64,000 bases of DNA, taken from the NCBI GenBank assembly GCA_900316305.1, contig ONCM01000002.1, positions 37,967 through 101,966 on the forward strand, written 5' to 3'. This DNA comes from an uncultured Bacteroidales bacterium. Its GTDB lineage: Bacteria > Bacteroidota > Bacteroidia > Bacteroidales > WCHB1-69. The position numbers were made by a program, and so were the translations under genes. This document shows, in pieces, positions 1 to 64,000 of this stretch (position 1 is its first letter; the number at the start of each line of letters is the position of its first letter). Below the pieces are notes generated by a model. That model saw nothing but the letters and a program-made list of their open reading frames with translations. It ran no database searches and was not told the DNA's origin.

Positions 1-456
1 AGTGAACTGGTGAAGATTCCCGGATTGGACGGCTCCACCAAAATGTCAAAGTCCGACAACGAGAACTCCTGCATCTACCTTTCCGATGCACCGGAGGTTA
101 TCCGCAAGAAGGTGATGAAGGCCGTTTCCGACAGCGGTCCCACCGAGCCCGGACAGCCCAAGACGCAGGCCGTGGAGAACCTCTTCCAGCTGATGAAGGC
201 CGTCTCCGCGCCCGACACGCTGCAATATTTCGAAGATCAGTATCAGAACTGCGCCATCCGCTACGGCGACATGAAGAAGCAGCTCGCCGCCGATATGATT
301 GCCTTCGTACAGCCTGTGTATGAGCGTATTCAGGAGTTGCGCGGTCAGGACGAATATATCCGCAAGGTGGCCCGCCAGGGTGCCGAGCGTGCCCGCGAGA
401 GTGCCTCGAAGACGGTGAAGGAAGTGCGCGAAATTATCGGTATCAAATCCTTCTAA
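1..456 (+). CDS. trpS: tryptophan--tRNA ligase, C-terminal part (5' end outside window)
   Basis: Frame is open from base 1. Class I aaRS KMSKS loop (GSTKMSKSD) is followed by a TrpRS-type C-terminal region. Stop TAA at 454-456. Confidence 0.9.
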   Translation, partial: SELVKIPGLDGSTKMSKSDNENSCIYLSDAPEVIRKKVMKAVSDSGPTEPGQPKTQAVENLFQLMKAVSAPDTLQYFEDQYQNCAIRYGDMKKQLAADMIAFVQPVYERIQELRGQDEYIRKVARQGAERARESASKTVKEVREIIGIKSF

Positions 457-465
457 CAGTCAGAG

Positions 466-2559
466 ATGTCGTTACTTACACAATATCCGCTTTGGTTGGC
501 GATTTTCGCCGTGCTGTTGGGTGTAGGTTACGCCCTGTTCCTCTATTACCGGAACGACAACGTGGTCTTCGAGAAGCGTTCCCGCATCGCGATGGCCTCC
601 CTGCGTGGCGTCGCGATGGCACTGCTCGCCTTCCTGCTGCTCGCGCCCATGCTTAAGATGACTCGCAAGCAGACCGACAAGCCCGTGATTATCTTTTCGA
701 TCGATAACAGCGAATCCATCAAGTCGGGCAAGGATGCTTCCTATTATACAGGCGATTATCCGAAACAGCTGCAGAAGGTCATTGACGAACTTGGCAAGCA
801 GTACGATGTGGATGCCTATCTGGTGGGCGATGAGAACAAACTGGTGGACAAGGAGCACGTGAATGTCGATTTTTCCGACAAATCCACGAATCTCTCCTCG
901 CTTTTCGATGACATCAGTCTACTTTACGCCAATCGCAATGTGGGCGCTGTGGTGATGCTTTCCGACGGTATCTACAATATCGGATCGAATCCCTACTATG
1001 CCGCCCAGAAGACGAATTTTCCGGTCTATACGGTTGCGCTCGGTTCCGACGAGCAGGCCACCGACCTCTTCATCGCCGACATTGTCCACAACAAGGAGGT
1101 GCTCAAGGGCAACCGTGCACCCGTGGAGGTGAAGGTACAGGCGGGCAAGTTAGCCGGTAAAACCGCCAAGATCACCGTCTCCGATGATAGGGGAGAGGTG
1201 CTCTCCAAAACCCTGCAGATTTCAGGAAACCAGTACTTTGAGACCGTTTCCTTCCTCGTGGATGCTGAACAACCTGGACTGAAGAAGTTTAAGGTCGATT
1301 TGGATGAGCTGGACGGCGAGATTACCTACAAGAACAACCACGCCCAGTTCTTCATCCGCGTCATCGAGTCCAAAGACAAGATTGCCATCGTGTATGATGC
1401 GCCGCACCCCGATGTGGCTGCTATCCGTTCTGCATTGGAACTCTCTGACAATTACGATGTGGTGGTGAAATCGGTGGATGAGTTTAAGGAGAATCCTTCC
1501 GAATTCGGTTTGGTTGTCCTGCATCAGTTGCCGTCGCACAAACATCCCGCTTCGTCGCTGATTTCACAAATCCGTCAGAGCGGAGTTTCCTCCCTTTTCG
1601 TCATCGGCACGCAGACCGACCTGAACGCCTTCAACGGCCTCAACACGGGTCTGCAGATCACGCAGAGCAAGAATATGACCAACAACGCCACGCCGGCTTT
1701 CAACAGCAATTTCATGCTCTTCTCCTTTTCGGAGGAGGCTCAGCAGCTGTTGTCCGCGCTGCCGCCGTTGCAGTCGCCCTTCGGCACCTACAAGGCGTCC
1801 GTCTCGTCCAACACCTTCATGACCCAGCGGATCAGCGGGGTGGAGACCAAATACCCGCTCATCCTCTTCAACGACGTGAATGGTGCGAAGACGGGCGTGA
1901 TTTCCGGTACCGGCATCTGGTCGTGGAAGGTCTATGACTACGTGAACACGCAGAACCACGATGCCTTCAACGAGATTGTGAACAAGACCGCGCTGTTCCT
2001 GGTGGCCAAGAACGACAAGAGTCCGTTCCGCGTGCGCCACAACGCCGTCTTTGCCGAGAACGCGCCCGTGGAGTTCTCCGCCGAGCTCTACAACGAGAGC
2101 CACGAGCTGGTGAACACCCCCGACGTGAAACTCACCATCAAGGGCAGCGGCGACACGACCTACGATGCACAGTTCTCCAAACAGAATAATGCTTACTACC
2201 TGAATATGGGCGAGTTGCCGGTCGGTACCTACACGTGGAACGCCAAGACGCAGCTCGGCAACAAGAGTTACGAGAAGAGTGGCACCTTCTCCGTGCAGGA
2301 AATCTTTGTGGAGACCGCCAACCTCGTCGCCGACTTCGACCTGTTGAAGAGCATCGCCCAGACTAGCGGCGGCAAGTTCTTCAACCGCAATGAGTTGGAA
2401 AAAGTGGTGAAGGAAATCAAAGCCAACGACAATATCAAACCCGTAGCTTCGTATCAGAAGAAATATTCGATGTTGCTGAACTCCCCGTGGTACCTCGCGG
2501 CCATCGTGTTGTTGTTGGGCCTTGAATGGTTTTTGCGGAAGTGGCACGGCGGCTACTAA
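466..2559 (+). CDS. membrane protein with N-terminal double-TM anchor and vWA-like domain (Bat/aerotolerance-type family)
   Basis: 697-aa ORF with two N-terminal hydrophobic helices. MIDAS-like DxSxS motif (SIDNSES). C-terminal TM helix (WYLAAIVLLLGLEWFL). Confidence 0.6.
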   Translation: MSLLTQYPLWLAIFAVLLGVGYALFLYYRNDNVVFEKRSRIAMASLRGVAMALLAFLLLAPMLKMTRKQTDKPVIIFSIDNSESIKSGKDASYYTGDYPKQLQKVIDELGKQYDVDAYLVGDENKLVDKEHVNVDFSDKSTNLSSLFDDISLLYANRNVGAVVMLSDGIYNIGSNPYYAAQKTNFPVYTVALGSDEQATDLFIADIVHNKEVLKGNRAPVEVKVQAGKLAGKTAKITVSDDRGEVLSKTLQISGNQYFETVSFLVDAEQPGLKKFKVDLDELDGEITYKNNHAQFFIRVIESKDKIAIVYDAPHPDVAAIRSALELSDNYDVVVKSVDEFKENPSEFGLVVLHQLPSHKHPASSLISQIRQSGVSSLFVIGTQTDLNAFNGLNTGLQITQSKNMTNNATPAFNSNFMLFSFSEEAQQLLSALPPLQSPFGTYKASVSSNTFMTQRISGVETKYPLILFNDVNGAKTGVISGTGIWSWKVYDYVNTQNHDAFNEIVNKTALFLVAKNDKSPFRVRHNAVFAENAPVEFSAELYNESHELVNTPDVKLTIKGSGDTTYDAQFSKQNNAYYLNMGELPVGTYTWNAKTQLGNKSYEKSGTFSVQEIFVETANLVADFDLLKSIAQTSGGKFFNRNELEKVVKEIKANDNIKPVASYQKKYSMLLNSPWYLAAIVLLLGLEWFLRKWHGGY

Positions 2560-2593
2560 AATTATGAATGATGAATTATGAATGATGAATAAT
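2560..2593. repeat. heptamer-type tandem repeat (AATTATG/AATGATG units) directly after a stop codon
   Basis: aattatgaatgatgaattatgaatgatgaataat starts 1 nt after TAA 2557-2559. Confidence 0.9.
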
Positions 2594-2653
2594 ATTCCGG
2601 TCGAAGGACCATTCCCCTTCTATTTTAGAAGGGGTGCCCGAAGGGCGGGGTAG
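2594..2653 (+). repeat. ~60-bp dual-hairpin intergenic repeat, copy 1
   Basis: attccggtcgaaggaccattccccttctattttagaaggggtgcccgaagggcggggtag. It recurs at 22355-22412 with 1 indel and 1 substitution. Contains stems CCCCTTCTA/TAGAAGGGG and GCCC/GGGC. Confidence 0.85.
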
Positions 2654-2693
2654 TAATATAGAAAATTCAATTAACAACTAAAATATCAAACAA

Positions 2694-3773
2694 ATGTCAG
2701 AAAAAATTTTATCGAAAGTGAAACCCGGTGTGGTTTATGGTAAAGATCTGCAAGAGATCTTCCGCATTGCAAAAGCCAATCAATTCGCTCTTCCGGCCGT
2801 GAATGTCGTCGGTACCGATTCCATCAATGCTGTGATGGAAGCTGCTAAGGCGGTGAATTCTCCCGTGATGATCCAATTCTCCAACGGTGGTGGCGTCTTC
2901 TGCGCTGGTAAATCGTTGAGCAACGATGGTCAGCAGGCTGCCATTCAAGGGTGTATCTCTGGAGCTATGCATATCCATCGCATGGCTGAGATGTACGGCA
3001 TCCCCGTGGTTGTGCACACCGACCATGCCGCCAAGAAGCTCCTCCCCTGGATTGACGGTCTCTTGGATGAGGGTGAGAAATTCTACGCTGCCAATGGCAA
3101 GCCCCTTTTCAGCTCCCACATGCTCGACCTTTCTGAAGAGCCTCTGAAAGAGAATATTGAGATCTGCAAGAAGTATTTAGCCCGTATGGCCAAGTTGGAG
3201 ATGACCCTCGAAATTGAGCTGGGTATCACCGGCGGTGAGGAAGACGGCGTCGATAACACCGGCATCGACAGCGCACGTCTCTACACGCAACCCGAGGATG
3301 TGGCTTACGCTTACGAAGAGCTGAGCAAGATCAGCCCGAACTTCACCATCGCTGCTTCTTTCGGCAACGTGCACGGTGTCTATAAACCCGGTAACGTGAA
3401 GTTGGAACCTATCATTCTGCACAATTCTCAGGAATATATCCAAAAGAAGTTCAACACCGAGCCGAATCCCGTGAACTTCGTCTTCCACGGCGGTTCCGGT
3501 TCTGAACCCGCCAAGATCAAGGAAGCTATTAGCTACGGCGTCATCAAGATGAACATCGATACCGACACGCAATGGGCTTTCTGGCAGGGCGTTATGAACT
3601 ACTACAAGAAGAATGAGGCTTATCTGCAGAGCCAGATTGGTAACCCCGAAGGCGACGACAAGCCCAACAAGAAGTACTACGATCCGCGTGCCGTCCTCCG
3701 CGAGGGCGAGAAGTCCATGGTGGAGCGCTTGAAAGTGGCGTTCAGCGACCTGAACTGCATCGACAGACTGTAA
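2694..3773 (+). CDS. fbaA: class II fructose-1,6-bisphosphate aldolase
   Basis: 359 aa. N-terminus KPGVVYGKDLQEIFRIAKANQFALPAVNVVGTDS and HTDHAAKK / FHGGSGS blocks are typical of class IIa FBA. Confidence 0.92.
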   Translation: MSEKILSKVKPGVVYGKDLQEIFRIAKANQFALPAVNVVGTDSINAVMEAAKAVNSPVMIQFSNGGGVFCAGKSLSNDGQQAAIQGCISGAMHIHRMAEMYGIPVVVHTDHAAKKLLPWIDGLLDEGEKFYAANGKPLFSSHMLDLSEEPLKENIEICKKYLARMAKLEMTLEIELGITGGEEDGVDNTGIDSARLYTQPEDVAYAYEELSKISPNFTIAASFGNVHGVYKPGNVKLEPIILHNSQEYIQKKFNTEPNPVNFVFHGGSGSEPAKIKEAISYGVIKMNIDTDTQWAFWQGVMNYYKKNEAYLQSQIGNPEGDDKPNKKYYDPRAVLREGEKSMVERLKVAFSDLNCIDRL

Positions 3774-3775
3774 TA

Positions 3776-3803
3776 GTAGAGACGCAAAATTTTGCGTCTC
3801 TAC
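3776..3803. repeat. 28-bp perfect palindrome GTAGAGACGCAAAATTTTGCGTCTCTAC (candidate terminator hairpin/REP-like element)
   Basis: Lies 3 nt after the fbaA stop. Identical 28-mer at 54208-54235. Related copies at 11164, 18032, 33497, 53277 and 58169. Confidence 0.85.
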
Positions 3804-3888
3804 CTGAAATCCCAAAGAGAGCCAAGTCCATACGGATTTGGCTCTCTTTCTGTTTTCTGTGTTGATCTGCGAGATCTGCGGGAATATG

Positions 3889-4407
3889 TTATTCCCCCGT
3901 TACATGCGCGATGGCCTCTTCCAAGGAGATTTCCTCCTCGCCGAGGGTGGCGGGCTTGTCGAATCCCATTTCGCGAGATTTTTCGCCAGAAAAGACGAAG
4001 TAGGTGCAGGTGCACTCGGCACAGCATACTCCGTCGGGGTTGAGAATTTCGCCATGAATCTTGGCGATGTTGCGTTCTTTCTCTATCAGTCTGGCGTTCA
4101 GACGGATGTAGGGCCACAGCGTGCTCACCGGTTTGCGGTAGCGCAGCTCCATCTTGGCGGTCACGCAAGAGGTCTGCAACTGGTAGAAGACCACCCATCC
4201 GCAGATTTCATCCAACAGGGTGGCCTGGATGCCGCCGTGCAGCGTGTCGAGCCAGCTTACGAAATTGGGATTCGCCTTCCAGATGGAGACGACCTGCTCG
4301 CCGTCCCAGTAGAAGTGCATGTGCACCCCTATCGGATTGTCGGGGTTGCACCCGAAACAGTTATATCCTTGCGTGTTTCCTATCCAAGGGTTTATAATTC
4401 TTTTCAT
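3889..4407 (-). CDS. PaaI/hotdog-fold thioesterase family protein
   Basis: 172 aa. CFGCNPDNPIGVHMHFYW and LHGGIQATLLDEICGW are typical of PaaI-type thioesterases. Confidence 0.7.
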   Translation of the reverse strand: MKRIINPWIGNTQGYNCFGCNPDNPIGVHMHFYWDGEQVVSIWKANPNFVSWLDTLHGGIQATLLDEICGWVVFYQLQTSCVTAKMELRYRKPVSTLWPYIRLNARLIEKERNIAKIHGEILNPDGVCCAECTCTYFVFSGEKSREMGFDKPATLGEEEISLEEAIAHVTGE

Positions 4408-4516
4408 TATAATGGTTATAGGTTATAGGTTAAGGGTTTAAGGTTAAGGGTTTAAGGTTAAAAGCTAATAGCCAACAGCCAATAGCTAATAGCCAACAGC
4501 CAACAGCCAACAGCCA
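4408..4516. repeat. compound heptamer tandem repeats (GGTTATA/GGTTAAG then AGCCAAC/AGCCAAT/AGCTAAT)
   Basis: Fills the whole gap between the start codon of 3889-4407 and the stop codon of 4517-5803. Confidence 0.9.
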
Positions 4517-5803
4517 TCACTGCACTTTCACCCCGCGTACGGCCCAGCGAGTGCCGTCGGCGGCAGCGTGTTTGTGGTAGCGCAGTGCGATGCGGAACTT
4601 CTGGTTGCCGACGGGGGCCAACGACATTCCGTTGCTCCAATCGAAACCGCTCGGGAAGATATTGAGGTTCGGGTTGAAGGCCGTCCAGTCGCTCTCGTTG
4701 AAGGCACCGCCGTTGTAAGTGGTGGAGTAATAGACCGTGTAGTAGGAGGCCGGACTGCCGCCCACGTTGTTCTGGTGGTCCAGATAGAGCATGGCGTTGT
4801 CCAGATCTTCAATGGTGATCTCAGGCGAAATCAGCCAGTCGTCGCACTCAGCCGAGGAGTTGTTGTGATAGACGAAGTTGTTGCCGCTGTAGGCCTGGAA
4901 CTTCCAAGACTGGTTGTCGGGATATTGCGACCATCCGCCGGTGGTGAAGCTGTTGGCATCGAAGGTGAGGAGCGTCTGAACTTCCGGCTCAGGTGCGGGC
5001 GTGGACATCTGTATATCGTCCTTGGTGCGCAGGGTGAGCTGGTATTCGGAGTTATAGACGCTCAGGATGCCGTAGAGGCAATAGACCTTGCTGGCGTCAA
5101 TAAGGATGTTGCGGAAATAGGCGTAGTTGCTGGTACGCAACGTGATGCTCGTGCCGTTGAAGGTGATGGTGCGGTCGGTGGGGAAGTCGTTGTTGGCCAA
5201 CGGAAGCCCGTTGTCCGCGGGATCGAACTTGCAGTTGTCAATCCTCACCAGACAGTTGACGTTCTCGGCAGTGAGGTCGTTGCTGCTCGTGACCTCGATA
5301 GGGTGGGCTATGAGCGGATTGTTGGGATCAGGCACTCCGTCCTTGCTGATGTAGCGAGGCACATCGACGGGGGCGATGCGGCCCACGGAACCCTGATAGA
5401 CCCAGCCGATTTGGTACTTGTTATGGTAGTCGCCCACAATCAGCCCTTCGCAGTTCAGATAGATGGTCTGTCCCACGGGGAATTCGTTGAAAAGGCTGGA
5501 GCGGTCGATGGCAATCTCGATGCCGCCGGTCTCATCCTGGATGGTGAGGTACTTGTAGCAGTTGCCGCCCTCGTCCGAGCTGACCACCACCGCCTTCACG
5601 ATGAAGGTGTCCCCGTGATGGCAGATGGAGTCCTGCGAGCCTATGCCCAACGACGGGTGCATGGCCTTGATGTCGGCGATGGTCTTGTTCGCCGCCGGCC
5701 CGGTATAGATCGGCGCCTTGAATTCGGGATCCTCCCAGCGGTTGCATCCTGAAAGGATGGCTGCGAAAATAACTAATATTATCGATAATTTTTTCATATT
5801 CAT
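4517..5803 (-). CDS. surface lipoprotein, DUF5689-like OB-fold domain plus C-terminal beta-sandwich (choice-of-anchor-J-like)
   Basis: Lipoprotein signal MKKLSIILVIFAAILSGC. OB-fold-like block KYLTIQDETGGIEIAID...GQTIYLNCEGLIVGDY. Paralog of the adjacent 5831-7081. Confidence 0.6.
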   Translation of the reverse strand: MNMKKLSIILVIFAAILSGCNRWEDPEFKAPIYTGPAANKTIADIKAMHPSLGIGSQDSICHHGDTFIVKAVVVSSDEGGNCYKYLTIQDETGGIEIAIDRSSLFNEFPVGQTIYLNCEGLIVGDYHNKYQIGWVYQGSVGRIAPVDVPRYISKDGVPDPNNPLIAHPIEVTSSNDLTAENVNCLVRIDNCKFDPADNGLPLANNDFPTDRTITFNGTSITLRTSNYAYFRNILIDASKVYCLYGILSVYNSEYQLTLRTKDDIQMSTPAPEPEVQTLLTFDANSFTTGGWSQYPDNQSWKFQAYSGNNFVYHNNSSAECDDWLISPEITIEDLDNAMLYLDHQNNVGGSPASYYTVYYSTTYNGGAFNESDWTAFNPNLNIFPSGFDWSNGMSLAPVGNQKFRIALRYHKHAAADGTRWAVRGVKVQ

Positions 5804-5830
5804 CGTTTTAATTCATCGTTATTCATCGTG

Positions 5831-7081
5831 TCATCGTGCTACTCCCGTAATCTTAATATCCGAAATGTACCATGCGGACGGGGCATTGGTGACATGGAAC
5901 ATCAGACGGAAGTTGGAGGTCTGTGCGGCTGCGGGAAGCTCCATGTCGAACGCGTTGGAGGTGGTCTGTCCCGCTGCGTCGGAGAGATCGAACGGAATCC
6001 AGACGGTCGTGTTCACATCGCCCGTGTAGTTGGAGGTGTAGAAACTCATCATGGTGTTGGGGTCGAAGCCTTGCGGGGCGCGGTGCGTGAAGAATAGTGC
6101 CGGACTTTCGGTGCTGCTCAGATCGATGGCCGGGGAAATCAGGTATTTGTCCTGATTGTTGCTGGGGTTGATGAAGAAACCGCTGTAGTTGTTGTTGACC
6201 AAAGTCTGCCAGTTGTTGCCGGTGCCGGTCTGGGTCCATCCTTCGTTGAAGGCGTTGGCGTAGTCGACGCTGAAGACCGTCTGCCGCTCCACCGGGGTGG
6301 TGAAGCCGTCCATGTAAGCGGGACTGTTGATGACAATCTGCACCGTGTTGTTGTAGCGGGTGAGGATGCCGGTGATGTTGCCGGTGCCCACGGGCAGCGT
6401 CTCGCTGGCGAAAGTGGCGTAGTTGCTCGTCCGCAACGTGATGACACTGCCGTCCTCCATCACAATGTCGTGACTGGTAGCGGCGCCGGGCTCCGAGAAG
6501 GTGGCGATGCCGCCCTCCTTGAAGGTGGCACCCTGCAGGAGCACGAGCCGGTTGTACATGGTGGACGGAATATCCGTGGCTTTCGGGACCGAGGTCATTA
6601 TAATGGGGTTGCCTCCGCCCATGGGGGATCCGTCAGGGAAAAGGTAGAGATAAGCCTTGAAGGAGGGGATGGGCTGCATGGAACCATTGGCCCAAAGACC
6701 TAACTGCGGCAGCTTGCGGTAGTCGCCGAGCACCAGCCCGTCGCACTTCACATACACTTTCTGACCCATTTGGTACTTGTGGTACAGGGCCTTGTGGTCG
6801 ATCTTGATCTGGATGCCGCCAGTCTCGTCCTCGATGTTGATATACTTGTAGTTGTTGCCCCACTCGTCGCTGGTGGTGACATAACCGCAGATGATGATGT
6901 TGGACCCCATAGGTATTGAGTCATAGGAGTCCTCCGAACCGATCTCGTGCATGGCGAGCAGTTCGGCGATGGTGGTGTTGGCCTCCCCGACGAAGGTCGG
7001 CATCGGGGCCACATCCTGCTCCAGGTCGCAGCCGACGAGGAAGGCTGCGAAGAGGGTTAGTAGTATTGTTATTTTTTTCAT
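5831..7081 (-). CDS. surface lipoprotein, DUF5689-like OB-fold paralog
   Basis: ATG at 7081 gives MKKITILLTLFAAFLVGC. The block KYINIEDETGGIQIKID...GQKVYVKCDGLVLGDY aligns with the neighbouring paralog. The ORF-track start at 7111 lies inside a hairpin repeat. Confidence 0.6.
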   Translation of the reverse strand: MKKITILLTLFAAFLVGCDLEQDVAPMPTFVGEANTTIAELLAMHEIGSEDSYDSIPMGSNIIICGYVTTSDEWGNNYKYINIEDETGGIQIKIDHKALYHKYQMGQKVYVKCDGLVLGDYRKLPQLGLWANGSMQPIPSFKAYLYLFPDGSPMGGGNPIIMTSVPKATDIPSTMYNRLVLLQGATFKEGGIATFSEPGAATSHDIVMEDGSVITLRTSNYATFASETLPVGTGNITGILTRYNNTVQIVINSPAYMDGFTTPVERQTVFSVDYANAFNEGWTQTGTGNNWQTLVNNNYSGFFINPSNNQDKYLISPAIDLSSTESPALFFTHRAPQGFDPNTMMSFYTSNYTGDVNTTVWIPFDLSDAAGQTTSNAFDMELPAAAQTSNFRLMFHVTNAPSAWYISDIKITGVAR

Positions 7082-7105
7082 ATTATTGATATTCTTTCGT
7101 TTGAT

Positions 7106-7168
7106 CCCCACACTGCGGCTCCGCCTTGTGTGGGGTTATTAAAATCTTGTCTCTTCGAGACTGCTTAA
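7106..7168 (-). repeat. two-hairpin intercistronic element, copy A
   Basis: ccccacac..gtgtgggg hairpin, then cttG-TCTC-ttc-GAGA-Ctgcttaa. Same architecture as 39557-39628 and 40845-40917, with a co-varying second stem. Confidence 0.75.
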
Positions 7169-7175
7169 TGAAATA

Positions 7176-7239
7176 TATTCATCGTTCATTCATCGTTCAT
7201 TCATCGTATTTCATCGTATTTCATCGTCCTTCATCGCAA
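7176..7239. repeat. 10-11-nt tandem repeat (TTCATCGTNN units; CGATGAA on the gene strand)
   Basis: ttcatcgttcattcatcgttcattcatcgtatttcatcgtatttcatcgtccttcatcg lies directly downstream of the receptor stop (7240). Confidence 0.9.
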
Positions 7240-9786
7240 CTACATCTGGAAGTTGATGCCCAGGTAGAACGTCGTGCCAAAGGCATAATAATACTTGTTA
7301 GGATACTTGTTGACGTTGTAGTTGGTGTAGTCGAAACGGTACTGCTCCCACGCGGTGGTCACCAGATTCTTGTTGTTCAGCAGGTTGGTGATGCTGGCGT
7401 TGAAGCCGATGTTGTATTTGTGCGCGATGCGCCAGGATTTGCTCACAGAAACGTCCATGGTGAACTGACCGGGCAGACGGGTCTGGTCGGCAATCTGGTG
7501 GTAGAGCGGGGAGTCCGTATCTAAGGAACCGCGGGCGGCGGAAGTGCGGCGCTCGGGGTTCAGGTCACAGTAGATCTTGTCGAACCAGTTGCAGTTGAGG
7601 TTCACCCACCAGTAGTTGTAGTTGAACTTGAGACCGCCGGTGACGGCCACTTGCGGGGAACCGGCCACATGGTAGTTCTTCCAATAGACGGTGCGCTCCA
7701 TCTGGCCGTCGAAGTCGGTGCCGTTATCCGCATTCATGGAAACCTGCGCACGGTCGGTGTAACGATAGTCGCCCCACGTGCCGGCCATGATCAGGGAGAA
7801 CATGCTGCCCAACTTGATCTCGGCGCCGGCCTCGATGCCGAGGTACCGCTGGTCGATGTTGGAAATGGCGTAGTTGACCATACTGGAGAAGTCGTCGTTG
7901 TAGAAGCTGATCAGACGGGTGGCGTCGTTGATCTTGGTGGCAAACACCGTCATCCGCATCTTGATGATCGGGTAGTTAAGAATGTAGGAGAGGTCGCAGG
8001 AAAAGATTCTCTCAGAGCTCAAGTTGTTGACGTATTTGTTGTTGATACGCGGCGAAAGGAAGGAATTGAGGATGTTGGGAGATTTGGTTTCGCCCAAAGC
8101 GTTAAGAACAAGGTAGTTGCGACCGTTGATCTTGTAGGTCACGCCGGCTCTCGCACCATTGTCCATATAGACTTTCGTCTCTGATTTGCCGTATGAGTCG
8201 TTGGGGAAGCGGCCGTTCTGCATGTGACCGTAGCGCCACAGCTCCGAAGTTCCGAGCTGCAGTCCGAAGTAGAAGTCCCAATGGTTGTAGGCAGCCTTGA
8301 TGATGCCCCAGATTTTCTGCTTGAAAACATGGTAGTCGTAGTCGTAGCCGAAGACATCGCCCTCATGCAGCGAGTCGCCCATATGGTGCAGGTCATTGTA
8401 TTGCACGTTCTGGTCGGCGGGGAAGTCTCCCTCGGAGAATTTGTCCACATCTATCCAGTAGGAGCCGCCCAGCAAATCGGCGATAGTCTTGTAGTTGCGT
8501 TGTTTCATGTGTTGGACGGAGGCACCGGCGTAGAGTTTCCAGTGGTCGTTGATGGACCAGTTCAGGTTGGTGCTGACACCGCCTGTCAGATGGTCGATAC
8601 GGCGGTTCTCCAAGATGTATTGGGCACGTTTTCCCTGCAAAGCTGCCAGTTCGTTAACCTCGTACATGTGGTCCCAGTTGACCTGGGTGTAGGATTGGTC
8701 GTTGTTCTGCCACAAGGCGAGCACGTCGTAATAGGCTTGAGAGGTGTCACCGTTGTCGATCTGGTAGCTGGGCAGGTAGCGGTAGTAGTCGGGACGCGGG
8801 TCCTGGGCATCGTACCAGTTGAGGGAGGTGGTGTTGTTGAAGCCGAAGGAGATACCGCCGGTGGTCTGCACGCTGACCTTTTCGTTGGCAGAGTTGAAAG
8901 TGTGAGTGAGCAGGATGGTGGGCTCGCACTGCGTGCGCACGCGGGCGTTGCGCTGCTTGCCCTGGTACCAGCCCCAGTTGGCGTTGTAGTAGTGATTGTC
9001 GAGCAGGTCGTAAGCTTCCTGCACGGAACTTGACTGCATCCCGCGATTAATGTAGGAGGCGAAGGTCGATAGATCGAGCCAGTGCTCGGAGTTGATCTTT
9101 TTCTCTGCCGCAGCGAACCAAGAGAGACCGGTGTAAGAGGTTCCGTCCACGTAAGCCAGCTCATTGCCGAAACGTGCTGACAGAGAGCCGGTAAAGGCCC
9201 AACCGTTAGGCGTTAGTCCCGTGCTGCCGGTCACCATCATGCGGTTGGTGTAGGTCCGGTTCGACAGGGAATAGGTGGCCCGAACTTGTTTGCGGAAGTT
9301 GCTGGCTCGGATGTTATAGTTGTTGACCCCGCCAATGTCGCCGAAGTCAAAAGTAGCCATGTTTAAATCGGGAACGCTCTCGGGATAGCGGAAAACGTGG
9401 TTCAGACCGCCCCATTGCGAGTAGTTGGCGCGACCGGTCACCAGATTGCTCATGTCGTAACCGTTGGCAAAAACATTCGTGTAACGGTTGTCATAGCCGC
9501 GCGGCTTGAAGTAGGCGATGCTGAACGCGTAGGAGGTGTTGTTGGCATACACATCCCGGCTGCTGTGCAGAAGGCTCGGAACAAAATTGATGCCGCCGCT
9601 GTCATCGTCCTCCTCGGTTTCTTCCACGACCGTGACCAAGGGGGGCGTGAGATCCTCGGAATCCTGCGATGCAGGAGCCTCGGTCTTCTGCTTTTTCTTG
9701 CTTTTCTTCTCCGGTTTGGTCTCCTGCGCGAATGCGCTGCCGCAGAGGAGCAGGACCGAAACCATCAGTAGTAGTGCTTTTTTCAT
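7240..9786 (-). CDS. TonB-dependent outer-membrane receptor (not SusC-like; no SusD partner)
   Basis: 848 aa. Signal peptide MKKALLLMVSVLLLCGSAFAQ, acidic/lysine-rich linker, plug-like region, long beta-barrel ending in aromatic-rich ...YLGINFQM. Confidence 0.8.
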   Translation of the reverse strand: MKKALLLMVSVLLLCGSAFAQETKPEKKSKKKQKTEAPASQDSEDLTPPLVTVVEETEEDDDSGGINFVPSLLHSSRDVYANNTSYAFSIAYFKPRGYDNRYTNVFANGYDMSNLVTGRANYSQWGGLNHVFRYPESVPDLNMATFDFGDIGGVNNYNIRASNFRKQVRATYSLSNRTYTNRMMVTGSTGLTPNGWAFTGSLSARFGNELAYVDGTSYTGLSWFAAAEKKINSEHWLDLSTFASYINRGMQSSSVQEAYDLLDNHYYNANWGWYQGKQRNARVRTQCEPTILLTHTFNSANEKVSVQTTGGISFGFNNTTSLNWYDAQDPRPDYYRYLPSYQIDNGDTSQAYYDVLALWQNNDQSYTQVNWDHMYEVNELAALQGKRAQYILENRRIDHLTGGVSTNLNWSINDHWKLYAGASVQHMKQRNYKTIADLLGGSYWIDVDKFSEGDFPADQNVQYNDLHHMGDSLHEGDVFGYDYDYHVFKQKIWGIIKAAYNHWDFYFGLQLGTSELWRYGHMQNGRFPNDSYGKSETKVYMDNGARAGVTYKINGRNYLVLNALGETKSPNILNSFLSPRINNKYVNNLSSERIFSCDLSYILNYPIIKMRMTVFATKINDATRLISFYNDDFSSMVNYAISNIDQRYLGIEAGAEIKLGSMFSLIMAGTWGDYRYTDRAQVSMNADNGTDFDGQMERTVYWKNYHVAGSPQVAVTGGLKFNYNYWWVNLNCNWFDKIYCDLNPERRTSAARGSLDTDSPLYHQIADQTRLPGQFTMDVSVSKSWRIAHKYNIGFNASITNLLNNKNLVTTAWEQYRFDYTNYNVNKYPNKYYYAFGTTFYLGINFQM

Positions 9787-9826
9787 ATTTACAGTAGCTT
9801 TTATCCTTACATAATATTGGAAACGG

Positions 9827-9834
9827 CAAAGGTA
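9827..9834 (-). promoter_or_regulatory. Bacteroidota -7 box (TAnnTTTG) for the receptor operon
   Basis: caaaggta on the plus strand is TACCTTTG on the gene strand, ~40 nt upstream of ATG 9786. Confidence 0.55.
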
Positions 9835-9943
9835 TAAAAATTGAGAAAATAACCGTCTGCTGTTGATAAATTATGATAATTTGCCCGAACCGAAATTTTT
9901 GTATTTTTGCCCTTTTGGAAAATTACAAATAAAATATAAGATT

Positions 9944-11119
9944 ATGAAAAAACAGTTATCCCTGATTTCAGTGTTTCTCGTGTTTCTGGCCATGGGTTTC
10001 GGCGATGCCGCCAACCAGCTGGTGTCTGTGGTCAAAGATGCTTTCCAAGTGTCTTCGTTCACGGCTTCTTTTGTCGCATTTTGCGGGATGATCATGTTCG
10101 GCGTGCTGTCGGTGCCCACAGGCGTTTGGCAGTCCAAGATCGGCAAGAAGAAGATGCTCACCATCGGCCTGTGCCTCTTTCTATTGGGTGCGCTATTGCC
10201 GATTCTCGCCTTCAATTTCCCGATTATCTTGCTTGCGGTGCTGCTGATGGGCGCGGGCGCCACGATTTTGCAGGTGTCCGGCAATCCGCTGATCCGAGAC
10301 GTGTCGGACGAAGGTAAGTTCTCCAGCATGCTCTCCTTCGCCCAGTCGCTGAAGGCTATCGGCACGCTCTCCACCTCGCTGATCATCGCGCTCGTGGGTG
10401 TCTCGCTGGTGAATCATGCTTGGTTTAACCCTATTGTCAACGGTGAGCCTATCTATACCGGTTTCCGCATCCTTTTCCCGATTTTCGCTGTGTTGTTGCT
10501 TATTACGCTGGTAATGGTGATCGCTTTTGTGCCATCGAATGTCAGCAAGTCTGACGAAAAGCCGACCACCGTGGGCAATTGCATCCGTGCATTGGGGAAT
10601 CCTTTTATACTGATGATGTTCCTCGCCATATTCTTCTACTGCGGTGCGGAGGCCTCCATGTTCAACATGATTCCGAGAATTTTTGGTGAGAGTGTGAACA
10701 CGGTAGGAAATATCGTGTTGATTGCGTCGTTGTTCGTGGGTCGTTTCCTCGGCGGTGTCATCCTGCGCAACATGAGTGCCAAGAAGTTCCTTGGTGTCAC
10801 GGTTGCCATATCTATCCTCGGCAATCTGCTGATGTTTGTGCCCGACAATGCCTTCCTGTCGTGGACGGGTATCGCTTTGGTCGGTTTCGGTTTTGCCAAT
10901 ATCTTCCCGCTGGTGTTCTCCATTTGCGTGGATCACAAGCCGGAGATGTCGAATGAGATTTCGGGTCTGATGATGACGGCCATCGTGGGTGCAGCCTTCG
11001 TCCCGCTGCTTACGGGTGCCATGGCGGATGTGGCTGTCCGTCTGGCCTTCATCGTGCCGCTCGCCTGTTTGTGTTACCTGTGTTTTGTGACGGCACGCGT
11101 TTCGAAGAATGTAGAATGA
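9944..11119 (+). CDS. MFS transporter (sugar/H+ symporter-like, FucP-type)
   Basis: ATG at 9944 (MKKQLSLISVFLVF) lies downstream of a tatttttg box at 9902-9909. About 12 predicted TM helices. Adjacent to GH92. Confidence 0.8.
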   Translation: MKKQLSLISVFLVFLAMGFGDAANQLVSVVKDAFQVSSFTASFVAFCGMIMFGVLSVPTGVWQSKIGKKKMLTIGLCLFLLGALLPILAFNFPIILLAVLLMGAGATILQVSGNPLIRDVSDEGKFSSMLSFAQSLKAIGTLSTSLIIALVGVSLVNHAWFNPIVNGEPIYTGFRILFPIFAVLLLITLVMVIAFVPSNVSKSDEKPTTVGNCIRALGNPFILMMFLAIFFYCGAEASMFNMIPRIFGESVNTVGNIVLIASLFVGRFLGGVILRNMSAKKFLGVTVAISILGNLLMFVPDNAFLSWTGIALVGFGFANIFPLVFSICVDHKPEMSNEISGLMMTAIVGAAFVPLLTGAMADVAVRLAFIVPLACLCYLCFVTARVSKNVE

Positions 11120-11152
11120 AGAATGTAGAATTATGAATTATGAATTATGAAT
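11105..11152. repeat. heptamer tandem repeat (TAGAATG/AAGAATG/AATTATG) overlapping the 3' end of the MFS gene
   Basis: aagaatgtagaatgaagaatgtagaattatgaattatgaattatga. The last codons and the stop of the MFS gene lie inside it. Confidence 0.9.
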
Positions 11153-11163
11153 ATGGGGTCATT

Positions 11164-11191
11164 GTAGAGACGCAATGCATTGCATCTCTAC
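11164..11191. repeat. 28-bp palindrome family member (GTAGAGACGCAATGCATTGCATCTCTAC)
   Basis: One arm mismatch. Lies between the MFS and GH92 genes. Confidence 0.8.
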
Positions 11192-11235
11192 GATTCCCAT
11201 AATCGAAATATAACAATCAAAACCAACAATAAAAA

Positions 11236-14200
11236 ATGAGAAAAATAGCCACTCTTCTGGTTTTAATCCTGGCTGCTGCGATGACCTTCGCGCAGTCAGA
11301 ATATGTGAATCCCTTTGTGGGCACGGCCGAGCACGGGCACACCTATCCGGGTGCCATCCTGCCATTCGGCGCTATCCAGCTCAGTCCCGACACCCGTTTG
11401 GATGGCTGGGACGGCTGTTCTGCCTACCACTACAGCGACAAACGCATCTACGGTTTCTCGCACACCCACCTCAACGGCACCGGATGTTCCGACTACGGCG
11501 ACATCCTCGTCACCCCGTTCATGGGCGATCCTTCCGTCATCAACGAGAAATACGCTCTTGCCTTCTCACATAGCAATGAGACGGCGGAGCCGGGCTACTA
11601 TTCGGTGAAGTTTGACAACGGCATCCAGGCGGAGATGACCGTCACCAACTATGTGGGACTCCATCGTTACACCTTCCCGAAGGCTGGCAAACATGGCATT
11701 ATCGTGGATTTGCAGCATCGCGACAAGACTTTGGACAGCTATATGAAGATGAAAGCCAATGATTTGATCGGCTTCCGTCGGTCTGAAGCTTGGAACGATG
11801 ACCAGTATTGCGCCTTCTCCCTGAAGACCTCCGTTCCTGCAGAGTCCATCGTATATTACGTGGATGACAAACCGGTGAATCTCAAGGAGATAAAAGGTAC
11901 GAACTGCAAAGCGGTGCTCTACTTCGATGAAAGAGTGACCGAAGTGGTTGTGAAGGTGGCCATTTCCGCCGTGGATATGGACGGTGCCGTCAACAACCAG
12001 ACGGAGGTGCGCGATTTTAACTTTGACGCCGTCCGCAAGGCCGCCACACAAAAGTGGAACCGTGAATTGGGCAAGATTCGAGTGGAATCCCTTAACAAGG
12101 AAACCATGAGAATTTTCTATACGGCTCTGTATCATTGTTTTACTTCACCGTATCTCTATTCCGACTTGGATGGCCGCTATCGTGGTCAGGATCAGAAAAT
12201 CCACAAGACGGACAAAGAACACCAAATCTACACCGTTTTCTCTTTGTGGGACACCTATCGTGCCCTGCATCCGCTGTTGAATATCATTGACCAGAAGCGC
12301 AGTGCGGATTTCCTGTACACTTTCCTGAACCAGTACCGCCAGTCGGGATACCTGCCTATGTGGGAGCTCTCCTCGTACGAGACCTGGTGCATGATCGGTT
12401 ACCATGCCGTGCCCGTGATCTTGGATGCGTATGTGAAAGACATTCGTGATTACCCTGCCGATGAGATGCTCAAGGCGATGATTGCCACGGCGAACCTCAA
12501 AAAACTGGGTCGTCCCGAGTATGCGAAATATGGTTTCGTGCCGGGCGATATGGAAAACGAGTCTGTTTCGAAAACCCTCGAATACGCGTACGACGACTGG
12601 TGTATCGCCATGTTTGCGAAGGAAATGGGCGACAAGGAGGTCTATGAGGAGTATATTCAGCGTGCTCAGTCCTACAAAAACCTCCTGGATCCGAACGGCT
12701 TTATGCGCGGACGTATGAACGGTGGCTTTGTCACCCCCTTCAACCCCCGCGAGGTCAACAACTTCTATACGGAGGCCAACTGTTGGCAATATACCACGTA
12801 TGTGCCGCACGATTTCAACACCTACATGGATATTATGGGCGGCAAAGCGGACATGGATCGTTTCCTGGATCTGCTGTTCACCTCCTCGTCCGAAATGGCC
12901 GGTCGTTCACAGGCGGACATCACCGGTGTGATTGGTCAGTACGCCCACGGTAACGAACCGAGCCATCATGCCGCATACCTCTACAATTTTGTGGGTCATC
13001 CGGAAAAGACCCAAAGAATGGTGCGCAAGATTATGGAAGGTCTCTATAGTTCCAAACCTGACGGCCTTTGTGGTAATGAGGATTGCGGTCAGATGTCAGC
13101 GTGGTATGTTTTCAGTTCGCTGGGGTTCTATCCGGTTTGTCCCGGAAGTAACCAGTACGTCATCGGATATCCTATGTTCAGAAAAGCCTCTGTGCAGTTG
13201 GCGAACGGCAAGTCGTTCGATATTGTTAAAGATAGCGAAAAGCCTTATATTCAATATGCTACCCTTAACGGAAAGCCGTTGATGCGTTCGTATATCACGT
13301 ACGAGGAGATTGCCGAAGGTGGCTTGCTGTCGTTCACGATGGGTGACAAGCCGAGTGAGACGTGGGGTAGGGGGAAGGGCTCTCTGCCGGAGATGAGAAT
13401 TGACGCGTACATGAGTATTGTCCCGGTGCCGGTTTTCTCCACCGACAAGGTCTCCTTCCAGGATCAGATCCGCGTGGCGATTCGAGTTCCTGAGGTCGCC
13501 TCGATGGATCAGCGTGCCCGTCGGGTTCCCATGGATTCTTCCAAGGATGATGTGAAGAAAAAAGTGACTGACGGAGCGCAAGGCTCGCCAACCCAGAGAA
13601 ATCGTCTCGTTGCGGCAGACCCGGTGAATGCCCATTACGAAATCTATTACACAACGGACGGTCGCGAGCCGTCACCTAAGACCGGAATCCGTTACACGGG
13701 ACCTGTTTTGGTGGATAAGGATATGACTATCAAGGCGGTGGCTGTCGATGCCAAAGGCAGGACGAGCAAGGTCGCGGAATCCCACTATGTACGCTATACC
13801 CGCGACAAGGACATTACCTACGTCACGGAGCCGAATCCGCAATACTACGCTGGTGGCGATGCGGGTCTGATCGACAACCTGCGCGGCAAGGTCAACTACC
13901 GTATCGGCGGCTGGCAGGGCTTCACCACCGACTGCGAGCTGATCCTCGACCTGCGCGAAAGCAAGCCGATCACCACCGTGGGTGTAGGCTGTCTCGAAGA
14001 GCAGCGTGCCTGGATTTTCTATCCTAAGGGAGTGGAGGTCTATGTCTCCACCGACGGCAAGGATTACAAGCTGTTTGCTAAAAAGGATCTGACCGTACCG
14101 AGAACCGAGGGCGCGCACATCCAGAATGTGGAGGTGAAAGGCAACGCCAACGCCCGCTACGTGAAGATTGTCGTCAAGAACTACGGCAAGTTGCCCGAAT

Positions 14201-14259
14201 GGCACCTTAGTGCCGGCGAACAGTCGTGGCTGTTTGTGGATGAGGTGTGGGTGAAGTAG
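11236..14259 (+). CDS. GH92 family alpha-mannosidase with C-terminal extension (discoidin/F5-8 type C-like)
   Basis: Signal peptide, then YVNPFVGTAEHGHTYPGAILPFGAIQLSPDT and GFSHTHLNGTGC, which are hallmark GH92 motifs. About 250 extra C-terminal residues end in WLFVDEVWVK. Confidence 0.9.
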   Translation: MRKIATLLVLILAAAMTFAQSEYVNPFVGTAEHGHTYPGAILPFGAIQLSPDTRLDGWDGCSAYHYSDKRIYGFSHTHLNGTGCSDYGDILVTPFMGDPSVINEKYALAFSHSNETAEPGYYSVKFDNGIQAEMTVTNYVGLHRYTFPKAGKHGIIVDLQHRDKTLDSYMKMKANDLIGFRRSEAWNDDQYCAFSLKTSVPAESIVYYVDDKPVNLKEIKGTNCKAVLYFDERVTEVVVKVAISAVDMDGAVNNQTEVRDFNFDAVRKAATQKWNRELGKIRVESLNKETMRIFYTALYHCFTSPYLYSDLDGRYRGQDQKIHKTDKEHQIYTVFSLWDTYRALHPLLNIIDQKRSADFLYTFLNQYRQSGYLPMWELSSYETWCMIGYHAVPVILDAYVKDIRDYPADEMLKAMIATANLKKLGRPEYAKYGFVPGDMENESVSKTLEYAYDDWCIAMFAKEMGDKEVYEEYIQRAQSYKNLLDPNGFMRGRMNGGFVTPFNPREVNNFYTEANCWQYTTYVPHDFNTYMDIMGGKADMDRFLDLLFTSSSEMAGRSQADITGVIGQYAHGNEPSHHAAYLYNFVGHPEKTQRMVRKIMEGLYSSKPDGLCGNEDCGQMSAWYVFSSLGFYPVCPGSNQYVIGYPMFRKASVQLANGKSFDIVKDSEKPYIQYATLNGKPLMRSYITYEEIAEGGLLSFTMGDKPSETWGRGKGSLPEMRIDAYMSIVPVPVFSTDKVSFQDQIRVAIRVPEVASMDQRARRVPMDSSKDDVKKKVTDGAQGSPTQRNRLVAADPVNAHYEIYYTTDGREPSPKTGIRYTGPVLVDKDMTIKAVAVDAKGRTSKVAESHYVRYTRDKDITYVTEPNPQYYAGGDAGLIDNLRGKVNYRIGGWQGFTTDCELILDLRESKPITTVGVGCLEEQRAWIFYPKGVEVYVSTDGKDYKLFAKKDLTVPRTEGAHIQNVEVKGNANARYVKIVVKNYGKLPEWHLSAGEQSWLFVDEVWVK

Positions 14260-14292
14260 TTAGCAGTTAGTAGTTAGTAGTTGGTAGTTATA
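14257..14292. repeat. TTAGCAG/TTAGTAG heptamer repeat beginning at the stop codon
   Basis: tagttagcagttagtagttagtagttggtagttatagg. Confidence 0.9.
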
Positions 14293-14324
14293 GGGGAGTC
14301 GTTGTGGCTCCCCTTTGTTGTTTT
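14293..14324 (+). terminator. rho-independent terminator of GH92
   Basis: GGGGAGtcgttgtgGCTCCCC followed by tttgttgtttt. Confidence 0.75.
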
Positions 14325-14569
14325 AAACGATGAAGGGGCGATGAAAGACGATGAAATTTTGCGTTTCTACACCATAATCTTAACACAAAACCTTGTTGTT
14401 GATATCCATTGTTAATAATTTGTTGATAAGATTCGGCCGTTTTGGATGGAACATCCTTGACGGCCGTATTTATATTTGTTATTTTTGCAGCGATAATTAT
14501 TGAATCGTCCTAAAAAAGCGTTACAATAAATTAGATTTCAAATGAATACGATCATAAAAGAACAAGATT

Positions 14570-15687
14570 ATGAAAAAGATTTCCTCTTTAATCGCAATCC
14601 TCCTGCTTTGCGCGGTCAGTCTTTTCGCACAGGCACCGGAGAAGTTTACATATCAGGCTGTGGTACGTAACGCCAACAACAGTCTGGTGGCCAATGCCCA
14701 GGTGGGTATGCGCGTGAGCATCCTGCAAGGGAGCGCTAACGGCAGCGCAGTGTATGTGGAGACCCAAACGGGTACCACGAACACTAATGGTCTGTTAACC
14801 GTGGAGATCGGTGGCGGAAATGCGCAGCAGGGCACTTTCGCTAGCATCGACTGGGCGAACGGTCCCTTCTTCCTGAAGACAGAGACTGACCCGGATGGTG
14901 GCGCGAACTATTCCATTACCAGCACCCAACAAATGTTGAGCGTGCCTATGCCACCAACAGCATGGGTACCGCTTACGGTAGCGAGGAGAGCTTCACTACT
15001 ACTGCTGCATTGCCTCAAGACGGCCAACCGTGTGTTGGCGCTGCAACTGTGACCGACTACGACGGTCATACTTACAACACTGTGCAACTAGGTTCGCAAT
15101 GCTGGATGGCGGAGAACTTGCGCACCTCGCACTATTCTGATGGCACAGCTATTCCTACGGGAGACGGTTGGTCATCAACAGAGCCGTTTTATTATACACT
15201 TGAAGATTCCCTCGAACATGGTTATCTCTATAACTGGAGGGCAGTGATGCACAATTCCAGCAGTAGTCAAGCCACCCCCAGCGGTGTACAAGGAGTGTGC
15301 CCCACAGGTTGGCATGTGCCGAGTGATGCGGAGTGGACGGAGCTGGAAACATATGTGGGTAACCAGAGCCAATATTTATGCAACAATGACTCTTCCTATA
15401 TCGCAAAAGCATTGTCGGCCACTTCTGGCTGGATACCTTACAGTGAAACATGTGCTGTAGGAAACGACCAAAGTACCAACAACTCAACTGGTTTCGGCGC
15501 GTTCCCCGTTGACGAATACCCCAACTTAAGTTACGCCCTTCCTGGCACCTTCGCTCGCTTTTGGAGCTCTACGGAGTACGTTGATGGTACAGCCAGGTAC
15601 CTCTCCCTGCACTACAATGCTGCCTACGTTAGCCGATCCGCCACCATCAAGTATTATGGTTGTTCCGTCCGTTGCCTCCGCGACTAA
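14570..15687 (+). pseudogene. FISUMP-domain (Fibrobacter succinogenes major paralogous domain, TIGR02145-type) lipoprotein, interrupted by a 1-nt frameshift near 14946
   Basis: ORF 14570-15052 carries the signal peptide and N-domain ending ...TSTQQMLSVP. ORF 14962-15687 carries QCWMAENL...GYLYNW...CPTGWHVPSDAEW...VRCLRD. Adding one base after gtgcc (about 14946) restores the family motif SVPYA and joins both ORFs. Confidence 0.7.
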
Positions 15688-16042
15688 TCAATGTGAAATG
15701 TAGAATGTAGAATAATGGGCGTGGCCGGTGGGGCGTGCCCGTTTTTCGTTTCCTCTCTCCCTTGCGTGTCCGAGATTCTGTTTGGCCAGAAAAGGAAGAC
15801 TATAACTCGCCAGAGCTGTCATTAACACAACCGCCAGAATGCAACTCGCGAGGGCAAATGCGCCAAACGGAACCCCGTGCACGCAAGAGCGGTATACTAC
15901 GGGGACGGCCTTCCGCAGGAACTATTGATATGTTGAGGCGAATGATTATTCGCTCCTACGGTTCTGTCAACGTTTCATCGTTTCCTCTCATCATCTTATT
16001 CTCTCATCCTCACAATTTCTCCCGCTATATCCAAAAAATTCG

Positions 16043-16050
16043 TACTTTTG
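16043..16050 (+). promoter_or_regulatory. -7 box TACTTTTG upstream of thrS
   Basis: cgtacttttgcc lies 36 nt before ATG 16086. Confidence 0.55.
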
Positions 16051-16085
16051 CCGACTTGTTTTGAAAATGGATAAAAAGTATTGAT

Positions 16086-18023
16086 ATGATCAACATTACA
16101 CTGCCTGACGGCTCTATCAAACAAATGGAAAAGGGCTGCACCCCTTACGAGGTGGCGCAGGCCATAAGCGAAGGTTTGGCCCGTAACGTGCTGGTGGCCA
16201 AAGTGAACGACCAGCTGGTGGAACTCGATAAACCCATCAACGAGGACGCCACCCTCACCCTCTACACGTGGAACGATCGCGAAGGTAAGGATACCTTCTG
16301 GCACAGCTCCGCACACCTCATGGCCGCCGCCATCGAGTCGCTGTACCCGGGCGTGAAGTTCGGCATCGGACCTCACATCGAGACCGGTTTCTACTACGAC
16401 ATTGACTTCATGGACTACTCCATCTCTTCCGACGATTTCCCGAAAATCGAGGAGAAGATGAAAGAGTTAGCCTCCCAGAAGATCCAGTTCGTGCGTCGCG
16501 AGGTGCCTAAAGCTGAGGCTCTTGACTACTTCACCAAGAAGGGCGACGAGTACAAGCTGGAACTCATTGACGGTCTCGAAGACGGACAAATCTCCTTCTA
16601 CGAGAGCGGTCCGTTCACCGACCTCTGTCGTGGTCCGCACTTGCATGACACTTCCGCCATCAAGGCCATCAAGCTGCTGAAAACGGCTGGTGCCTATTGG
16701 CGCGGCGACGAGAAACGCAAACAGCTGACCCGTATCTACGCTGTCACCTTCCCGAAGAAGAAAGAACTCGACGAATATTTGGCTCTCCTCGAAGAGGCAG
16801 CTAAACGCGACCACCGCAAACTGGGTCGTGAACTGGAATTGTTCACCTTCTCCCCGCTCGTGGGTCAGGGTCTGCCGTTGTGGTTGCCGAAGGGCGCCGC
16901 TCTGCGCGACCGCCTCGAACAGTTCCTTCGCAAAGTGCAGAAAAAGTATGGTTACCAGCAGGTTATCACCCCGCATATCGGTAACGTCAACCTCTATAAG
17001 ACTTCCGGTCACTATGCCAAATATGGTGCGGACTCCTTCCGTCCGATCACCACACCGCAAGAGGGCGAGGAGTTCTTCCTCAAACCGATGAACTGTCCTC
17101 ACCACTGCCAGATTTACGCCGCCCGTCCGCGCTCGTACAAGGAATTGCCTCTCCGTCTCGCGGAGTTCGGCACCGTCTATCGTTACGAACAGAGCGGTGA
17201 ACTGCACGGTTTGACCAGGGTGAGAGGATTTACGCAGGACGATGCGCACCTTTACTGCACCGCCGATCAAATCAAGGAGGAGTTCTGCAAGGTCATCGAC
17301 ATCATCCTCTACATCTTCAAGACCCTGAAGTTCGAGAACTACAAGGCACAGGTCTCTTTGCGCGACCCCAACAACAAGGAAAAGTACATCGGTACGGACG
17401 AAAACTGGGAGAAGGCGCAACGTGCTATTATCGAGGCTGCTGCCGAGAAGGGTTTGAACACCATCGAGGTGGAGGGCGAGGCTGCATTCTACGGTCCGAA
17501 GCTCGACTTCATGGTGAAGGACGCTATCGGTCGTGAGTGGCAGCTCGGTACGGTCCAAGTCGATTACAACTTGCCTGAGCGTTTCGGTCTGGAATACACC
17601 GACGCCGACGGTCAGAAGAAGCGTCCGGTGATGATTCACCGCGCTCCGTTCGGCTCTATGGAGCGTTTCGTGGCCGTGCTGTTGGAGCATACCGGCGGCA
17701 ACTTCCCGTTGTGGCTCACCTCCGACCAGGTCGTCATCCTGCCCATCAGCGAGAAGTACATGGATTACGCCCGCAAGGTGCAGGCCGCGTTGGACGAGCA
17801 GGACATCCGCTGCTACATCGACGAGCGCAGCGAGAAGACCGGCCGCAAGATCCGCGATGCCGAAACCGCCAAGGTGCCCTACATGGTCATCGTGGGTGAG
17901 AATGAGGAGAAGGACGGCACCGTTTCCGTCCGTCGCCACGGCAACATCAACGACGGCACCATGCCGCTGCAAGGCTTTGTCGATCTGATTAGAAAGGCGA
18001 TTGCCGAAGAATTGCAGAATTAA
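16086..18023 (+). CDS. thrS: threonine--tRNA ligase
   Basis: 645 aa. TGS-type N-terminus [10 protein letters not shown], editing-domain HSSAHLM, class II core ([11 protein letters not shown]) and anticodon-binding C-terminus. Confidence 0.95.
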
Positions 18024-18031
18024 TCACGATC

Positions 18032-18059
18032 GTAGGGGCGAATAATCATTCGCCCCTAC
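18032..18059. repeat. 28-bp palindrome family member (GTAGGGGCGAATAATCATTCGCCCCTAC)
   Basis: Lies 9 nt after the thrS stop. A degenerate related copy is at 15935-15959, upstream of thrS. Confidence 0.8.
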
Positions 18060-18168
18060 AACGATTACCACAGGGAGTCCGTCTCAAAAGCACGGATTCC
18101 CTTTTTTTATTTCATGATGTATTGTATAAAAATGTATTTTTGCCGTTGTATTTTTTAAGATTATCATC

Positions 18169-19026
18169 ATGAAGAAAACCCTTTTCGCAGTTGGAATTCT
18201 TTGCGGGCTGACGCTGATGCTCGCCGGTTGCAAGACTAAAATCGACACGCAGGCGCTGAACGCCCTCACCTCGTTGTCGCAGATCACTCCCGCCGACATC
18301 AAGACGCGGACGATCACCATCGCAGACTCTGTGATGCAAGACAATATTCCGGGTAAGTTTACCCTGGAAGTCGATTTTCCGGAATCTGGTAACTTCTTTG
18401 TAATTAACAATGTGAGAGAGTGGATGTCGGAGCAGATGGGCGGCACCTACGAAGGCAGTATGGAGAATGGTGCCAAGATGTTCGACTACTACAAGACTTC
18501 CGTGCTGCAAGATTTTCAGCAGAATGTCATCCCTGATATGCCTAAAATCAAGGATATTTCTTGTTATAAGGATGTGAAAATCGCGAAAATCTGTGAAACG
18601 GACCGCTACGTGACCTATCTTTACACGCAAGAAGGTTATGCAGGCGGTGCGCATGGTTGGTTCGTGTCGGAGGGACAGACGTTCCGCAAGTCGGACGGTC
18701 GCCGCATCGACTACGACATCTTCCGTGAGGAGTCGAAGGATGAGCTAACGGAGCTGGTCAAAGACAATATCTTCTCGCAATATTTCGAGTCGAATGCCAA
18801 GGAGATGGAGAACCTGCTGACGATGGAAAATAACGACTTCTTCCCGCTGCCGCAAGCTGCGCCCATCTTCCGCGAGGACGGCGTGGAATTTGTCTATCAA
18901 CAGTACGAGATTGCCTGCTACGCCGCCGGAATGCCCTCCTGCGTGATCACCTACGACCTTATCGAGCCTTTCTTGACTCAAGCCGGCAGATGGTTGGTGA
19001 ATGCGGGGCACGTGGCCGAGAATTAA
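18169..19026 (+). CDS. DUF3298/DUF4163-type lipoprotein (RsiV/PdaC-like domain)
   Basis: Lipobox LTLMLAGC. EGYAGGAHGWFVSEGQTFRKSDGRRI is typical of DUF3298. A -7 box tatttttg lies at 18135-18142. Confidence 0.65.
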   Translation: MKKTLFAVGILCGLTLMLAGCKTKIDTQALNALTSLSQITPADIKTRTITIADSVMQDNIPGKFTLEVDFPESGNFFVINNVREWMSEQMGGTYEGSMENGAKMFDYYKTSVLQDFQQNVIPDMPKIKDISCYKDVKIAKICETDRYVTYLYTQEGYAGGAHGWFVSEGQTFRKSDGRRIDYDIFREESKDELTELVKDNIFSQYFESNAKEMENLLTMENNDFFPLPQAAPIFREDGVEFVYQQYEIACYAAGMPSCVITYDLIEPFLTQAGRWLVNAGHVAEN

Positions 19027-19085
19027 TTCAGAATTCAGAATTATGAATTATGAATGTAGAATGTAGAATGTAGAATGAAGAATAA
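19027..19085. repeat. heptamer tandem repeat (CAGAATT/AATTATG/TAGAATG) running into the next start codon
   Basis: ttcagaattcagaattatgaattatgaatgtagaatgtagaatgtagaATGaagaat. The ATG of 19075 is the ATG of the last unit. Confidence 0.9.
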
Positions 19086-19953
19086 ATTTTGGATATTGTC
19101 GTTGGTGGTGTCGTTGGTACTGGTGGTAGGTTCATGTCAAAGGGAGGAACCTGTGGAGGAGCCGGAGCAGCCGGTGAATCCTACGCCGGGAGGAAATGGT
19201 GACAACAGCGATACCACGACTGTCGTATTAACCACAGGAACGGTGATCCCCAATGCAGTCACCGATTTCGACGGTAACCAATACGATGCTGTGGTCATCG
19301 GTAACCAGGTGTGGATGGCAGAAAATCTGATCACCACTCATTATGCCAACGGGGAGGAAATTCCGTTGACAGAAGGATATGCCCTTTCTTTCTTCACCTC
19401 CACTGAACCATATCGATATGTTCCAGATGCAGGGACGGCAGATGTTGAGGTTTATGGCTATCTTTACAACTGGCCAGCGGTGATGAATGGAGCGTTTAGC
19501 AGCGATGCGAACCCCAGCGGTGTACAGGGGATTTGTCCGAATGGTTGGCATGTACCCAGTGACTCGGAATGGAAAGAATTCGCAGACACCATCAGTAGCC
19601 ATCCCGAATATGTGGTTGGTGATGACATCCGTTACATAGACAAAGCTATTGCTTCAACAACGCTTTGGAGGTCAAGTACATATCTCTATTCCGTGGGTAA
19701 CGACCAAAGCTTGAACAATGCCACGCATTTCGGGCTGTTGCCAGCAGGGTCGTTGCATGGCGGATCTCCCAGCGGATGTGGTTTGGGTGATTTCGCACTT
19801 GTGTGGAGTTGCACTGAGTACAAAGATAATCCGGAAAAGGTATGGCATCGTTATATCAACAATCAAAGTTCCAGGGCTTTCCACGTCGATGGCAAAGTCT
19901 CCAAAGATCATGGGTTGAGCGTCCGCTGTCTCCGCGACGAGGGTGCCCGTTGA
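19075..19953 (+). CDS. FISUMP-domain lipoprotein
   Basis: Lipobox VVGSC. NQVWMAENL, GYLYNWPAVM, CPNGWHVPSDSEW and VRCLRD motifs are shared with 14570-15687. Confidence 0.8.
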   Translation: MKNKFWILSLVVSLVLVVGSCQREEPVEEPEQPVNPTPGGNGDNSDTTTVVLTTGTVIPNAVTDFDGNQYDAVVIGNQVWMAENLITTHYANGEEIPLTEGYALSFFTSTEPYRYVPDAGTADVEVYGYLYNWPAVMNGAFSSDANPSGVQGICPNGWHVPSDSEWKEFADTISSHPEYVVGDDIRYIDKAIASTTLWRSSTYLYSVGNDQSLNNATHFGLLPAGSLHGGSPSGCGLGDFALVWSCTEYKDNPEKVWHRYINNQSSRAFHVDGKVSKDHGLSVRCLRDEGAR

Positions 19954-20083
19954 TGCGGTTACACGGTTAACGTGACGAACAAGCCACCATTATTCCGTTT
20001 GGCCACCCTGCTACGACGAATCAAAGCACATATCTCGTGGCCAAACGGAACCTAGAACTCGCAAGAGCACGATTACAACAAAA

Positions 20084-20116
20084 ATGGGGAACCCTCTCGG
20101 ATTCCCCATTTTTTAT
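20084..20116. terminator. bidirectional rho-independent terminator between convergent genes
   Basis: aaaaTGGGGAAccctctcggaTTCCCCAtttttt. Confidence 0.75.
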
Positions 20117-20128
20117 TCTTCAAACCTC

Positions 20129-22234
20129 TTATTTCAAATTCGTGTCGAACCAGTCGATGAAGTTTCGGTGCCAGAGGAGGCTGTTTTGCGGTTTCAGCAC
20201 CCAGTGGGTTTCATCGGGGAAGTAGAGGTAACGGCTCGGGATGTGGCGCATCTGAGCGGCGTTGTAAGCGGCCATACCTTCAGAGGCCACGATGCGGAAG
20301 TCGAACTCGCTGTGGATCACGCAAATGGGTGCGTTCCATTTATCGACAAACAGATGCGGGGAGTTGGCGTAGCTCTTCTTGACCTGCGGGTTGTTCCAAT
20401 CCCAGTAAGGACCGCCGATATCCCAGTTGTCGAACCACATCTCCTCAGTTTCAAGATATTGCTGTTCGAAGTTGAACATGCCGTTGTGCGCGAGGAAGGC
20501 TTTGAAACGACGACCGTCGTTGTAACCCTTCACATCGTAGTTGTGACCGGCCAGCCAATAGACGCTGTAGCCGCCGAAGCTTGCACCGCATGCGCCAAGT
20601 CTCTCTTTGTCAATCTGTTTTACATTATCTGTGAAGTAGTCGGCAGCAGTCATGTAGTCCTGCATGCAGAGTCCGCCGTAGTCGCCGCTGATTTCCTCAG
20701 TCCATGCTTGGCCGAAGCCGACCGTGCCGCGACGGTTGGGCGCGATGATGAAGTATTCCGCACCGCTCATCACCATGAAGTTCCAGCGGGTGCTCCAGAA
20801 CTGGCCCACCTCGGATTGCGGACCGCCCTCACAGTAGAGCAGGGCAGGGTAGGTCTTCGTGCTGTCGTAGTTGTAAGGATAGATCAACCACGTGAGCATG
20901 TCTTTGCCGTCCACGGTCTTGATCCAGTGTTCCTCGACTTTGCCCATGCGCACCTGCGAGAGGATGTCGTCGTTGATAGTGGAGATCTTCTTGCCCTTGC
21001 CCTTGTTGTCAGTCAGGTTATAGACGTAGATTTCAGAAGGATACTGCATGGAAACTTGGTCTGCGTAGAGTTTGCCTTTCGACAGTTGGAAACCGTGCAC
21101 ATCGTGGTAACCGTACGAGATCTGACGGAATTCCTTGGTCTCGCGGTTGCAGGCGAAGATTTGGTCGGTGCCACGGTAATAGACCACGCCGAGGATCTCC
21201 TTGTCGTCGTCGGTCCAGCTGATGCCGGTGAAGTAGTAGTCGAAATTCTCCGACATATTGGTGCGTTCGCCGGTGGTGAGGTCCAGCACCATCAGGCGGA
21301 TCAGGTCGCTCTCGTAGCCGTCACGCTCCATGCTTTCCCAAGCGATGTACTTGCCGTTGTGGCTGAACACAGGGTTCTGGTCGTAGCCCATGATGCCCTC
21401 ACTGAGGTTTTGGGTGGTTTTCTTCTCAATATCATAGAGGAAGATGTCGCTGTTGGTAGAGTGTGCGTAATCGTAACCCGTCTTCTTGCGGCAGGTGTAA
21501 GCGATTTTCTTACTGTCGGGACTGTAGTTGTACTGCTCGATGCCGCCCCACGGACGCATCGGGCATTCGAAAGTGCTGTCGATGAGGCAGGTAGCGTGTT
21601 CCACATCCACCTTGTCACCGAATTCGGCGAGGAAGATTTGCGGGTACTCATCCACCCAGCAGTCCCAGTGGCGGTACATGAGGTCCTCGTTGATGCGGCC
21701 GGTGGTCTTGTCGAGACCGGCGTACAGTTTGTCGAGGTGGTTCGGGCGCACGACGGGTTTGGTGGTGATGAAGACGATGGACTTGCCGTCGGGGGCGAGT
21801 TTAAAGCCTTCGAAACCGCGTTCGTGGGTGGCGATTTCCTTCTCCTTGCCGTTCTTGATGGTCATGGAGATGATGTTGTTGTCGCGGCAGAAGAGCAGCG
21901 TTTCGTCGTTTTTCCACACGAGGTTGAACTCGGAAGAGGCGGTGGTAGTGAGGCGCGACACGTTCTTGCCGGCGGAGGTCATGAGGTAGATTTCGGCGTT
22001 ACCCTTGTTCTGTTCCATGTCGTAGTAGGTCACGGTGTAGGCGATCTGGGAGCCGTCGGGGGAGACGGCCATCTCGCCCATCTTGCCCAGTGCCCACATC
22101 ACCTCAGGGGTGAAACGGCCGTCCTGGACCTTGATTTCGGGTTTCCCGATGACGTTTGCATCGGACTTTTCTTGTTTCGTTGTACAGGCGCAAACCAGCG
22201 TCAGTAAAGCGATTGCGATAAAAATTTTCTTCAT
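20129..22234 (-). CDS. S9 family serine peptidase (prolyl oligopeptidase/acylaminoacyl-peptidase-like), lipoprotein
   Basis: 701 aa. Lipobox LTLVCAC, beta-propeller N-half, and alpha/beta-hydrolase C-half with nucleophile elbow GASFGGYS. A -7 box caaaggta lies at 22270-22277. Confidence 0.85.
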   Translation of the reverse strand: MKKIFIAIALLTLVCACTTKQEKSDANVIGKPEIKVQDGRFTPEVMWALGKMGEMAVSPDGSQIAYTVTYYDMEQNKGNAEIYLMTSAGKNVSRLTTTASSEFNLVWKNDETLLFCRDNNIISMTIKNGKEKEIATHERGFEGFKLAPDGKSIVFITTKPVVRPNHLDKLYAGLDKTTGRINEDLMYRHWDCWVDEYPQIFLAEFGDKVDVEHATCLIDSTFECPMRPWGGIEQYNYSPDSKKIAYTCRKKTGYDYAHSTNSDIFLYDIEKKTTQNLSEGIMGYDQNPVFSHNGKYIAWESMERDGYESDLIRLMVLDLTTGERTNMSENFDYYFTGISWTDDDKEILGVVYYRGTDQIFACNRETKEFRQISYGYHDVHGFQLSKGKLYADQVSMQYPSEIYVYNLTDNKGKGKKISTINDDILSQVRMGKVEEHWIKTVDGKDMLTWLIYPYNYDSTKTYPALLYCEGGPQSEVGQFWSTRWNFMVMSGAEYFIIAPNRRGTVGFGQAWTEEISGDYGGLCMQDYMTAADYFTDNVKQIDKERLGACGASFGGYSVYWLAGHNYDVKGYNDGRRFKAFLAHNGMFNFEQQYLETEEMWFDNWDIGGPYWDWNNPQVKKSYANSPHLFVDKWNAPICVIHSEFDFRIVASEGMAAYNAAQMRHIPSRYLYFPDETHWVLKPQNSLLWHRNFIDWFDTNLK

Positions 22235-22303
22235 ATTGGGGATTTTTGATTGATCCGAATTTGAAAGTGCAAAGGTAGTATTTTTTTTCGTTTAGGGGGG
22301 AGG

Positions 22304-22354
22304 ACGATGAAAGGGCGATGAAAAAGCGATGAAGGGCGATGAAAAAGCGATGAA
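22304..22354. repeat. 11-nt tandem repeat (CGATGAAARRG units)
   Basis: cgatgaaagggcgatgaaaaagcgatgaagggcgatgaaaaagcgatgaa. Confidence 0.9.
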
Positions 22355-22412
22355 ATTCCGGTCGAAGGACCATTCCCCTTCTATTAGAAGGGGTGCCCGG
22401 AGGGCGGGGTAG
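22355..22412 (+). repeat. ~60-bp dual-hairpin intergenic repeat, copy 2
   Basis: Near-identical to 2594-2653. Confidence 0.85.
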
Positions 22413-22555
22413 AGATATAAAAGATATTCCTTGAGCGGCCCCGGAGGGACGAGATATAAATAACCCCGCACTAAGGCTGTAAGCCCGCAGTGCGGGGCTT
22501 GCGAGTGTTCGCGCATGGCGAGCGTGCCAAAGGCACGCAACTTCTGAAATGGAGC

Positions 22556-25375
22556 CTACTTATTAGCGGGAAGATCTTCTGCCGTCAGCGTTGACAATTC
22601 TTCCGTGGTGATTTTTGGTTGTCGTGATAAACGAGAAGCTTGATTTTGAATCGTTTTTTCAAACAAATTTCTTACAAATCGACCGTTGCCAAAGTTTTTA
22701 TCTTTATGATCAACGGCAAAATTCAAAATCTGAGATAGTAATTGACACCCCTCGTCATTCAGCTTGTACTGATTGTTCTCAACATTTATCATGAAAATTT
22801 TTGCTAACTCATCAGAATTGTAGTCGGAGAAATGTATATATCGGCTAAATCTTGATTGTAATCCTGGATTAGAGTCTATGAATCGTTTCATATCTTCAGA
22901 ATATCCTGCGAGTATAACGATTAGTCTGTCACGATCGTCCTCCATCCTTTTCAACAAAGTGGATATGGCCTCTTGTCCATAATCGTTACTTCCACCTTGA
23001 ACAAGTGAGTATGCCTCGTCAATAAACAAAACCCCGTCCAAAGCAGAATCAATAATCTTATTGGTTTTTATGGCTGTCTGACCTACATATTCCGCGACAA
23101 GCCCTGATCTATCTGTTTCAATCAAATGTCCCTTTTTCAAAACACCAAGGTTTTTGTATATAGCTGCCAATATTCTCGCAACGGTTGTCTTGCCCGTACC
23201 GGGATTCCCTGTGAATACGCAATGATACGACATCCCAACAGATTTCATTCCTTTGTTTTCTCTTTCTTGTTGAATCTTGACAAAATTAGAAAGAGCTGTG
23301 ACCTCTTCTTTAACTTCGGAAAGTCCTATCAATCCATGCAATTCATTTAACGGGTCAGATGCTTTATCTTCTTGTATATCATTCTCCTTCAACGTATTCT
23401 TCACATTTGCGCCTTTAATTTCTGCTTCGTGGTCATTGTTCGAAGTTGGGTAGGACATCAGTTTTTCTAACCATTGGCTCTCTCTCTCTGTGATTTTATC
23501 ATCTGCTTTCGCAATAACAGAGAAGAATCTATATAGTAATGAAAAAAATTGAACCCTTAAATCAAGCTTATTACATGTTTTAAAAATTTCATTCATATAG
23601 AAGAAGTCTTCAGGTTTGCCGTTTATTAATTTGTCCTTAACCGTTTTGCTGAATTCTTTGAAAAGATATAGTACAGAGTCATATTTTCGAGTTTCCAATG
23701 ATTCGAAATCAACATGTATATTTCCGAGAATGTATGAACCTAATATAAACATTGGGGTTCCTTCCTTTGAAAGGATATCAGTTGTATCGTGCCCTAATTG
23801 TTCATAACATTTTATTAAATCCGCAAAAAAAAGACAGGACAACTTGGTTATCTTATTGCCAATGTGATCCGGCAACAACAAGTCTGCGACTACCATTATT
23901 GTTATGTTATGCTTGAGAAGGTCATAATAATCACAAAGAGGGGATGCAACATCATTAGATTTATTAAAAAAAGATTCCGTTATGCCGAAATAGTCATCAG
24001 TATGATTGTCATCATCATCTTTTAATATTTGAAGTTTTCTGAAAAAATTTTCCGCCACATCTGAATTACTGAATTGCATAGTGAGTTTATATGGATTGAA
24101 TGTGATATTTCCATATTCATAAACACCATATCTCGGATTATTTGTAAATCTCTCATCCCGATCTCCGTTTTTATTGACATACTTGTAAGTGTAGCTGACG
24201 AATTTCGCATCTTTTGGCACCAAAGCAGCAATGGTTTCCATGAAATTCGTTTTGCTAAAGCTGATTTTTAGATTTTTGATAGGAATCACGTCAAAGTTCG
24301 TCGCACTCTTTGCAGCTATTACATAATCTGGATAAAAATAAAGATCAGCATTCTCAAATTTAAAGTAAGGTACACCATCGTAATTGATAGGACAAAGATA
24401 ATTAAACTTCTGTTTATAAAACGAGAATGTCTTTTTTCTGTCAATAAGTGTGTCTGCGAATGACTTGGCAACCGTATTAGTAGAGGTGGAAACGATTTCC
24501 CACTTTGAATCACAAGAAGAAAGGGCATCATAAGCATGAACAACGGCTGAAAATGCTTCTTCGTTAGCCTTATCAATAGGTAATTCTTCTGTGATGTTGT
24601 GTTCTCCAATTAGTTCCTGCTCCCTTTGGTGAAAATAATCATTGAGCTTGAGCTTGTCTTCCTTTGATAGCAAAGAGCGACCGTTTGCTGTCTTGAGTAT
24701 TTTATTTAAATCGGTTAAATTGCTAATACTGACTTTATAGTCGATAATACGGCCAGGATAACAGGTGTCCATGACCCCACATTCTACCAATTGATACCCG
24801 ACATCGATAATTCTCTTGAAGTCGTAATCTTTAAAATCGAACGGATCATATTTTTGCAAAGAAACAACTTTTTCCGCTACTTTTACGAACAAAGGATCTA
24901 ATTCATCTGTAAGTTTAGTTTCATCGTACCTACTATATTTCAACAATTTAGAAACACAATCATACTTGTAGTGGTCAATAAACGATTGAAGAAACTTTTG
25001 TTTGATAGGATCTGTGGTGATATTCAAAATAGTCTGCGCTTGTTTTATCTCTTTCTCAACATCTTCCAATAACTTCTTTTCTTCATTATGGTACTTCTCA
25101 AGAAAGAAATCGTATCTGGTTACGTCTTTGTTGGAATCAGGAATGTTTTCAACCGTGGGATTAGCTTGTTTGATCTCCTTTTCTGGTTCAACCAACACTC
25201 TCCTCTCATTTATTTGATTGTTTTTATGAGAGGAATCGTTTTTAGCCTCTGTATTATCCAAAACAGTATTGCTTATAGGAGAATTCTTCTCTTTTTTACT
25301 ATTACCTAAAAGATTAACTGCCAACATAATAAGAGAAATGAAAAACACAATGCTGCAAATAATAATTCCTACCAT
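22556..25375 (-). CDS. membrane-anchored large ATPase: unknown N-terminal region, TerB-like segment and C-terminal CbbX/SpoVK-type AAA+ module
   Basis: 939 aa from AT-rich DNA. N-terminal TM MVGIIICSIVFFISLIMLAVNLL. TerB-like FFSVIAKADDKITERESQWLEKLM. AAA+ Walker A GNPGTGKTT, Walker B VLFIDEAY, and LIVILAGY...GLQSRFS as in CbbX/SpoVK. Confidence 0.8.
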   Translation of the reverse strand: MVGIIICSIVFFISLIMLAVNLLGNSKKEKNSPISNTVLDNTEAKNDSSHKNNQINERRVLVEPEKEIKQANPTVENIPDSNKDVTRYDFFLEKYHNEEKKLLEDVEKEIKQAQTILNITTDPIKQKFLQSFIDHYKYDCVSKLLKYSRYDETKLTDELDPLFVKVAEKVVSLQKYDPFDFKDYDFKRIIDVGYQLVECGVMDTCYPGRIIDYKVSISNLTDLNKILKTANGRSLLSKEDKLKLNDYFHQREQELIGEHNITEELPIDKANEEAFSAVVHAYDALSSCDSKWEIVSTSTNTVAKSFADTLIDRKKTFSFYKQKFNYLCPINYDGVPYFKFENADLYFYPDYVIAAKSATNFDVIPIKNLKISFSKTNFMETIAALVPKDAKFVSYTYKYVNKNGDRDERFTNNPRYGVYEYGNITFNPYKLTMQFSNSDVAENFFRKLQILKDDDDNHTDDYFGITESFFNKSNDVASPLCDYYDLLKHNITIMVVADLLLPDHIGNKITKLSCLFFADLIKCYEQLGHDTTDILSKEGTPMFILGSYILGNIHVDFESLETRKYDSVLYLFKEFSKTVKDKLINGKPEDFFYMNEIFKTCNKLDLRVQFFSLLYRFFSVIAKADDKITERESQWLEKLMSYPTSNNDHEAEIKGANVKNTLKENDIQEDKASDPLNELHGLIGLSEVKEEVTALSNFVKIQQERENKGMKSVGMSYHCVFTGNPGTGKTTVARILAAIYKNLGVLKKGHLIETDRSGLVAEYVGQTAIKTNKIIDSALDGVLFIDEAYSLVQGGSNDYGQEAISTLLKRMEDDRDRLIVILAGYSEDMKRFIDSNPGLQSRFSRYIHFSDYNSDELAKIFMINVENNQYKLNDEGCQLLSQILNFAVDHKDKNFGNGRFVRNLFEKTIQNQASRLSRQPKITTEELSTLTAEDLPANK

Positions 25376-25487
25376 TTACTTTACCCTTGTTCGTGTCGGG
25401 TACAACTGTTTCCGCGCTCTCCAGCACCTCAAGAGCATATCACACAAAAGAAGCGTGGCACTGTATGCCACTTCTTCTAATGGAGGT

Positions 25488-25584
25488 CGTAGGAAAACCT
25501 TGTAACGCAGATGCAGCAACGAGTCCACGCTATACGCGCGAACATTACGTCTCACTTGCGTTACAATATTGGAAATTTCCTACG
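25488..25584. other. 97-nt nested inverted repeat/long hairpin in the upstream region of the AAA+ gene
   Basis: CGTAGGAAA (25488-96) pairs with TTTCCTACG (25576-84). TTGTAACGCA (25500-09) pairs with TGCGTTACAA (25557-66). An inner GAG..ACG/ACGTCTC helix is also possible. Confidence 0.6.
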
Positions 25585-25674
25585 TTTCCATTAGCAAGAC
25601 GAGCATAACGCTTCGTTTTATTCAATAAAAATTCCGCCAACCCTGCGGCAAAAAACGCCTTCGGGTTGACGGGG

Positions 25675-25682
25675 CAAAGATA
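25675..25682 (-). promoter_or_regulatory. -7 box (TATCTTTG on gene strand) within a duplicated promoter segment, upstream of the AAA+ gene
   Basis: The 19-nt core ggttgacggggcaaagata is identical at 25664-25682 and 26385-26403. Confidence 0.5.
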
Positions 25683-25716
25683 CAATTAATTTGAATAATC
25701 GACTAGAAAAGAATCG

Positions 25717-26055
25717 CTAAAAAATTGACTCTATCGTCTTGTCCACAATCTCGTTAAAGTATTTCTTTTTGATAGTACCAAGACGGCGGATGATTCCTGA
25801 CTCGACATCTGCTGCTACCAGATGGCATTTCACAAAACTCGGACGTTCCATCTTGAAAGAAAGCATTTCGTCAGTAAGAGGGTACGAGTATTGGTGACTG
25901 TGAACAAAATCTTTTGAAGATATCATCACAAGATAGACGAAACCTTCGTTTATCTGCAATTCGTCATTGGACACAATGATGGCAGGATGAACCTTTATGC
26001 CTTCACCCGGAATGGGAAAATTGATTTCCACAATATCTCTTTGATGGTATTTCAT
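25717..26055 (-). CDS. PemK/MazF-family type II toxin
   Basis: 112 aa. RDIVEINFPIPGEGIKVHPAIIVS...VYLVMISSK...SFVKCHLVAADV...RRLGTI matches the PemK/MazF pattern. Overlaps the upstream small ORF by 4 nt. Confidence 0.7.
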   Translation of the reverse strand: MKYHQRDIVEINFPIPGEGIKVHPAIIVSNDELQINEGFVYLVMISSKDFVHSHQYSYPLTDEMLSFKMERPSFVKCHLVAADVESGIIRRLGTIKKKYFNEIVDKTIESIF

Positions 26056-26261
26056 AAGCGATCGGCAAATGCTTTGGCGGCTAACATTTTGGAACCGTAG
26101 AGAAACTCCTCCACTTCTTCACGATGGGCTCTTTCGTCTTCTTCGGAAACCTCTTCAGCGTCAGTCCTGACTTTTGTAAACAGACCGGTAGCCATCAAAA
26201 TGGCGAGTTTTCGGCGCGCTAACGCATTGTTCTGGTCGTATGATAAAGTTACAGTGCACAT
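26052..26261 (-). CDS. putative cognate antitoxin (small acidic protein)
   Basis: 69 aa with an acidic C-half. ATGA overlap with the mazF-like gene. Family not recognised. Confidence 0.45.
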   Translation of the reverse strand: MCTVTLSYDQNNALARRKLAILMATGLFTKVRTDAEEVSEEDERAHREEVEEFLYGSKMLAAKAFADRL

Positions 26262-26395
26262 AATCGTTTATCCTTTTTTGTTGCTTAATCGTACAATTAT
26301 ATTTTGAAAAATGTCATTTTAAAGCGTAATGCTCTTTTGATTTGATAAATTTTTCTGCTAAACCTCCATCCAAACACGCTTTCAGGTTGACGGGG

Positions 26396-26403
26396 CAAAG
26401 ATA
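26396..26403 (-). promoter_or_regulatory. -7 box of the toxin-antitoxin unit (second copy of the duplicated promoter segment)
   Basis: caaagata lies ~135 nt upstream of start 26261. Confidence 0.5.
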
Positions 26404-26457
26404 AGAATTTTTCAATTCGGACACTCACTTTATTTACAAGTTGCCTCCGCTTCCAAC

Positions 26458-26498
26458 AGCTAAAAGCCAATAGCCAATAGCTAACAGCCAACAGCCAA
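26458..26498. repeat. AGCCAAT/AGCCAAC heptamer repeat
   Basis: agctaaaagccaatagccaatagctaacagccaacagccaaag. Confidence 0.9.
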
Positions 26499-26511
26499 AG
26501 ACAAAAAAATG

Positions 26512-26519
26512 TACCTTTG
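26512..26519 (+). promoter_or_regulatory. -7 box TACCTTTG upstream of the MBOAT gene
   Basis: Lies 23 nt before ATG 26542. It argues against the ORF-track start at 26509. Confidence 0.55.
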
Positions 26520-26541
26520 CCGCCCGAAATTTGCCCCGACT

Positions 26542-27960
26542 ATGCTGTTCAATTCGATAGAGTTCGCCGTCTTCCTGCCCGTCGTGTTCCTGCTCTACTG
26601 GTTCGTGTTCCGGCGGAGTGTGCGGGCGCAGAACCTCTTCGTCGTGGCGGCCTCCTACCTATTCTACGGCTGGTGGGACTGGCGGTTCCTCTTCCTCATC
26701 GCCTTCACCTCGCTCTGCAGCTGGGGCAGCGGACTGCTCATCGAACGCCACCGCCATCGCCCGGCCGCGAAAGCTGTCCATATATTAAATATTGTACTGA
26801 ACCTGGCCATCCTCGGTCTCTTCAAATACTACGACTTCTTCGTCACCTCCTTCGCCAAAGCCTTCCTGCACGGTCAAACCGATGGCTTACTGCTGAACAT
26901 TGTTCTGCCGGTGGGCATCAGCTTCTACACTTTCCAGGCGCTGAGCTACAGCATCGACGTCTATCGCGAGAAGCTGGAACCCACGCACGACATCGTCCAG
27001 TTTTTCGCTTTCGTGAGCTTTTTCCCGCAGTTGGTGGCCGGCCCCATCGAACGGGCGACGAACCTCCTGCCGCAGTTCGCCAAGTCGCGCACTTTCGATT
27101 ATGATCAGGCGGTTGATGGCATGAGGCAGATTCTTTGGGGACTTTTCAAGAAGATTGCCGTGGCGGACAACTGCGCCGTCTATGTGGACCACGTGTTCGG
27201 AAACTATACCGCGCAGGGCGGTCTGACGCTGGTTACGGCGGCCGTCCTCTTCGCTTTCCAGATTTACTGCGACTTTTCCGGCTACTCCGATATCGCCATC
27301 GGGACCTCCAAGCTATTCGGTATCAAGCTGATGCGAAATTTTAACAATCCCTACTTCAGTCGCGACATTGCGGAGTTCTGGCGGCGGTGGCACATCTCGC
27401 TCACCACCTGGTTCCGCGACTATGTCTATATTCCGTTGGGTGGTAGTCGCGTCTCGAAGGGGAAAGTCGTGCGCAACACGTTCGTAATCTTTCTGTTAAG
27501 CGGCTTCTGGCATGGTGCCAATTGGACCTTCATCGTGTGGGGTGCCTACCACGCGCTGCTTTTCCTGCCGCTCATCCTTTCGGGTCGCAACCGTAAATAC
27601 ACCAACGGTATTGCGGAGGGACGGAGGCTGCCTTCTTTGTCGGAATTTGCCCGCATGTTACTGACTTTCACGCTGGTGACGGTCGGCTGGGTTATCTTCC
27701 GTGCCGACTCCATTTCGCAGGCGTGGCAGTATATCGCCTTGATTCCTCATGCGGGAAGTTTTTACACGGATGGACTTGGACTGTGTGTTACATTGATAGT
27801 CCTAATGCTTCTCGTGGAGTGGGTTCATCGTGAGCGCCAACACGGACTCGACCTTCGTTGCCGTTACGCCGCGCTCCGTCACGCTTGCTATTACTGCCTG
27901 ATAATCATTATGTTTTTTACTTATACGAATTCTGAGTCTTTCATCTATTTCCAGTTCTGA
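26542..27960 (+). CDS. MBOAT family O-acyltransferase (AlgI/DltB-like)
   Basis: MLFNSIEFAVFLPVVFLLYW N-terminus. FWRRWHISLTTWFRDYVYIPLGG carries the conserved His. Multi-TM protein. Confidence 0.88.
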   Translation: MLFNSIEFAVFLPVVFLLYWFVFRRSVRAQNLFVVAASYLFYGWWDWRFLFLIAFTSLCSWGSGLLIERHRHRPAAKAVHILNIVLNLAILGLFKYYDFFVTSFAKAFLHGQTDGLLLNIVLPVGISFYTFQALSYSIDVYREKLEPTHDIVQFFAFVSFFPQLVAGPIERATNLLPQFAKSRTFDYDQAVDGMRQILWGLFKKIAVADNCAVYVDHVFGNYTAQGGLTLVTAAVLFAFQIYCDFSGYSDIAIGTSKLFGIKLMRNFNNPYFSRDIAEFWRRWHISLTTWFRDYVYIPLGGSRVSKGKVVRNTFVIFLLSGFWHGANWTFIVWGAYHALLFLPLILSGRNRKYTNGIAEGRRLPSLSEFARMLLTFTLVTVGWVIFRADSISQAWQYIALIPHAGSFYTDGLGLCVTLIVLMLLVEWVHRERQHGLDLRCRYAALRHACYYCLIIIMFFTYTNSESFIYFQF

Positions 27961-27961
27961 T

Positions 27962-28897
27962 ATGAAAAAGTTCCTGCGACAAACCCTCTTTTTCGCGTTC
28001 GGCCTACTGCTGCTGGCGGTGGCATTCGATGTGCTGTTGACTGCCAAGGTGTTGCGTTCGCGGACTTCCCCGTTTGCCACGTGGAACGACCTCTACCAGC
28101 GGAACATAGAAGCGGATGTCCTCGTAATGGGCAGTTCCAGGGCTTTTGTGCAGTTCAATCCGGCAATATTTGACACGGTTCTCCATACCAACAGCTACAA
28201 TTTGGGCATGAACGGTCGTGCCGCCGATTCCCAGATCTTGAAATACAAAGTTTTCCGTCATAGGGGCAACCACAAGCCCAAACTGATCATCTACGAGGTG
28301 AGCCACGGCACGATGCAGAAGAGCAACGGTTATGAGCGGGAGCAGTTCGTGCCGTACCTCCACGACCCGTACCTCTGGCGGCTCTGTCACGAACAGGAAG
28401 GTTTCAACCTCGCCGATTGCGTGCTGCCGAGCTGGCGTTACGTGGGACATCGGAAACTCATTCGCAACATCTTGATTCCCAGTGAGGGAAGCGAATACGA
28501 CACTCCATTGTACAAGGGCTTCAGAAGTTACGACCGGAAGTGGAGTGGGAGAGGGCTTCGTCAGCAGGCCAGCGTTTCCTACACCAAAGATACGGCCATA
28601 ATCCGGCAATTCCGAGATTTCCTGACCGAATGTCGTCGCGACAGCATTCAGGTGGTGTTGGTGACCTCGCCGTTCTACATCGGCGGCACGAGGAAGATGT
28701 CGGACTCCACAGGCATGCACACCATGTTCGCGCAAATCGCCAACGATTTCAACATTCCCTACTTGGATTACACCTACAACGCGCTTAGCTACGACACGGC
28801 GTACTTCTACAACACCATGCATCTTAACCGCACCGGCGCGAACCTCTTCTCAGAAAAGGTGGCGCGGGACATTGACTCGGTGATGCGGAGAAAATAG
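27962..28897 (+). CDS. membrane-anchored accessory protein of the MBOAT (possibly SGNH/DltD/AlgX-like)
   Basis: Starts 1 nt after the MBOAT stop. N-terminal TM helix. VLVMGSSRAF resembles an SGNH block I. The family assignment is a guess. Confidence 0.4.
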   Translation: MKKFLRQTLFFAFGLLLLAVAFDVLLTAKVLRSRTSPFATWNDLYQRNIEADVLVMGSSRAFVQFNPAIFDTVLHTNSYNLGMNGRAADSQILKYKVFRHRGNHKPKLIIYEVSHGTMQKSNGYEREQFVPYLHDPYLWRLCHEQEGFNLADCVLPSWRYVGHRKLIRNILIPSEGSEYDTPLYKGFRSYDRKWSGRGLRQQASVSYTKDTAIIRQFRDFLTECRRDSIQVVLVTSPFYIGGTRKMSDSTGMHTMFAQIANDFNIPYLDYTYNALSYDTAYFYNTMHLNRTGANLFSEKVARDIDSVMRRK

Positions 28898-28937
28898 TTA
28901 GTAGTTAGCAGTTAGTAGTTAGTAGTTAGTAGTTAGC
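28895..28937. repeat. TTAGTAG/TTAGCAG heptamer repeat beginning at the stop codon
   Basis: tagttagtagttagcagttagtagttagtagttagtagttagc. Confidence 0.9.
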
Positions 28938-29252
28938 CATTGCGGCGGATTCTCCGTTTTTTTGCGAAAATTTACTTCGAGATTTAACAATTTGATTTCA
29001 AATAGTTAAATATAAATCATAATTTGTTGGTTTTCAGTCGAGAAAAAAATTCACAAAACCCTTGACAGAGGGGTGTTTTTGTTGTATATTTGTCGTCGGA
29101 AATATTAATGTTATAATCATCAAAATAAAGTATTATGAAGAATGCAAAGCAAGTAGAAAACAGACAATAGTAGAAAAAAACTAGTACAATATTGTTATAT
29201 ATCAAAAAAAGTTATATATATGCAGCGCAATTGAAAACAAAATAATGGTAAT

Positions 29253-29435
29253 ATGAAATGGAATGAACTGAAGAAACTAGCAGAAGCGAACGGTTGGTAT
29301 CTCCTGAAACACGGGAAAAAAAACGATGTTTATGTGCATCCGACGAATAGAAATCGTCTGATCATTGGAAGGCATGGTTCTGAGGAGGTGCCGGTAGGGA
29401 CCTACACGAAACTTCTAAAGCAGATGGGATTCTAA
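29253..29435 (+). CDS. hicA: HicA-family type II toxin
   Basis: 60 aa. MKWNELKKLAEANGWYLLKHGKKNDVYVHP...GRHGSEEVPVGTYTKLLKQ matches the HicA/YcfA pattern. Confidence 0.8.
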   Translation: MKWNELKKLAEANGWYLLKHGKKNDVYVHPTNRNRLIIGRHGSEEVPVGTYTKLLKQMGF

Positions 29436-29465
29436 AATTAATTGAGACAAACAAACAGTAAAGAT

Positions 29466-29867
29466 ATGAGAACTACAGCATTGATAGAAAAGGGGAAGGA
29501 TGGGCAATACACCATCTATACACCGGACATGCAATCCACCATTATCGGGACTGGTGATACAGTGCCCGAAGCCAAAGCTGATTTTGAGAATACAATGAAA
29601 GAAGTTCTGGAAACCTATGAAGAGACAGGGGAACCAATTCCTGAAGAGTTGAAAAACATCACATTCGAGTACAAATACGACCTCCCGTCGTTCTTACACT
29701 GCTACAACTACCTTAATATGACCAAATTGGCCGATCGGGCGGGTATCAACCCATCGTTGATGCGCCAGTACAAAAGAGGACAGTATGTATCGGAGAAGCA
29801 GGCATCGAAGATACAGGAGGCCGTTCACAAAATCGGTCGTGAGTTGCTGGCAATGCGGTTGGTGTAG
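29466..29867 (+). CDS. hicB: HicB-family antitoxin with C-terminal HTH
   Basis: ATG at 29466 (MRTTALIEKGKDGQYTIYTPDM). Has an EAKADFENTMKEVLE block and a C-terminal HTH-like LADRAGINPSLMRQYKRGQ. Confidence 0.7.
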   Translation: MRTTALIEKGKDGQYTIYTPDMQSTIIGTGDTVPEAKADFENTMKEVLETYEETGEPIPEELKNITFEYKYDLPSFLHCYNYLNMTKLADRAGINPSLMRQYKRGQYVSEKQASKIQEAVHKIGRELLAMRLV

Positions 29868-29910
29868 TTAGAAGTTAGAAGTTAGTAGTTAGTAGTTAGC
29901 AGTTAGTAGG
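29865..29910. repeat. TTAGAAG/TTAGTAG/TTAGCAG heptamer repeat beginning at the stop codon
   Basis: tagttagaagttagaagttagtagttagtagttagcagttagtagg. Confidence 0.9.
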
Positions 29911-30013
29911 CAGCGCTTCCCTGTATCGCAAAATCTGAAACTGCTAATTACTAATTGCCAACTGTTTCAATGAGCCTTGAAACCTGAGCCTTGAAACTTG
30001 AAACAATTCAACA

Positions 30014-30040
30014 TAAAAAAAGGGAGCCATTCCGACTCCC
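30014..30040 (-). terminator. rho-independent terminator of kbl
   Basis: On the gene strand: GGGAGtcggaatggCTCCC followed by ttttttt. The stem resembles the GH92 terminator at 14293. Confidence 0.75.
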
Positions 30041-30073
30041 TATAACTACTAATTTCTAACTACTAACTGCTAA

Positions 30074-31264
30074 CTATTTCAGCACGCCGAGTTCCTTGCC
30101 GATTTTGGTGAAGGCGGCGATGCACTTGTCGAGGTGCTCGGGCTCGTGGGCGGCGGAAATCTGCACGCGGATACGGGCCTGGTCTTTCGGCACCACAGGA
30201 TAGTAGAAACCGGTGACGTAGATGCCTTCCTCTTGCAGTTTGGCGGCCATCACCTGTGACAGTTTGGCGTCATACAGCATCACGGCGCAGATAGCAGACT
30301 CGGTCGGCTTGATGTCGAAACCGGCAGCTTTCATCTTGGCGACGAAATACTCGGTGTTGCTGTGCAGTTTGTCTTGCAACTCGTTGGTCTCGGACATGAT
30401 ATCGACCATCTTGCAGCCTGCTGCAGCCACCATCGGAGGGATGGAGTTGGAGAACAGGTACGGACGGGAACGTTGACGCAGCATGTCGATAATCTCCTTC
30501 TTACCGGTGGTGAAACCGCCGATAGCGCCGCCGAAGGCCTTGCCAAGGGTACCGGTGAGGATTTCGATCTTGCCACGCAGGTTGTAACGCTCGGTCACGC
30601 CGCGACCGGTGTTGCCCACCACGCCGGCTGAGTGTGATTCGTCAACCATGACCATGGCATCGTATTTCTGAGCCAGCTCGTAAATCTTATCCAGCGGACA
30701 AACGTTGCCGTCCATGCTGAACACACCGTCGGTGACGATGATGCGGAAGCGCTGAGCCTGAGCGGCTTTCAGTTGCTCCTCGAGGTCAGCCATGTCGGCG
30801 TTTTTGTAACGATAACGGACAGCCTTGCAGAGGCGTACGCCGTCGATGATGGAGGCGTGGTTGAGGGCGTCGGAGATGATGGCGTCTTGGTCGGTGAGCA
30901 GGGGCTCGAAGACACCGCCGTTGGCGTCGAAGCAAGCAGCGTAGAGGATGGTGTCCTCAGTGCCGAAGAATTCAGCGATCTTCTTCTCCAAAGCCTTGTG
31001 CAGGTCGGAGCAGCCGCAGATGAAACGCACGGAGGCCATGCCGTAGCCATGGGTGTCGAGGGCTTCCTTGGCGGCAGCGATCAGACGCTTGTCGTTGGCG
31101 AGGCCCAGATAGTTGTTGGCGCAGAAGTTCAGCACCTTGCTGCCGTCCTGCAGTGTAATCTCACCGCTCTGCGGAGAAGCGATGATGCGTTCGTTCTTGT
31201 ATAAGCCGGCTTCCTTGATGTCGGCCAGTTCCTTCTGAAGATGTTGTTGGAAATTGGTGTACAT
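30074..31264 (-). CDS. kbl: glycine C-acetyltransferase (2-amino-3-ketobutyrate CoA ligase)
   Basis: 396 aa. NFCANNYLGL, VMVDESHSAG and the PLP-lysine block GTLGKAFGG. A -7 box caaaagta lies at 31333-31340. Confidence 0.9.
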   Translation of the reverse strand: MYTNFQQHLQKELADIKEAGLYKNERIIASPQSGEITLQDGSKVLNFCANNYLGLANDKRLIAAAKEALDTHGYGMASVRFICGCSDLHKALEKKIAEFFGTEDTILYAACFDANGGVFEPLLTDQDAIISDALNHASIIDGVRLCKAVRYRYKNADMADLEEQLKAAQAQRFRIIVTDGVFSMDGNVCPLDKIYELAQKYDAMVMVDESHSAGVVGNTGRGVTERYNLRGKIEILTGTLGKAFGGAIGGFTTGKKEIIDMLRQRSRPYLFSNSIPPMVAAAGCKMVDIMSETNELQDKLHSNTEYFVAKMKAAGFDIKPTESAICAVMLYDAKLSQVMAAKLQEEGIYVTGFYYPVVPKDQARIRVQISAAHEPEHLDKCIAAFTKIGKELGVLK

Positions 31265-31503
31265 ACTTTATGGTTTATAGTTTACTGTTTACTGTTTACC
31301 GTTTAGGGTTTAACGTCCCTTATTTGCGGTGGCAAAAGTACAATTTTTTTGTCCACATAATCGCAGTGGCGAAAATTTTTTCGCCACTACAAACATCATT
31401 CATCGCATCTTCTTCGTTCTTCATCGTCCCATTCATCGTTCTTCATCGCATCATCTATTCATCTTGTCATCTTGTCATCTTGTCATCTAATCATCTAATC
31501 ATC

Positions 31504-34500
31504 TTATTGTCGCTGCCGCACCGTCACCCTTGTACCGCCGCCTTGCGCACGCCATTCCGGTGCGTACATGCATTCCACGGTGGTCGCACCGGCGGAAAAG
31601 TCGCCGGACTGAGTGGCGAAAACGTCGTATTCCAAAACGATGGTGCCTTGCGGAAACTTGTTGAAGAAGAAGCAGACGGAGGCATCTCGCGGACTTTCGA
31701 CCCACCACGTGCCGCCTTGATAGCCGTTGCGCTCATGGATGTTGACGGGCTCGAAGGCCGCCGCACGCGGGTCCTTCACCTGCACGTACTCTAAATCGCG
31801 GTCGCTAGTGACGACGATTTTCACCGTGATGCGCTCGCCCAAACGGACGGGATTGTCGGCGGTCACTGGTGCGGAGGTTTTCCCGTCGCCGACTGCCGGC
31901 TGGTGGTAGAGCGTGCGACGCACCGAGAGTCCGTTACCTGTAGCCTCCACTTGGTCGGGAACCTCCAAATACTGCCAGTAAGCCGCCCCGAAGGTCGGGT
32001 GTGTGCTGTCGGTGCGTATGGTGATGTCGGCCAAGGTCGGGGTCATAGCCTCCTGATTCCAAACCCGTTGCAGGTATCCGGTGCCGGCCTCCGCAGGACC
32101 GTCCGTGATCACCGTCTCCCCTACCTTGACCGTCGTGGCGGCTGGGGCTAACAGATCCTGCGGTGCGTTGAGCAGCAGCGCATAGACAGCCTCCGCCGTG
32201 GCTTTCGTGTTGCTCCAGCGGTTACTCTCTTTCTGCATTAGCAGCCATTGCTTCATCATCGTCAGCTCGTCCTCGCGGGGCGCAATTTCGGTGAATGCCT
32301 CGATCAGCAACGCCTGCCGCTCTATTGGTGCCTCGTACCAGCGGTAGTAGTAACCACTGTACTCCTTACGCCAGTACATGCCCTTGTCACGGTCAAGGAC
32401 AGCTTGTTGGCGAATGCGTTCCATGATGTGCTGTGCTTCGAGCTTGCCGTATTTGTCGCCAGTGCGATAGAGAACCAAAGCCACTTCCGCCTGACGGGTG
32501 AACTTTTCCCTTTCCAAATCCTCCGTCATCAGTGTCATCAAATTCTGCACGTAAGGTTTTGAAAACCAGATAGAATCGAATGGCGCAAACGACCGCATGT
32601 ACAGATAATGGATGTCCTCGTTTGTAATATAGAATAGCGCTTGGGGGTCCTTTTCCAATCTTTTCTGATAATTTTGATAACGCTCTTCCTGATAGCGGTC
32701 GGCGGCGCGAATAGCCTTCTGCAACATCTTGTCGGCCTGCGGAATCTCCACCCCGAACCGTTGCAGCTTGTAGAAGCCCGCCACAATGTGGTCGGTAATG
32801 TACGGGGAGTAGCTCACACGTCCATACCAGTCCCAACCACCGTCTGACAACTGGTTGTGCAGCAGTTTGTTGAGACTTTTATCCAACTGCTGTTGCAGGT
32901 TCTCGTCAGCGAAGAGCTTGGCGGTCGCTATACGTTGTTGCGACTCGTTCTGCGCGGTTTTCAGCCACGGAGTTTCCTCCAAAAGCATGCTTTGCAACGA
33001 CTCGTTCTTGAACAACGGGGAGGCCAACGCTTGGTTCACCGTGTCAGCAAGCCAGCTGTCGAACACCTCGCGAAGTCCAGTGCTCTGGGTTATGGCGTGC
33101 TGCACGGTGGCCGCTGCAAACAACTTGCTGAAGGTCTGTTCGTTGCAGTCGTAGGGATAGCGCATGAGGTAGGGTAGGGCACGGATAGCGAGCCACGCGG
33201 GGTTGGTCGTCACCTCCACGGTATAGCTCAGCGGCTGCATTGTGGGCGTGGCGTGCGTGCGGTAGCGGTTGAAAACAAGGGTGGTATCCGTGTTGGCAGG
33301 CACCACGAATGGACAGGATTCCGTCACTAATATCTTATTGGGCAAAATGGGCAGGAGGCGTTCCTCGCCGTCGCCGTAGTTGCCGGCGCGGGCCACCATC
33401 CGGTAGCCGATGGCAGGGATGCCCTCGGGAACGATAATGCGGAACTGGACAGATTTGGAGGCGCCGGCGGGAACGGAGAATTGGGATTTCCCGTCTGTAG
33501 AGACGCGCCATGGCACGTCTCTACCGTCATCGTTAATTACCATTTCCACGGGTTGTCCATCCTCCGCATTGAAAAATTCCACCGTCACCGTGCCATCCAA
33601 TTCCGTATCGCTGCGGTTGGTAACCTTGGCGCGGAGGGTGATGGTATCGCCCTCGCGGAAAAAGCGCGGCATGTTGGTCTGCAGCATCAGCGTGCGACGG
33701 CTTTGCAACAGGGTGGTTATGCTGACTTTACGCATGTTCTTGCCATGCCCGAAAGCGTAAAACTCCCAGCCCGTATATTGGTCGGGAAGCGTGAAATCGA
33801 TATGCACGCGACCGCTGTCATCGGGATGGAGATTCGGGTAGAAGAAGGCGGTTTCCACGAAATTGCTGCGCGGGGTCACGTCAGGCGAGAGGGTCGGATT
33901 CTCAACCGTTTCAGGTTCTGGGAAACCGGGCCCTGCACCACCACCGGAGCTCACTCTCACGCCATCTATAATGGTTTGCTGCCCGTCGCTGCGGTTGCCG
34001 CGCACGGCGGTCATCTCCCCATCCACTGAGGAGACTCCCTCTAAACTAGCCAAAGCCTCCGCCACGGAACGACCGGCTGTTGTGCGGATGTTTTCTCCGG
34101 ACAGTCGAGCCATGCTGGGTGTCATGTCCATGCTAAACACCGGTGGCTCCCATTCGACAACCGTCTCCGTAAGATTAGCAGATCCAGAACGGGTGATATA
34201 GAGGTAGGGTCGTATGCCCTCATATCGCAAAGTGGTTTTGGTAGCGGTTCCCTTGTTGTAACGGGAGAAAACGCTGTAGGCGTCCGACAAATCATAGCAC
34301 CGTGCGGGAGGCGGAAAATAAATGTTGTAGTATTTCTTGGCGTATTTGCGTGGGATTTTGACCTTTTGAGGATAGTAATTCTGCCCATAATCGGCCTTGC
34401 GCATCCCTAACTCATAGAGACTGCCGTCAATCATCCAGGCCAGCATCTCCGCCTGTTGCAACGCCTTCCCCTCTCCGTCGGTGAGGGTGATTTCCCAGTG

Positions 34501-37500
34501 TTCTTTGCTGCCGGGTTCCGATACCTTGCGATAATGCGTCAACTGAGCATTCATGAAGATTTTCTCATAACGCTTCAACAGCTCCCGGTATGCGTTGGTG
34601 TCGGGTGGGATGATCGTGTCGCAGGTGACGCTGTAAAGTTGATCGTCCTTCACGATGCGGGCGCAGAAACTGAGGTTTCGTTTGTCGCTCCGGCGCGTCT
34701 TCACCGAAACACTCTTCTGCTCACGGTCGAGCGGGATGCGCAGGGTCTTGATCCGCCGTTTCCCCTGATAGACATCGCAAATCATGATCGCATTGCGCAG
34801 ACAACTTCCAACGCTGATCGTCAGCGGTTTACCAGCTTCTTGTGGGACGGAGGAGAACACCGCACGTATCGGCTGGTAGGTGCGAAAGTCTGTGGCATCA
34901 GAACGGTTCACCGTGAAATATCGTACTACCGTCTCCGTCTTCCCCGCCTTGTCAACACATTCTGCCAATAATCTGTAGTTTCCTGCTTCCCAGTTTTTTA
35001 CATTTATCTTCAAGATGGAATCCTGCCCCAACAGCTCTTCACTTTTATATACCGTATCGATGACCGGCCAATTGTTCGGATAATTGAAATCTGGGTCGAA
35101 AGTGAGGTGCGGGAACACCTGCGCATACTCCTCCTCACTGTGGAGCGGCCTCCAGAAGAGCGGCTTACGTTTAAATGCCGGAATCCGGTACTCCTCAGGT
35201 GTCTGCAGGCGCATCACGGTAATCCGGAATGGGACAGACTGCACGATATCAAGATTGTTGACCGCCTTTACGACCCAACTGGCCGTATCGCCCATCGCCA
35301 AGTCAATATCATCCTTCTTGGAAACACTGACATACAGCAACTTGTTAGGAATCCAAACCGAACTCTTGTCACTATGGGTTTCGCCGTTTAAATCGGTGAC
35401 GATGGCCTCGATATCCAGCATGCAAGATATGGGACCGAGCGGATAACGGAACTCGAAACGGCCGTCCCGCTCCGTAAATACCTCAATCTGACTGCTTTGG
35501 GATTCGCCTCGCATCTGTACATGCAACGCGACTGCTGCGTTGGCAATCGGCAAACCGTTGAGGGCGGTCACTGTGCCGTGGATGGTAAGCGAGTCGCCGG
35601 CGGCCACCTGCTGCGAGTCGGGTTCCAACTTCACCTTGAAAGTGGGGAGTTTGTACTCGGCCACCTCGATTCGCTGACTTTCGGGCCATATTCTGCGGTG
35701 TTTGTACCCTCTTTCCTCGTCTTTTCCAGAATATACGGTTAAGGTGTATTTGTCCACTATTTGTGGCAAGTGGAACTCCCCAGAGACACTCCCGTATTCG
35801 GAGGTGATGAGCTGTAGTGTATCGGAAGAGTTGGATTTGCTGCCCTTAAGGACGGCAATAACCGGCATATTCTTGACAGCCTTGCCATTTTTGGACAGCA
35901 CGTATTTGAAATGAACCGTCTGTCCCGGACGGTACAAGGTCCTGTCGGTGAAAAGCTGCGGATAATAGTAATTGGAGAAAATATGGTGGCGATAATGACG
36001 ACGATTAGATGAAGGCTCCGCCTCCTCTTCTACTTCGTACTCCACCTTATTATCAAGGATAGAATAATTTGTACCCCAAAACATAATAAAACCGCCCAAA
36101 AGGTTGTCTGTATAGTGTATTTCTCCAAAACGGTTGGTGTATAGTGCGTGCGGACAATCTGTCTTGACCCGCATCTTGCGGAGAGGCTCACCGGTGCGCC
36201 GGTCGTTGACAGCCAAATATTTCTTGTTGACAGCGTTCCAATTGGCGATTTTGAGGCGGGTGACACGGAATTCTGCGGTCATCAGCAGTCCGGCCTCATC
36301 CAGTTCGGGACGCGTGTGGAAACAGAACAGATAGCTCCCGACGGGCAGGGAGTCCATCCAGAGTTCCGTAGTGGAAAAACGGCTTTGATCTTTGACATCC
36401 AAGTCAAAACGCTGAATGTGGAGCGGCGAAGTCGTGAGCAAATCGGGATACATCTTAAGGAGCGAGACATATTCCTCTTTGCTTCCGGCATCAGAACCAT
36501 TCCAAAAGCGAAAGCGGGAATTGGGATAAACGCTAACATAGAGGTTTTCCAGATTCCGATACTGCACGGGGATGCGTAGTTTGTGGCCGAGGGTCAGGTC
36601 GGTGGGAGCATCGAAAAGCGAGAGGGAGGGGAGGGTGAGTGCTTCGATATAGTAGGCGGCATTTTGCGCATACATCTTCAGGAGGGCATTGGCGTATGGT
36701 TCTGTGCCGCACTGTTTTAGCACTTTCTCGAAATAGCCTAACGCACGGTTTTTGTATCCGGTGACGCGGTCGGCAATCTGGTCGGCGGCAGCGAGCAGTA
36801 GTCCGCGCTCGTAGTCGAAGGCGATGTCTGGACCGTAAGCGTTCTCCAATGAGTCGAGCAGCTTCCATGCGGCTGAAGCATTCACATCTTCTTCGATATC
36901 TGGATAACGGAAATGTAGTCGTTGTATCTCGTAATCTATCAGAATGTTACGTTCCTTATGAGCGGTCATGGCTTCGTCAATCAGCCCGATGGCCAATTCA
37001 GGTTCCTTGTCGCCTACCATGCGGATGCAGCTTTGGTAGAGCACATCATTGAGGGTCGGCCGTAGGAAGCGCATCTCCAGCTCGTTGGTGAGCAGGAAGT
37101 CCCAGCGGTGCGTGAGGATGGGTACGTCGCGGGGCATCGCGTCGAAGCAGGCGAAATAGTGCTTCTTTGCAACTTTGCGGTAGTTTTCCGCCGACCATTC
37201 CTCCATATTCTGGAAGCAGGCATTGTGCAGGGTAGCCGCGTCGGGGTCGAGAGGTTTCGTCGGGTACAGCATCATCCCGATAAGATAGTGGTAGAGACAC
37301 TGGTATAGGGTGCTGTCCGGATCGCCCCAGCAGGCAGCGTCGTTGCGCCGCCGTAGCGAGTCGAGCCAGATCACCGACTCTTGCACGGTCTGGTTCTGAT
37401 ACAATCGGTCGAACATCAACCGTTTGTAGTTCACGATGAAGAGGTGGTAGGCGTTGTGCTCCGCTTCGGCCTTCCACCCGATGGTGTCGAGCATCGAGCG

Positions 37501-37653
37501 TTGGTCGCGCACGTAATACTCCCGGATGTCGTCGTACAGCGTCCACAAATGGTCGAAAGAGCGCTCGTCGGGACGCTGGGCGTGGGACGTGATGGTTAGG
37601 CCCGCGAATATTACGAGCAATAATAATCTGGAAATGTGACGGTTACCTCTCAT
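31504..37653 (-). CDS. alpha-2-macroglobulin family protein (very large, ~2050 aa)
   Basis: ATG at 37653 gives MRGNRHISRLLLLVIFAGLTITSHAQ. Thioester-type CxEQ motif YPYDCNEQTF. Macroglobulin-like repeats run throughout. Confidence 0.85.
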   Translation of the reverse strand: MRGNRHISRLLLLVIFAGLTITSHAQRPDERSFDHLWTLYDDIREYYVRDQRSMLDTIGWKAEAEHNAYHLFIVNYKRLMFDRLYQNQTVQESVIWLDSLRRRNDAACWGDPDSTLYQCLYHYLIGMMLYPTKPLDPDAATLHNACFQNMEEWSAENYRKVAKKHYFACFDAMPRDVPILTHRWDFLLTNELEMRFLRPTLNDVLYQSCIRMVGDKEPELAIGLIDEAMTAHKERNILIDYEIQRLHFRYPDIEEDVNASAAWKLLDSLENAYGPDIAFDYERGLLLAAADQIADRVTGYKNRALGYFEKVLKQCGTEPYANALLKMYAQNAAYYIEALTLPSLSLFDAPTDLTLGHKLRIPVQYRNLENLYVSVYPNSRFRFWNGSDAGSKEEYVSLLKMYPDLLTTSPLHIQRFDLDVKDQSRFSTTELWMDSLPVGSYLFCFHTRPELDEAGLLMTAEFRVTRLKIANWNAVNKKYLAVNDRRTGEPLRKMRVKTDCPHALYTNRFGEIHYTDNLLGGFIMFWGTNYSILDNKVEYEVEEEAEPSSNRRHYRHHIFSNYYYPQLFTDRTLYRPGQTVHFKYVLSKNGKAVKNMPVIAVLKGSKSNSSDTLQLITSEYGSVSGEFHLPQIVDKYTLTVYSGKDEERGYKHRRIWPESQRIEVAEYKLPTFKVKLEPDSQQVAAGDSLTIHGTVTALNGLPIANAAVALHVQMRGESQSSQIEVFTERDGRFEFRYPLGPISCMLDIEAIVTDLNGETHSDKSSVWIPNKLLYVSVSKKDDIDLAMGDTASWVVKAVNNLDIVQSVPFRITVMRLQTPEEYRIPAFKRKPLFWRPLHSEEEYAQVFPHLTFDPDFNYPNNWPVIDTVYKSEELLGQDSILKINVKNWEAGNYRLLAECVDKAGKTETVVRYFTVNRSDATDFRTYQPIRAVFSSVPQEAGKPLTISVGSCLRNAIMICDVYQGKRRIKTLRIPLDREQKSVSVKTRRSDKRNLSFCARIVKDDQLYSVTCDTIIPPDTNAYRELLKRYEKIFMNAQLTHYRKVSEPGSKEHWEITLTDGEGKALQQAEMLAWMIDGSLYELGMRKADYGQNYYPQKVKIPRKYAKKYYNIYFPPPARCYDLSDAYSVFSRYNKGTATKTTLRYEGIRPYLYITRSGSANLTETVVEWEPPVFSMDMTPSMARLSGENIRTTAGRSVAEALASLEGVSSVDGEMTAVRGNRSDGQQTIIDGVRVSSGGGAGPGFPEPETVENPTLSPDVTPRSNFVETAFFYPNLHPDDSGRVHIDFTLPDQYTGWEFYAFGHGKNMRKVSITTLLQSRRTLMLQTNMPRFFREGDTITLRAKVTNRSDTELDGTVTVEFFNAEDGQPVEMVINDDGRDVPWRVSTDGKSQFSVPAGASKSVQFRIIVPEGIPAIGYRMVARAGNYGDGEERLLPILPNKILVTESCPFVVPANTDTTLVFNRYRTHATPTMQPLSYTVEVTTNPAWLAIRALPYLMRYPYDCNEQTFSKLFAAATVQHAITQSTGLREVFDSWLADTVNQALASPLFKNESLQSMLLEETPWLKTAQNESQQRIATAKLFADENLQQQLDKSLNKLLHNQLSDGGWDWYGRVSYSPYITDHIVAGFYKLQRFGVEIPQADKMLQKAIRAADRYQEERYQNYQKRLEKDPQALFYITNEDIHYLYMRSFAPFDSIWFSKPYVQNLMTLMTEDLEREKFTRQAEVALVLYRTGDKYGKLEAQHIMERIRQQAVLDRDKGMYWRKEYSGYYYRWYEAPIERQALLIEAFTEIAPREDELTMMKQWLLMQKESNRWSNTKATAEAVYALLLNAPQDLLAPAATTVKVGETVITDGPAEAGTGYLQRVWNQEAMTPTLADITIRTDSTHPTFGAAYWQYLEVPDQVEATGNGLSVRRTLYHQPAVGDGKTSAPVTADNPVRLGERITVKIVVTSDRDLEYVQVKDPRAAAFEPVNIHERNGYQGGTWWVESPRDASVCFFFNKFPQGTIVLEYDVFATQSGDFSAGATTVECMYAPEWRAQGGGTRVTVRQRQ
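33497..33524. repeat. 28-bp palindrome family member located inside the A2M coding sequence
   Basis: gtagagacgcgccatggcacgtctctac, with one arm mismatch. It is translated as part of ...DGRDVPWRVSTDG... Confidence 0.7.
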
Positions 37654-37797
37654 GATCGTTTTTTGCGAATACAATTTATATAATGATGCAAAAAATCCAA
37701 ATGGTTGCACATTGTTGATGTTTTTTTGTCGCTGTACCATTCCGCAGCCGACGATAGGAGGCGGCGGAATCTCGGACTCGCAAGAGAATACATTTCT

Positions 37798-38118
37798 CTA
37801 CGCCACGGTGACGGCCGTCCCTGATGCGGTGACCATCAGCATGCCGTTGTTCTGGCCGAGCACCTCATAGTCGAGGTCGATGCCGACCACGGCGTTAGCG
37901 CCCTTCTCCATGGCACGCTGTTCCAATTCTCGAAGCGCGGCTTCACGGGCATTCGTCAGCTCGTCCTCGTATGAGCTTGAGCGGCCGCCTACAATATTGC
38001 GGACTCCTGCGAAGAAATCCCTCACGAAGTTTACGCCGGCAATCACCTCGCCGAACACGACGCCGTGATAGTTCACAATCTGTTTACCTTCAATGGTTGG
38101 TGTGGTGGTTAAAATCAT
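37798..38118 (-). CDS. YbjQ/UPF0145 family protein
   Basis: ATG at 38118 ([12 protein letters not shown]...). [10 protein letters not shown]...[12 protein letters not shown] is typical of YbjQ_1. A -7 box caaaaata lies at 38144-38151. Confidence 0.75.
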
Positions 38119-38206
38119 AATGGTGAAATTTTGAATGAATGCGCAAAAATACAATTTTAATGGTTATGGGTTATGGGTTATAGGTTATAGGTTATAGGTT
38201 ATTGAA

Positions 38207-38250
38207 GTAGAGCCGTTATATTATGGCGGCTCTATTTATTACGGCTCTAC
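38207..38250. repeat. palindrome family member (GTAGAGCCG...CGGCTCTAC, with duplicated right arm); likely terminator of the efflux operon
   Basis: gtagagccgttatattatggcggctctatttattacggctctac lies 4 nt downstream of the TolC stop. Confidence 0.65.
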
Positions 38251-38253
38251 GAG

Positions 38254-39654
38254 TTATTCGCCCGCTAATAGCTCCAGCAACCGCACTTGATACAAGAACT
38301 CGCACTTCGCCTGCGCGAGGTTGGCGGCGGACTGCAGGTAGTTGTTCTTCGCCTCGTTGAAGGCGGTGCCGGTGGATTTGCCGGCTTCGTACAAGGCGGT
38401 TTCCAAATCGAAGGCCTCCTTCGCACTGATTTCCGCTGCCTGACTGCTGGCATACTTGTCCTTGGAGGCTACCGCGTTGAAGTAGGCCTGCTGGATCTCC
38501 TTATACAAGGTTTTCTTCACGTTTTCAGTCTGTATCTGTTGGCTTTCGAGCTGCAATTTGGCCATTTTTACGTTGTTGCGGGTCTCCAAACGGTCGAAAA
38601 TCGGGATATTGAGCGAAACACCTACATACGGACTGAAGTTGTCGCGCAGCTGCTCGCCGAAGCCCTTGGAGGTGCGTCCTAACAGCGCGTAGTAGTCGGT
38701 GACCAGACCTCCGTTCATCGTCAGCGTTGGCCACCAGCCGCCCTTGGCGAGGGCGATGTTGGTCTTCGCGTAGTCGGTGCGGATCTCTTCGGCCCTCACC
38801 GCCGCACGATGTTGCAACGCCTCTTGGAAGATTTGCTCCGGGGTCGGCAACTCGACAGGCGGGGCGGTCTCAAGTACCGGCTCCGCAATGACGAACCCTA
38901 TGGGTGACTCCAACTCCAACAGCTGGGTCATGTCCAACGTGGCCGCCAGCAAACTGTTGTGCGCCTGCGTGTAGGTGAGGCGGCTCTGCGCGAGGGTTGA
39001 TTTGCGCGCAGAGACCTCTGCCGGCCCGATCTTGCCCAGCTCGTAGAGGGCGGTCAACCGCTCCACCTGCGCCGAGTCGATGGCGATCTGCAGCTTCGCG
39101 ACCTCGCAGACCTCCATCTGGTAGAGAATTTGCATGTAGGCCTGCGTTACCGCGATGCGGATGTCCTCTTTGGCTTTGTCGCAGTCGGCGGCGGCAGCCT
39201 CTAGGTTTAGTTTCCCCATCTCGATGTTGTTCTTCACACGCAAACCCGTGAACAGGTTCATGGTGCCGCCCAACCCGAAGGAGGTGTTGGCGGTGTTGGA
39301 ACTCACATAGGTGTTGTACTCGGATAGTCCCCTGCCGAAGGAGAAGTTCTGCGACGCGTTCACCTGCACTGTCGGCCATACGCTGTTCTTGGCCGTGTTC
39401 AGCTCCACCTCCCGCTGCGACTTCATTATCTCGCTCTGCTTGACTGTCAGATTGTGGTCGATGGCATACTGGATGCACGCGTCGAGGGTCCAAGGGGACT
39501 GCGTGGTGGTCTGGGCGGTTGCGAGAGACATACATGCTGTCATGATGGCCACCAAGCCCCACACTGCGCTCCGCTGGTGTGGGGTTAATTGCGCTTCGCG
39601 CGTCTTGCCCCTCCGGGGCTGCTTAAGGAAGTTGTATATCATATATGCAGGCAT
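38254..39654 (-). CDS. TolC-family outer-membrane efflux protein (start uncertain)
   Basis: Two OEP-type repeats. The maximal ORF starts at 39654, but its 5' ~100 nt is the two-hairpin repeat. Alternative starts are GTG 39564 (MWGLVAIMTACMSLATAQ) and ATG 39543. Confidence 0.8.
   Translation of the reverse strand: MPAYMIYNFLKQPRRGKTREAQLTPHQRSAVWGLVAIMTACMSLATAQTTTQSPWTLDACIQYAIDHNLTVKQSEIMKSQREVELNTAKNSVWPTVQVNASQNFSFGRGLSEYNTYVSSNTANTSFGLGGTMNLFTGLRVKNNIEMGKLNLEAAAADCDKAKEDIRIAVTQAYMQILYQMEVCEVAKLQIAIDSAQVERLTALYELGKIGPAEVSARKSTLAQSRLTYTQAHNSLLAATLDMTQLLELESPIGFVIAEPVLETAPPVELPTPEQIFQEALQHRAAVRAEEIRTDYAKTNIALAKGGWWPTLTMNGGLVTDYYALLGRTSKGFGEQLRDNFSPYVGVSLNIPIFDRLETRNNVKMAKLQLESQQIQTENVKKTLYKEIQQAYFNAVASKDKYASSQAAEISAKEAFDLETALYEAGKSTGTAFNEAKNNYLQSAANLAQAKCEFLYQVRLLELLAGE
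39557..39628 (-). repeat. two-hairpin intercistronic element, copy B
   Basis: ccccacactgcgctccgctggtgtgggg, then ttaattgcgcttcgcgcgtcttGCCCCtccGGGGCtgcttaagg. Confidence 0.8.
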
Positions 39655-39685
39655 TTCGTTTTAACTGCTAACTACTAACTACTAA

Positions 39686-40777
39686 CTACAAACTGCTAAC
39701 TACCTTCGTGCCTCGCACTTTCTCTCCTTCCTTCAGCCCGCTAGTCACCACGATGTGGATGCCGTCACTGAGGCCGGTGGTGATGGCGCGGCGGTCGTAG
39801 GAGGTGCCGTTCTTGACATAGACGAAGGTGGAGTCACCGGAGAATTCGAGGGCGCTCTCGGGGATGGCAAGGACGTGCTCCGCACTCTCCAAGGTGAGCT
39901 CGGCGTTGGCACTGTAACCGGAACGGATCTTGTTGTCCTGCTGCGGTTTGACGGCGGCGCGGATCTCGAACTGGTTGGCGCCGTTGTTCTGCACGGCCTT
40001 CGGGGAAATGTACTCCAGCACGGCATCGAACGTGTAGTTCTGCAACGCCCCGATGGTGATCTTCAGCGGCATTCCCTCGCGCAAGGTGCCGACCTCGGTC
40101 TCATCGACGTTGCCCTTGAAGATCAGGTCGTTCATGTCGGCGACGGTGGCCACGGTGGTGCCGTCGTTCAAGGTGTTGGCCTGGATGACGGAATTACCCA
40201 CTTTGACGGGGATGTCGAGGATCAGACCCGAGATGGTGGAGCGGATGAGCGTGGAGCTGGACTTGGCGTTGGCGGAGGAAACGCCGTCGCGGATGATTTC
40301 CAATGCATCCTGCGACGCCGACTTCTCCTCACGCGCCTGCTGCAACGCCTGCGTCACCTTCTCGAACTCTTCATTGCTGACCAACTTCTTGTCATAGAGG
40401 GCTTTCTCGCGGTCGTAGTTGGCCTTGGCTTGGTTGTAGTTGATGTCGGCCAGGCGCACACGGCTCTGCGCGGCGCTCAGCGAGTTCATGTCGGGAATGA
40501 CCTTGAGCTTGGCGATGACCTCGTTTTCCTTCACCTCCTGACCGGCCTCCTTGTACAACTCGGCGATGATGCCGTTGATCTGCGGCTTCACGGCGACCTC
40601 GTTGCGCGGGCCTATTTGTCCGGTTATCAGCGTCTTCCGACTGATATCCATGTAGGCGACCTCGTGCTCGTTGAAGATCTCCTTCTCGGGCCGCGATTTC
40701 TTGAAGAGGAACACGAAGGTTCCGATGAACACCAGGGCTATCAGCGCCCCGATTGCGTATTTTAGTGTCTTTTTCAT
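39686..40777 (-). CDS. efflux transporter periplasmic adaptor (HlyD/MacA-type membrane fusion protein)
   Basis: 363 aa. N-terminal TM, coiled-coil hairpin (AQSRVRLADINYNQAKANYDREKALYDKKL), beta-barrel C-half. The last codons (VVSSL) are encoded by the TTAGCAG-type repeat. Confidence 0.85.
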   Translation of the reverse strand: MKKTLKYAIGALIALVFIGTFVFLFKKSRPEKEIFNEHEVAYMDISRKTLITGQIGPRNEVAVKPQINGIIAELYKEAGQEVKENEVIAKLKVIPDMNSLSAAQSRVRLADINYNQAKANYDREKALYDKKLVSNEEFEKVTQALQQAREEKSASQDALEIIRDGVSSANAKSSSTLIRSTISGLILDIPVKVGNSVIQANTLNDGTTVATVADMNDLIFKGNVDETEVGTLREGMPLKITIGALQNYTFDAVLEYISPKAVQNNGANQFEIRAAVKPQQDNKIRSGYSANAELTLESAEHVLAIPESALEFSGDSTFVYVKNGTSYDRRAITTGLSDGIHIVVTSGLKEGEKVRGTKVVSSL

Positions 40778-40844
40778 TGTATATTAGGGTTTTCGTTATA
40801 TATCATCGCTGTTCCCGCAGTCCGAACCTGACTGCCTTGTCAAG

Positions 40845-40917
40845 CCCCACACTGCGCTCCGCTTGTATGGGGTTAATTGCGCTATCGCGCGTCTTGCCCC
40901 TCCGGGGCTGCTCAAGG
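40845..40917 (-). repeat. two-hairpin intercistronic element, copy C
   Basis: By hand alignment it differs from copy B by 3 substitutions and 1 indel. Confidence 0.8.
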
Positions 40918-40956
40918 AAGATATTATTCATAATTCATAATTCTACATTCTACATT

Positions 40957-42189
40957 TTATTCGTCCCTCATCGCGTCCACCGGCTTGATGTGCATCGCGC
41001 GGTAGGCGGGGGCGATGCCGGCGAGGAGGCCGAGGAGCATCAGCAGGAGCAGGGCCGAGATGGCGGTGCCGAACTGGATCTGGAAGACGGCCTTGTGCTG
41101 GGAAATTACTTCGAGGAGGTTGAGGAGTAGCACGGAGAAGACGATGCCGGAGAGGCCAGCGACGATGGTGAGAGTGATGCCTTCGAAGATGATCTGCGAA
41201 AGGATGTCTCGCGGGGTGGCCCCGATGGCACGCCGGATGCCGATCTCCACCGTTCGCTCGCGCACGACCACCAACATGATATTGCTCACTCCGATGGCAC
41301 CGGCCAACAGCGTGCCAATGCCCACCAACCAAATCAGAAAGTTGATGCCGCGGAAGAGATTGTCGATGATGCTGAACATTACCTCCATGTTGAGCATCAT
41401 GATGGCCTCCTTGTCGTCGGGGGCGATATAGTGCTGACGGGCAACCACTTGCCGGATTCTACCCTCCAAGTCTCCCATGTTGACACCCTGTCGCCCGACG
41501 GCACAAATCATACCCACCACTTCGCCGCTGTTCAGGATGTCGCGCATCACCGTGATGGGGATGGTGACCTCGTCCGCGTTGTTGCCGCCAAGATTGATGT
41601 TGGAGGTGCTGACATCCACGCCAATCACCTGATAGTAAATGCCATTCACGTTGATAAACGCTCCGCAGGGATCGTCGCCGTCGGGGAACAACGTCTTCCA
41701 GACGCGCTCGCCGATGACGCAGACTTTCCGCTTGTGCGCCACATCGACCTGGTTAAGGTATCGCCCGAACTTCATCGTGGGCGCCTGCACCTTCACGTAG
41801 TCTGCCTGCACACCCTTGGCAGAGCAACTGGCGGTGAACTCGTCGCGGGTGGCGGTGTAGCCCCATTGCGGCAGCGACGGGGTGACAACCTCCAACTCGG
41901 GTACCAGCGCCTTCAGCCGCTCAATGTCCTTATACTGTAGATTCCAGCTCCGACCCTCCTTGAATCCCTTATACGGCTTGGTAGTTTCGTTCGCCGCGAT
42001 GATGACGGTGTTGGTGGCGAATCCGTCGAAGTTCTTTTCTAACAGTTGTTTAAGGCCGTTGCCGCCGCCGATGAGGAAGAGCAACATGAAGAGACCCCAG
42101 AATATGCCGAAGCCCGTGAGGAAGCTGCGCCGCTTGTTCCGCGTCAGCGCGTCCATAATTTCTCTGTATGTATCGGTGTCGAATCGCAC
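40957..42189 (-). CDS. ABC transporter permease, MacB/FtsX-like
   Basis: 410 aa. TM1, large periplasmic domain, then 3 C-terminal TMs. Has the RTVEIGIRRAIGA motif. Confidence 0.85.
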   Translation of the reverse strand: MRFDTDTYREIMDALTRNKRRSFLTGFGIFWGLFMLLFLIGGGNGLKQLLEKNFDGFATNTVIIAANETTKPYKGFKEGRSWNLQYKDIERLKALVPELEVVTPSLPQWGYTATRDEFTASCSAKGVQADYVKVQAPTMKFGRYLNQVDVAHKRKVCVIGERVWKTLFPDGDDPCGAFINVNGIYYQVIGVDVSTSNINLGGNNADEVTIPITVMRDILNSGEVVGMICAVGRQGVNMGDLEGRIRQVVARQHYIAPDDKEAIMMLNMEVMFSIIDNLFRGINFLIWLVGIGTLLAGAIGVSNIMLVVVRERTVEIGIRRAIGATPRDILSQIIFEGITLTIVAGLSGIVFSVLLLNLLEVISQHKAVFQIQFGTAISALLLLMLLGLLAGIAPAYRAMHIKPVDAMRDE

Positions 42190-42298
42190 TTGTAATGGTT
42201 ATTGGTTATGGGTTATTGGTTATTGAGGGTAACAGCCAACAGCCAACTGCTAACTACTAACTGCTAACTGCTAACTGCTAACTATTGATAGCCAATAG
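42190..42298. repeat. compound heptamer repeats (GGTTATT/GGTTATG, AGCCAAC, CTAACTG/CTAACTA, AGCCAAT) filling the intergenic gap
   Basis: ttgtaatggttattggttatgggttattggttattgagggtaacagccaacagccaactgctaactactaactgctaactgctaactgctaactattgatagccaatagc. Confidence 0.9.
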
Positions 42299-43567
42299 CT
42301 AAGTCTCGTTAAGGGCTTCAATTGGACGGATACGGGCGGCTTTCATCGCGGGGGAGAGGCCGGCGAGGGTGCCGGCGACAACCAGCAGGATGGTGACGCC
42401 GAAGGAGATGCTGAGGCTGACGGTCGGGTTAACGAATAGTCGGACGGTCTCGCCGAAAAACTCTACCGACGACTGTCCCACGGTCATCTTCATTACCTCG
42501 CAAGCGACCATGCCGAGGAACATCCCGATGTAGCCGAACAGCGCGGTGATGGAGACGCTCTCCGCGAGAATCAGCTTCATGACGGCCCACGGCGATGCGC
42601 CGATGGCCTTGCGGACGCCGAACTCGCGGGTGCGCTCCTTGACGGTGATCAGCATGATGTTGGAAACGCCAACGATGCCGCCCACCAGCGTGAGAATGCC
42701 CAACACCCACAACGCCGTGCGGATGTAGTGCGTCCCCTTATTCATCTGCATATTCTGCGTGAAACGGTTCCAAATCCAGATGGAACTTTCATCGTCGGGA
42801 GCCGCCTTGTGCGCCCGATTGAGCGCGGCGCGGTAGGTCTTCTCAAACTGCTCGTTCTCCTCTTCGGTCGTTAATCCGTGGAACGAGAAGTTGATTTGAT
42901 CCACGCTATTGGTTTCATTCATAAGTACTTGCATGGTGGTAACAGGTACAAAGTCTTCCACACGTTGCGCCGTGCGGTCGGTCTTATAGACCCCCACCAC
43001 TTGCCATGTGATACCGCCAGCCGTCACCGTCTTGCCAATCATGGAGGCGTAATCCTCGCCGCCGTTCATCAGCTCGATGGCGTGGGAAGCGGCCAAAACG
43101 ATGGCTTTTCGCTGCATCTGGATGTCGTTTTGGTTGATAAACCGCCCTTCGAACATCTCGATTCGGTTCATTTCTTGCAAAGTCGGATAACAACCGTTCA
43201 AATAGGCCGATATGTGTCGGTTGTTGAAAACCAAGGTATAAGGGCCTTTGAAGAGTTCAGGGGAGATTTTGTCCACATGCTCCGCAAACAGCGCACTTTG
43301 GGTAAGGACTATATCATTATCATTCAATAAAATGCGACGACCGGTCTGGTAGCCGTTGGCGGGTTTGCTCGTCACCCCGCCGAACACCGCCATGGTGTTG
43401 GTGGCGAAGCGGTCGCCCTGGTTCATGAAAGCGTTCATCAAGCCATTGCCCGCACCGAGCAGCACGATTAGCATGAAGATACCCCATGCGACCGCAAACC
43501 CCGTGAGGGCGGTGCGCAGCTTGTTGCGCCGGATGGACTCCCAAATCTCTGTCAGCAGGTCTTTCAT
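42299..43567 (-). CDS. ABC transporter permease, MacB/FtsX-like
   Basis: 422 aa. Same topology as its neighbour. Has the RTREFGVRKAIGA motif. Confidence 0.85.
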   Translation of the reverse strand: MKDLLTEIWESIRRNKLRTALTGFAVAWGIFMLIVLLGAGNGLMNAFMNQGDRFATNTMAVFGGVTSKPANGYQTGRRILLNDNDIVLTQSALFAEHVDKISPELFKGPYTLVFNNRHISAYLNGCYPTLQEMNRIEMFEGRFINQNDIQMQRKAIVLAASHAIELMNGGEDYASMIGKTVTAGGITWQVVGVYKTDRTAQRVEDFVPVTTMQVLMNETNSVDQINFSFHGLTTEEENEQFEKTYRAALNRAHKAAPDDESSIWIWNRFTQNMQMNKGTHYIRTALWVLGILTLVGGIVGVSNIMLITVKERTREFGVRKAIGASPWAVMKLILAESVSITALFGYIGMFLGMVACEVMKMTVGQSSVEFFGETVRLFVNPTVSLSISFGVTILLVVAGTLAGLSPAMKAARIRPIEALNET

Positions 43568-43569
43568 AG

Positions 43570-44292
43570 CTATTTCATGATGGTTTCGGTGCCGAAAATG
43601 GAGGATTGGTGCTGCTCGTTGAGCGTCGTCTCGCCGATGATGCCGTCCTTGATGTGGATGATCTTGTCGGTGCAGTTGGCCACGCCGCTCTCGTGCGTCA
43701 CCACGATGATGGTGACCTTCTCCGTGCGGTTGAGCTCGGTGAGGAGGTTCATTACCTCCACAGAGGTCTTTGAGTCGAGGGCGCCCGTGGGCTCGTCGGC
43801 CAGCAGGATGCGCGGTCGGGTGATGAGTGCCCGCGCGATAGCCACACGCTGTTTCTGTCCACCCGAAAGTTCGTTGGGATAGTGCGTGGCCCAGTCGGCC
43901 AGACCGAAATGCTCCAGATAGCTCATGGCCAGTTCGTTACGTTTCTTACGACTCACCCCCTGATAGTAGAGCGGCAGTTCCACGTTTTCCACCGCCGTCT
44001 TGAAGTTGATGAGGTTGAACGACTGGAACACGAAGCCAATCAGTCGGTTACGGTAGTGCGCCGCCTCCTTCTCACTCAAATCCTTGATGAGGTTGCCGTC
44101 TAACCAGTATTCGCCTTCGTCGTAGTTGTCGAGGATGCCGAGGATGTTCAGCAGGGTCGATTTCCCCGACCCGGACGCGCCCATGATGGAGACGAACTCG
44201 CCCTCGTCAATCCCGAGGTCGATGCCCTTCAACACGTGCAACGGTTGGCCGTTGTTGTAAGTCTTGTGGATTTGCCGTAAGTCGATTAACAT
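43570..44292 (-). CDS. ABC transporter ATP-binding protein (MacB/LolD-type)
   Basis: ATG at 44292 (MLIDLRQIHKTY). Walker A GASGSGKST, signature LSGGQKQR, Walker B ILLADEPT. Confidence 0.92.
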   Translation of the reverse strand: MLIDLRQIHKTYNNGQPLHVLKGIDLGIDEGEFVSIMGASGSGKSTLLNILGILDNYDEGEYWLDGNLIKDLSEKEAAHYRNRLIGFVFQSFNLINFKTAVENVELPLYYQGVSRKKRNELAMSYLEHFGLADWATHYPNELSGGQKQRVAIARALITRPRILLADEPTGALDSKTSVEVMNLLTELNRTEKVTIIVVTHESGVANCTDKIIHIKDGIIGETTLNEQHQSSIFGTETIMK

Positions 44293-44361
44293 AATTATGA
44301 ATTCAGAATTATGAATTATGAATAAATATATAGCTAAAAGCCAAAAGCCAAAAGCCAATAG

Positions 44362-45579
44362 CTAAATATCTGCAGATGCTGTGTCTGAGTGAGTAACACC
44401 TTTCTTCGTACTGATATTAAGATTCACCCCCTTGTCCGGATTCGTTTGGATGGTGATGTCGTAGGTGGTGTTTTCGTCGCGGAGCTCGTCAAGGACGGGA
44501 TCGATGATGCTGTCGAGCTCTTTGGTGCCGTAGTAGCTGTCGGTGTTGGTGTAGCCGTTTTCATCGAACCAGCGTTCCAGATTTTCACCGGTGCGCTCCA
44601 GACGGCGGTTGACGTCGTCGCGCTTGCTCATTTCGATACCGAAGCCGATAATGCCGAAGAGGCTAAGTATCCAAACGGTCAGCAGAATCCAACCGACGCC
44701 CTTGCGCTTGGGCTCACCACCCGCCGCGCGCACGCACAGGATGGCGATGCCGATGACGGGACAGAGCAGGAAGAGGGCGCAGCTGCCCAGCAACCCCATG
44801 TCGATGGCGTTGCCGAAGCTGCCGGGATCGTGGGTGAGCAGGGCCACGAACATGGCGATGAAGATGCCTAACACGCACAGCGCCAAACTGACACCGATGA
44901 CGACACCGATGACTATTAGACAGATTTTCAGGATCTTGCCGAAGGTGGTGGCACCGTCGCTGTGGACAACCGGTTCCATCTGGAAGTTGTCAATGTTTTC
45001 CAGTGTCGGTTCGATGCCGTACATTTCCAGGAATTGTGCTTTCGTTTTGGCCTCGGGCATCGCGATGAGCAGGATGAGGTAAACGAGAATGCCCCAACCG
45101 AGGCTGGCGAAGGCGAGAATGACGAACAGGATGCGCACGATGGCCGGATCGAGGTCGAAATAGGCCGCCAGACCGCTTGCCACGCCGCTGACCATGCGGT
45201 CGTTGCTGTTGCGATAGAGCTTGCGCGCTTTGCGCGGCTGCCGGTTCATGGTCCGGTCGCTGTTATCGCTACTGGAGGTGTTGTCTGCAAAATTGTTGGC
45301 GGTTGCTTGTCCTTCACCGCTTTCGTCCTCGAACTCTTCGGGTTTTCCGATGACCTCGATAACTTCCTCCACATCGTTGATTTCCACGACGTTGCGGTTC
45401 TGGAGTTTATAGGTCAGCAGCTCGGCCATGCGCTCCTCGATGTCGCGGACGATTTCCGCACGCTCATCTTCGGGAAAACGTTTTTCAATGTCGGCGAGAT
45501 ATTGACTCAGCCGGTCGCAGGCGTCCTCGTCGATGTTGAACACGAATCCGCCTAAATTGATAGTGACTGTCTTTTTCAT
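44362..45579 (-). CDS. PspC domain-containing membrane protein
   Basis: The N-terminal domain precedes a PspC motif RKLYRNSNDRMVSGVASGLAAYFDLDPAIVRILFVIL. Several TM helices. Confidence 0.8.
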   Translation of the reverse strand: MKKTVTINLGGFVFNIDEDACDRLSQYLADIEKRFPEDERAEIVRDIEERMAELLTYKLQNRNVVEINDVEEVIEVIGKPEEFEDESGEGQATANNFADNTSSSDNSDRTMNRQPRKARKLYRNSNDRMVSGVASGLAAYFDLDPAIVRILFVILAFASLGWGILVYLILLIAMPEAKTKAQFLEMYGIEPTLENIDNFQMEPVVHSDGATTFGKILKICLIVIGVVIGVSLALCVLGIFIAMFVALLTHDPGSFGNAIDMGLLGSCALFLLCPVIGIAILCVRAAGGEPKRKGVGWILLTVWILSLFGIIGFGIEMSKRDDVNRRLERTGENLERWFDENGYTNTDSYYGTKELDSIIDPVLDELRDENTTYDITIQTNPDKGVNLNISTKKGVTHSDTASADI

Positions 45580-45607
45580 ATTTATTTGAATGGTTATGGG
45601 TTATCGG

Positions 45608-46075
45608 TTATTGGTTATTGAAGCTGGTGATTTGTGACTTGTGATTAGCATTCATCGTTTTATCGTCTTTCATCGCTTTTTCATCGTTTTTCATCGCTTT
45701 TTCATCGTTTTTCATCGCTTTTTCATCGTTCTTCATCGTTTTTTCATCGTTTTTCAAATGTTCCACCGCCTCCTTCAGCTCTTCCCATCCCGCTTCCAGT
45801 TCTGCGAGGAACTCCTGACCGGCTTCGGTGAGCTCGTAATACTTGCGCGGGGGACCGGAAAGGGACTCCTGCCACTCGTATTGCAGGATGCCGTTGTTCT
45901 TCAGTCGCGAGAGGAGAGGGTAGAGGGTGCCTTCCACCACAATCATCCTCGCTTCCTTCAGCTCGTTGATGATGTCGGAGACGTATGCGGGCTTCTTGCT
46001 GATAATCAAAAGAATACAGTATTCCAAGTAGCCTTTGCGCATCTGCGATTTTACATTTTCAGCATTGATATTCAT
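45608..46075 (-). CDS. PadR-family transcriptional regulator with repeat-encoded C-terminal tail
   Basis: ATG at 46075. Winged HTH YCILLIISKKPAYVSDI...GTLYPLLSRLKNNGIL. The tail has ~5 KNDEKAM heptads encoded by the CGATGAA-type DNA repeat. A -7 box caaaaata lies at 46103-46110. Confidence 0.8.
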   Translation of the reverse strand: MNINAENVKSQMRKGYLEYCILLIISKKPAYVSDIINELKEARMIVVEGTLYPLLSRLKNNGILQYEWQESLSGPPRKYYELTEAGQEFLAELEAGWEELKEAVEHLKNDEKTMKNDEKAMKNDEKAMKNDEKAMKDDKTMNANHKSQITSFNNQ

Positions 46076-46268
46076 CTCTATTTGCTTTGAAGTTTGACGC
46101 CGCAAAAATACAAAAATTTTAGTACCTTGTATCGCATAGTACTAAAAAAATTAATTTTTTTTTCGTCAGATTAAAATTTGGAACATAGATTGTCATGTTG
46201 CATAAAAAATATTTATCTTTGCCGATTGTTTAGGCAAACGCAAATTTGTACAAATATATTATATAGTT

Positions 46269-47576
46269 ATGGATATTAGATTTACTTTTCAAGATGCAAT
46301 GTTTGCTCTTGACAATCAGAAAGTTGAGAATAGAAAGAAAGACGCTGAGGCCGCGTTGCAGACCGCACTGAACAAGACCGGCCGCGGCAACGATTTCCTC
46401 GGCTGGATCACCCTTCCGAGCGATGTGACGGAGGACGACATCGTCCGCATTGAGGAGTGCGCCGCGCGTATGGCCGCCAAATCGGAGGTGGTCGTGGTGG
46501 TCGGCATCGGCGGCTCCTACCTAGGCGCCCGTGCCGTCATCGAGGCCCTGCAGCACTCCTTCGCCCCCTACGTGAAGGGCAAATACCCGCATATCCTCTA
46601 TGCGGGCAACAACATCAACGAGGACTATCTGCATGATTTACTGGATGTTCTCGACAACCGCGACTACTCCGTGGTGGTGATCTCCAAGTCGGGCACGACC
46701 ACCGAGCCCGCGCTCGCGTTCCGCATCCTGAAGCAGCACTGCGAGAAGAAATACGGCGTGGAGGCTGCCAAGGAGCGCATCGTGGCCATCACGGACAAGG
46801 CCCGCGGCGCCCTGAAGACCCTCGCCGACAAGGAAGGCTATCCCACCTTCGTGATTCCCGACGATGTGGGCGGCCGCTATTCCGTGCTCACCCCCGTGGG
46901 TCTGCTGCCCATCGCGATGGCCGGCTTCAACATCCGCCAGCTGCTGCAGGGTGCGAAAGACATGCAGAAGTTCGTGGCTGAACATAAAACCTACGACGAG
47001 AACCCGCTGTTGCAATACGCTTTGGTTCGTAATTTGCTGTATGAAAGTGGATTGAAGGTTGAACTGCTCACCTCCTTCGAGCCGCAGCTCTTCTACTTTA
47101 TCGAGTGGTTCAAGCAGCTGTTTGGTGAGAGCGAGGGCAAGGAACACAAGGGCATCTTCCCCGCCGGCGCCATCTTCTCCACCGATCTGCACTCCCTCGG
47201 TCAGTACATCCAGGAGGGCACACGACAGATATTCGAGACGGTGCTCGCCATCGATGCAGTCCACCATCGCGTCAACATCCCCGAGGATGCCGAGAATCTC
47301 GACAACCTGAACTACCTGCAGCATCGCACCATCCATGAAATCAACCAGATAGCTCGCAAGGGCACGTGTCTCGCACACGTTGATGGTCAGGTACCAAACC
47401 TCTGCATCACGATTCCTGAAATCAATGAGTATCACCTCGGCGAGCTGATCTACTTCTTCGAAATGAGCTGTGCCGTAAGCGGTTACATGCTCGGCGTGAA
47501 CCCGTTCGACCAGCCCGGCGTGGAAGCGTACAAGAAGAATATGTTCCGCCTGTTGGGAAAACCTGGGGTGAAATAG
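46269..47576 (+). CDS. pgi: glucose-6-phosphate isomerase
   Basis: 435 aa. GIGGSYLGARAV, SKSGTTTEP and GGRYSVL blocks. A -7 box tatctttg lies at 46214-46221. Confidence 0.92.
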   Translation: MDIRFTFQDAMFALDNQKVENRKKDAEAALQTALNKTGRGNDFLGWITLPSDVTEDDIVRIEECAARMAAKSEVVVVVGIGGSYLGARAVIEALQHSFAPYVKGKYPHILYAGNNINEDYLHDLLDVLDNRDYSVVVISKSGTTTEPALAFRILKQHCEKKYGVEAAKERIVAITDKARGALKTLADKEGYPTFVIPDDVGGRYSVLTPVGLLPIAMAGFNIRQLLQGAKDMQKFVAEHKTYDENPLLQYALVRNLLYESGLKVELLTSFEPQLFYFIEWFKQLFGESEGKEHKGIFPAGAIFSTDLHSLGQYIQEGTRQIFETVLAIDAVHHRVNIPEDAENLDNLNYLQHRTIHEINQIARKGTCLAHVDGQVPNLCITIPEINEYHLGELIYFFEMSCAVSGYMLGVNPFDQPGVEAYKKNMFRLLGKPGVK

Positions 47577-47660
47577 TTAGCAGTTAGTAGTTAGCAGTTA
47601 GTAGTTGGCCCTGAACCAATAGTCAATAGTCAATGGTCAATGGTCAATGGTCAGAAAGTG
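47574..47660. repeat. TTAGCAG/TTAGTAG then CAATAGT/CAATGGT heptamer repeats beginning at the stop codon
   Basis: tagttagcagttagtagttagcagttagtagttggccctgaaccaatagtcaatagtcaatggtcaatggtcaatggtcag. Confidence 0.9.
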
Positions 47661-47688
47661 CTAACAAAATAATAAAATCAACGAAATA

Positions 47689-49167
47689 GTGCAAGGTTTT
47701 ATCTTCACCTTCTTCGCCCTTTACGTGGTGATGCTGTTCGTCATTACGGGGTTTACCTCGCGCAAGACGGACAAGATGAGTTACTTTACTGGAAACCGTA
47801 AGTCACCCTGGTTTGTGGTGGCTTACGGCATGATTGGCAGTTCGCTGTCGGGTGTGACGTTTATGTCGGTGCCCGGCGACGTTTATACCACACAGTTCAC
47901 CTATTTGGGAGTGGTCTTCGGCTACATCCTCGGCTACATCGTCATCGGGTTGCTGCTGCTGCCGCTCTATTACCGGCTCAACGTGACCTCCATCTACGAA
48001 TATCTTGGAAAGCGCATCGGTAACGAGGCGCACAAGACGGGCGCACTGTTCTTCTTCTTGTCGAGATTGCTCGGTTCGGCGTTGCGTATGTATTTGGTAA
48101 TCTTTGTGTTGCAGATCTTTGTCTTCGATGGCTGGAACATCCCGATCTGGGCCACGGCCATCGTGATGATTGCCATCATCCTGCTCTACACGTTCCGAGG
48201 CGGCATCAAGACCGTGGTGTGGACGGACATGCTGCAGACCACCTTTCTGATTGGCGCACTGATTATTACGATTGTGGTGATCATGCGCAACATGGGCGGG
48301 TCGTTCAGCGATATATGGGCGCAGATGGCCACTGTGGGCAAGGACGGCACCGACTGCCGCACCATATTCAACACCGACTGGCGCAACAACAGCTACTTCC
48401 TGAAGCAGGTGTTTGGCGGCATGTTCATCACCATCGCGATGACCGGTCTGGATCAGGATATGATGCAGAAGAACCTGTCTTGCAAGTCGTTGCGGGAATC
48501 GCAGCGCAATATGTTCTCGTTCACCTGCATTCTGGTGGTCGTCAACATCCTCTTCCTGCTGTTAGGCGGCATGTTGCTTGTCTTCGCGCAGCACAACGGC
48601 GTGGATGTCAGTCAGTTCCCCACCGACCGCATCTATCCGGAGATAGCCTTCAACTATTTGGGCAAGGTGGGTGCGTTAGTCTTCGTGTTCGGACTCATTT
48701 CGGCGGGCTTCTCTAGTGCAGACGGCACCTTCACGGCTCTTACGACCACCGTCTGTTACGACCTCCTCGACATCGAGAAGCGTTTTCCCTCTGAGAAGCA
48801 GCAGATTAACGTGCGTCGCATCGTCCACCTGATCATCTCCGCGCTCTTCCTGACGGTGATCCTCATCGTCTCGCAGCACCACAACGACGCGCTCATTCGC
48901 ATCATCTTCATGGTGGCCTCCTACACCTACGGCCCGATTTTGGGCTTGTTCACGTTCGGTATGTTCACCAAGCGGGAGATTCCGCAGTCGCGCCGCTGGC
49001 TCGTCCCGGTCATCGCCCTCGGCATCCCAGTCCTCTGCTATATCCTGGCTACGCATTCACAGCAATGGCTTTGCGGCTACAAGTTCGGCTACGAACTGCT
49101 GATTGTCAACGGGTTGCTGGTGTTCGGGGCGTTGGTTGCGGCGAGCGGGAAATCAGTTAGTAGTTAG
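47689..49167 (+). CDS. sodium:solute symporter family transporter
   Basis: 492 aa with about 13 TM helices. SSF-type N-terminus ...YFTGNRKSPWFVVAYGMIGSSLSGVTFMSVPG. GTG start is uncertain. The last codons (SVSS) are encoded by the TTAGTAG repeat. Confidence 0.8.
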   Translation: MQGFIFTFFALYVVMLFVITGFTSRKTDKMSYFTGNRKSPWFVVAYGMIGSSLSGVTFMSVPGDVYTTQFTYLGVVFGYILGYIVIGLLLLPLYYRLNVTSIYEYLGKRIGNEAHKTGALFFFLSRLLGSALRMYLVIFVLQIFVFDGWNIPIWATAIVMIAIILLYTFRGGIKTVVWTDMLQTTFLIGALIITIVVIMRNMGGSFSDIWAQMATVGKDGTDCRTIFNTDWRNNSYFLKQVFGGMFITIAMTGLDQDMMQKNLSCKSLRESQRNMFSFTCILVVVNILFLLLGGMLLVFAQHNGVDVSQFPTDRIYPEIAFNYLGKVGALVFVFGLISAGFSSADGTFTALTTTVCYDLLDIEKRFPSEKQQINVRRIVHLIISALFLTVILIVSQHHNDALIRIIFMVASYTYGPILGLFTFGMFTKREIPQSRRWLVPVIALGIPVLCYILATHSQQWLCGYKFGYELLIVNGLLVFGALVAASGKSVSS

Positions 49168-49470
49168 TAGTTAGTAGTTAGCAGTTGAGGGGGAACATGC
49201 GATGACACGATGAAAACCGATGAAAGGGCGATGAAATAAAGTCCCGGTAGGGACCAAAGCTCGGTAGGGAAGCGTCGCCACCTCCGCGCCGGCTCGCCCA
49301 AAAATAAAGTGAATTCATCGGCAATCATGTTGATTTGTGCTGGTCATCATTGTGCTGATGTGTCACATCGGTTCTGTTCATAATTCTGTTGATAATTTTT
49401 CTTGAGCCACATACAATATCGTAGTATTTTTACTATTTTTGCGGTGCTGAAAATAAAATGTTTTTGAACC

Positions 49471-49668
49471 GTGAAAGTAGTAAAAACAACTAGAATACTG
49501 AAAATGCTGGCGGATGATGGATGGTATATAGTGCATCAGCGTGGGAGTCATCGTCAATTCCGGCATCCGGAGAAAAAAGGCAAGGTGACGGTGAATGGAA
49601 AACCGAGTGATGACACTTGGGGCGCAGAGCTGAGAAGCATTGAGAAACAATCAGGGTTGATTTTTTAA
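49471..49668 (+). CDS. hicA: HicA-family type II toxin (second copy)
   Basis: GTG start. ...ILKMLADDGWYIVHQRGSHRQFRHPEKKGKVTVNG. A tatttttg box lies ~35 nt upstream. Confidence 0.75.
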   Translation: MKVVKTTRILKMLADDGWYIVHQRGSHRQFRHPEKKGKVTVNGKPSDDTWGAELRSIEKQSGLIF

Positions 49669-49687
49669 TTCCGAAGAAGCAGATATT

Positions 49688-50095
49688 ATGGAAGAAGTAG
49701 TCATTTCAACATCAAGAACGGAGAAAGGATACAGCGGCAGTTGCGAACTGTTGCCGGGCTGGGTTGTCGCCTTTTCGGGTGATTTTTCGAGCTTTATTGA
49801 TTATGTGCGCGAAAGCATAGATTTTTTCATCGATTGCGCGAAAGAGGACAAGGAAGAATATCCTGCCATATTCGACCAATCGTATAGTTTGGTCTTCAAG
49901 ATGGATATCCAAAGCATCCTATACTGCTATGATAAGATACTGACCCGTGCGGCGTTATCGCGCCTGACGGGCATCAACGAACGACAGTTGGGTCATTACA
50001 TCTGTGGCAGGAGCAAACCTCGTCCGGCACAGAGCGGGAAAATCGTCCATGCGTTGCACGCGTTAGGACGGGAACTGCAGGCCGTGTGCGTATAG
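49688..50095 (+). CDS. hicB: HicB-family antitoxin with C-terminal HTH (second copy)
   Basis: 135 aa. The C-half (LSRLTGINERQLGHYICGRSKPRPAQ...LHALGRELQAV) aligns with the 29466-29867 protein. Confidence 0.65.
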   Translation: MEEVVISTSRTEKGYSGSCELLPGWVVAFSGDFSSFIDYVRESIDFFIDCAKEDKEEYPAIFDQSYSLVFKMDIQSILYCYDKILTRAALSRLTGINERQLGHYICGRSKPRPAQSGKIVHALHALGRELQAVCV

Positions 50096-50105
50096 AAATA
50101 CGCAA

Positions 50106-51896
50106 TCAGAATCTCCATTGGAAACCTAAGACAACGGCGCGTCTGTTGGCCCTGTTTTCCTCAATCCAATAGTTCTGTTGGTCTTCCGATTCGTAGTTGG
50201 TTGTAATAGTCTGATCCAGCAGGTCGCGTCCTTCTAAGAACAAAGAGAATTGCTTGAAGTCTTTTTGGGCGCGTACATTGAGCACAAACCTTGATTTCTG
50301 GGAGGAATAATAAGTGATTGTCTTGCTTTTGTAGAAAGCGTCCGCCGCAACACTCCACCCCTTTCCCAAATGAGCTGCGATATCGGCGTTGAGGCGCCAG
50401 TCAAAGGCTTTTTTGACGGGGGATTCAACATTCTTGGGCGTGAGCTGCAACAGATTAAAAACGACAACGGCATTAGCCTCGATAATCTTTCCTCGCCAGC
50501 CTAACTTCTGCGAAAAACTGACAGAACGGTTGTCTGACGAGTTTACCCAGTGGAAAACCTTAAACCGGTATCCATCAATGTCCTCGTATTCCCAAGTCTT
50601 GTCTATCGCGTTGTCCACACAGGTGTAGGCGACGGAAGACTGGGCGAAGAAACGGGACTGTTTGAATTCGTATTCAAGTGCATAGCGACGCGTATGTGTC
50701 GATAAGAGTTGGTCATTGCCTTTGTATATTTGGTCAATGTAGTCAACGGTCCTGTCGTACCAACAGAGTTTGTCGTAATCCGGGTGTTTGACACTCATCT
50801 GGTTGGTCAGGCTAAGGGAGTGCTTTGGTGATATGGTCCATTTCACCTTGGCTCTGCCTACCGGAGCCACATCGTTGAGGCTCATGGGATGGTGACAGGT
50901 GTCGTCATTGATGCGGCGGGCATAAATATCAGCGCCGTAGTCGGCATGAATCTCGATACTCTTCCAGCTGAAATCAGCAGCTAAAAAAGGTTCAACACTC
51001 ACACCCCAGAAATTGAATCTGTCCTGTAAGTTGATGGAATCCTGTAAAATAGCAGTTTCATCGCCTAAAATGAATCGGGTGGTGCTTCTATCGTCCTCAA
51101 GGACGTTCGTTGCCGCAAGGCGAACGCCGGGGGTGAGATACAGCTTGGCCGTTTTGTCTATAAGGGTGTTTTTCAAAAAAATGTCCCCATCTATATTGAA
51201 AGTGTTTCTGCCGGATGTGCTCAAATAGCTCCAGGAGCTGTCTATGTGCTCAAGATCCCCGCTTTTAGACGTCGTCCATGTATCCCTCGTGTTGTTGTGG
51301 ATCATTTGGGCCGCGAGGGAGCTTTGCAATATATTACGCCCCTCGTTAAAACTTCGGTAGGTTTTAAATCCGGTCCCCACTTTGTGCTCATCCATGGCAT
51401 GAATATCATTGTAATAAGTGTATTGGTCCCATGTTTCAAGGTCGCCTTTTCCTCGCAGGGTATGCAAGTTGTCCCTGTTATTGGCATATTGGTACAGAAT
51501 CCATGCCGAGTATCTCCTGTCCTTGGATGGTGTCCAAAGAAAATCCGATTTCAGATTGCTGGTAAGAGGATTTGTGGTGTTATATTTATAGAGAGCGCTA
51601 ATCTTATTGCCATTGAAATCAAAACGGACTTTGTCGGTGGTATTCGGTTCCCATTTCCCGTTTATCGAGGTATTCCAGCTGAAATAGTCTGTCTTGTAGT
51701 GCAGTTGGAACTCTCCTTGCAACAATCCATGATACATAGGGGCATAACCGTTGGCGATGTTGCCTTGCAGGCCTCCAAAACCGCCAAGCAGGTCCACACT
51801 TCCCGACCATTGCGCCCGTAATGGGATACACCATGCCAAAAGGGCGATCCCGAGGAGATAACGGAGAGGTTTATTCGCGATTTTATGTAACATCAT
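50106..51896 (-). CDS. outer-membrane beta-barrel protein (TonB-dependent-receptor-barrel-like, no obvious plug)
   Basis: ATG at 51896 gives MMLHKIANKPLRYLLGIALLAWCIPLRAQ. Alternating beta-strand pattern. C-terminal ...VVLGFQWRF has the terminal aromatic typical of OMPs. Confidence 0.65.
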   Translation of the reverse strand: MMLHKIANKPLRYLLGIALLAWCIPLRAQWSGSVDLLGGFGGLQGNIANGYAPMYHGLLQGEFQLHYKTDYFSWNTSINGKWEPNTTDKVRFDFNGNKISALYKYNTTNPLTSNLKSDFLWTPSKDRRYSAWILYQYANNRDNLHTLRGKGDLETWDQYTYYNDIHAMDEHKVGTGFKTYRSFNEGRNILQSSLAAQMIHNNTRDTWTTSKSGDLEHIDSSWSYLSTSGRNTFNIDGDIFLKNTLIDKTAKLYLTPGVRLAATNVLEDDRSTTRFILGDETAILQDSINLQDRFNFWGVSVEPFLAADFSWKSIEIHADYGADIYARRINDDTCHHPMSLNDVAPVGRAKVKWTISPKHSLSLTNQMSVKHPDYDKLCWYDRTVDYIDQIYKGNDQLLSTHTRRYALEYEFKQSRFFAQSSVAYTCVDNAIDKTWEYEDIDGYRFKVFHWVNSSDNRSVSFSQKLGWRGKIIEANAVVVFNLLQLTPKNVESPVKKAFDWRLNADIAAHLGKGWSVAADAFYKSKTITYYSSQKSRFVLNVRAQKDFKQFSLFLEGRDLLDQTITTNYESEDQQNYWIEENRANRRAVVLGFQWRF

Positions 51897-52074
51897 AAAT
51901 TTTATTTTTCGTGACAGGCAAGTCATATTGCTTTTCTTTTTTTAAGACAACTATTTGAAATCCAAGACAAAGGTGCGTCTTTCGCCCTTGCTTATACTTT
52001 ATTCAAGGATTCTGCAAAAATACGATTTTTTTTGAAATAAAATGTATCTTTGCAGCTTCAAATGACATTTGGAT

Positions 52075-53277
52075 ATGAAAAGGATTACGACAATGCTCTC
52101 CCTCTTGCTCCTCGCGCACGTCATCTTCGCGCAGAAACCGCCGCGTCTTGTGCCGGTGGAGATCACGGAGATGGTGTCGGTGGACAGCATTGAAGACCAA
52201 GATACTAAGCCTAACCTTTGTCCGGAATGGGTGGACACGAACATTCGGTTCACCGCCTGTTTGAATGCGGATGGGGTGGTGGGATATCTGCTTGAGCCTA
52301 AGGATGATTCATATCTCAAACAAATGGCTTTTGGGCATTTCGATATGGACTCGAGATGTTGTGGTGCAGGGTTGCGGGAAGTGCAGCGGGCGGAAGTCTT
52401 GTTTGCGAAAGTCATGGACTTGCGGGTTGATTCGGCGCAGCGCATTCATAGGGCGTTCACAGCCCCTCGGTTTTATCAATATGATCGGCAGTATGTTTTC
52501 TTTCTGAATTCGGATGGAGATACCTGCGTGCATATCAATTGCATCCTGCGGGAAGAATCGATTTGTTCTTCGCGTCCCGCGCGTTACTATATTGTCGTTT
52601 GTGATGGGGACGACAGTTACTGGACTGCGGACCTGAATCTCACCCGTGGCAGGCTCCTTTCGTGTCACGTCAATGGCCCGAATCTCTATTTTGTGAATGG
52701 TCGCAACAACGAACCTCGCGGCATCTATTCAGAGACAATCTTTGAGCGCTCGTGGCCTCTGGCGGAAAAAATCTGTAGTTTCGACCAGTTACCGAATGCC
52801 GTGCAACAGGCGGTGCTGTTGCAGATGGATACCACCCAAGTGAGTGCTTATCAGCATTTTTCTCCGAAATATATGTGGAAAATCTACCAAAAGAAGAACG
52901 GAAAAGAGGTTGTCAGAAGGAAACGGTACAAGTCGGGCAACTACTACCGTGTCTATATGGACACCCTTTGCCGTGGTTACGATGTGAATGGACAGATGCT
53001 ATATGTGGGAACTGAGCGATATCTAGGCTGGATTGACCGTTCGTACTTGAGTCATATCCCCGTCATAAATATGATGATGGCCGAGATAACGCGGGATTTA
53101 TCCGCCCGTGGTCGCGATTTTGCAAAATATGGCGGTATCCGCTGGGCGGAGCAGGTCGGCGACCGCTACGTGCTAGCGGTCGTGTACAGGCCGCCGGTCC
53201 ACGCCGATGCCCTGATTCTGTACTACACTTTCGACCACAATGGTCGTATAGAGGGGGTGACGTTCGAGGATTGGTAG
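52075..53277 (+). CDS. secreted hypothetical protein
   Basis: ATG at 52075 (MKRITTMLSLLLLAHVIFAQ) lies downstream of a tatctttg box at 52045-52052. No family recognised. Confidence 0.55.
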   Translation: MKRITTMLSLLLLAHVIFAQKPPRLVPVEITEMVSVDSIEDQDTKPNLCPEWVDTNIRFTACLNADGVVGYLLEPKDDSYLKQMAFGHFDMDSRCCGAGLREVQRAEVLFAKVMDLRVDSAQRIHRAFTAPRFYQYDRQYVFFLNSDGDTCVHINCILREESICSSRPARYYIVVCDGDDSYWTADLNLTRGRLLSCHVNGPNLYFVNGRNNEPRGIYSETIFERSWPLAEKICSFDQLPNAVQQAVLLQMDTTQVSAYQHFSPKYMWKIYQKKNGKEVVRRKRYKSGNYYRVYMDTLCRGYDVNGQMLYVGTERYLGWIDRSYLSHIPVINMMMAEITRDLSARGRDFAKYGGIRWAEQVGDRYVLAVVYRPPVHADALILYYTFDHNGRIEGVTFEDW

Positions 53278-53304
53278 TAGAGCCGCGCTGCAGCACGGCT
53301 CTAC
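53277..53304. repeat. palindrome family member (GTAGAGCCGCGCTGCAGCACGGCTCTAC)
   Basis: Its first base is the last base of the stop codon at 53275-53277. Imperfect centre. Confidence 0.7.
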
Positions 53305-53487
53305 ATCTGCGCGGTTCTACAAAAATAATTCCGATTGTTACACCCAAACAAAAAAAATTTTACTTTTGCCAATTCAAACTCTAATTATCAAACTCTCTAC
53401 GATTCCCTAGCTTCAATAACCAATAACCTATAACCAATAACCTTTTTAAACCGATAACCAATTATTATTCACCAAAATTAATACATT

Positions 53488-54180
53488 ATGACAAAAAAAT
53501 TATTCGCTGAACTGATTGGAACGTTCGTTCTCACCCTCCTGGGCTGCGGAACGGCTATGTTCTTGGGTTGTGCCACTCCCGCTGGCGTGGTGGGCACGGC
53601 TATCGCTTTCGGTCTCACCGTGGTTGCCATGGCCTACACCATCGGCGGCATCACGGGTTGCCACATCAACCCGGCCATCACCTTCGCAGTGGCGCTTTCC
53701 GGCCGCATGACCTGGAAAGAGGCCTGCATCTACTGGATCGGCCAGTTCATCGGCGGTATCCTTGCCGGTGCTGTTCTGTTGGCACTCGTCAACATCGTGA
53801 CTCCCTCCGCTGAAGGCATCGCCGAAGGCATGATGGGTCTCGGTTGCAATGGCGTGGCTAACGCTGGCGGTGTTTGGGGCGCTTGCCTCGTGGAGATCAT
53901 CGCCACCTTCATCTTCGTGCTCGTGGTTCTCGGTACCACCGACAGCAAGCTCGGCGCAGGCAACCTCGCCGGTCTGGCCATCGGTCTGACCCTGATCCTT
54001 GTCCACCTGGTCTGCATCAACCTCACCGGAACTTCCGTCAACCCGGCCCGTTCCTTCGGACCTGCATTGTTCGCTGGTGGTGAGGCTCTTGCCGATGTGT
54101 GGGTGTTCATCGTAGCTCCCATGATCGGTGCTGCCCTCTCCGCATTGGTGTGGAAGGGACTGGCATGCAACAAGGAATAA
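53488..54180 (+). CDS. aqpZ: aquaporin Z (MIP family channel)
   Basis: 230 aa. Two NPA boxes (HINPAITF, SVNPARSF) and six TM helices. Confidence 0.92.
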   Translation: MTKKLFAELIGTFVLTLLGCGTAMFLGCATPAGVVGTAIAFGLTVVAMAYTIGGITGCHINPAITFAVALSGRMTWKEACIYWIGQFIGGILAGAVLLALVNIVTPSAEGIAEGMMGLGCNGVANAGGVWGACLVEIIATFIFVLVVLGTTDSKLGAGNLAGLAIGLTLILVHLVCINLTGTSVNPARSFGPALFAGGEALADVWVFIVAPMIGAALSALVWKGLACNKE

Positions 54181-54207
54181 TCACGACATCTGTCGGTTTC
54201 CCCATTC

Positions 54208-54235
54208 GTAGAGACGCAAAATTTTGCGTCTCTAC
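54208..54235. repeat. 28-bp perfect palindrome, identical to 3776-3803
   Basis: gtagagacgcaaaattttgcgtctctac lies 28 nt after the aqpZ stop. Confidence 0.85.
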
Positions 54236-54367
54236 AATGTCTTTAAACAGGCAAGTATTGATAACAACGGTTCATCCAAATTGGGTGGACCGCTTTCCAT
54301 TGATGAATATGGTGAAAACGTTATGGAAAAATTATATCTTTGCGCTTCGTTTTTAAAAATGTGAATT

Positions 54368-55132
54368 ATGGCAAAAGAAACCAAGACGGCAAGTTGGGAG
54401 GAAATTGAACCCAAGTACAGACAACGGATTAAACGGTTGCACACGTTGAACAATGTGGCGTTCTGGGTGACGCTCGCATTGGCCGTGTTCAATGTGGGGA
54501 TGTTGATTTTTCGCGGCAACAGCACCTGGGCGGAAGTCGCATTCCGCGGTGGCCAGTATTTGGCCATGTTGCTGGTACTCAAACTGCCCAGCGTCCTGCG
54601 GATGCGCTTCAAAGTAGAAGTTCCCGCCCTGCTCTCCATCGTCATCGTCCTCTTCTGCTTCTGTGCTTTGGTGCTCGGCGACGGTCTCGACTTCTACGGC
54701 AAATTCCCCTGGTGGGACTCCGTACTGCACGGTTTTTCAGGCGTTCTCCTCTCCATGATTGCGTTGTGGCTGATCCACGTCATCATGGCGGGCAACGACA
54801 AGGCCATCTACTTCAACAAGTACTTTTTGGCCCTTTTCTTAGTGATGTTTTCTTTGGGTATGGGCGCCTGCTGGGAGATCATCGAATACACCTACGATAG
54901 CATCAGCGGCACGAACACCCAGCAATTTATGGCTTCGACTACGGGTTCCCTCTTCACCGCCGAGGACATCCCGTTGTGCGGTCATGCTGCCCTGCGCGAC
55001 ACGATGACCGACCTGATCCTCGACCTCGTCGGTTCCCTGTTGGTGGCTATCTTCGGCATCTTCTACCACGACAAAGCAATCGAGAAATATGACATCCTTA
55101 TTAAGATGATGAAGATTGATAATGAAGAATGA
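54368..55132 (+). CDS. polytopic membrane protein of unknown function
   Basis: 254 aa with 6-7 hydrophobic helices. A -7 box tatctttg lies at 54335-54342. The C-terminal codons run into the AATTATG repeat. Confidence 0.6.
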   Translation: MAKETKTASWEEIEPKYRQRIKRLHTLNNVAFWVTLALAVFNVGMLIFRGNSTWAEVAFRGGQYLAMLLVLKLPSVLRMRFKVEVPALLSIVIVLFCFCALVLGDGLDFYGKFPWWDSVLHGFSGVLLSMIALWLIHVIMAGNDKAIYFNKYFLALFLVMFSLGMGACWEIIEYTYDSISGTNTQQFMASTTGSLFTAEDIPLCGHAALRDTMTDLILDLVGSLLVAIFGIFYHDKAIEKYDILIKMMKIDNEE

Positions 55133-55273
55133 AGAATTATGAATTATGAATTATGAATTATGAATGAAGGTCGTAAGTGTTAGAAACGGTGTTCGTAGCC
55201 GAGTTTTATGCAGGCACCGAAGCGAGGGGGCGAGGGACTTAGCCCTGGATAGGCAACACCATCGTGATAGACC

Positions 55274-55783
55274 TTATCGAACCCCACTGATACGTTTGTG
55301 TTGACCCCTTGTGTTGACCCCAATTGTGAGGATGTCATTGGCAGTCAACGGGATGCGGCCTCCGAGTTCGAGCACTGTTTCGCCTATGTTAAAGCACTCT
55401 TTGGCATTTGCTGCCGTCCAAGCATTTAACCCGATGCCGAAGGAAAGGCCGCCGCGGGCGTAAAAGTGCCGTGTGTGGAATTCCATCTCAATTGGGATCC
55501 TCAGGTAATGGTAATGCTCGTTGTTCGCCGGTTTGAAAACACTTTCATAATCCAAACTGGTGTAGATTCCCCAAAATCGACTGAAGTCGTATCGGAAGCC
55601 CACTCCGCCGCCTGCTTGTATGTAGGTGTCCGACCAAAACAGGTAGCTGCACACACCTCCTGTGGCGTTCGCGGTAATGTTGAAGCCCTTGTATGTGTTT
55701 TCAGATGTTGTCGTTTGTGCATTCGCCTGTATGGAAAGTGCGAACACTGCGACGAGTAGGGGGTAATAAATTTTCTTTATCAT
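55274..55783 (-). CDS. small outer-membrane beta-barrel protein (OMP_b-brl/OmpW-like)
   Basis: 169 aa. Signal MIKKIYYPLLVAVFALSIQANAQ. Alternating strand pattern. A -7 box caaagata lies at 55815-55822. Confidence 0.6.
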   Translation of the reverse strand: MIKKIYYPLLVAVFALSIQANAQTTTSENTYKGFNITANATGGVCSYLFWSDTYIQAGGGVGFRYDFSRFWGIYTSLDYESVFKPANNEHYHYLRIPIEMEFHTRHFYARGGLSFGIGLNAWTAANAKECFNIGETVLELGGRIPLTANDILTIGVNTRGQHKRISGVR

Positions 55784-56043
55784 GATATGCTTTTTTGATG
55801 AAAGAATGACGCGGCAAAGATATAAAATCCATCTATATAAATATGACGCAGAATTTTCAAAAGGTTACAATGATTATCGTAGATTTCATTCAGTCAAATT
55901 GTTATGTGATGAATGAAAGGATATTTTTGTAAAATATCGAACTCTGGCACTCCGAAAAGTTGTAAAATATCGCAGTCTGATTTCGGTACTTGAATTTGTG
56001 TATTTTTGCGGATTGATTTCGAATAACACCAAATATCACCACA

Positions 56044-56388
56044 ATGATCAAATACAGCCAAGACATCCGCGTTGAAACCGTGGAAAACAGCGGCAACATT
56101 GAAGGCCGTATCAGTAAGAACATCATCCTCACGCCGGCGGAGATGCTGGAGCGCGCCTCGATGTTCAACATCATCACCCTCCCGTCCGGAAGCCGCATCA
56201 AGGAGCATCCGCACATCGAGGATGCGGAGATTTACTACATCTTGGAGGGCGAGGCCGAGGTCACCGACAACGGCCGCACCGCCATCATGCACGCGGGCGA
56301 CGTGATGTTCACCGGCAACGGCGACCGGCATAGTATCGCAAACCACAGCGGGAAGGACGTCCGCTTCCTTGCCTGCATCTTGAAATAG
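56044..56388 (+). CDS. cupin domain protein
   Basis: 114 aa. GSRIKEHPHIEDAEIYYILEG...GD...GDRHSIAN is a two-motif cupin signature. A -7 box tatttttg lies at 56001-56008. Confidence 0.8.
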   Translation: MIKYSQDIRVETVENSGNIEGRISKNIILTPAEMLERASMFNIITLPSGSRIKEHPHIEDAEIYYILEGEAEVTDNGRTAIMHAGDVMFTGNGDRHSIANHSGKDVRFLACILK

Positions 56389-56461
56389 ACTATTGACTTT
56401 GACATTGACTTTGACTGCTAACTACTAACTGCTAACTTCTAACCCATAAATACCCCTCAAC

Positions 56462-58159
56462 ATGAAAAAACTAACAACCCTAATCCTCCTCCTCACGGCA
56501 ATCGCTCCCGCTTTTGCCTGCACCAACCTCATCGTTGGCAAGAAAGCCTCGAAGGATGGCAGCGTGATGTGTACCTACAACTGCGACGGCTTCGGCTTCT
56601 CCGGGTCGCTGTTCCACAGTCCGGCGGGACGGCACGCGCCCAACGAGAAAATCGCCATCCACGGGTGGGGACCCGCGCACGAAGGACAGTTCGTGACGCA
56701 GGTGGAATATACCTACAACGTCGTCGGGCTGATGAACGAGCGGCAGGTCACCATCGTGGAGACCACCTTCGACGGACGATTGGAACTCCAGAACCGCGAG
56801 GGACTGCTCGACTACTTCTCGCTGATGCGGCTCGCCCTCCAACGCAGCGCCAACGCCCGTGAGGCCATTAAATGCATGGCTGAGCTGGTGGAAGAGTACG
56901 GCTATAACAGCAGCGGCGAGAGCATCACCATCTGCGACCCCAACGAGGCGTGGATCATGGAGATTATCGGCAAAGGAAAGGATAGGAAAGGGGCCGTCTG
57001 GGTCGCCCTGCGCATCCCCGACGACTGCATCTGCGCCCACGCCAACCTCAGCCGCATCCGCCAATTCCCGCAGGAACAAAAAAAATCCTACAAATCCATC
57101 ACTGACAAACATTTGCAATACATCACCCGTCCCGAGGTCGAATGCGTCTATGCCGCCGATGTCGTCAGCTTCGCCCGCGAGATGGGCTATTTCAGTGGTA
57201 AGGATGCGGACTTTTCCTTCCGCGATGCCTACTGTCCCATCGACTTCGAGAACGTGCGCTATGCCGACGCCCGCGTTTGGAGCTTCTTCCGCCACCACTA
57301 TGACGAGGCCGAGATGGACAAATACCTGCCGTATCTCAACGGCGAGTTCGACCAGTGCGATCATCTGCCGCTGTGGATCAAACCCGATGCACCGCTGTCC
57401 CTCAGAGACTTGCAGGAGGATATGCGCGACCATTTCGAGAACACCCCGTTGGACATGACTACCGACATGACCGCCGGTCCGTGGGGAATGCCCATCCGTC
57501 CGCTGCCGATGCACTTTCGCGATACGAACGGTGTGAGCTACTTCCGCGAAAGACCTATTGCCACGCAGCAGAGCGGCTTCACGATGACCTGCCAGATGCG
57601 CTCGTGGCTGCCCGACGACGTGGGCGGTGTCACCTGGTTCAACTGCGACGACGCCGACATGGTGGCCTACGTGCCGCTCTACTGCTGCATCACGCAGGTG
57701 CCCGACTGCTTCCGTCCGGAGAACAACCCCCGCGCGGAATTCAGCTTCGAGTCGGCCTTCTGGATGAACAACTGGGTGGCCAACATGGTCTATCCGCGCT
57801 ACTCGATGATGATCGGCGATCTCCGCGAGGCCCAGCGCGAGTTGGAGGACTACTACTTCGCCGATCAGGACAGCGTGCTGAAAGCGGTGGAGAACATGAC
57901 CCCCGCCGACCGTCGCGACTATCTCAATAAGAAGAGCATCGCCTACGCTGACAAGATGATGAAGCATTGGGACAAGTTAGCCAAATACCTGATTGTCAAA
58001 TACAACGACCAAGTGGTGAAAAAGGTGGACAAAGACGGCAATTTCCAGCGTTGGGGATACGAGACGCCCGGTTACGATATCCAGTTCATCAACGCCATCG
58101 GTCCCGCCACAGGGGATCGGTATAAATTGAAGGAGGTGATTGAGAGGAGAGAGCGGTAA
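56462..58159 (+). CDS. C69 family dipeptidase
   Basis: 565 aa. The signal peptide ends AFA, followed by the nucleophile Cys in CTNLIVGKKASKDGSV. Confidence 0.88.
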   Translation: MKKLTTLILLLTAIAPAFACTNLIVGKKASKDGSVMCTYNCDGFGFSGSLFHSPAGRHAPNEKIAIHGWGPAHEGQFVTQVEYTYNVVGLMNERQVTIVETTFDGRLELQNREGLLDYFSLMRLALQRSANAREAIKCMAELVEEYGYNSSGESITICDPNEAWIMEIIGKGKDRKGAVWVALRIPDDCICAHANLSRIRQFPQEQKKSYKSITDKHLQYITRPEVECVYAADVVSFAREMGYFSGKDADFSFRDAYCPIDFENVRYADARVWSFFRHHYDEAEMDKYLPYLNGEFDQCDHLPLWIKPDAPLSLRDLQEDMRDHFENTPLDMTTDMTAGPWGMPIRPLPMHFRDTNGVSYFRERPIATQQSGFTMTCQMRSWLPDDVGGVTWFNCDDADMVAYVPLYCCITQVPDCFRPENNPRAEFSFESAFWMNNWVANMVYPRYSMMIGDLREAQRELEDYYFADQDSVLKAVENMTPADRRDYLNKKSIAYADKMMKHWDKLAKYLIVKYNDQVVKKVDKDGNFQRWGYETPGYDIQFINAIGPATGDRYKLKEVIERRER

Positions 58160-58168
58160 CCACATGAT

Positions 58169-58196
58169 GTAGAGACGCGGCGCGCCGCGTCTCTAC
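58169..58196. repeat. 28-bp perfect palindrome GTAGAGACGCGGCGCGCCGCGTCTCTAC
   Basis: Lies 10 nt after the dipeptidase stop. Same arms as 3776 and 54208, with a different centre. Confidence 0.85.
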
Positions 58197-58211
58197 GAGA
58201 ATTGCATCACA

Positions 58212-58645
58212 TTATAACAGGATTATGCAGGCAATCTGCCACATGGTGGGTTCGAAGTCGAAATAATAGACAGCGTCGCCCCAACGGTCTTTCTGCCGTA
58301 GGGTTTGCCCGTCGAGGTAGTAGAGCGGAGTGCCCCATCGGTCTTTCTGGCGGATGGTCTGTCCATCGAAGTAGAGTAGGGGGTCGCCCCAGCGGTCCTT
58401 CTGTCGCACCGTCTGGCCGTCGATGTAGAGCAGTGCTTGTCCCCACCGGTCCTTCTGCCGAACCTGTCGGGAGGCCGCATCGTACCACAGCAGTTTCTCA
58501 CCCCAGCGGTCCTTTTGCTGGATGGTGTTCTCCTGCATGTAATACAGTTTCGCGCCCCACCGATCCTTCTGATAGACGGTTTGTGCGTGGGCCATGACGG
58601 CGAAAAGCGTGATGACAGCCATAATGGCGGATTCTCGTTTCTTCA
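58212..58645 (-). CDS. small secreted protein made of six ~17-aa QKDRWG repeats
   Basis: MKKRESAIMAVITLFAVMAHAQ, then 6 units of (R/Q)QKDRWGxxLLYxDGQTx. The ORF-track start at 58694 is rejected because caaagata (58651-58658) sits just upstream of ATG 58645. Confidence 0.65.
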
Positions 58646-58805
58646 TGCGGCAAAGATACATTTTTTGAACGACAACTGGTACAACGCGGGACAACTTTAA
58701 AATGCTGTAAGAGTAAATTTTTACAATTAATACTTAATAAATCGAAAGAAAATTTATTTTAAATATGTGATTTGACGAATCCGAAAAATTAGTATTATTG
58801 CGGCC

Positions 58806-59315
58806 ATGAAAACGGAAGATGCTATTTTTGAGGATTTAGAAACAAGATGCTGTAAATTAAAATATTACAGAGGATCGCTAATGCAATTTGCGAACGACTT
58901 GCTGACGAAGGGACGCGGCGATGGGGAAGTATGTCGGATATGTGAAATATCTCCGGTAATCATCAATGACATGAAAACGGCTGGATTGGAGTTGCACTCT
59001 AATGACATTATTGTCACGCAACGACAGATCTTCAAGTATCGGAATCACCCCAAAACGACCAAAGGCGCTAACCTCCCTGTGGAAGACTATGGAATTATCG
59101 AGGCGGCGCTGAAGAATTCCACAAACATATACGAAGACACGGTCCAGAAGCACCTAGTGTATGTGTATACACATCCTTATCGTGAAGACCGATTGATGAA
59201 GGTGGTGGTTGAGACGAATTTTAGAAGCCATGGGACTGTGGTCAACCTGGCAAAGTCGTGGGGGATCGTGCAACATGAAAACATGCGGGGTGGGCAATTC
59301 CGCCTTGTCAGATGA
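58806..59315 (+). CDS. hypothetical protein (weak resemblance to phage/conjugative-element PBECR-type nuclease domains)
   Basis: 169-aa ORF in AT-rich DNA. The pattern ...IIVTQRQIFKYRNHP...DYGIIEAALKN...LVYVYTH...MKVVVET... recalls Barnase-EndoU-ColicinE5/D-RelE-like modules. The function is not established. Confidence 0.5.
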   Translation: MKTEDAIFEDLETRCCKLKYYRGSLMQFANDLLTKGRGDGEVCRICEISPVIINDMKTAGLELHSNDIIVTQRQIFKYRNHPKTTKGANLPVEDYGIIEAALKNSTNIYEDTVQKHLVYVYTHPYREDRLMKVVVETNFRSHGTVVNLAKSWGIVQHENMRGGQFRLVR

Positions 59316-59346
59316 AAAAAAAGAGGATGCGAAGCACCCTCTTTTG
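59314..59346. terminator. bidirectional rho-independent terminator
   Basis: aaaaaaaAGAGGATGCgaaGCACCCTCTtttg serves the plus-strand ORF ending at 59315 and the minus-strand tRNA-like RNA. Confidence 0.75.
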
Positions 59347-59428
59347 TACTGGCGGAGGGAGTCGAACCCTCAATATGGTGGCTTGCAGTCAAGTCACCCC
59401 CGCTACCATGTTGCGACCATCAACCAAT
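59347..59428 (-). ncRNA. tRNA-like small RNA (T-arm, D-arm and acceptor-like pairing, but no canonical anticodon arm); alternatively a tRNA pseudogene or att remnant
   Basis: On the minus strand there is a perfect T-arm, GAGGG-TTCGACT-CCCTC. The 3' CGCCAGT-A pairs 6/7 with the 5' ATTGGTT. D-arm-like TCGC-AACATGGTA-GCGG. The anticodon position holds a 22-nt hairpin GGTGaCTTG-ACTG-CAAGcCACC. It has its own -7 box and terminator. Confidence 0.5.
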
Positions 59429-59438
59429 GTTTCAACGG

Positions 59439-59446
59439 CAAAAATA
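59439..59446 (-). promoter_or_regulatory. -7 box (TATTTTTG on minus strand) of the tRNA-like RNA
   Basis: caaaaata lies 11 nt upstream of the proposed RNA 5' end. Confidence 0.5.
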
Positions 59447-59566
59447 CACTTTTTTTAATATCCCAACATTGTTCGATAAATTTTTTTGAAACCGCAAAAC
59501 ATTTGCAATTGACCGTTGACCGATTGGGGAAAACATCTTCCATCGAAACATCTCTGCTATCGTCCT

Positions 59567-59610
59567 GTGTATATTCTGCGTATAGCGTGTGTATAGCGTG
59601 TGGTGCTCAA
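59567..59610. repeat. 11-bp-period tandem repeat block 0 (GTGTATAGCGT-like, 4 units)
   Basis: gtgtatattct gcgtatagcgt gtgtatagcgt gtggtgctcaa. Confidence 0.8.
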
Positions 59611-59629
59611 AATGCACAAGACACACCCA

Positions 59630-59657
59630 GGCGACAACCTAAATCAGTCGCAAATGA
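59630..59657 (+). repeat. 28-nt direct repeat, copy a
   Basis: ggcgacaacctaaatcagtcgcaaatga is identical at 59852-59879. A degenerate third copy (gtgacaacctgaattagcgaatca) lies at about 59696-59719. Confidence 0.85.
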
Positions 59658-59726
59658 TTAACCCTGTCAACTCAGATCAGTCGTAAGGCACAAAAGTGAC
59701 AACCTGAATTAGCGAATCACACAATT

Positions 59727-59792
59727 TCCAAGTATCTTTCAAGTAACTATCAAGTAACTTCCAAGTAACTTCCAAGTAACTTCCAACTCTCC
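59727..59792. repeat. 11-bp tandem repeat block 1 (TCCAAGTAACT, 6 units)
   Basis: tccaagtatct ttcaagtaact atcaagtaact tccaagtaact tccaagtaact tccaactctcc. Confidence 0.9.
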
Positions 59793-59796
59793 GCGC

Positions 59797-59851
59797 GTAG
59801 GGCTATCGTGCGGCTATCGTAGGGCTAGCGTTCGGATAGCGTGTGAATACC
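59797..59851. repeat. 11-bp tandem repeat block 2 (GTAGGGCTATC-like, 5 units)
   Basis: gtagggctatc gtgcggctatc gtagggctagc gttcggatagc gtgtgaatacc. Confidence 0.85.
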
Positions 59852-59879
59852 GGCGACAACCTAAATCAGTCGCAAATGA
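59852..59879 (+). repeat. 28-nt direct repeat, copy b
   Basis: Identical to 59630-59657. Confidence 0.85.
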
Positions 59880-59896
59880 AGAGGGCAAGAAGACTC

Positions 59897-59940
59897 CAAG
59901 AATGGTCCTAGAATGGTCTAAGAAGAGTCCTAGAAGGGTG
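59897..59940. repeat. 11-bp tandem repeat block 3 (CTAGAATGGTC-like, 4 units)
   Basis: caagaatggtc ctagaatggtc taagaagagtc ctagaagggtg. Confidence 0.8.
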
Positions 59941-60035
59941 AGATGACTGTCAGCCGCAGTTTTTTCTCGCCTTTGCAATACATGTTCTGAAAAATGCTAT
60001 TTTTGCAAAAGTATTTGCCAAAATAGTTGAATAGT

Positions 60036-61046
60036 ATGCCAAATTCCAAAAATGCAGATGTTCGCATCAAGGTCATTGACCGCTGTTTGAGTGACAAAAA
60101 CCGCAAGTATTCGATGGCGGAGATGATGGAATTATGCAATGAGGAATTGGAACTACATGACTTTCCTCCCGTGTCGGCCATGAACACCATTCGCGGCGAC
60201 ATAGAACAGATTCAACGAATATACGCTCCGAATGCGGATGTGGAAAGTTTCCGGGAGGGACGTAACATCCGCTATCACTATGCCGATCCCGACTTCTCCA
60301 TCTACAGGCCGCTGTTGAAGCCCGAGGAGACCGCGCAGCTCATCCAGACACTCTGCTTGCTGAAACGGTTCAAAGGGATGCCGCAGTTCGACTGGATCAC
60401 CGAGATTTCCGACCGCTTGGGTGCTTCGTTGAAAATCGATGAGGTATCCACGGACGAGGTGGTCGGGTTTGACGAAAACATGGATTTGGAAGGGCTGGAC
60501 CACTTCACGCCGTTGTTCAACGCCATCAGCGAAAAACGGACATTGTGCATCACCTACAAAAGCTTCAAGCAGGACAAGGAGGTGGAATACGTGGTCTATC
60601 CCTATTATCTGAAACAGTACAACAAGCGGTGGTTCCTGATTGCCAGGAATGAAGGTTATGAGACGTTGACCAACTACGCCCTCGACCGTATTCTGGGCAT
60701 CAAAGAGACGGATGTGCCGTTCCAACCCGCCGACATCAACTTCGCCGACTATTTTGACGAGATGATCGGGGTGTCCAAAGATTCAAACACGGAGCCCACG
60801 CTCGTCAAGCTGTGGGTCTCCCCGGTCTCGTGGCCCTACGTCCGCACCAAGCCCCTCCATGGCACGCAAAAGAAGGCCGCAGAAGATGCCACCGGCGCCG
60901 TCATCACCATCGAAGTGTATCTGAACTACGAGCTGGAACAACTGATCCTGTCCTTTGGCGAAAACATGGAAGTGCTTGAACCGAAATGGTTTAGGGAGAA
61001 GATAAAGACGAGGATAGGGAAGGGGTTGGAGAGGTATGGGGAATAG
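60036..61046 (+). CDS. WYL-domain transcriptional regulator (HTH + WYL + C-terminal domain)
   Basis: ATG at 60036, downstream of a tatttttg box at 59998-60005. N-terminal HTH-like VIDRCLSDKNRKYSMAEMMELC. WYL hallmark VVYPYYLKQYNKRWFLIARNE. Confidence 0.8.
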   Translation: MPNSKNADVRIKVIDRCLSDKNRKYSMAEMMELCNEELELHDFPPVSAMNTIRGDIEQIQRIYAPNADVESFREGRNIRYHYADPDFSIYRPLLKPEETAQLIQTLCLLKRFKGMPQFDWITEISDRLGASLKIDEVSTDEVVGFDENMDLEGLDHFTPLFNAISEKRTLCITYKSFKQDKEVEYVVYPYYLKQYNKRWFLIARNEGYETLTNYALDRILGIKETDVPFQPADINFADYFDEMIGVSKDSNTEPTLVKLWVSPVSWPYVRTKPLHGTQKKAAEDATGAVITIEVYLNYELEQLILSFGENMEVLEPKWFREKIKTRIGKGLERYGE

Positions 61047-61119
61047 GTTCAGTATGAGTGAACGTGAAAGTTGTATTTTTGCCAGCAGAAAATTGAGAGA
61101 CAAACAAGAAACGGAAACT

Positions 61120-63588
61120 ATGGTGAATCGTATGGACAAGGACAAAATGGATCAGGTAAGAAAATGTCTTTGGATGGTAATGAGTACATTCAGAGGTATG
61201 AACAAAAATGCGACCTTATTTGTAGCCACGCTCCTCTATTTTAGAAAGCTGAACGGTTTGAGTGTTATAAGCGAGAACAATATGGTCAAAAACGAGAAAG
61301 GTTTATGTCATGCTGAACCTTTAGAACGTCTATGCTATGATCATGACATCGTTGAAAATGAGAAGAATGAAAAATTTAGAAGTTTGTTAGAAAGAACTCT
61401 TTCTGAATTTGAAGAATATTTTAAAGGGCATCTTGTCCCTGTGGTAGAGTTTGTGCATGCTTTGGTTGAATATGAGTTCACAGAAAAAGAATTATTGAGC
61501 ATTTACGATTTAGCAATTGATGATTCTTTGCAGATTGGCGAATCTTACATACCTAAAGAGTTGTCCGAATTGGTAGAATTTCTTGTTGATAAGGATTCAA
61601 AAAAAATTCTTGATCCTTTTGGTGGCAGAATGGTGTTTGCAACGACACTAATGGATAAAAGTTTTATTTCTTTTGAGACGGACGAATGGAATTGGGAGAT
61701 TGGAATGTTTCGTTTGGCAATAGCTGGTGTTTTAGAGCATAATAAGAATATTTATTTGGAAGGGTTTCTTAGTGATGTGAATGACAAGTTTGATGCAATT
61801 GTGACCATGCCACCGTTTGGAATAACGGGCGCTTCCCACGAATATCTGGATGAGTGGGCATTGGGCCGTTTCGACAAACTCACAAACGAACACGGACAAC
61901 TTGTCACAATTGTACCGATGTCTGTTTTGTTCAGAGGCAGTAAGATGCAAGTGGATGGTCCTAATACTAAAATCACCACAATTCGCAGAGACATCACTAA
62001 AAACAATTGGTTGGAATCGGTTATTTATTTGCCCTACAATATATTTCCAACAACAGGCGTGGCCGCAGTCGTCGTTGTTCTAAGGAAAAACAGAAAGGAG
62101 AACGACAAAGTACGTTTCATTGATGCATCCGACTGTTTCACCACTAAAAATAGGCTGAATGTTATTGATTTAGAAACAATCATCAGCCGTTACGACAACT
62201 GTGAGAATTTAATTTCCTCAGATGAGATTCTCAGAAACAATTCTTCATGGGATCTTCGATGGTATATTGAACAGAAAAAAATTGTTTTCGGGGAGGGTTA
62301 TACCGTAGTGAAGGTTTGCGATGTGATGACGCAGCTCCCAATTGTAAGCAAATTTGAAGACAAATCGGGTTATGTTGTTAACGTCGGAGATTTGTCCGAT
62401 GACGTTATCAACTATGAAAAAAAAACAGAGATGTTTACAAAAGGGGATAATTTGGAAAGAACGTCAAAAGTTGTTGAGCCTGTTATTCTGCTTTCAATGA
62501 TTCGTTCCCCCAAACCTACCTATTGTGAGGCCTCGGAAAGCAATCCTATCTTTATTAAGAATGATGTGGTGGCTTATAGAATCACAAATAGTTCCATCTA
62601 TCCGGGCTTCTTGTGCATGGAGTTGGCGAAAAGACTTAAGGCCTATACTGGTGCCATCATTCCACGACTTTCCAAATATCAGGTTCTGAACGCACTCATT
62701 GAGTTCCCCTCTCTTGACGAACAAAGAAGCTTTGTCGAACAAAAGAACTTGTTCGAAGAAGCGAAAAAGACAGCCCAAATGGCTAAAGTGAATGAGTTAG
62801 GGCTTCGAGAGGTGATCGAATCTATGAAAAATGACTATTCGAAAAGCATTCATGCGAGAAAACATGCTATCTCTCAAAACCTTTCCGCTTTTTCTGCTCT
62901 TTGGAATACTTTATATAGATTTAAGAATCAAAATGATGGCCGATTGTTCGATACCGATATCGTAAGTAAAAGCTATAATAGATCTGTGGCTGACGTGTTC
63001 GATGCTCTTAACGAAAGACTTAAAGTGATACTGCTTCAAGCTGATCATATAGCAGACGATGAGCCTGAATGGGGTCAAACCGAAGAAATCGAGCCTGATG
63101 CTTTTATTGAAGAATTTATTAAAACCCATAGTGACATTAGGTTTGAATATATTCACGAAGGATATAACGATGAAGAATATAATAACACGCTTAAGGAGAT
63201 AGAAATGGAATATTGGGCTAAAATAGTGTTCCCTCCCAAAGCATTGTTGAGAGTTTTTGAAAACATTGTTTCAAATGCAGTTGTTCATGGTTTTACCGAT
63301 CCGGATAGAAAAGATTATAAGATTCTAATATCTCAACAGCTTGTTGATGTTAATTGTTGGATTATTACTGTTTCCAATAATGGAGAATCCATTTCAGATG
63401 GGTTTGATGTTCAAAAAACTTTTGAATATGGATATACAACCAAGTCATCGGAAGGACATTCCGGAATAGGCGCATATCAAATAGATGAATTGATGAAGAA
63501 ATTTGGCGGTTCAGTTGAAATTATTTCAACACCTGAAGATTTATATACTGTAACTTATGTTTTGAAATTCAATGGAGTGAATGTTTAG
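61120..63588 (+). CDS. fusion protein: HsdM-like N6-adenine methyltransferase fold with degenerate catalytic motif, HsdS-type target-recognition domain, and histidine-kinase-like H-box with a GHKL (HATPase_c) domain
   Basis: A tatttttg box at 61074-61081 favours ATG 61120; the ORF is open from 61036. GESYIPKEL, ILDPFGG (61606-61626), TMPPF in place of NPPF/Y (61804-61818), LPYNIFPTTGVAAVVVVLRK. TRD ends IEFPSLDEQRSF. H-box-like SIHARKHAISQNL. N-box FENIVSNAVVHG. G-box GHSGIGAYQIDELMKKFGG. Confidence 0.7.
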   Translation: MVNRMDKDKMDQVRKCLWMVMSTFRGMNKNATLFVATLLYFRKLNGLSVISENNMVKNEKGLCHAEPLERLCYDHDIVENEKNEKFRSLLERTLSEFEEYFKGHLVPVVEFVHALVEYEFTEKELLSIYDLAIDDSLQIGESYIPKELSELVEFLVDKDSKKILDPFGGRMVFATTLMDKSFISFETDEWNWEIGMFRLAIAGVLEHNKNIYLEGFLSDVNDKFDAIVTMPPFGITGASHEYLDEWALGRFDKLTNEHGQLVTIVPMSVLFRGSKMQVDGPNTKITTIRRDITKNNWLESVIYLPYNIFPTTGVAAVVVVLRKNRKENDKVRFIDASDCFTTKNRLNVIDLETIISRYDNCENLISSDEILRNNSSWDLRWYIEQKKIVFGEGYTVVKVCDVMTQLPIVSKFEDKSGYVVNVGDLSDDVINYEKKTEMFTKGDNLERTSKVVEPVILLSMIRSPKPTYCEASESNPIFIKNDVVAYRITNSSIYPGFLCMELAKRLKAYTGAIIPRLSKYQVLNALIEFPSLDEQRSFVEQKNLFEEAKKTAQMAKVNELGLREVIESMKNDYSKSIHARKHAISQNLSAFSALWNTLYRFKNQNDGRLFDTDIVSKSYNRSVADVFDALNERLKVILLQADHIADDEPEWGQTEEIEPDAFIEEFIKTHSDIRFEYIHEGYNDEEYNNTLKEIEMEYWAKIVFPPKALLRVFENIVSNAVVHGFTDPDRKDYKILISQQLVDVNCWIITVSNNGESISDGFDVQKTFEYGYTTKSSEGHSGIGAYQIDELMKKFGGSVEIISTPEDLYTVTYVLKFNGVNV

Positions 63589-63602
63589 ACAAAATAATTG
63601 AT

Positions 63603-64000
63603 ATGGAAGAATTACAGGTACTTTGGGTTGAAGACAAAACGGAATTACATGAACCTTATTCAACAGAAGCTTATTATTATAAGATTAAGCTACATCCTTT
63701 TACTTGCTGGGAAAAAGCGAAACATGATCTCATAGCTAATTATGACGACTACTCTGCAATTATACTTGATGCAAAGTGTAAGATAAGAGAGGAAGATCCT
63801 GATGATGCCTTAGATTTTCTTCCTATAGTTATCAAGGAATTAAGCAATTATGCTATAGAAAAAAGACGGACTATCCCTTGGTTCATTTTGTCAGCAGGTG
63901 GTGCTGAAGTTGGCAGATTGAATTGGGTGAAAAAGCATAGAATGGATTGGGATGATTGGGAAAAAGATTTTTATAGTAAAAATATTGATCGAGAAACGTT
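63603..64000 (+). CDS. receiver (REC)-like domain protein, 3' end outside window
   Basis: ATG lies 14 nt after the preceding stop and the frame stays open to the window end. MEELQVLWVEDK (acidic pair), SAIILDAKC (candidate phospho-Asp), WFILSAGG (conserved S/T position). Confidence 0.55.
   Translation, partial: MEELQVLWVEDKTELHEPYSTEAYYYKIKLHPFTCWEKAKHDLIANYDDYSAIILDAKCKIREEDPDDALDFLPIVIKELSNYAIEKRRTIPWFILSAGGAEVGRLNWVKKHRMDWDDWEKDFYSKNIDRET

Follow-up and report, generated by a model that had tools for sequence, protein, structure and literature searches.

The last 4 kb of a 64,000-nucleotide stretch of an uncultured Bacteroidales genome (contig ONCM01000002.1; hereafter the window) are best read as part of a cassette that is widespread in Bacteroidota and has not been described before; a disabled DNA methylase would act in it as the sensor of a signalling pair formed by a kinase and a receiver protein. 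Three open reading frames are located on the forward strand (60036–61046, 61120–63588 and 63603 onward), and the architecture proposed in an earlier note on this DNA, a WYL regulator, a dead-methylase/target-recognition/histidine-kinase fusion and a receiver protein, was borne out by Pfam, PADLOC, an HK853 profile and Foldseek (Table 1). The note had recognized no described system with this architecture; accordingly, PADLOC 2.0 and NCBIfam 20.0 hold no model for gene 3 or for the gene 2 fusion, and a literature search found no paper describing the cassette. The family comprises at least 1,746 clusters at 50% identity. Sequence past position 64000 was read from a contig of another sample (L001, 99.83% identical), which serves as a stand-in for the window locus.

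Table 1. Features of the cassette in the window.
Feature	Position	Strand	Evidence
Palindrome with 13-nt arms, CTATTTTTGCAAA-agta-TTTGCCAAAATAG	59997–60026	.	10 nt 5' of WYL start codon
Gene 1: WYL-WCX regulator, 336 aa, presumed N-terminal HTH	60036–61046	+	Pfam WYL 4e-16, WCX 1e-11; PADLOC WYL 3e-31
Gene 2: predicted sensor histidine kinase with restriction-enzyme-derived input, 822 aa	61120–63588	+	Pfam, PADLOC, motifs, HK853 profile
HsdM-like gamma-class N6-adenine methylase fold, residues 135–385	61522–62274	+	Pfam N6_Mtase 1e-18 (residues 135–383)
Motif I DPFGG, residues 165–169	61612–61626	+	Motif check
Motif IV TMPPF, residues 229–233, without catalytic Asn/Asp	61804–61818	+	Motif check
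Single HsdS-like target-recognition domain (TRD), residues 395–535, ending in FPSLDEQ (529–535)	62302–62724	+	PADLOC Specificity_I, hhalign, own HsdS HMM
DHp-like helical region with invariant Arg580-Lys581-His582 (His582 codon 62863–62865)	62800–63216	+	HK853 profile alignment
GHKL catalytic ATP-binding domain: N715/N719/A720, G1 NNG, G2 G782/G784	63217–63585	+	Pfam HATPase_c 2e-10
Gene 3: first 132 of 412 residues, receiver domain (Asp11, Asp56 at 63768–63770, Ser97, Lys126)	63603–64000	+	AlphaFold/Foldseek, alignment

The start of gene 2 could alternatively be placed at 61054 or 61036, and the N-terminal extension from 61054 is kept in the protein P0004. All gene 2 motifs quoted in the earlier note, from DPFGG to the G2 glycines, are present, and the gamma-class, HsdM-type methylase fold that it assigned is recovered by Pfam; PDB sequence matches to this part are HsdM subunits (3lkd, 7vru and 7bst). 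The note had also pointed to TMPPF in place of (N/D)PP(F/Y), and the loss of the catalytic Asn/Asp proved to be family-wide. Motif IV is T/S-x-PPF in 18 of 20 aligned homologues, NPPF or NPPY is kept in only two of the 15 PPF-keeping lineages (L025 and L078; the other 13 are without Asn/Asp), and nearly all members have Met, Ile, Thr, Phe, Cys or Val at the catalytic position. In distant lineages, motifs I and IV are lost altogether and the kinase core is retained. The gene 2 methylase is best read as catalytically disabled, with its AdoMet motif and PPF base pocket retained.

The HsdS-type TRD claimed previously is supported by PADLOC Specificity_I models (residues ~410–556, best 6.5e-6), by an hhalign alignment of residues 463–554 to HsdS 68–168, by our own HsdS HMM, which matches gene 2 homologues at 7e-12, and by the terminal FPSLDEQ. 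Pfam Methylase_S has no match in the gene 2 protein, although a precomputed match exists for a distant homologue, P0019. No segment of the family is more conserved than the TRD-like part (mean identity 0.59), the opposite of real HsdS domains. A fixed ligand, for example an anti-restriction protein that mimics DNA, would fit this conservation no less well than the reading of specific DNA sequences, and DNA sensing is a putative role of gene 2. The helix that follows the TRD runs on into the kinase dimerization domain.

A profile of the C-terminal half of gene 2 aligns to HK853 (PDB 2c2a/3dge) over both the DHp and CA domains (E=1e-8), with His582 on the phospho-histidine. Together with the HATPase_c match (residues 707–816; HATPase_c_5 at 4e-5), this upholds the H-box and GHKL ATPase of the earlier note; NCBIfam matches of the ATPase part are the VanS and PrsK kinases. 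Even where identity falls to about 20%, no member departs from the Arg-Lys-His sequence, the N box or the G2 box, and His582 is invariant in all alignments. The G1 box is NNG instead of DxG in every member, which counts against the predicted ATP-binding and kinase reading. AgrC-type kinases likewise have no Asp in the G1 box. Judged by its sequence, gene 2 is a genuine histidine kinase.

Gene 3 starts 14 nt 3' of the gene 2 stop codon, as had been noted, and is cut by the window edge. The full-length protein, read from the 99.8% identical contig, continues into a conserved helical domain and a small beta domain. It is not recognized by the sequence libraries (Pfam, PADLOC and NCBIfam), but when a 95% identical full-length homologue is modelled with AlphaFold (pLDDT 87.6), the model matches PDB receiver domains in Foldseek, namely PorX (8.8e-6) and PhoB, KdpE, PmrA and ArlR (target TM 0.71–0.78), such that the receiver assignment holds by structure and not by library match. 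Asp56 and Lys126 are invariant, and Asp11 nearly so, among 53 gene 3 homologues. Wherever upstream sequence exists (105 instances in 79 clusters), the kinase gene is immediately upstream of the receiver gene, with the two overlapping or a few nucleotides apart; L067 and L081 contain tandem pairs. The proteins P0005 and P0007 share 84–86% identity with the window's gene 2 in the methylase and TRD and 23–32% in the kinase half, and the partner of P0007, for which (and not for P0005) the pairing is known, is a short, 316-residue receiver form. The kinase half and the receiver type change together, and gene 3 is best read as the cognate response regulator of gene 2.

The earlier note placed the effector, if any, beyond the window. 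Its most likely seat is the conserved C-terminal two thirds of gene 3, past position 64000, rather than a further gene. Arg200, Asn227, Gln230, Asn271-x-x-Ser274-His275 and Ser296 are invariant in the helical domain. Foldseek gave no significant match for this output domain (best E 0.2 in both PDB and BFVD), and neither a DNA-binding output domain (domain-model and profile searches) nor a recognizable toxin domain (domain-model and Foldseek searches) was detected. A short similarity to RAZR/PD-T7-4 and other DUF4145 (divergent HEPN) RNases covers the catalytic-motif helix, where gene 3 has G-N-x-x-S-H and DUF4145 has G-N-x-a-a-H, with the Asn four residues before the His (PMC13017515, PMC3710099). 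This similarity, seen in 18 of the 53 members, is below the Pfam threshold (best 17.3 bits against a cut-off of 23.1) and does not gain from the family consensus; the canonical, conserved HEPN Arg is missing, and Foldseek found no significant HEPN match. Activation would also differ, by phosphorylation of a fused receiver in gene 3 and by assembly on phage proteins in RAZR-type enzymes.

Gene 1 had been described as an HTH-WYL regulator; the WYL domain was confirmed and is joined by a WCX domain, but no HMM detects the HTH. Of the loci with enough sequence, nearly all have a WYL gene upstream of the kinase gene. Variable cargo can be inserted between these two genes. The palindrome upstream of gene 1 overlaps a Bacteroidetes-type TAnnTTTG element and is located within a segment common to L003 and L004 that starts near 59970–59977. 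Since it is semi-conserved in these two loci and absent from distant ones, palindrome and element are proposed, with low confidence, as a candidate operator and promoter of the cassette. BrxR-BREX and CapW-CBASS share with the cassette a co-oriented WYL-WCX regulator as the first gene of the operon, whose own promoter has a palindrome; the cargo here is different, and the role of the regulator is putative.

No HsdR or restriction enzyme had been visible to the earlier note, which is an effect of the window edge. On L001 the cassette is followed by a complete type I restriction operon with embedded defence genes, in which hsdM (NPPF intact) and hsdS come after gene 3 and hsdR is nearby. A canonical type I hsdM-hsdS(-hsdR) is directly downstream here and in most close relatives. 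Among informative lineages, 11 of the 14 that keep PPF, and none of the 40 that do not, have a co-oriented hsdM directly downstream (Fisher p=4e-9, for lineages that are not phylogenetically independent). These 11 are ten full or partial genes and one remnant (89% identical). The spacing, measured at nine loci, is operon-like in most: it ranges from an overlap to 72 nt in seven, and is 260 nt at L025 and about 400 nt at L001. Different type I families are represented among the adjacent HsdM proteins, all of which have NPPF or NPPY. The restriction block in the window's lineage lies between two copies of a 70-nt element, in a hotspot upstream of rmuC, and the adjacency there could partly be a shared insertion site.

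The operon-like linkage to hsdM is one argument that the pair regulates the neighbouring restriction system and is not an immune effector. The dead methylase head would then report unmodified host sites or free M-S complexes, and phosphorylated gene 3 would damp or license restriction, so that restriction is alleviated or establishment after a transfer is safe, as a type I counterpart of C-protein control. The lack of a recognizable toxin domain in gene 3 agrees with this, as do L003 and L009, where the restriction genes are lost and hsdM remnants alone persist. Nevertheless, an adjoining restriction system is missing from about three quarters of the lineages that were sampled through gene 3 and is thus not required; about 40 lineages have the kinase-receiver pair without one next to it, so that the pair works on its own. 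Moreover, gene 3 shows no DNA-binding output domain, the cassette already has its own WYL regulator, and the TRD-like part is unlike the neighbouring HsdS TRDs, being conserved where those vary. We consider this regulatory role unlikely, though it is the strongest of the alternatives.

Another reading is a two-component system with a housekeeping or epigenetic function, in which DNA methylation is read to regulate genes, outside any conflict with phages or plasmids. It would account for the kinase, the receiver and the transcription-factor-like WYL protein, and ordinary metabolic genes, such as those for citrate synthase and TonB-dependent receptors, do adjoin the cassette at some loci. This reading is improbable given the composition, recombination and neighbours of the cassette. 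Genes 2 and 3 (GC 0.37 and 0.36) depart sharply from their flanks (0.50); the AT-rich patch described earlier is confined to them, whereas the WYL gene is host-like (0.52). The cassette recombines as a unit of ~5.1 kb, it is found in unrelated chromosomal contexts, recombination inside gene 2 is mosaic, and the cargo between the WYL and kinase genes varies. Known defence genes are repeated neighbours, including those for a SIR2-pAgo fusion, PDC-M01A/B, GmrSD, AIPR, a ShosA-like protein and a KAP NTPase. From this context we infer a role in defence.

That gene 2 is an active, unusual methyltransferase in an ordinary type I/IIG restriction-modification locus with an attached GHKL ATPase, as the N6_Mtase match, motif I, the NPPY or NPPF of L025 and L078 and the nearby hsdS and hsdR might suggest, is very improbable in view of the replaced catalytic residue in nearly all members, the separate, complete HsdM with NPPF encoded next door, and the nature of the ATPase, which is that of a histidine kinase, with a His in the DHp region and a receiver partner of its own, and not a MORC or MutL-type module.

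Among known systems, PADLOC matched gene 2 by generic methylase and specificity models only, and gene 3 by none. The defence operon MADS (mad1-8) likewise combines a type I-like methylase with a specificity subunit and a kinase. Its methylase is active and marks self DNA, whereas that of gene 2 is probably disabled, and the mandatory MAD6-8 are absent from the cassette. The gene 2 methylase part matches mad2 at 9e-16, but the true HsdM next to it does so at 7e-46, a far better score, and the gene 2 match is therefore put down to general homology among methylases. Detocs (DtcA, DtcB, DtcC), an anti-phage operon that likewise encodes a histidine kinase together with a receiver-effector protein, is a precedent for defence by a kinase-receiver pair; mutation of its kinase His or receiver Asp abolishes defence, and its effector domain can be exchanged (bioRxiv 10.1101/2023.01.24.525353). 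In place of a methylase/TRD, Detocs has a TPR-based sensor, its stand-alone "buffer" receiver DtcB and usual effector, a PNP ATP nucleosidase, are absent from the cassette, and it has neither the WYL gene nor the link to restriction systems seen here.

Ronin (HsdM/HsdS with RonA) and PrrC with EcoprrI reuse type I methylase and specificity parts as a sensor that triggers a suicide effector on anti-restriction proteins, and share with the cassette a genetic tie to restriction loci. In Ronin, HsdM/HsdS act as an anti-restriction-protein decoy independently of methylation (bioRxiv 10.1101/2023.04.06.535777). It uses separate, intact HsdM and HsdS and a sequestered 61-residue membrane toxin, without kinase, receiver or phosphotransfer, whereas the M and S parts of the cassette are fused, apparently catalytically disabled and wired to a kinase. 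An anti-restriction protein as the trigger of the cassette is our hypothesis.

Thus, the cassette is best read as an immune phosphorelay with a restriction-enzyme-derived sensor and, somewhat more probably than otherwise, as a WYL-controlled two-component immune module, complete in itself and placed alongside a type I restriction-modification operon. The WYL protein would hold the operon repressed until need arises. Gene 2 would be a dimeric sensor kinase with a head that reproduces, in covalently linked form, the M-S core of a type I or M-S-fusion methylase; this head has a single TRD, and the conserved helix of the TRD extends into the DHp helix. The head would engage its ligand, either an Ocr/ArdA-type DNA-mimic anti-restriction protein caught by the decoy or DNA in the wrong methylation state, and switch on the kinase via the coiled coil. 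His582 would then be phosphorylated and pass the phosphoryl group to Asp56 of gene 3, activating the conserved C-terminal helical domain, possibly an HEPN-like RNase, which may stop growth or destroy invader transcripts.

All three co-oriented open reading frames that the earlier note had placed at the 3' end of the window are real (see the table below). Gene 1 is predicted to encode a WYL-WCX regulator of the BrxR/CapW type, with DNA binding and an N-terminal HTH presumed; domain search and the locus census place WYL and WCX domains at the head of the operon, as in the BrxR/CapW-type defence regulators. For gene 2, a start at 61054, 7 nt past the WYL stop, is a plausible alternative because the N-terminal extension that it would add is also conserved in the homologue P0004. 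The cassette had been described as lying in an AT-rich patch, which holds for genes 2 and 3 (GC 0.37 and 0.36) but not for the WYL gene (0.52; flank 0.50). In the lineage of the window, the cassette is a unit of ~5.1 kb, from ~59970 to ~300 nt past gene 3, that is common to the related contigs L003 and L004. The WYL gene is 96% identical among these three sequences, and its 90% cluster has 281 members.

Coordinates of the cassette and of neighbouring or related features in the window and on three related contigs
Sequence	Position	Strand	Feature	Size or composition	Matches or remarks
Window	23000-26000		AT-rich patch	GC 0.35-0.39 vs ~0.53
Window	29000-30000		AT-rich patch	GC 0.35-0.39 vs ~0.53
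Window	58212-58694	-	ORF with predicted signal peptide	160 aa	~8 copies of a ~16-aa repeat, core QKDRWG
Window	59580-59939		Four consecutive tandem-repeat arrays	11-bp period each
Window	59635, 59668, 59858		Repeat CAACCTAAATCAGTCGCAA(ATGA)	19-23 nt	Among the tandem-repeat arrays
Window	60036-61046	+	Gene 1, WYL regulator	336 aa	Pfam WYL 4e-16, WCX 1e-11
Window	61120-63588	+	Gene 2, methylase/TRD/kinase fusion	822 aa
Window	63376-63384	+	G1 box of gene 2	Residues 753-755	NNG
Window	63603 onward	+	Gene 3, predicted receiver protein	132 residues before the window ends	Starts 14 nt past gene 2
L001	13854-13923		70-nt element	70 nt	Just past gene 3
L001	15630-18779		SIR2-APAZ-pAgo fusion, between hsdM and hsdS	1049 aa	PADLOC pAgo E = 0
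L001	19982-22469		PDC-M01A/B (Septu-like) pair, 3' of hsdS
L112	11096-11165		70-nt element	70 nt	Between hsdR and rmuC
L004	6283-9904		Insert between the WYL and kinase genes	Three genes, 669, 281 and 258 aa	258-aa product is DUF6339

Extra genes (1–6 kb) separate the WYL and kinase genes on L004 and at seven further loci (L046, L049, L054, L089, L093, L095 and L109), and the WYL gene seems to head a variable cargo array. None of the three L004 insert genes has a match in PADLOC or NCBIfam. Immediately to the left of the shared-cassette boundary, the tandem-repeat arrays have the units GTATAGCGTGT, TTCCAAGTAAC (5.5 copies), GGCTAGCGTGC and CAAGAAGGGTC. Because the 11-bp spacing corresponds to helical-turn periodicity, they suggest a protein-binding array. 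A palindrome at 59997–60026 is the candidate operator for the WYL regulator. These repeats have no match in Rfam, and Rfam and tRNA scans found no RNA genes in the 54–64 kb part of the window. Elsewhere in the window, the repeat-containing ORF on the minus strand scores below threshold against Pfam Bflower_3 (six-fold beta flower), and the two further AT-rich patches may be other horizontally acquired segments.

The N-terminal part of the gene 2 protein has the HsdM-type methyltransferase fold that had been proposed for it: Pfam N6_Mtase spans residues 135–383 (1e-18), and the AdoMet motif I (xPFGG) survives in an initial alignment of 20 homologues. Motif IV of the window protein, TMPPF, had been singled out as non-canonical; it does fail the (N/D)PP(F/Y/W) pattern, and the loss is family-wide. 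T/S-x-PPF is found in 18 of the 20 homologues, the Asn/Asp slot holds Met, Leu, Val, Phe, Ile, Ala, Thr or Cys across the family, and the canonical motif occurs in only two lineages, Maribacter L025 (NPPY) and L078 (NPPF). The true HsdM neighbours have NPPF or NPPY in all cases. Replacement of the catalytic Asn/Asp abolishes catalysis in gamma-class N6-methylases, and the methylase head of gene 2 is probably disabled. Distant relatives have dropped motifs I and IV altogether and retain the kinase core, which argues that the conserved activity of the family is that of the kinase, not methyl transfer.

The segment that follows had been assigned to an HsdS-type target-recognition domain (TRD), and profile comparisons agree. 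Eleven PADLOC Specificity_I models match residues 410–556 (E from 6.5e-6 to 0.07), hhalign places residues 463–554 on HsdS 68–168, including the start of the P-S-L-x-E-Q helix, and a purpose-built HsdS HMM matches the gene 2 homologues at 7e-12. Pfam Methylase_S has no match in the window gene 2 protein and a precomputed match on P0019, a distant homologue. The TRDs of real HsdS proteins are hypervariable between homologues, reflecting diversifying specificity. Such hypervariability is absent from the TRD-like segment of gene 2, the most conserved stretch of the protein, with a mean pairwise identity of 0.59 versus 0.48 for the methylase and 0.43–0.53 for the kinase parts. A matching specificity of this segment and the adjacent HsdS was considered and rejected, as it bears no resemblance to the neighbouring TRDs. 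From the single TRD and the single conserved helix, we infer a homodimer that would mimic the M2S1 core, with the HsdS helix running on into the DHp helix.

The C-terminal half supports the histidine kinase of the earlier note. Its profile aligns with Thermotoga HK853 (2c2a/3dge) over DHp and CA (E = 1e-8), with His582 placed on the phospho-accepting histidine (raRKHalkqpl versus SHELRTPL) and the N, G1 and G2 boxes in register. Pfam HATPase_c matches residues 707–816 above its cut-off (2e-10), the AgrC-type HATPase_c_5 matches more weakly, and Pfam HisKA has no match in gene 2. Arg580-Lys581-His582, Asn715/Asn719/Ala720, Asn753-Asn754-Gly755 and Gly782/Gly784 are invariant, even at ~20% identity. 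Gene 2 is thus predicted to encode a true class I (HisKA-type) sensor histidine kinase. Every family member examined has NNG, not DxG, as its G1 box. AgrC-type kinases likewise have no G1 Asp, and the NNG box raises the question of an unusual nucleotide preference or an AgrC-like catalytic domain.

Searches with gene 3 returned nothing above threshold in Pfam, PADLOC, NCBIfam or the PDB sequences. The receiver claimed for its N-terminus is nevertheless recovered in a predicted (beta-alpha)5 fold with the characteristic acidic pair, Asp, Thr/Ser and Lys, although Pfam Response_reg fails to detect it: there is no match for the window fragment or the long form, and the short form described below reaches 12.7 bits (E 0.15), below the cut-off of 30.2. 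The fold was obtained from an AlphaFold model (pLDDT 87.6; 53-sequence alignment) of P0021, which is 95% identical to gene 3. In Foldseek, residues 1–141 of this model match the PorX receiver at 8.8e-6, and the model also superposes on the receivers of PhoB, KdpE, PmrA and ArlR, with a target TM of 0.71–0.78 and an rmsd of ~3.0–3.5 Å. In gene 3, the receiver residues are Glu10-Asp11, Asp56, Ser97 and Lys126. None of the 53 sequences departs from Asp56 or Lys126, Asp11 is almost as constant, and position 97 is taken by Ser or Thr, the latter being the consensus residue. On the modelled fold, gene 3 is a predicted response regulator.

Behind the receiver, the predicted structure contains a helical domain (residues 145–330), with Arg200, Asn227, Gln230, Gly237, Asn271, Ser274, His275 and Ser296 invariant, and a small beta domain (residues 355–411). 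A short form of gene 3 (315–316 aa) consists of the receiver and the helical domain, without the beta domain. When the C-terminal part was modelled by itself with AlphaFold (pLDDT 87.1), structure searches of the PDB and BFVD gave no significant hit. Similarity to Pfam DUF4145 over the N-x-x-S-H helix stays below threshold (best 17.3 bits versus 23.1; 18 of 53 members), and the family consensus scores only 12.6 bits. DUF4145 is a divergent HEPN RNase domain, present for example in RAZR (PMC3710099, PMC13017515). The Rx4-6H motif of HEPN is absent from gene 3, where the HEPN Arg positions are occupied by Gly270 and Leu267 beside the invariant Asn271-x-x-Ser274-His275, and the Foldseek matches of the C-terminal domain to HEPN and Csm6 have E values of 0.7–2.5. 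An HEPN-like RNase output is a lead only, since the C-terminal domain has no significant structural match.

The family is large. A word-indexed search for gene 2 gave only 20 homologues, and a full hmmsearch (E ≤ 1e-30) at least 1,746 representatives at 50% identity; the top 150 matches all have E < 1e-119, and nearly all are one continuous match across most of a 700–880-aa protein. Homologues of gene 3 number more than 498. The hosts of the cassette are Bacteroidales of gut and rumen metagenomes, and Flavobacteriales. Gene neighbourhoods were examined with our own HMMs in a census of 30 loci around homologues and 80 gene 3-seeded metagenome loci, together with two GTDB genomes, Paludibacter and Flavobacterium omnivorum. 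With the gene 2 alignment as seed, a scan of GTDB genomes performed far worse than the gene 3-seeded metagenome scan, with true relatives at two of nine loci, because the derived peptide pattern is a generic methylase motif.

In all 105 instances with sequence available (79 clusters at 90%), the gene directly preceding that of the receiver is the kinase gene, and a WYL gene is found upstream in nearly all census loci. At loci L067 and L081, two tandem kinase-receiver pairs stand behind one WYL gene. Against the window protein, the homologues P0005 and P0007 show 84–86% identity over the methylase and TRD and 23–32% over the kinase half; at the locus of P0007, the partner is the short form of gene 3. 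The kinase half appears to have been exchanged as a module together with the receiver form. Strict adjacency, the upstream WYL gene, the tandem pairs and this joint exchange are the signatures that point to gene 2 and gene 3 as a cognate kinase-regulator pair.

Three clades can be distinguished. In clade A, which includes the window, the head keeps x-PPF, and 11 of 14 informative lineages have a co-oriented hsdM immediately 3' of gene 3. The spacing ranges from an overlap to 72 nt in seven of nine measured loci, and is 260 nt in L025 and ~400 nt in L001, which represents the window here; in one of the 11 cases, hsdM is a 74-aa remnant with 89% identity to a full HsdM. By comparison, hsdM follows in none of 40 lineages without PPF (Fisher p = 4e-9, the lineages not being phylogenetically independent). 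The HsdM partners of clade A are drawn from different type I families, and therefore the link is not one of simple co-descent. A constant link to type I restriction, as suggested by the first ten loci, was rejected, since the 80-locus census confines it to the PPF-keeping clade. In clade B, the head is degenerate, and a PIF1/RecD-like helicase of ~685 aa is encoded on the same strand at 30 loci (L012, L013-15, L036, L040, L042, L043, L047, L051-54, L057, L059-61, L063-65, L067, L071, L079-81, L084, L088, L093, L095 and L097) and on the opposite strand in L038. This SF1 helicase gene lies ~0.1–3 kb downstream of the receiver gene and diverges in step with the pair (40–97% identity); it could represent the third component in clade B, or else mark a mobile element. 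Clade C, also with a degenerate head, has no constant gene after gene 3; its neighbours include housekeeping genes alongside AIPR, ShosA-like and UvrD-like ones. The split between the restriction-linked, PPF-keeping clade A and the degenerate, helicase-linked lineages amounts to a natural experiment on re-tooling of a sensor head.

Beyond position 64000, the locus was followed on L001, a contig from another sample that is 99.83% identical to window positions 51107–64000. There, gene 3 encodes 412 aa and is followed by a 44-aa HsdM_N-like fragment, a complete HsdM (501 aa, NPPF intact), the SIR2-pAgo fusion, HsdS and PDC-M01A/B. Contig L112, 98% identical over its overlap with the 3' part of L001, extends the locus by an AAA_21 gene pair, a gene for a 1110-aa HsdR, and rmuC. 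The earlier observation that no HsdR is visible is correct inside the window but not for the locus; with hsdM and hsdS on L001 and hsdR on L112, the "missing" restriction enzyme is therefore a window-edge effect. The type I operon is a scaffold for embedded defence genes, and the cassette locus forms the front end of a tightly packed defence island. On L112, an Mrr_cat gene takes the position held by the pAgo gene on L001.

The two copies of the 70-nt element, 100% identical across the two contigs, flank the entire restriction/defence block. On L003, the cassette is followed directly by rmuC, as if recombination between the 70-nt copies had deleted the restriction block. No plasmid carriage of the cassette was found. 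The WYL, kinase and receiver genes with hsdM-hsdS-hsdR also occur on an 82-kb scaffold deposited as "UNVERIFIED: Bacteriophage sp." (L111, GenBank MT835483.1); the phage label is likely wrong, the DNA being bacterial or from an island next to a prophage.

The best-supported reading of the cassette is a WYL-controlled two-component immune module. It builds on the observed domains, catalytic residues, pairing, co-variation, linkage to restriction systems and island context, and its phosphotransfer, trigger and output are predicted. The main rival reading would make the pair a regulator of the neighbouring type I restriction system; the many lineages carrying the pair without an adjoining restriction system make this reading less likely.

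Assignment to a known system was also considered. To our knowledge, Detocs is the only characterised defence system built on two-component signalling, and Ronin the only characterised bacterial decoy made from restriction components. The cassette is like Detocs in its working logic, a kinase-receiver defence, but differs in sensor, buffer protein and effector. Membership was rejected: there is no Dtc match in PADLOC 2.0.0 (which may not contain Dtc models), the cassette has no DtcB-like stand-alone second receiver gene as buffer, and no PNP domain was found. Ronin, which lacks hsdR and combines the small toxin gene ronA with intact hsdM and hsdS, has a similar decoy logic but different parts; it was rejected because the cassette has no small membrane-protein gene, its M and S parts are fused to a kinase, and hsdR is present in related loci. 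In PADLOC, gene 2 matches only generic methylase, specificity and mad2 models and gene 3 none, and MADS was dismissed because the similarity is generic methylase homology.

As the earlier note had surmised, the architecture does not correspond to a described system: neither gene 3 nor the gene 2 fusion is covered by a model in PADLOC 2.0 or NCBIfam 20.0 (June 2026), and full-text literature searches found no description of the architecture. Among the predictions of DefensePredictor is an unvalidated system that has HATPase and REC domains and may or may not be this cassette (PMC13092281). The cassette is predicted to represent a new form of two-component defence.

Two triggers of the immune module are about equally likely. 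In one, a DNA-mimic anti-restriction protein would be caught by the decoy head, an option favoured by the conserved TRD, the dispensable catalysis, the place beside the protected system and the precedents of Ronin and PrrC. In the other, DNA of a non-self methylation state would be read through the retained PPF pocket. Carried through to the output, the proposal would be a phosphorelay-coupled decoy, in which a dead, fused copy of type I M2S lures DNA-mimic anti-restriction proteins, or reads the methylation of incoming DNA, and signals through the histidine kinase to a response regulator with a previously unseen effector fold; we put this complete scheme forward tentatively, as rather unlikely to be correct as it stands.

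The cassette would add to immunity a new sensor, made of a dead methylase and a recognition domain, and a new effector fold, and would unite two-component defence, as in Detocs, with a restriction-component decoy, as in Ronin. Its compactness (three genes, ~5 kb) makes simple tests feasible. The findings bear on the protection of type I restriction against anti-restriction proteins and are relevant to phage therapy and to gene transfer in Bacteroides. If true, the phosphorelay decoy would be the first guard or decoy immunity wired through two-component signalling. In Bacteroidota, those of gut and rumen included, it would then commonly back up type I restriction, and in the sister clades the sensor head would have been re-tooled and a PIF1/RecD-like helicase taken as partner.
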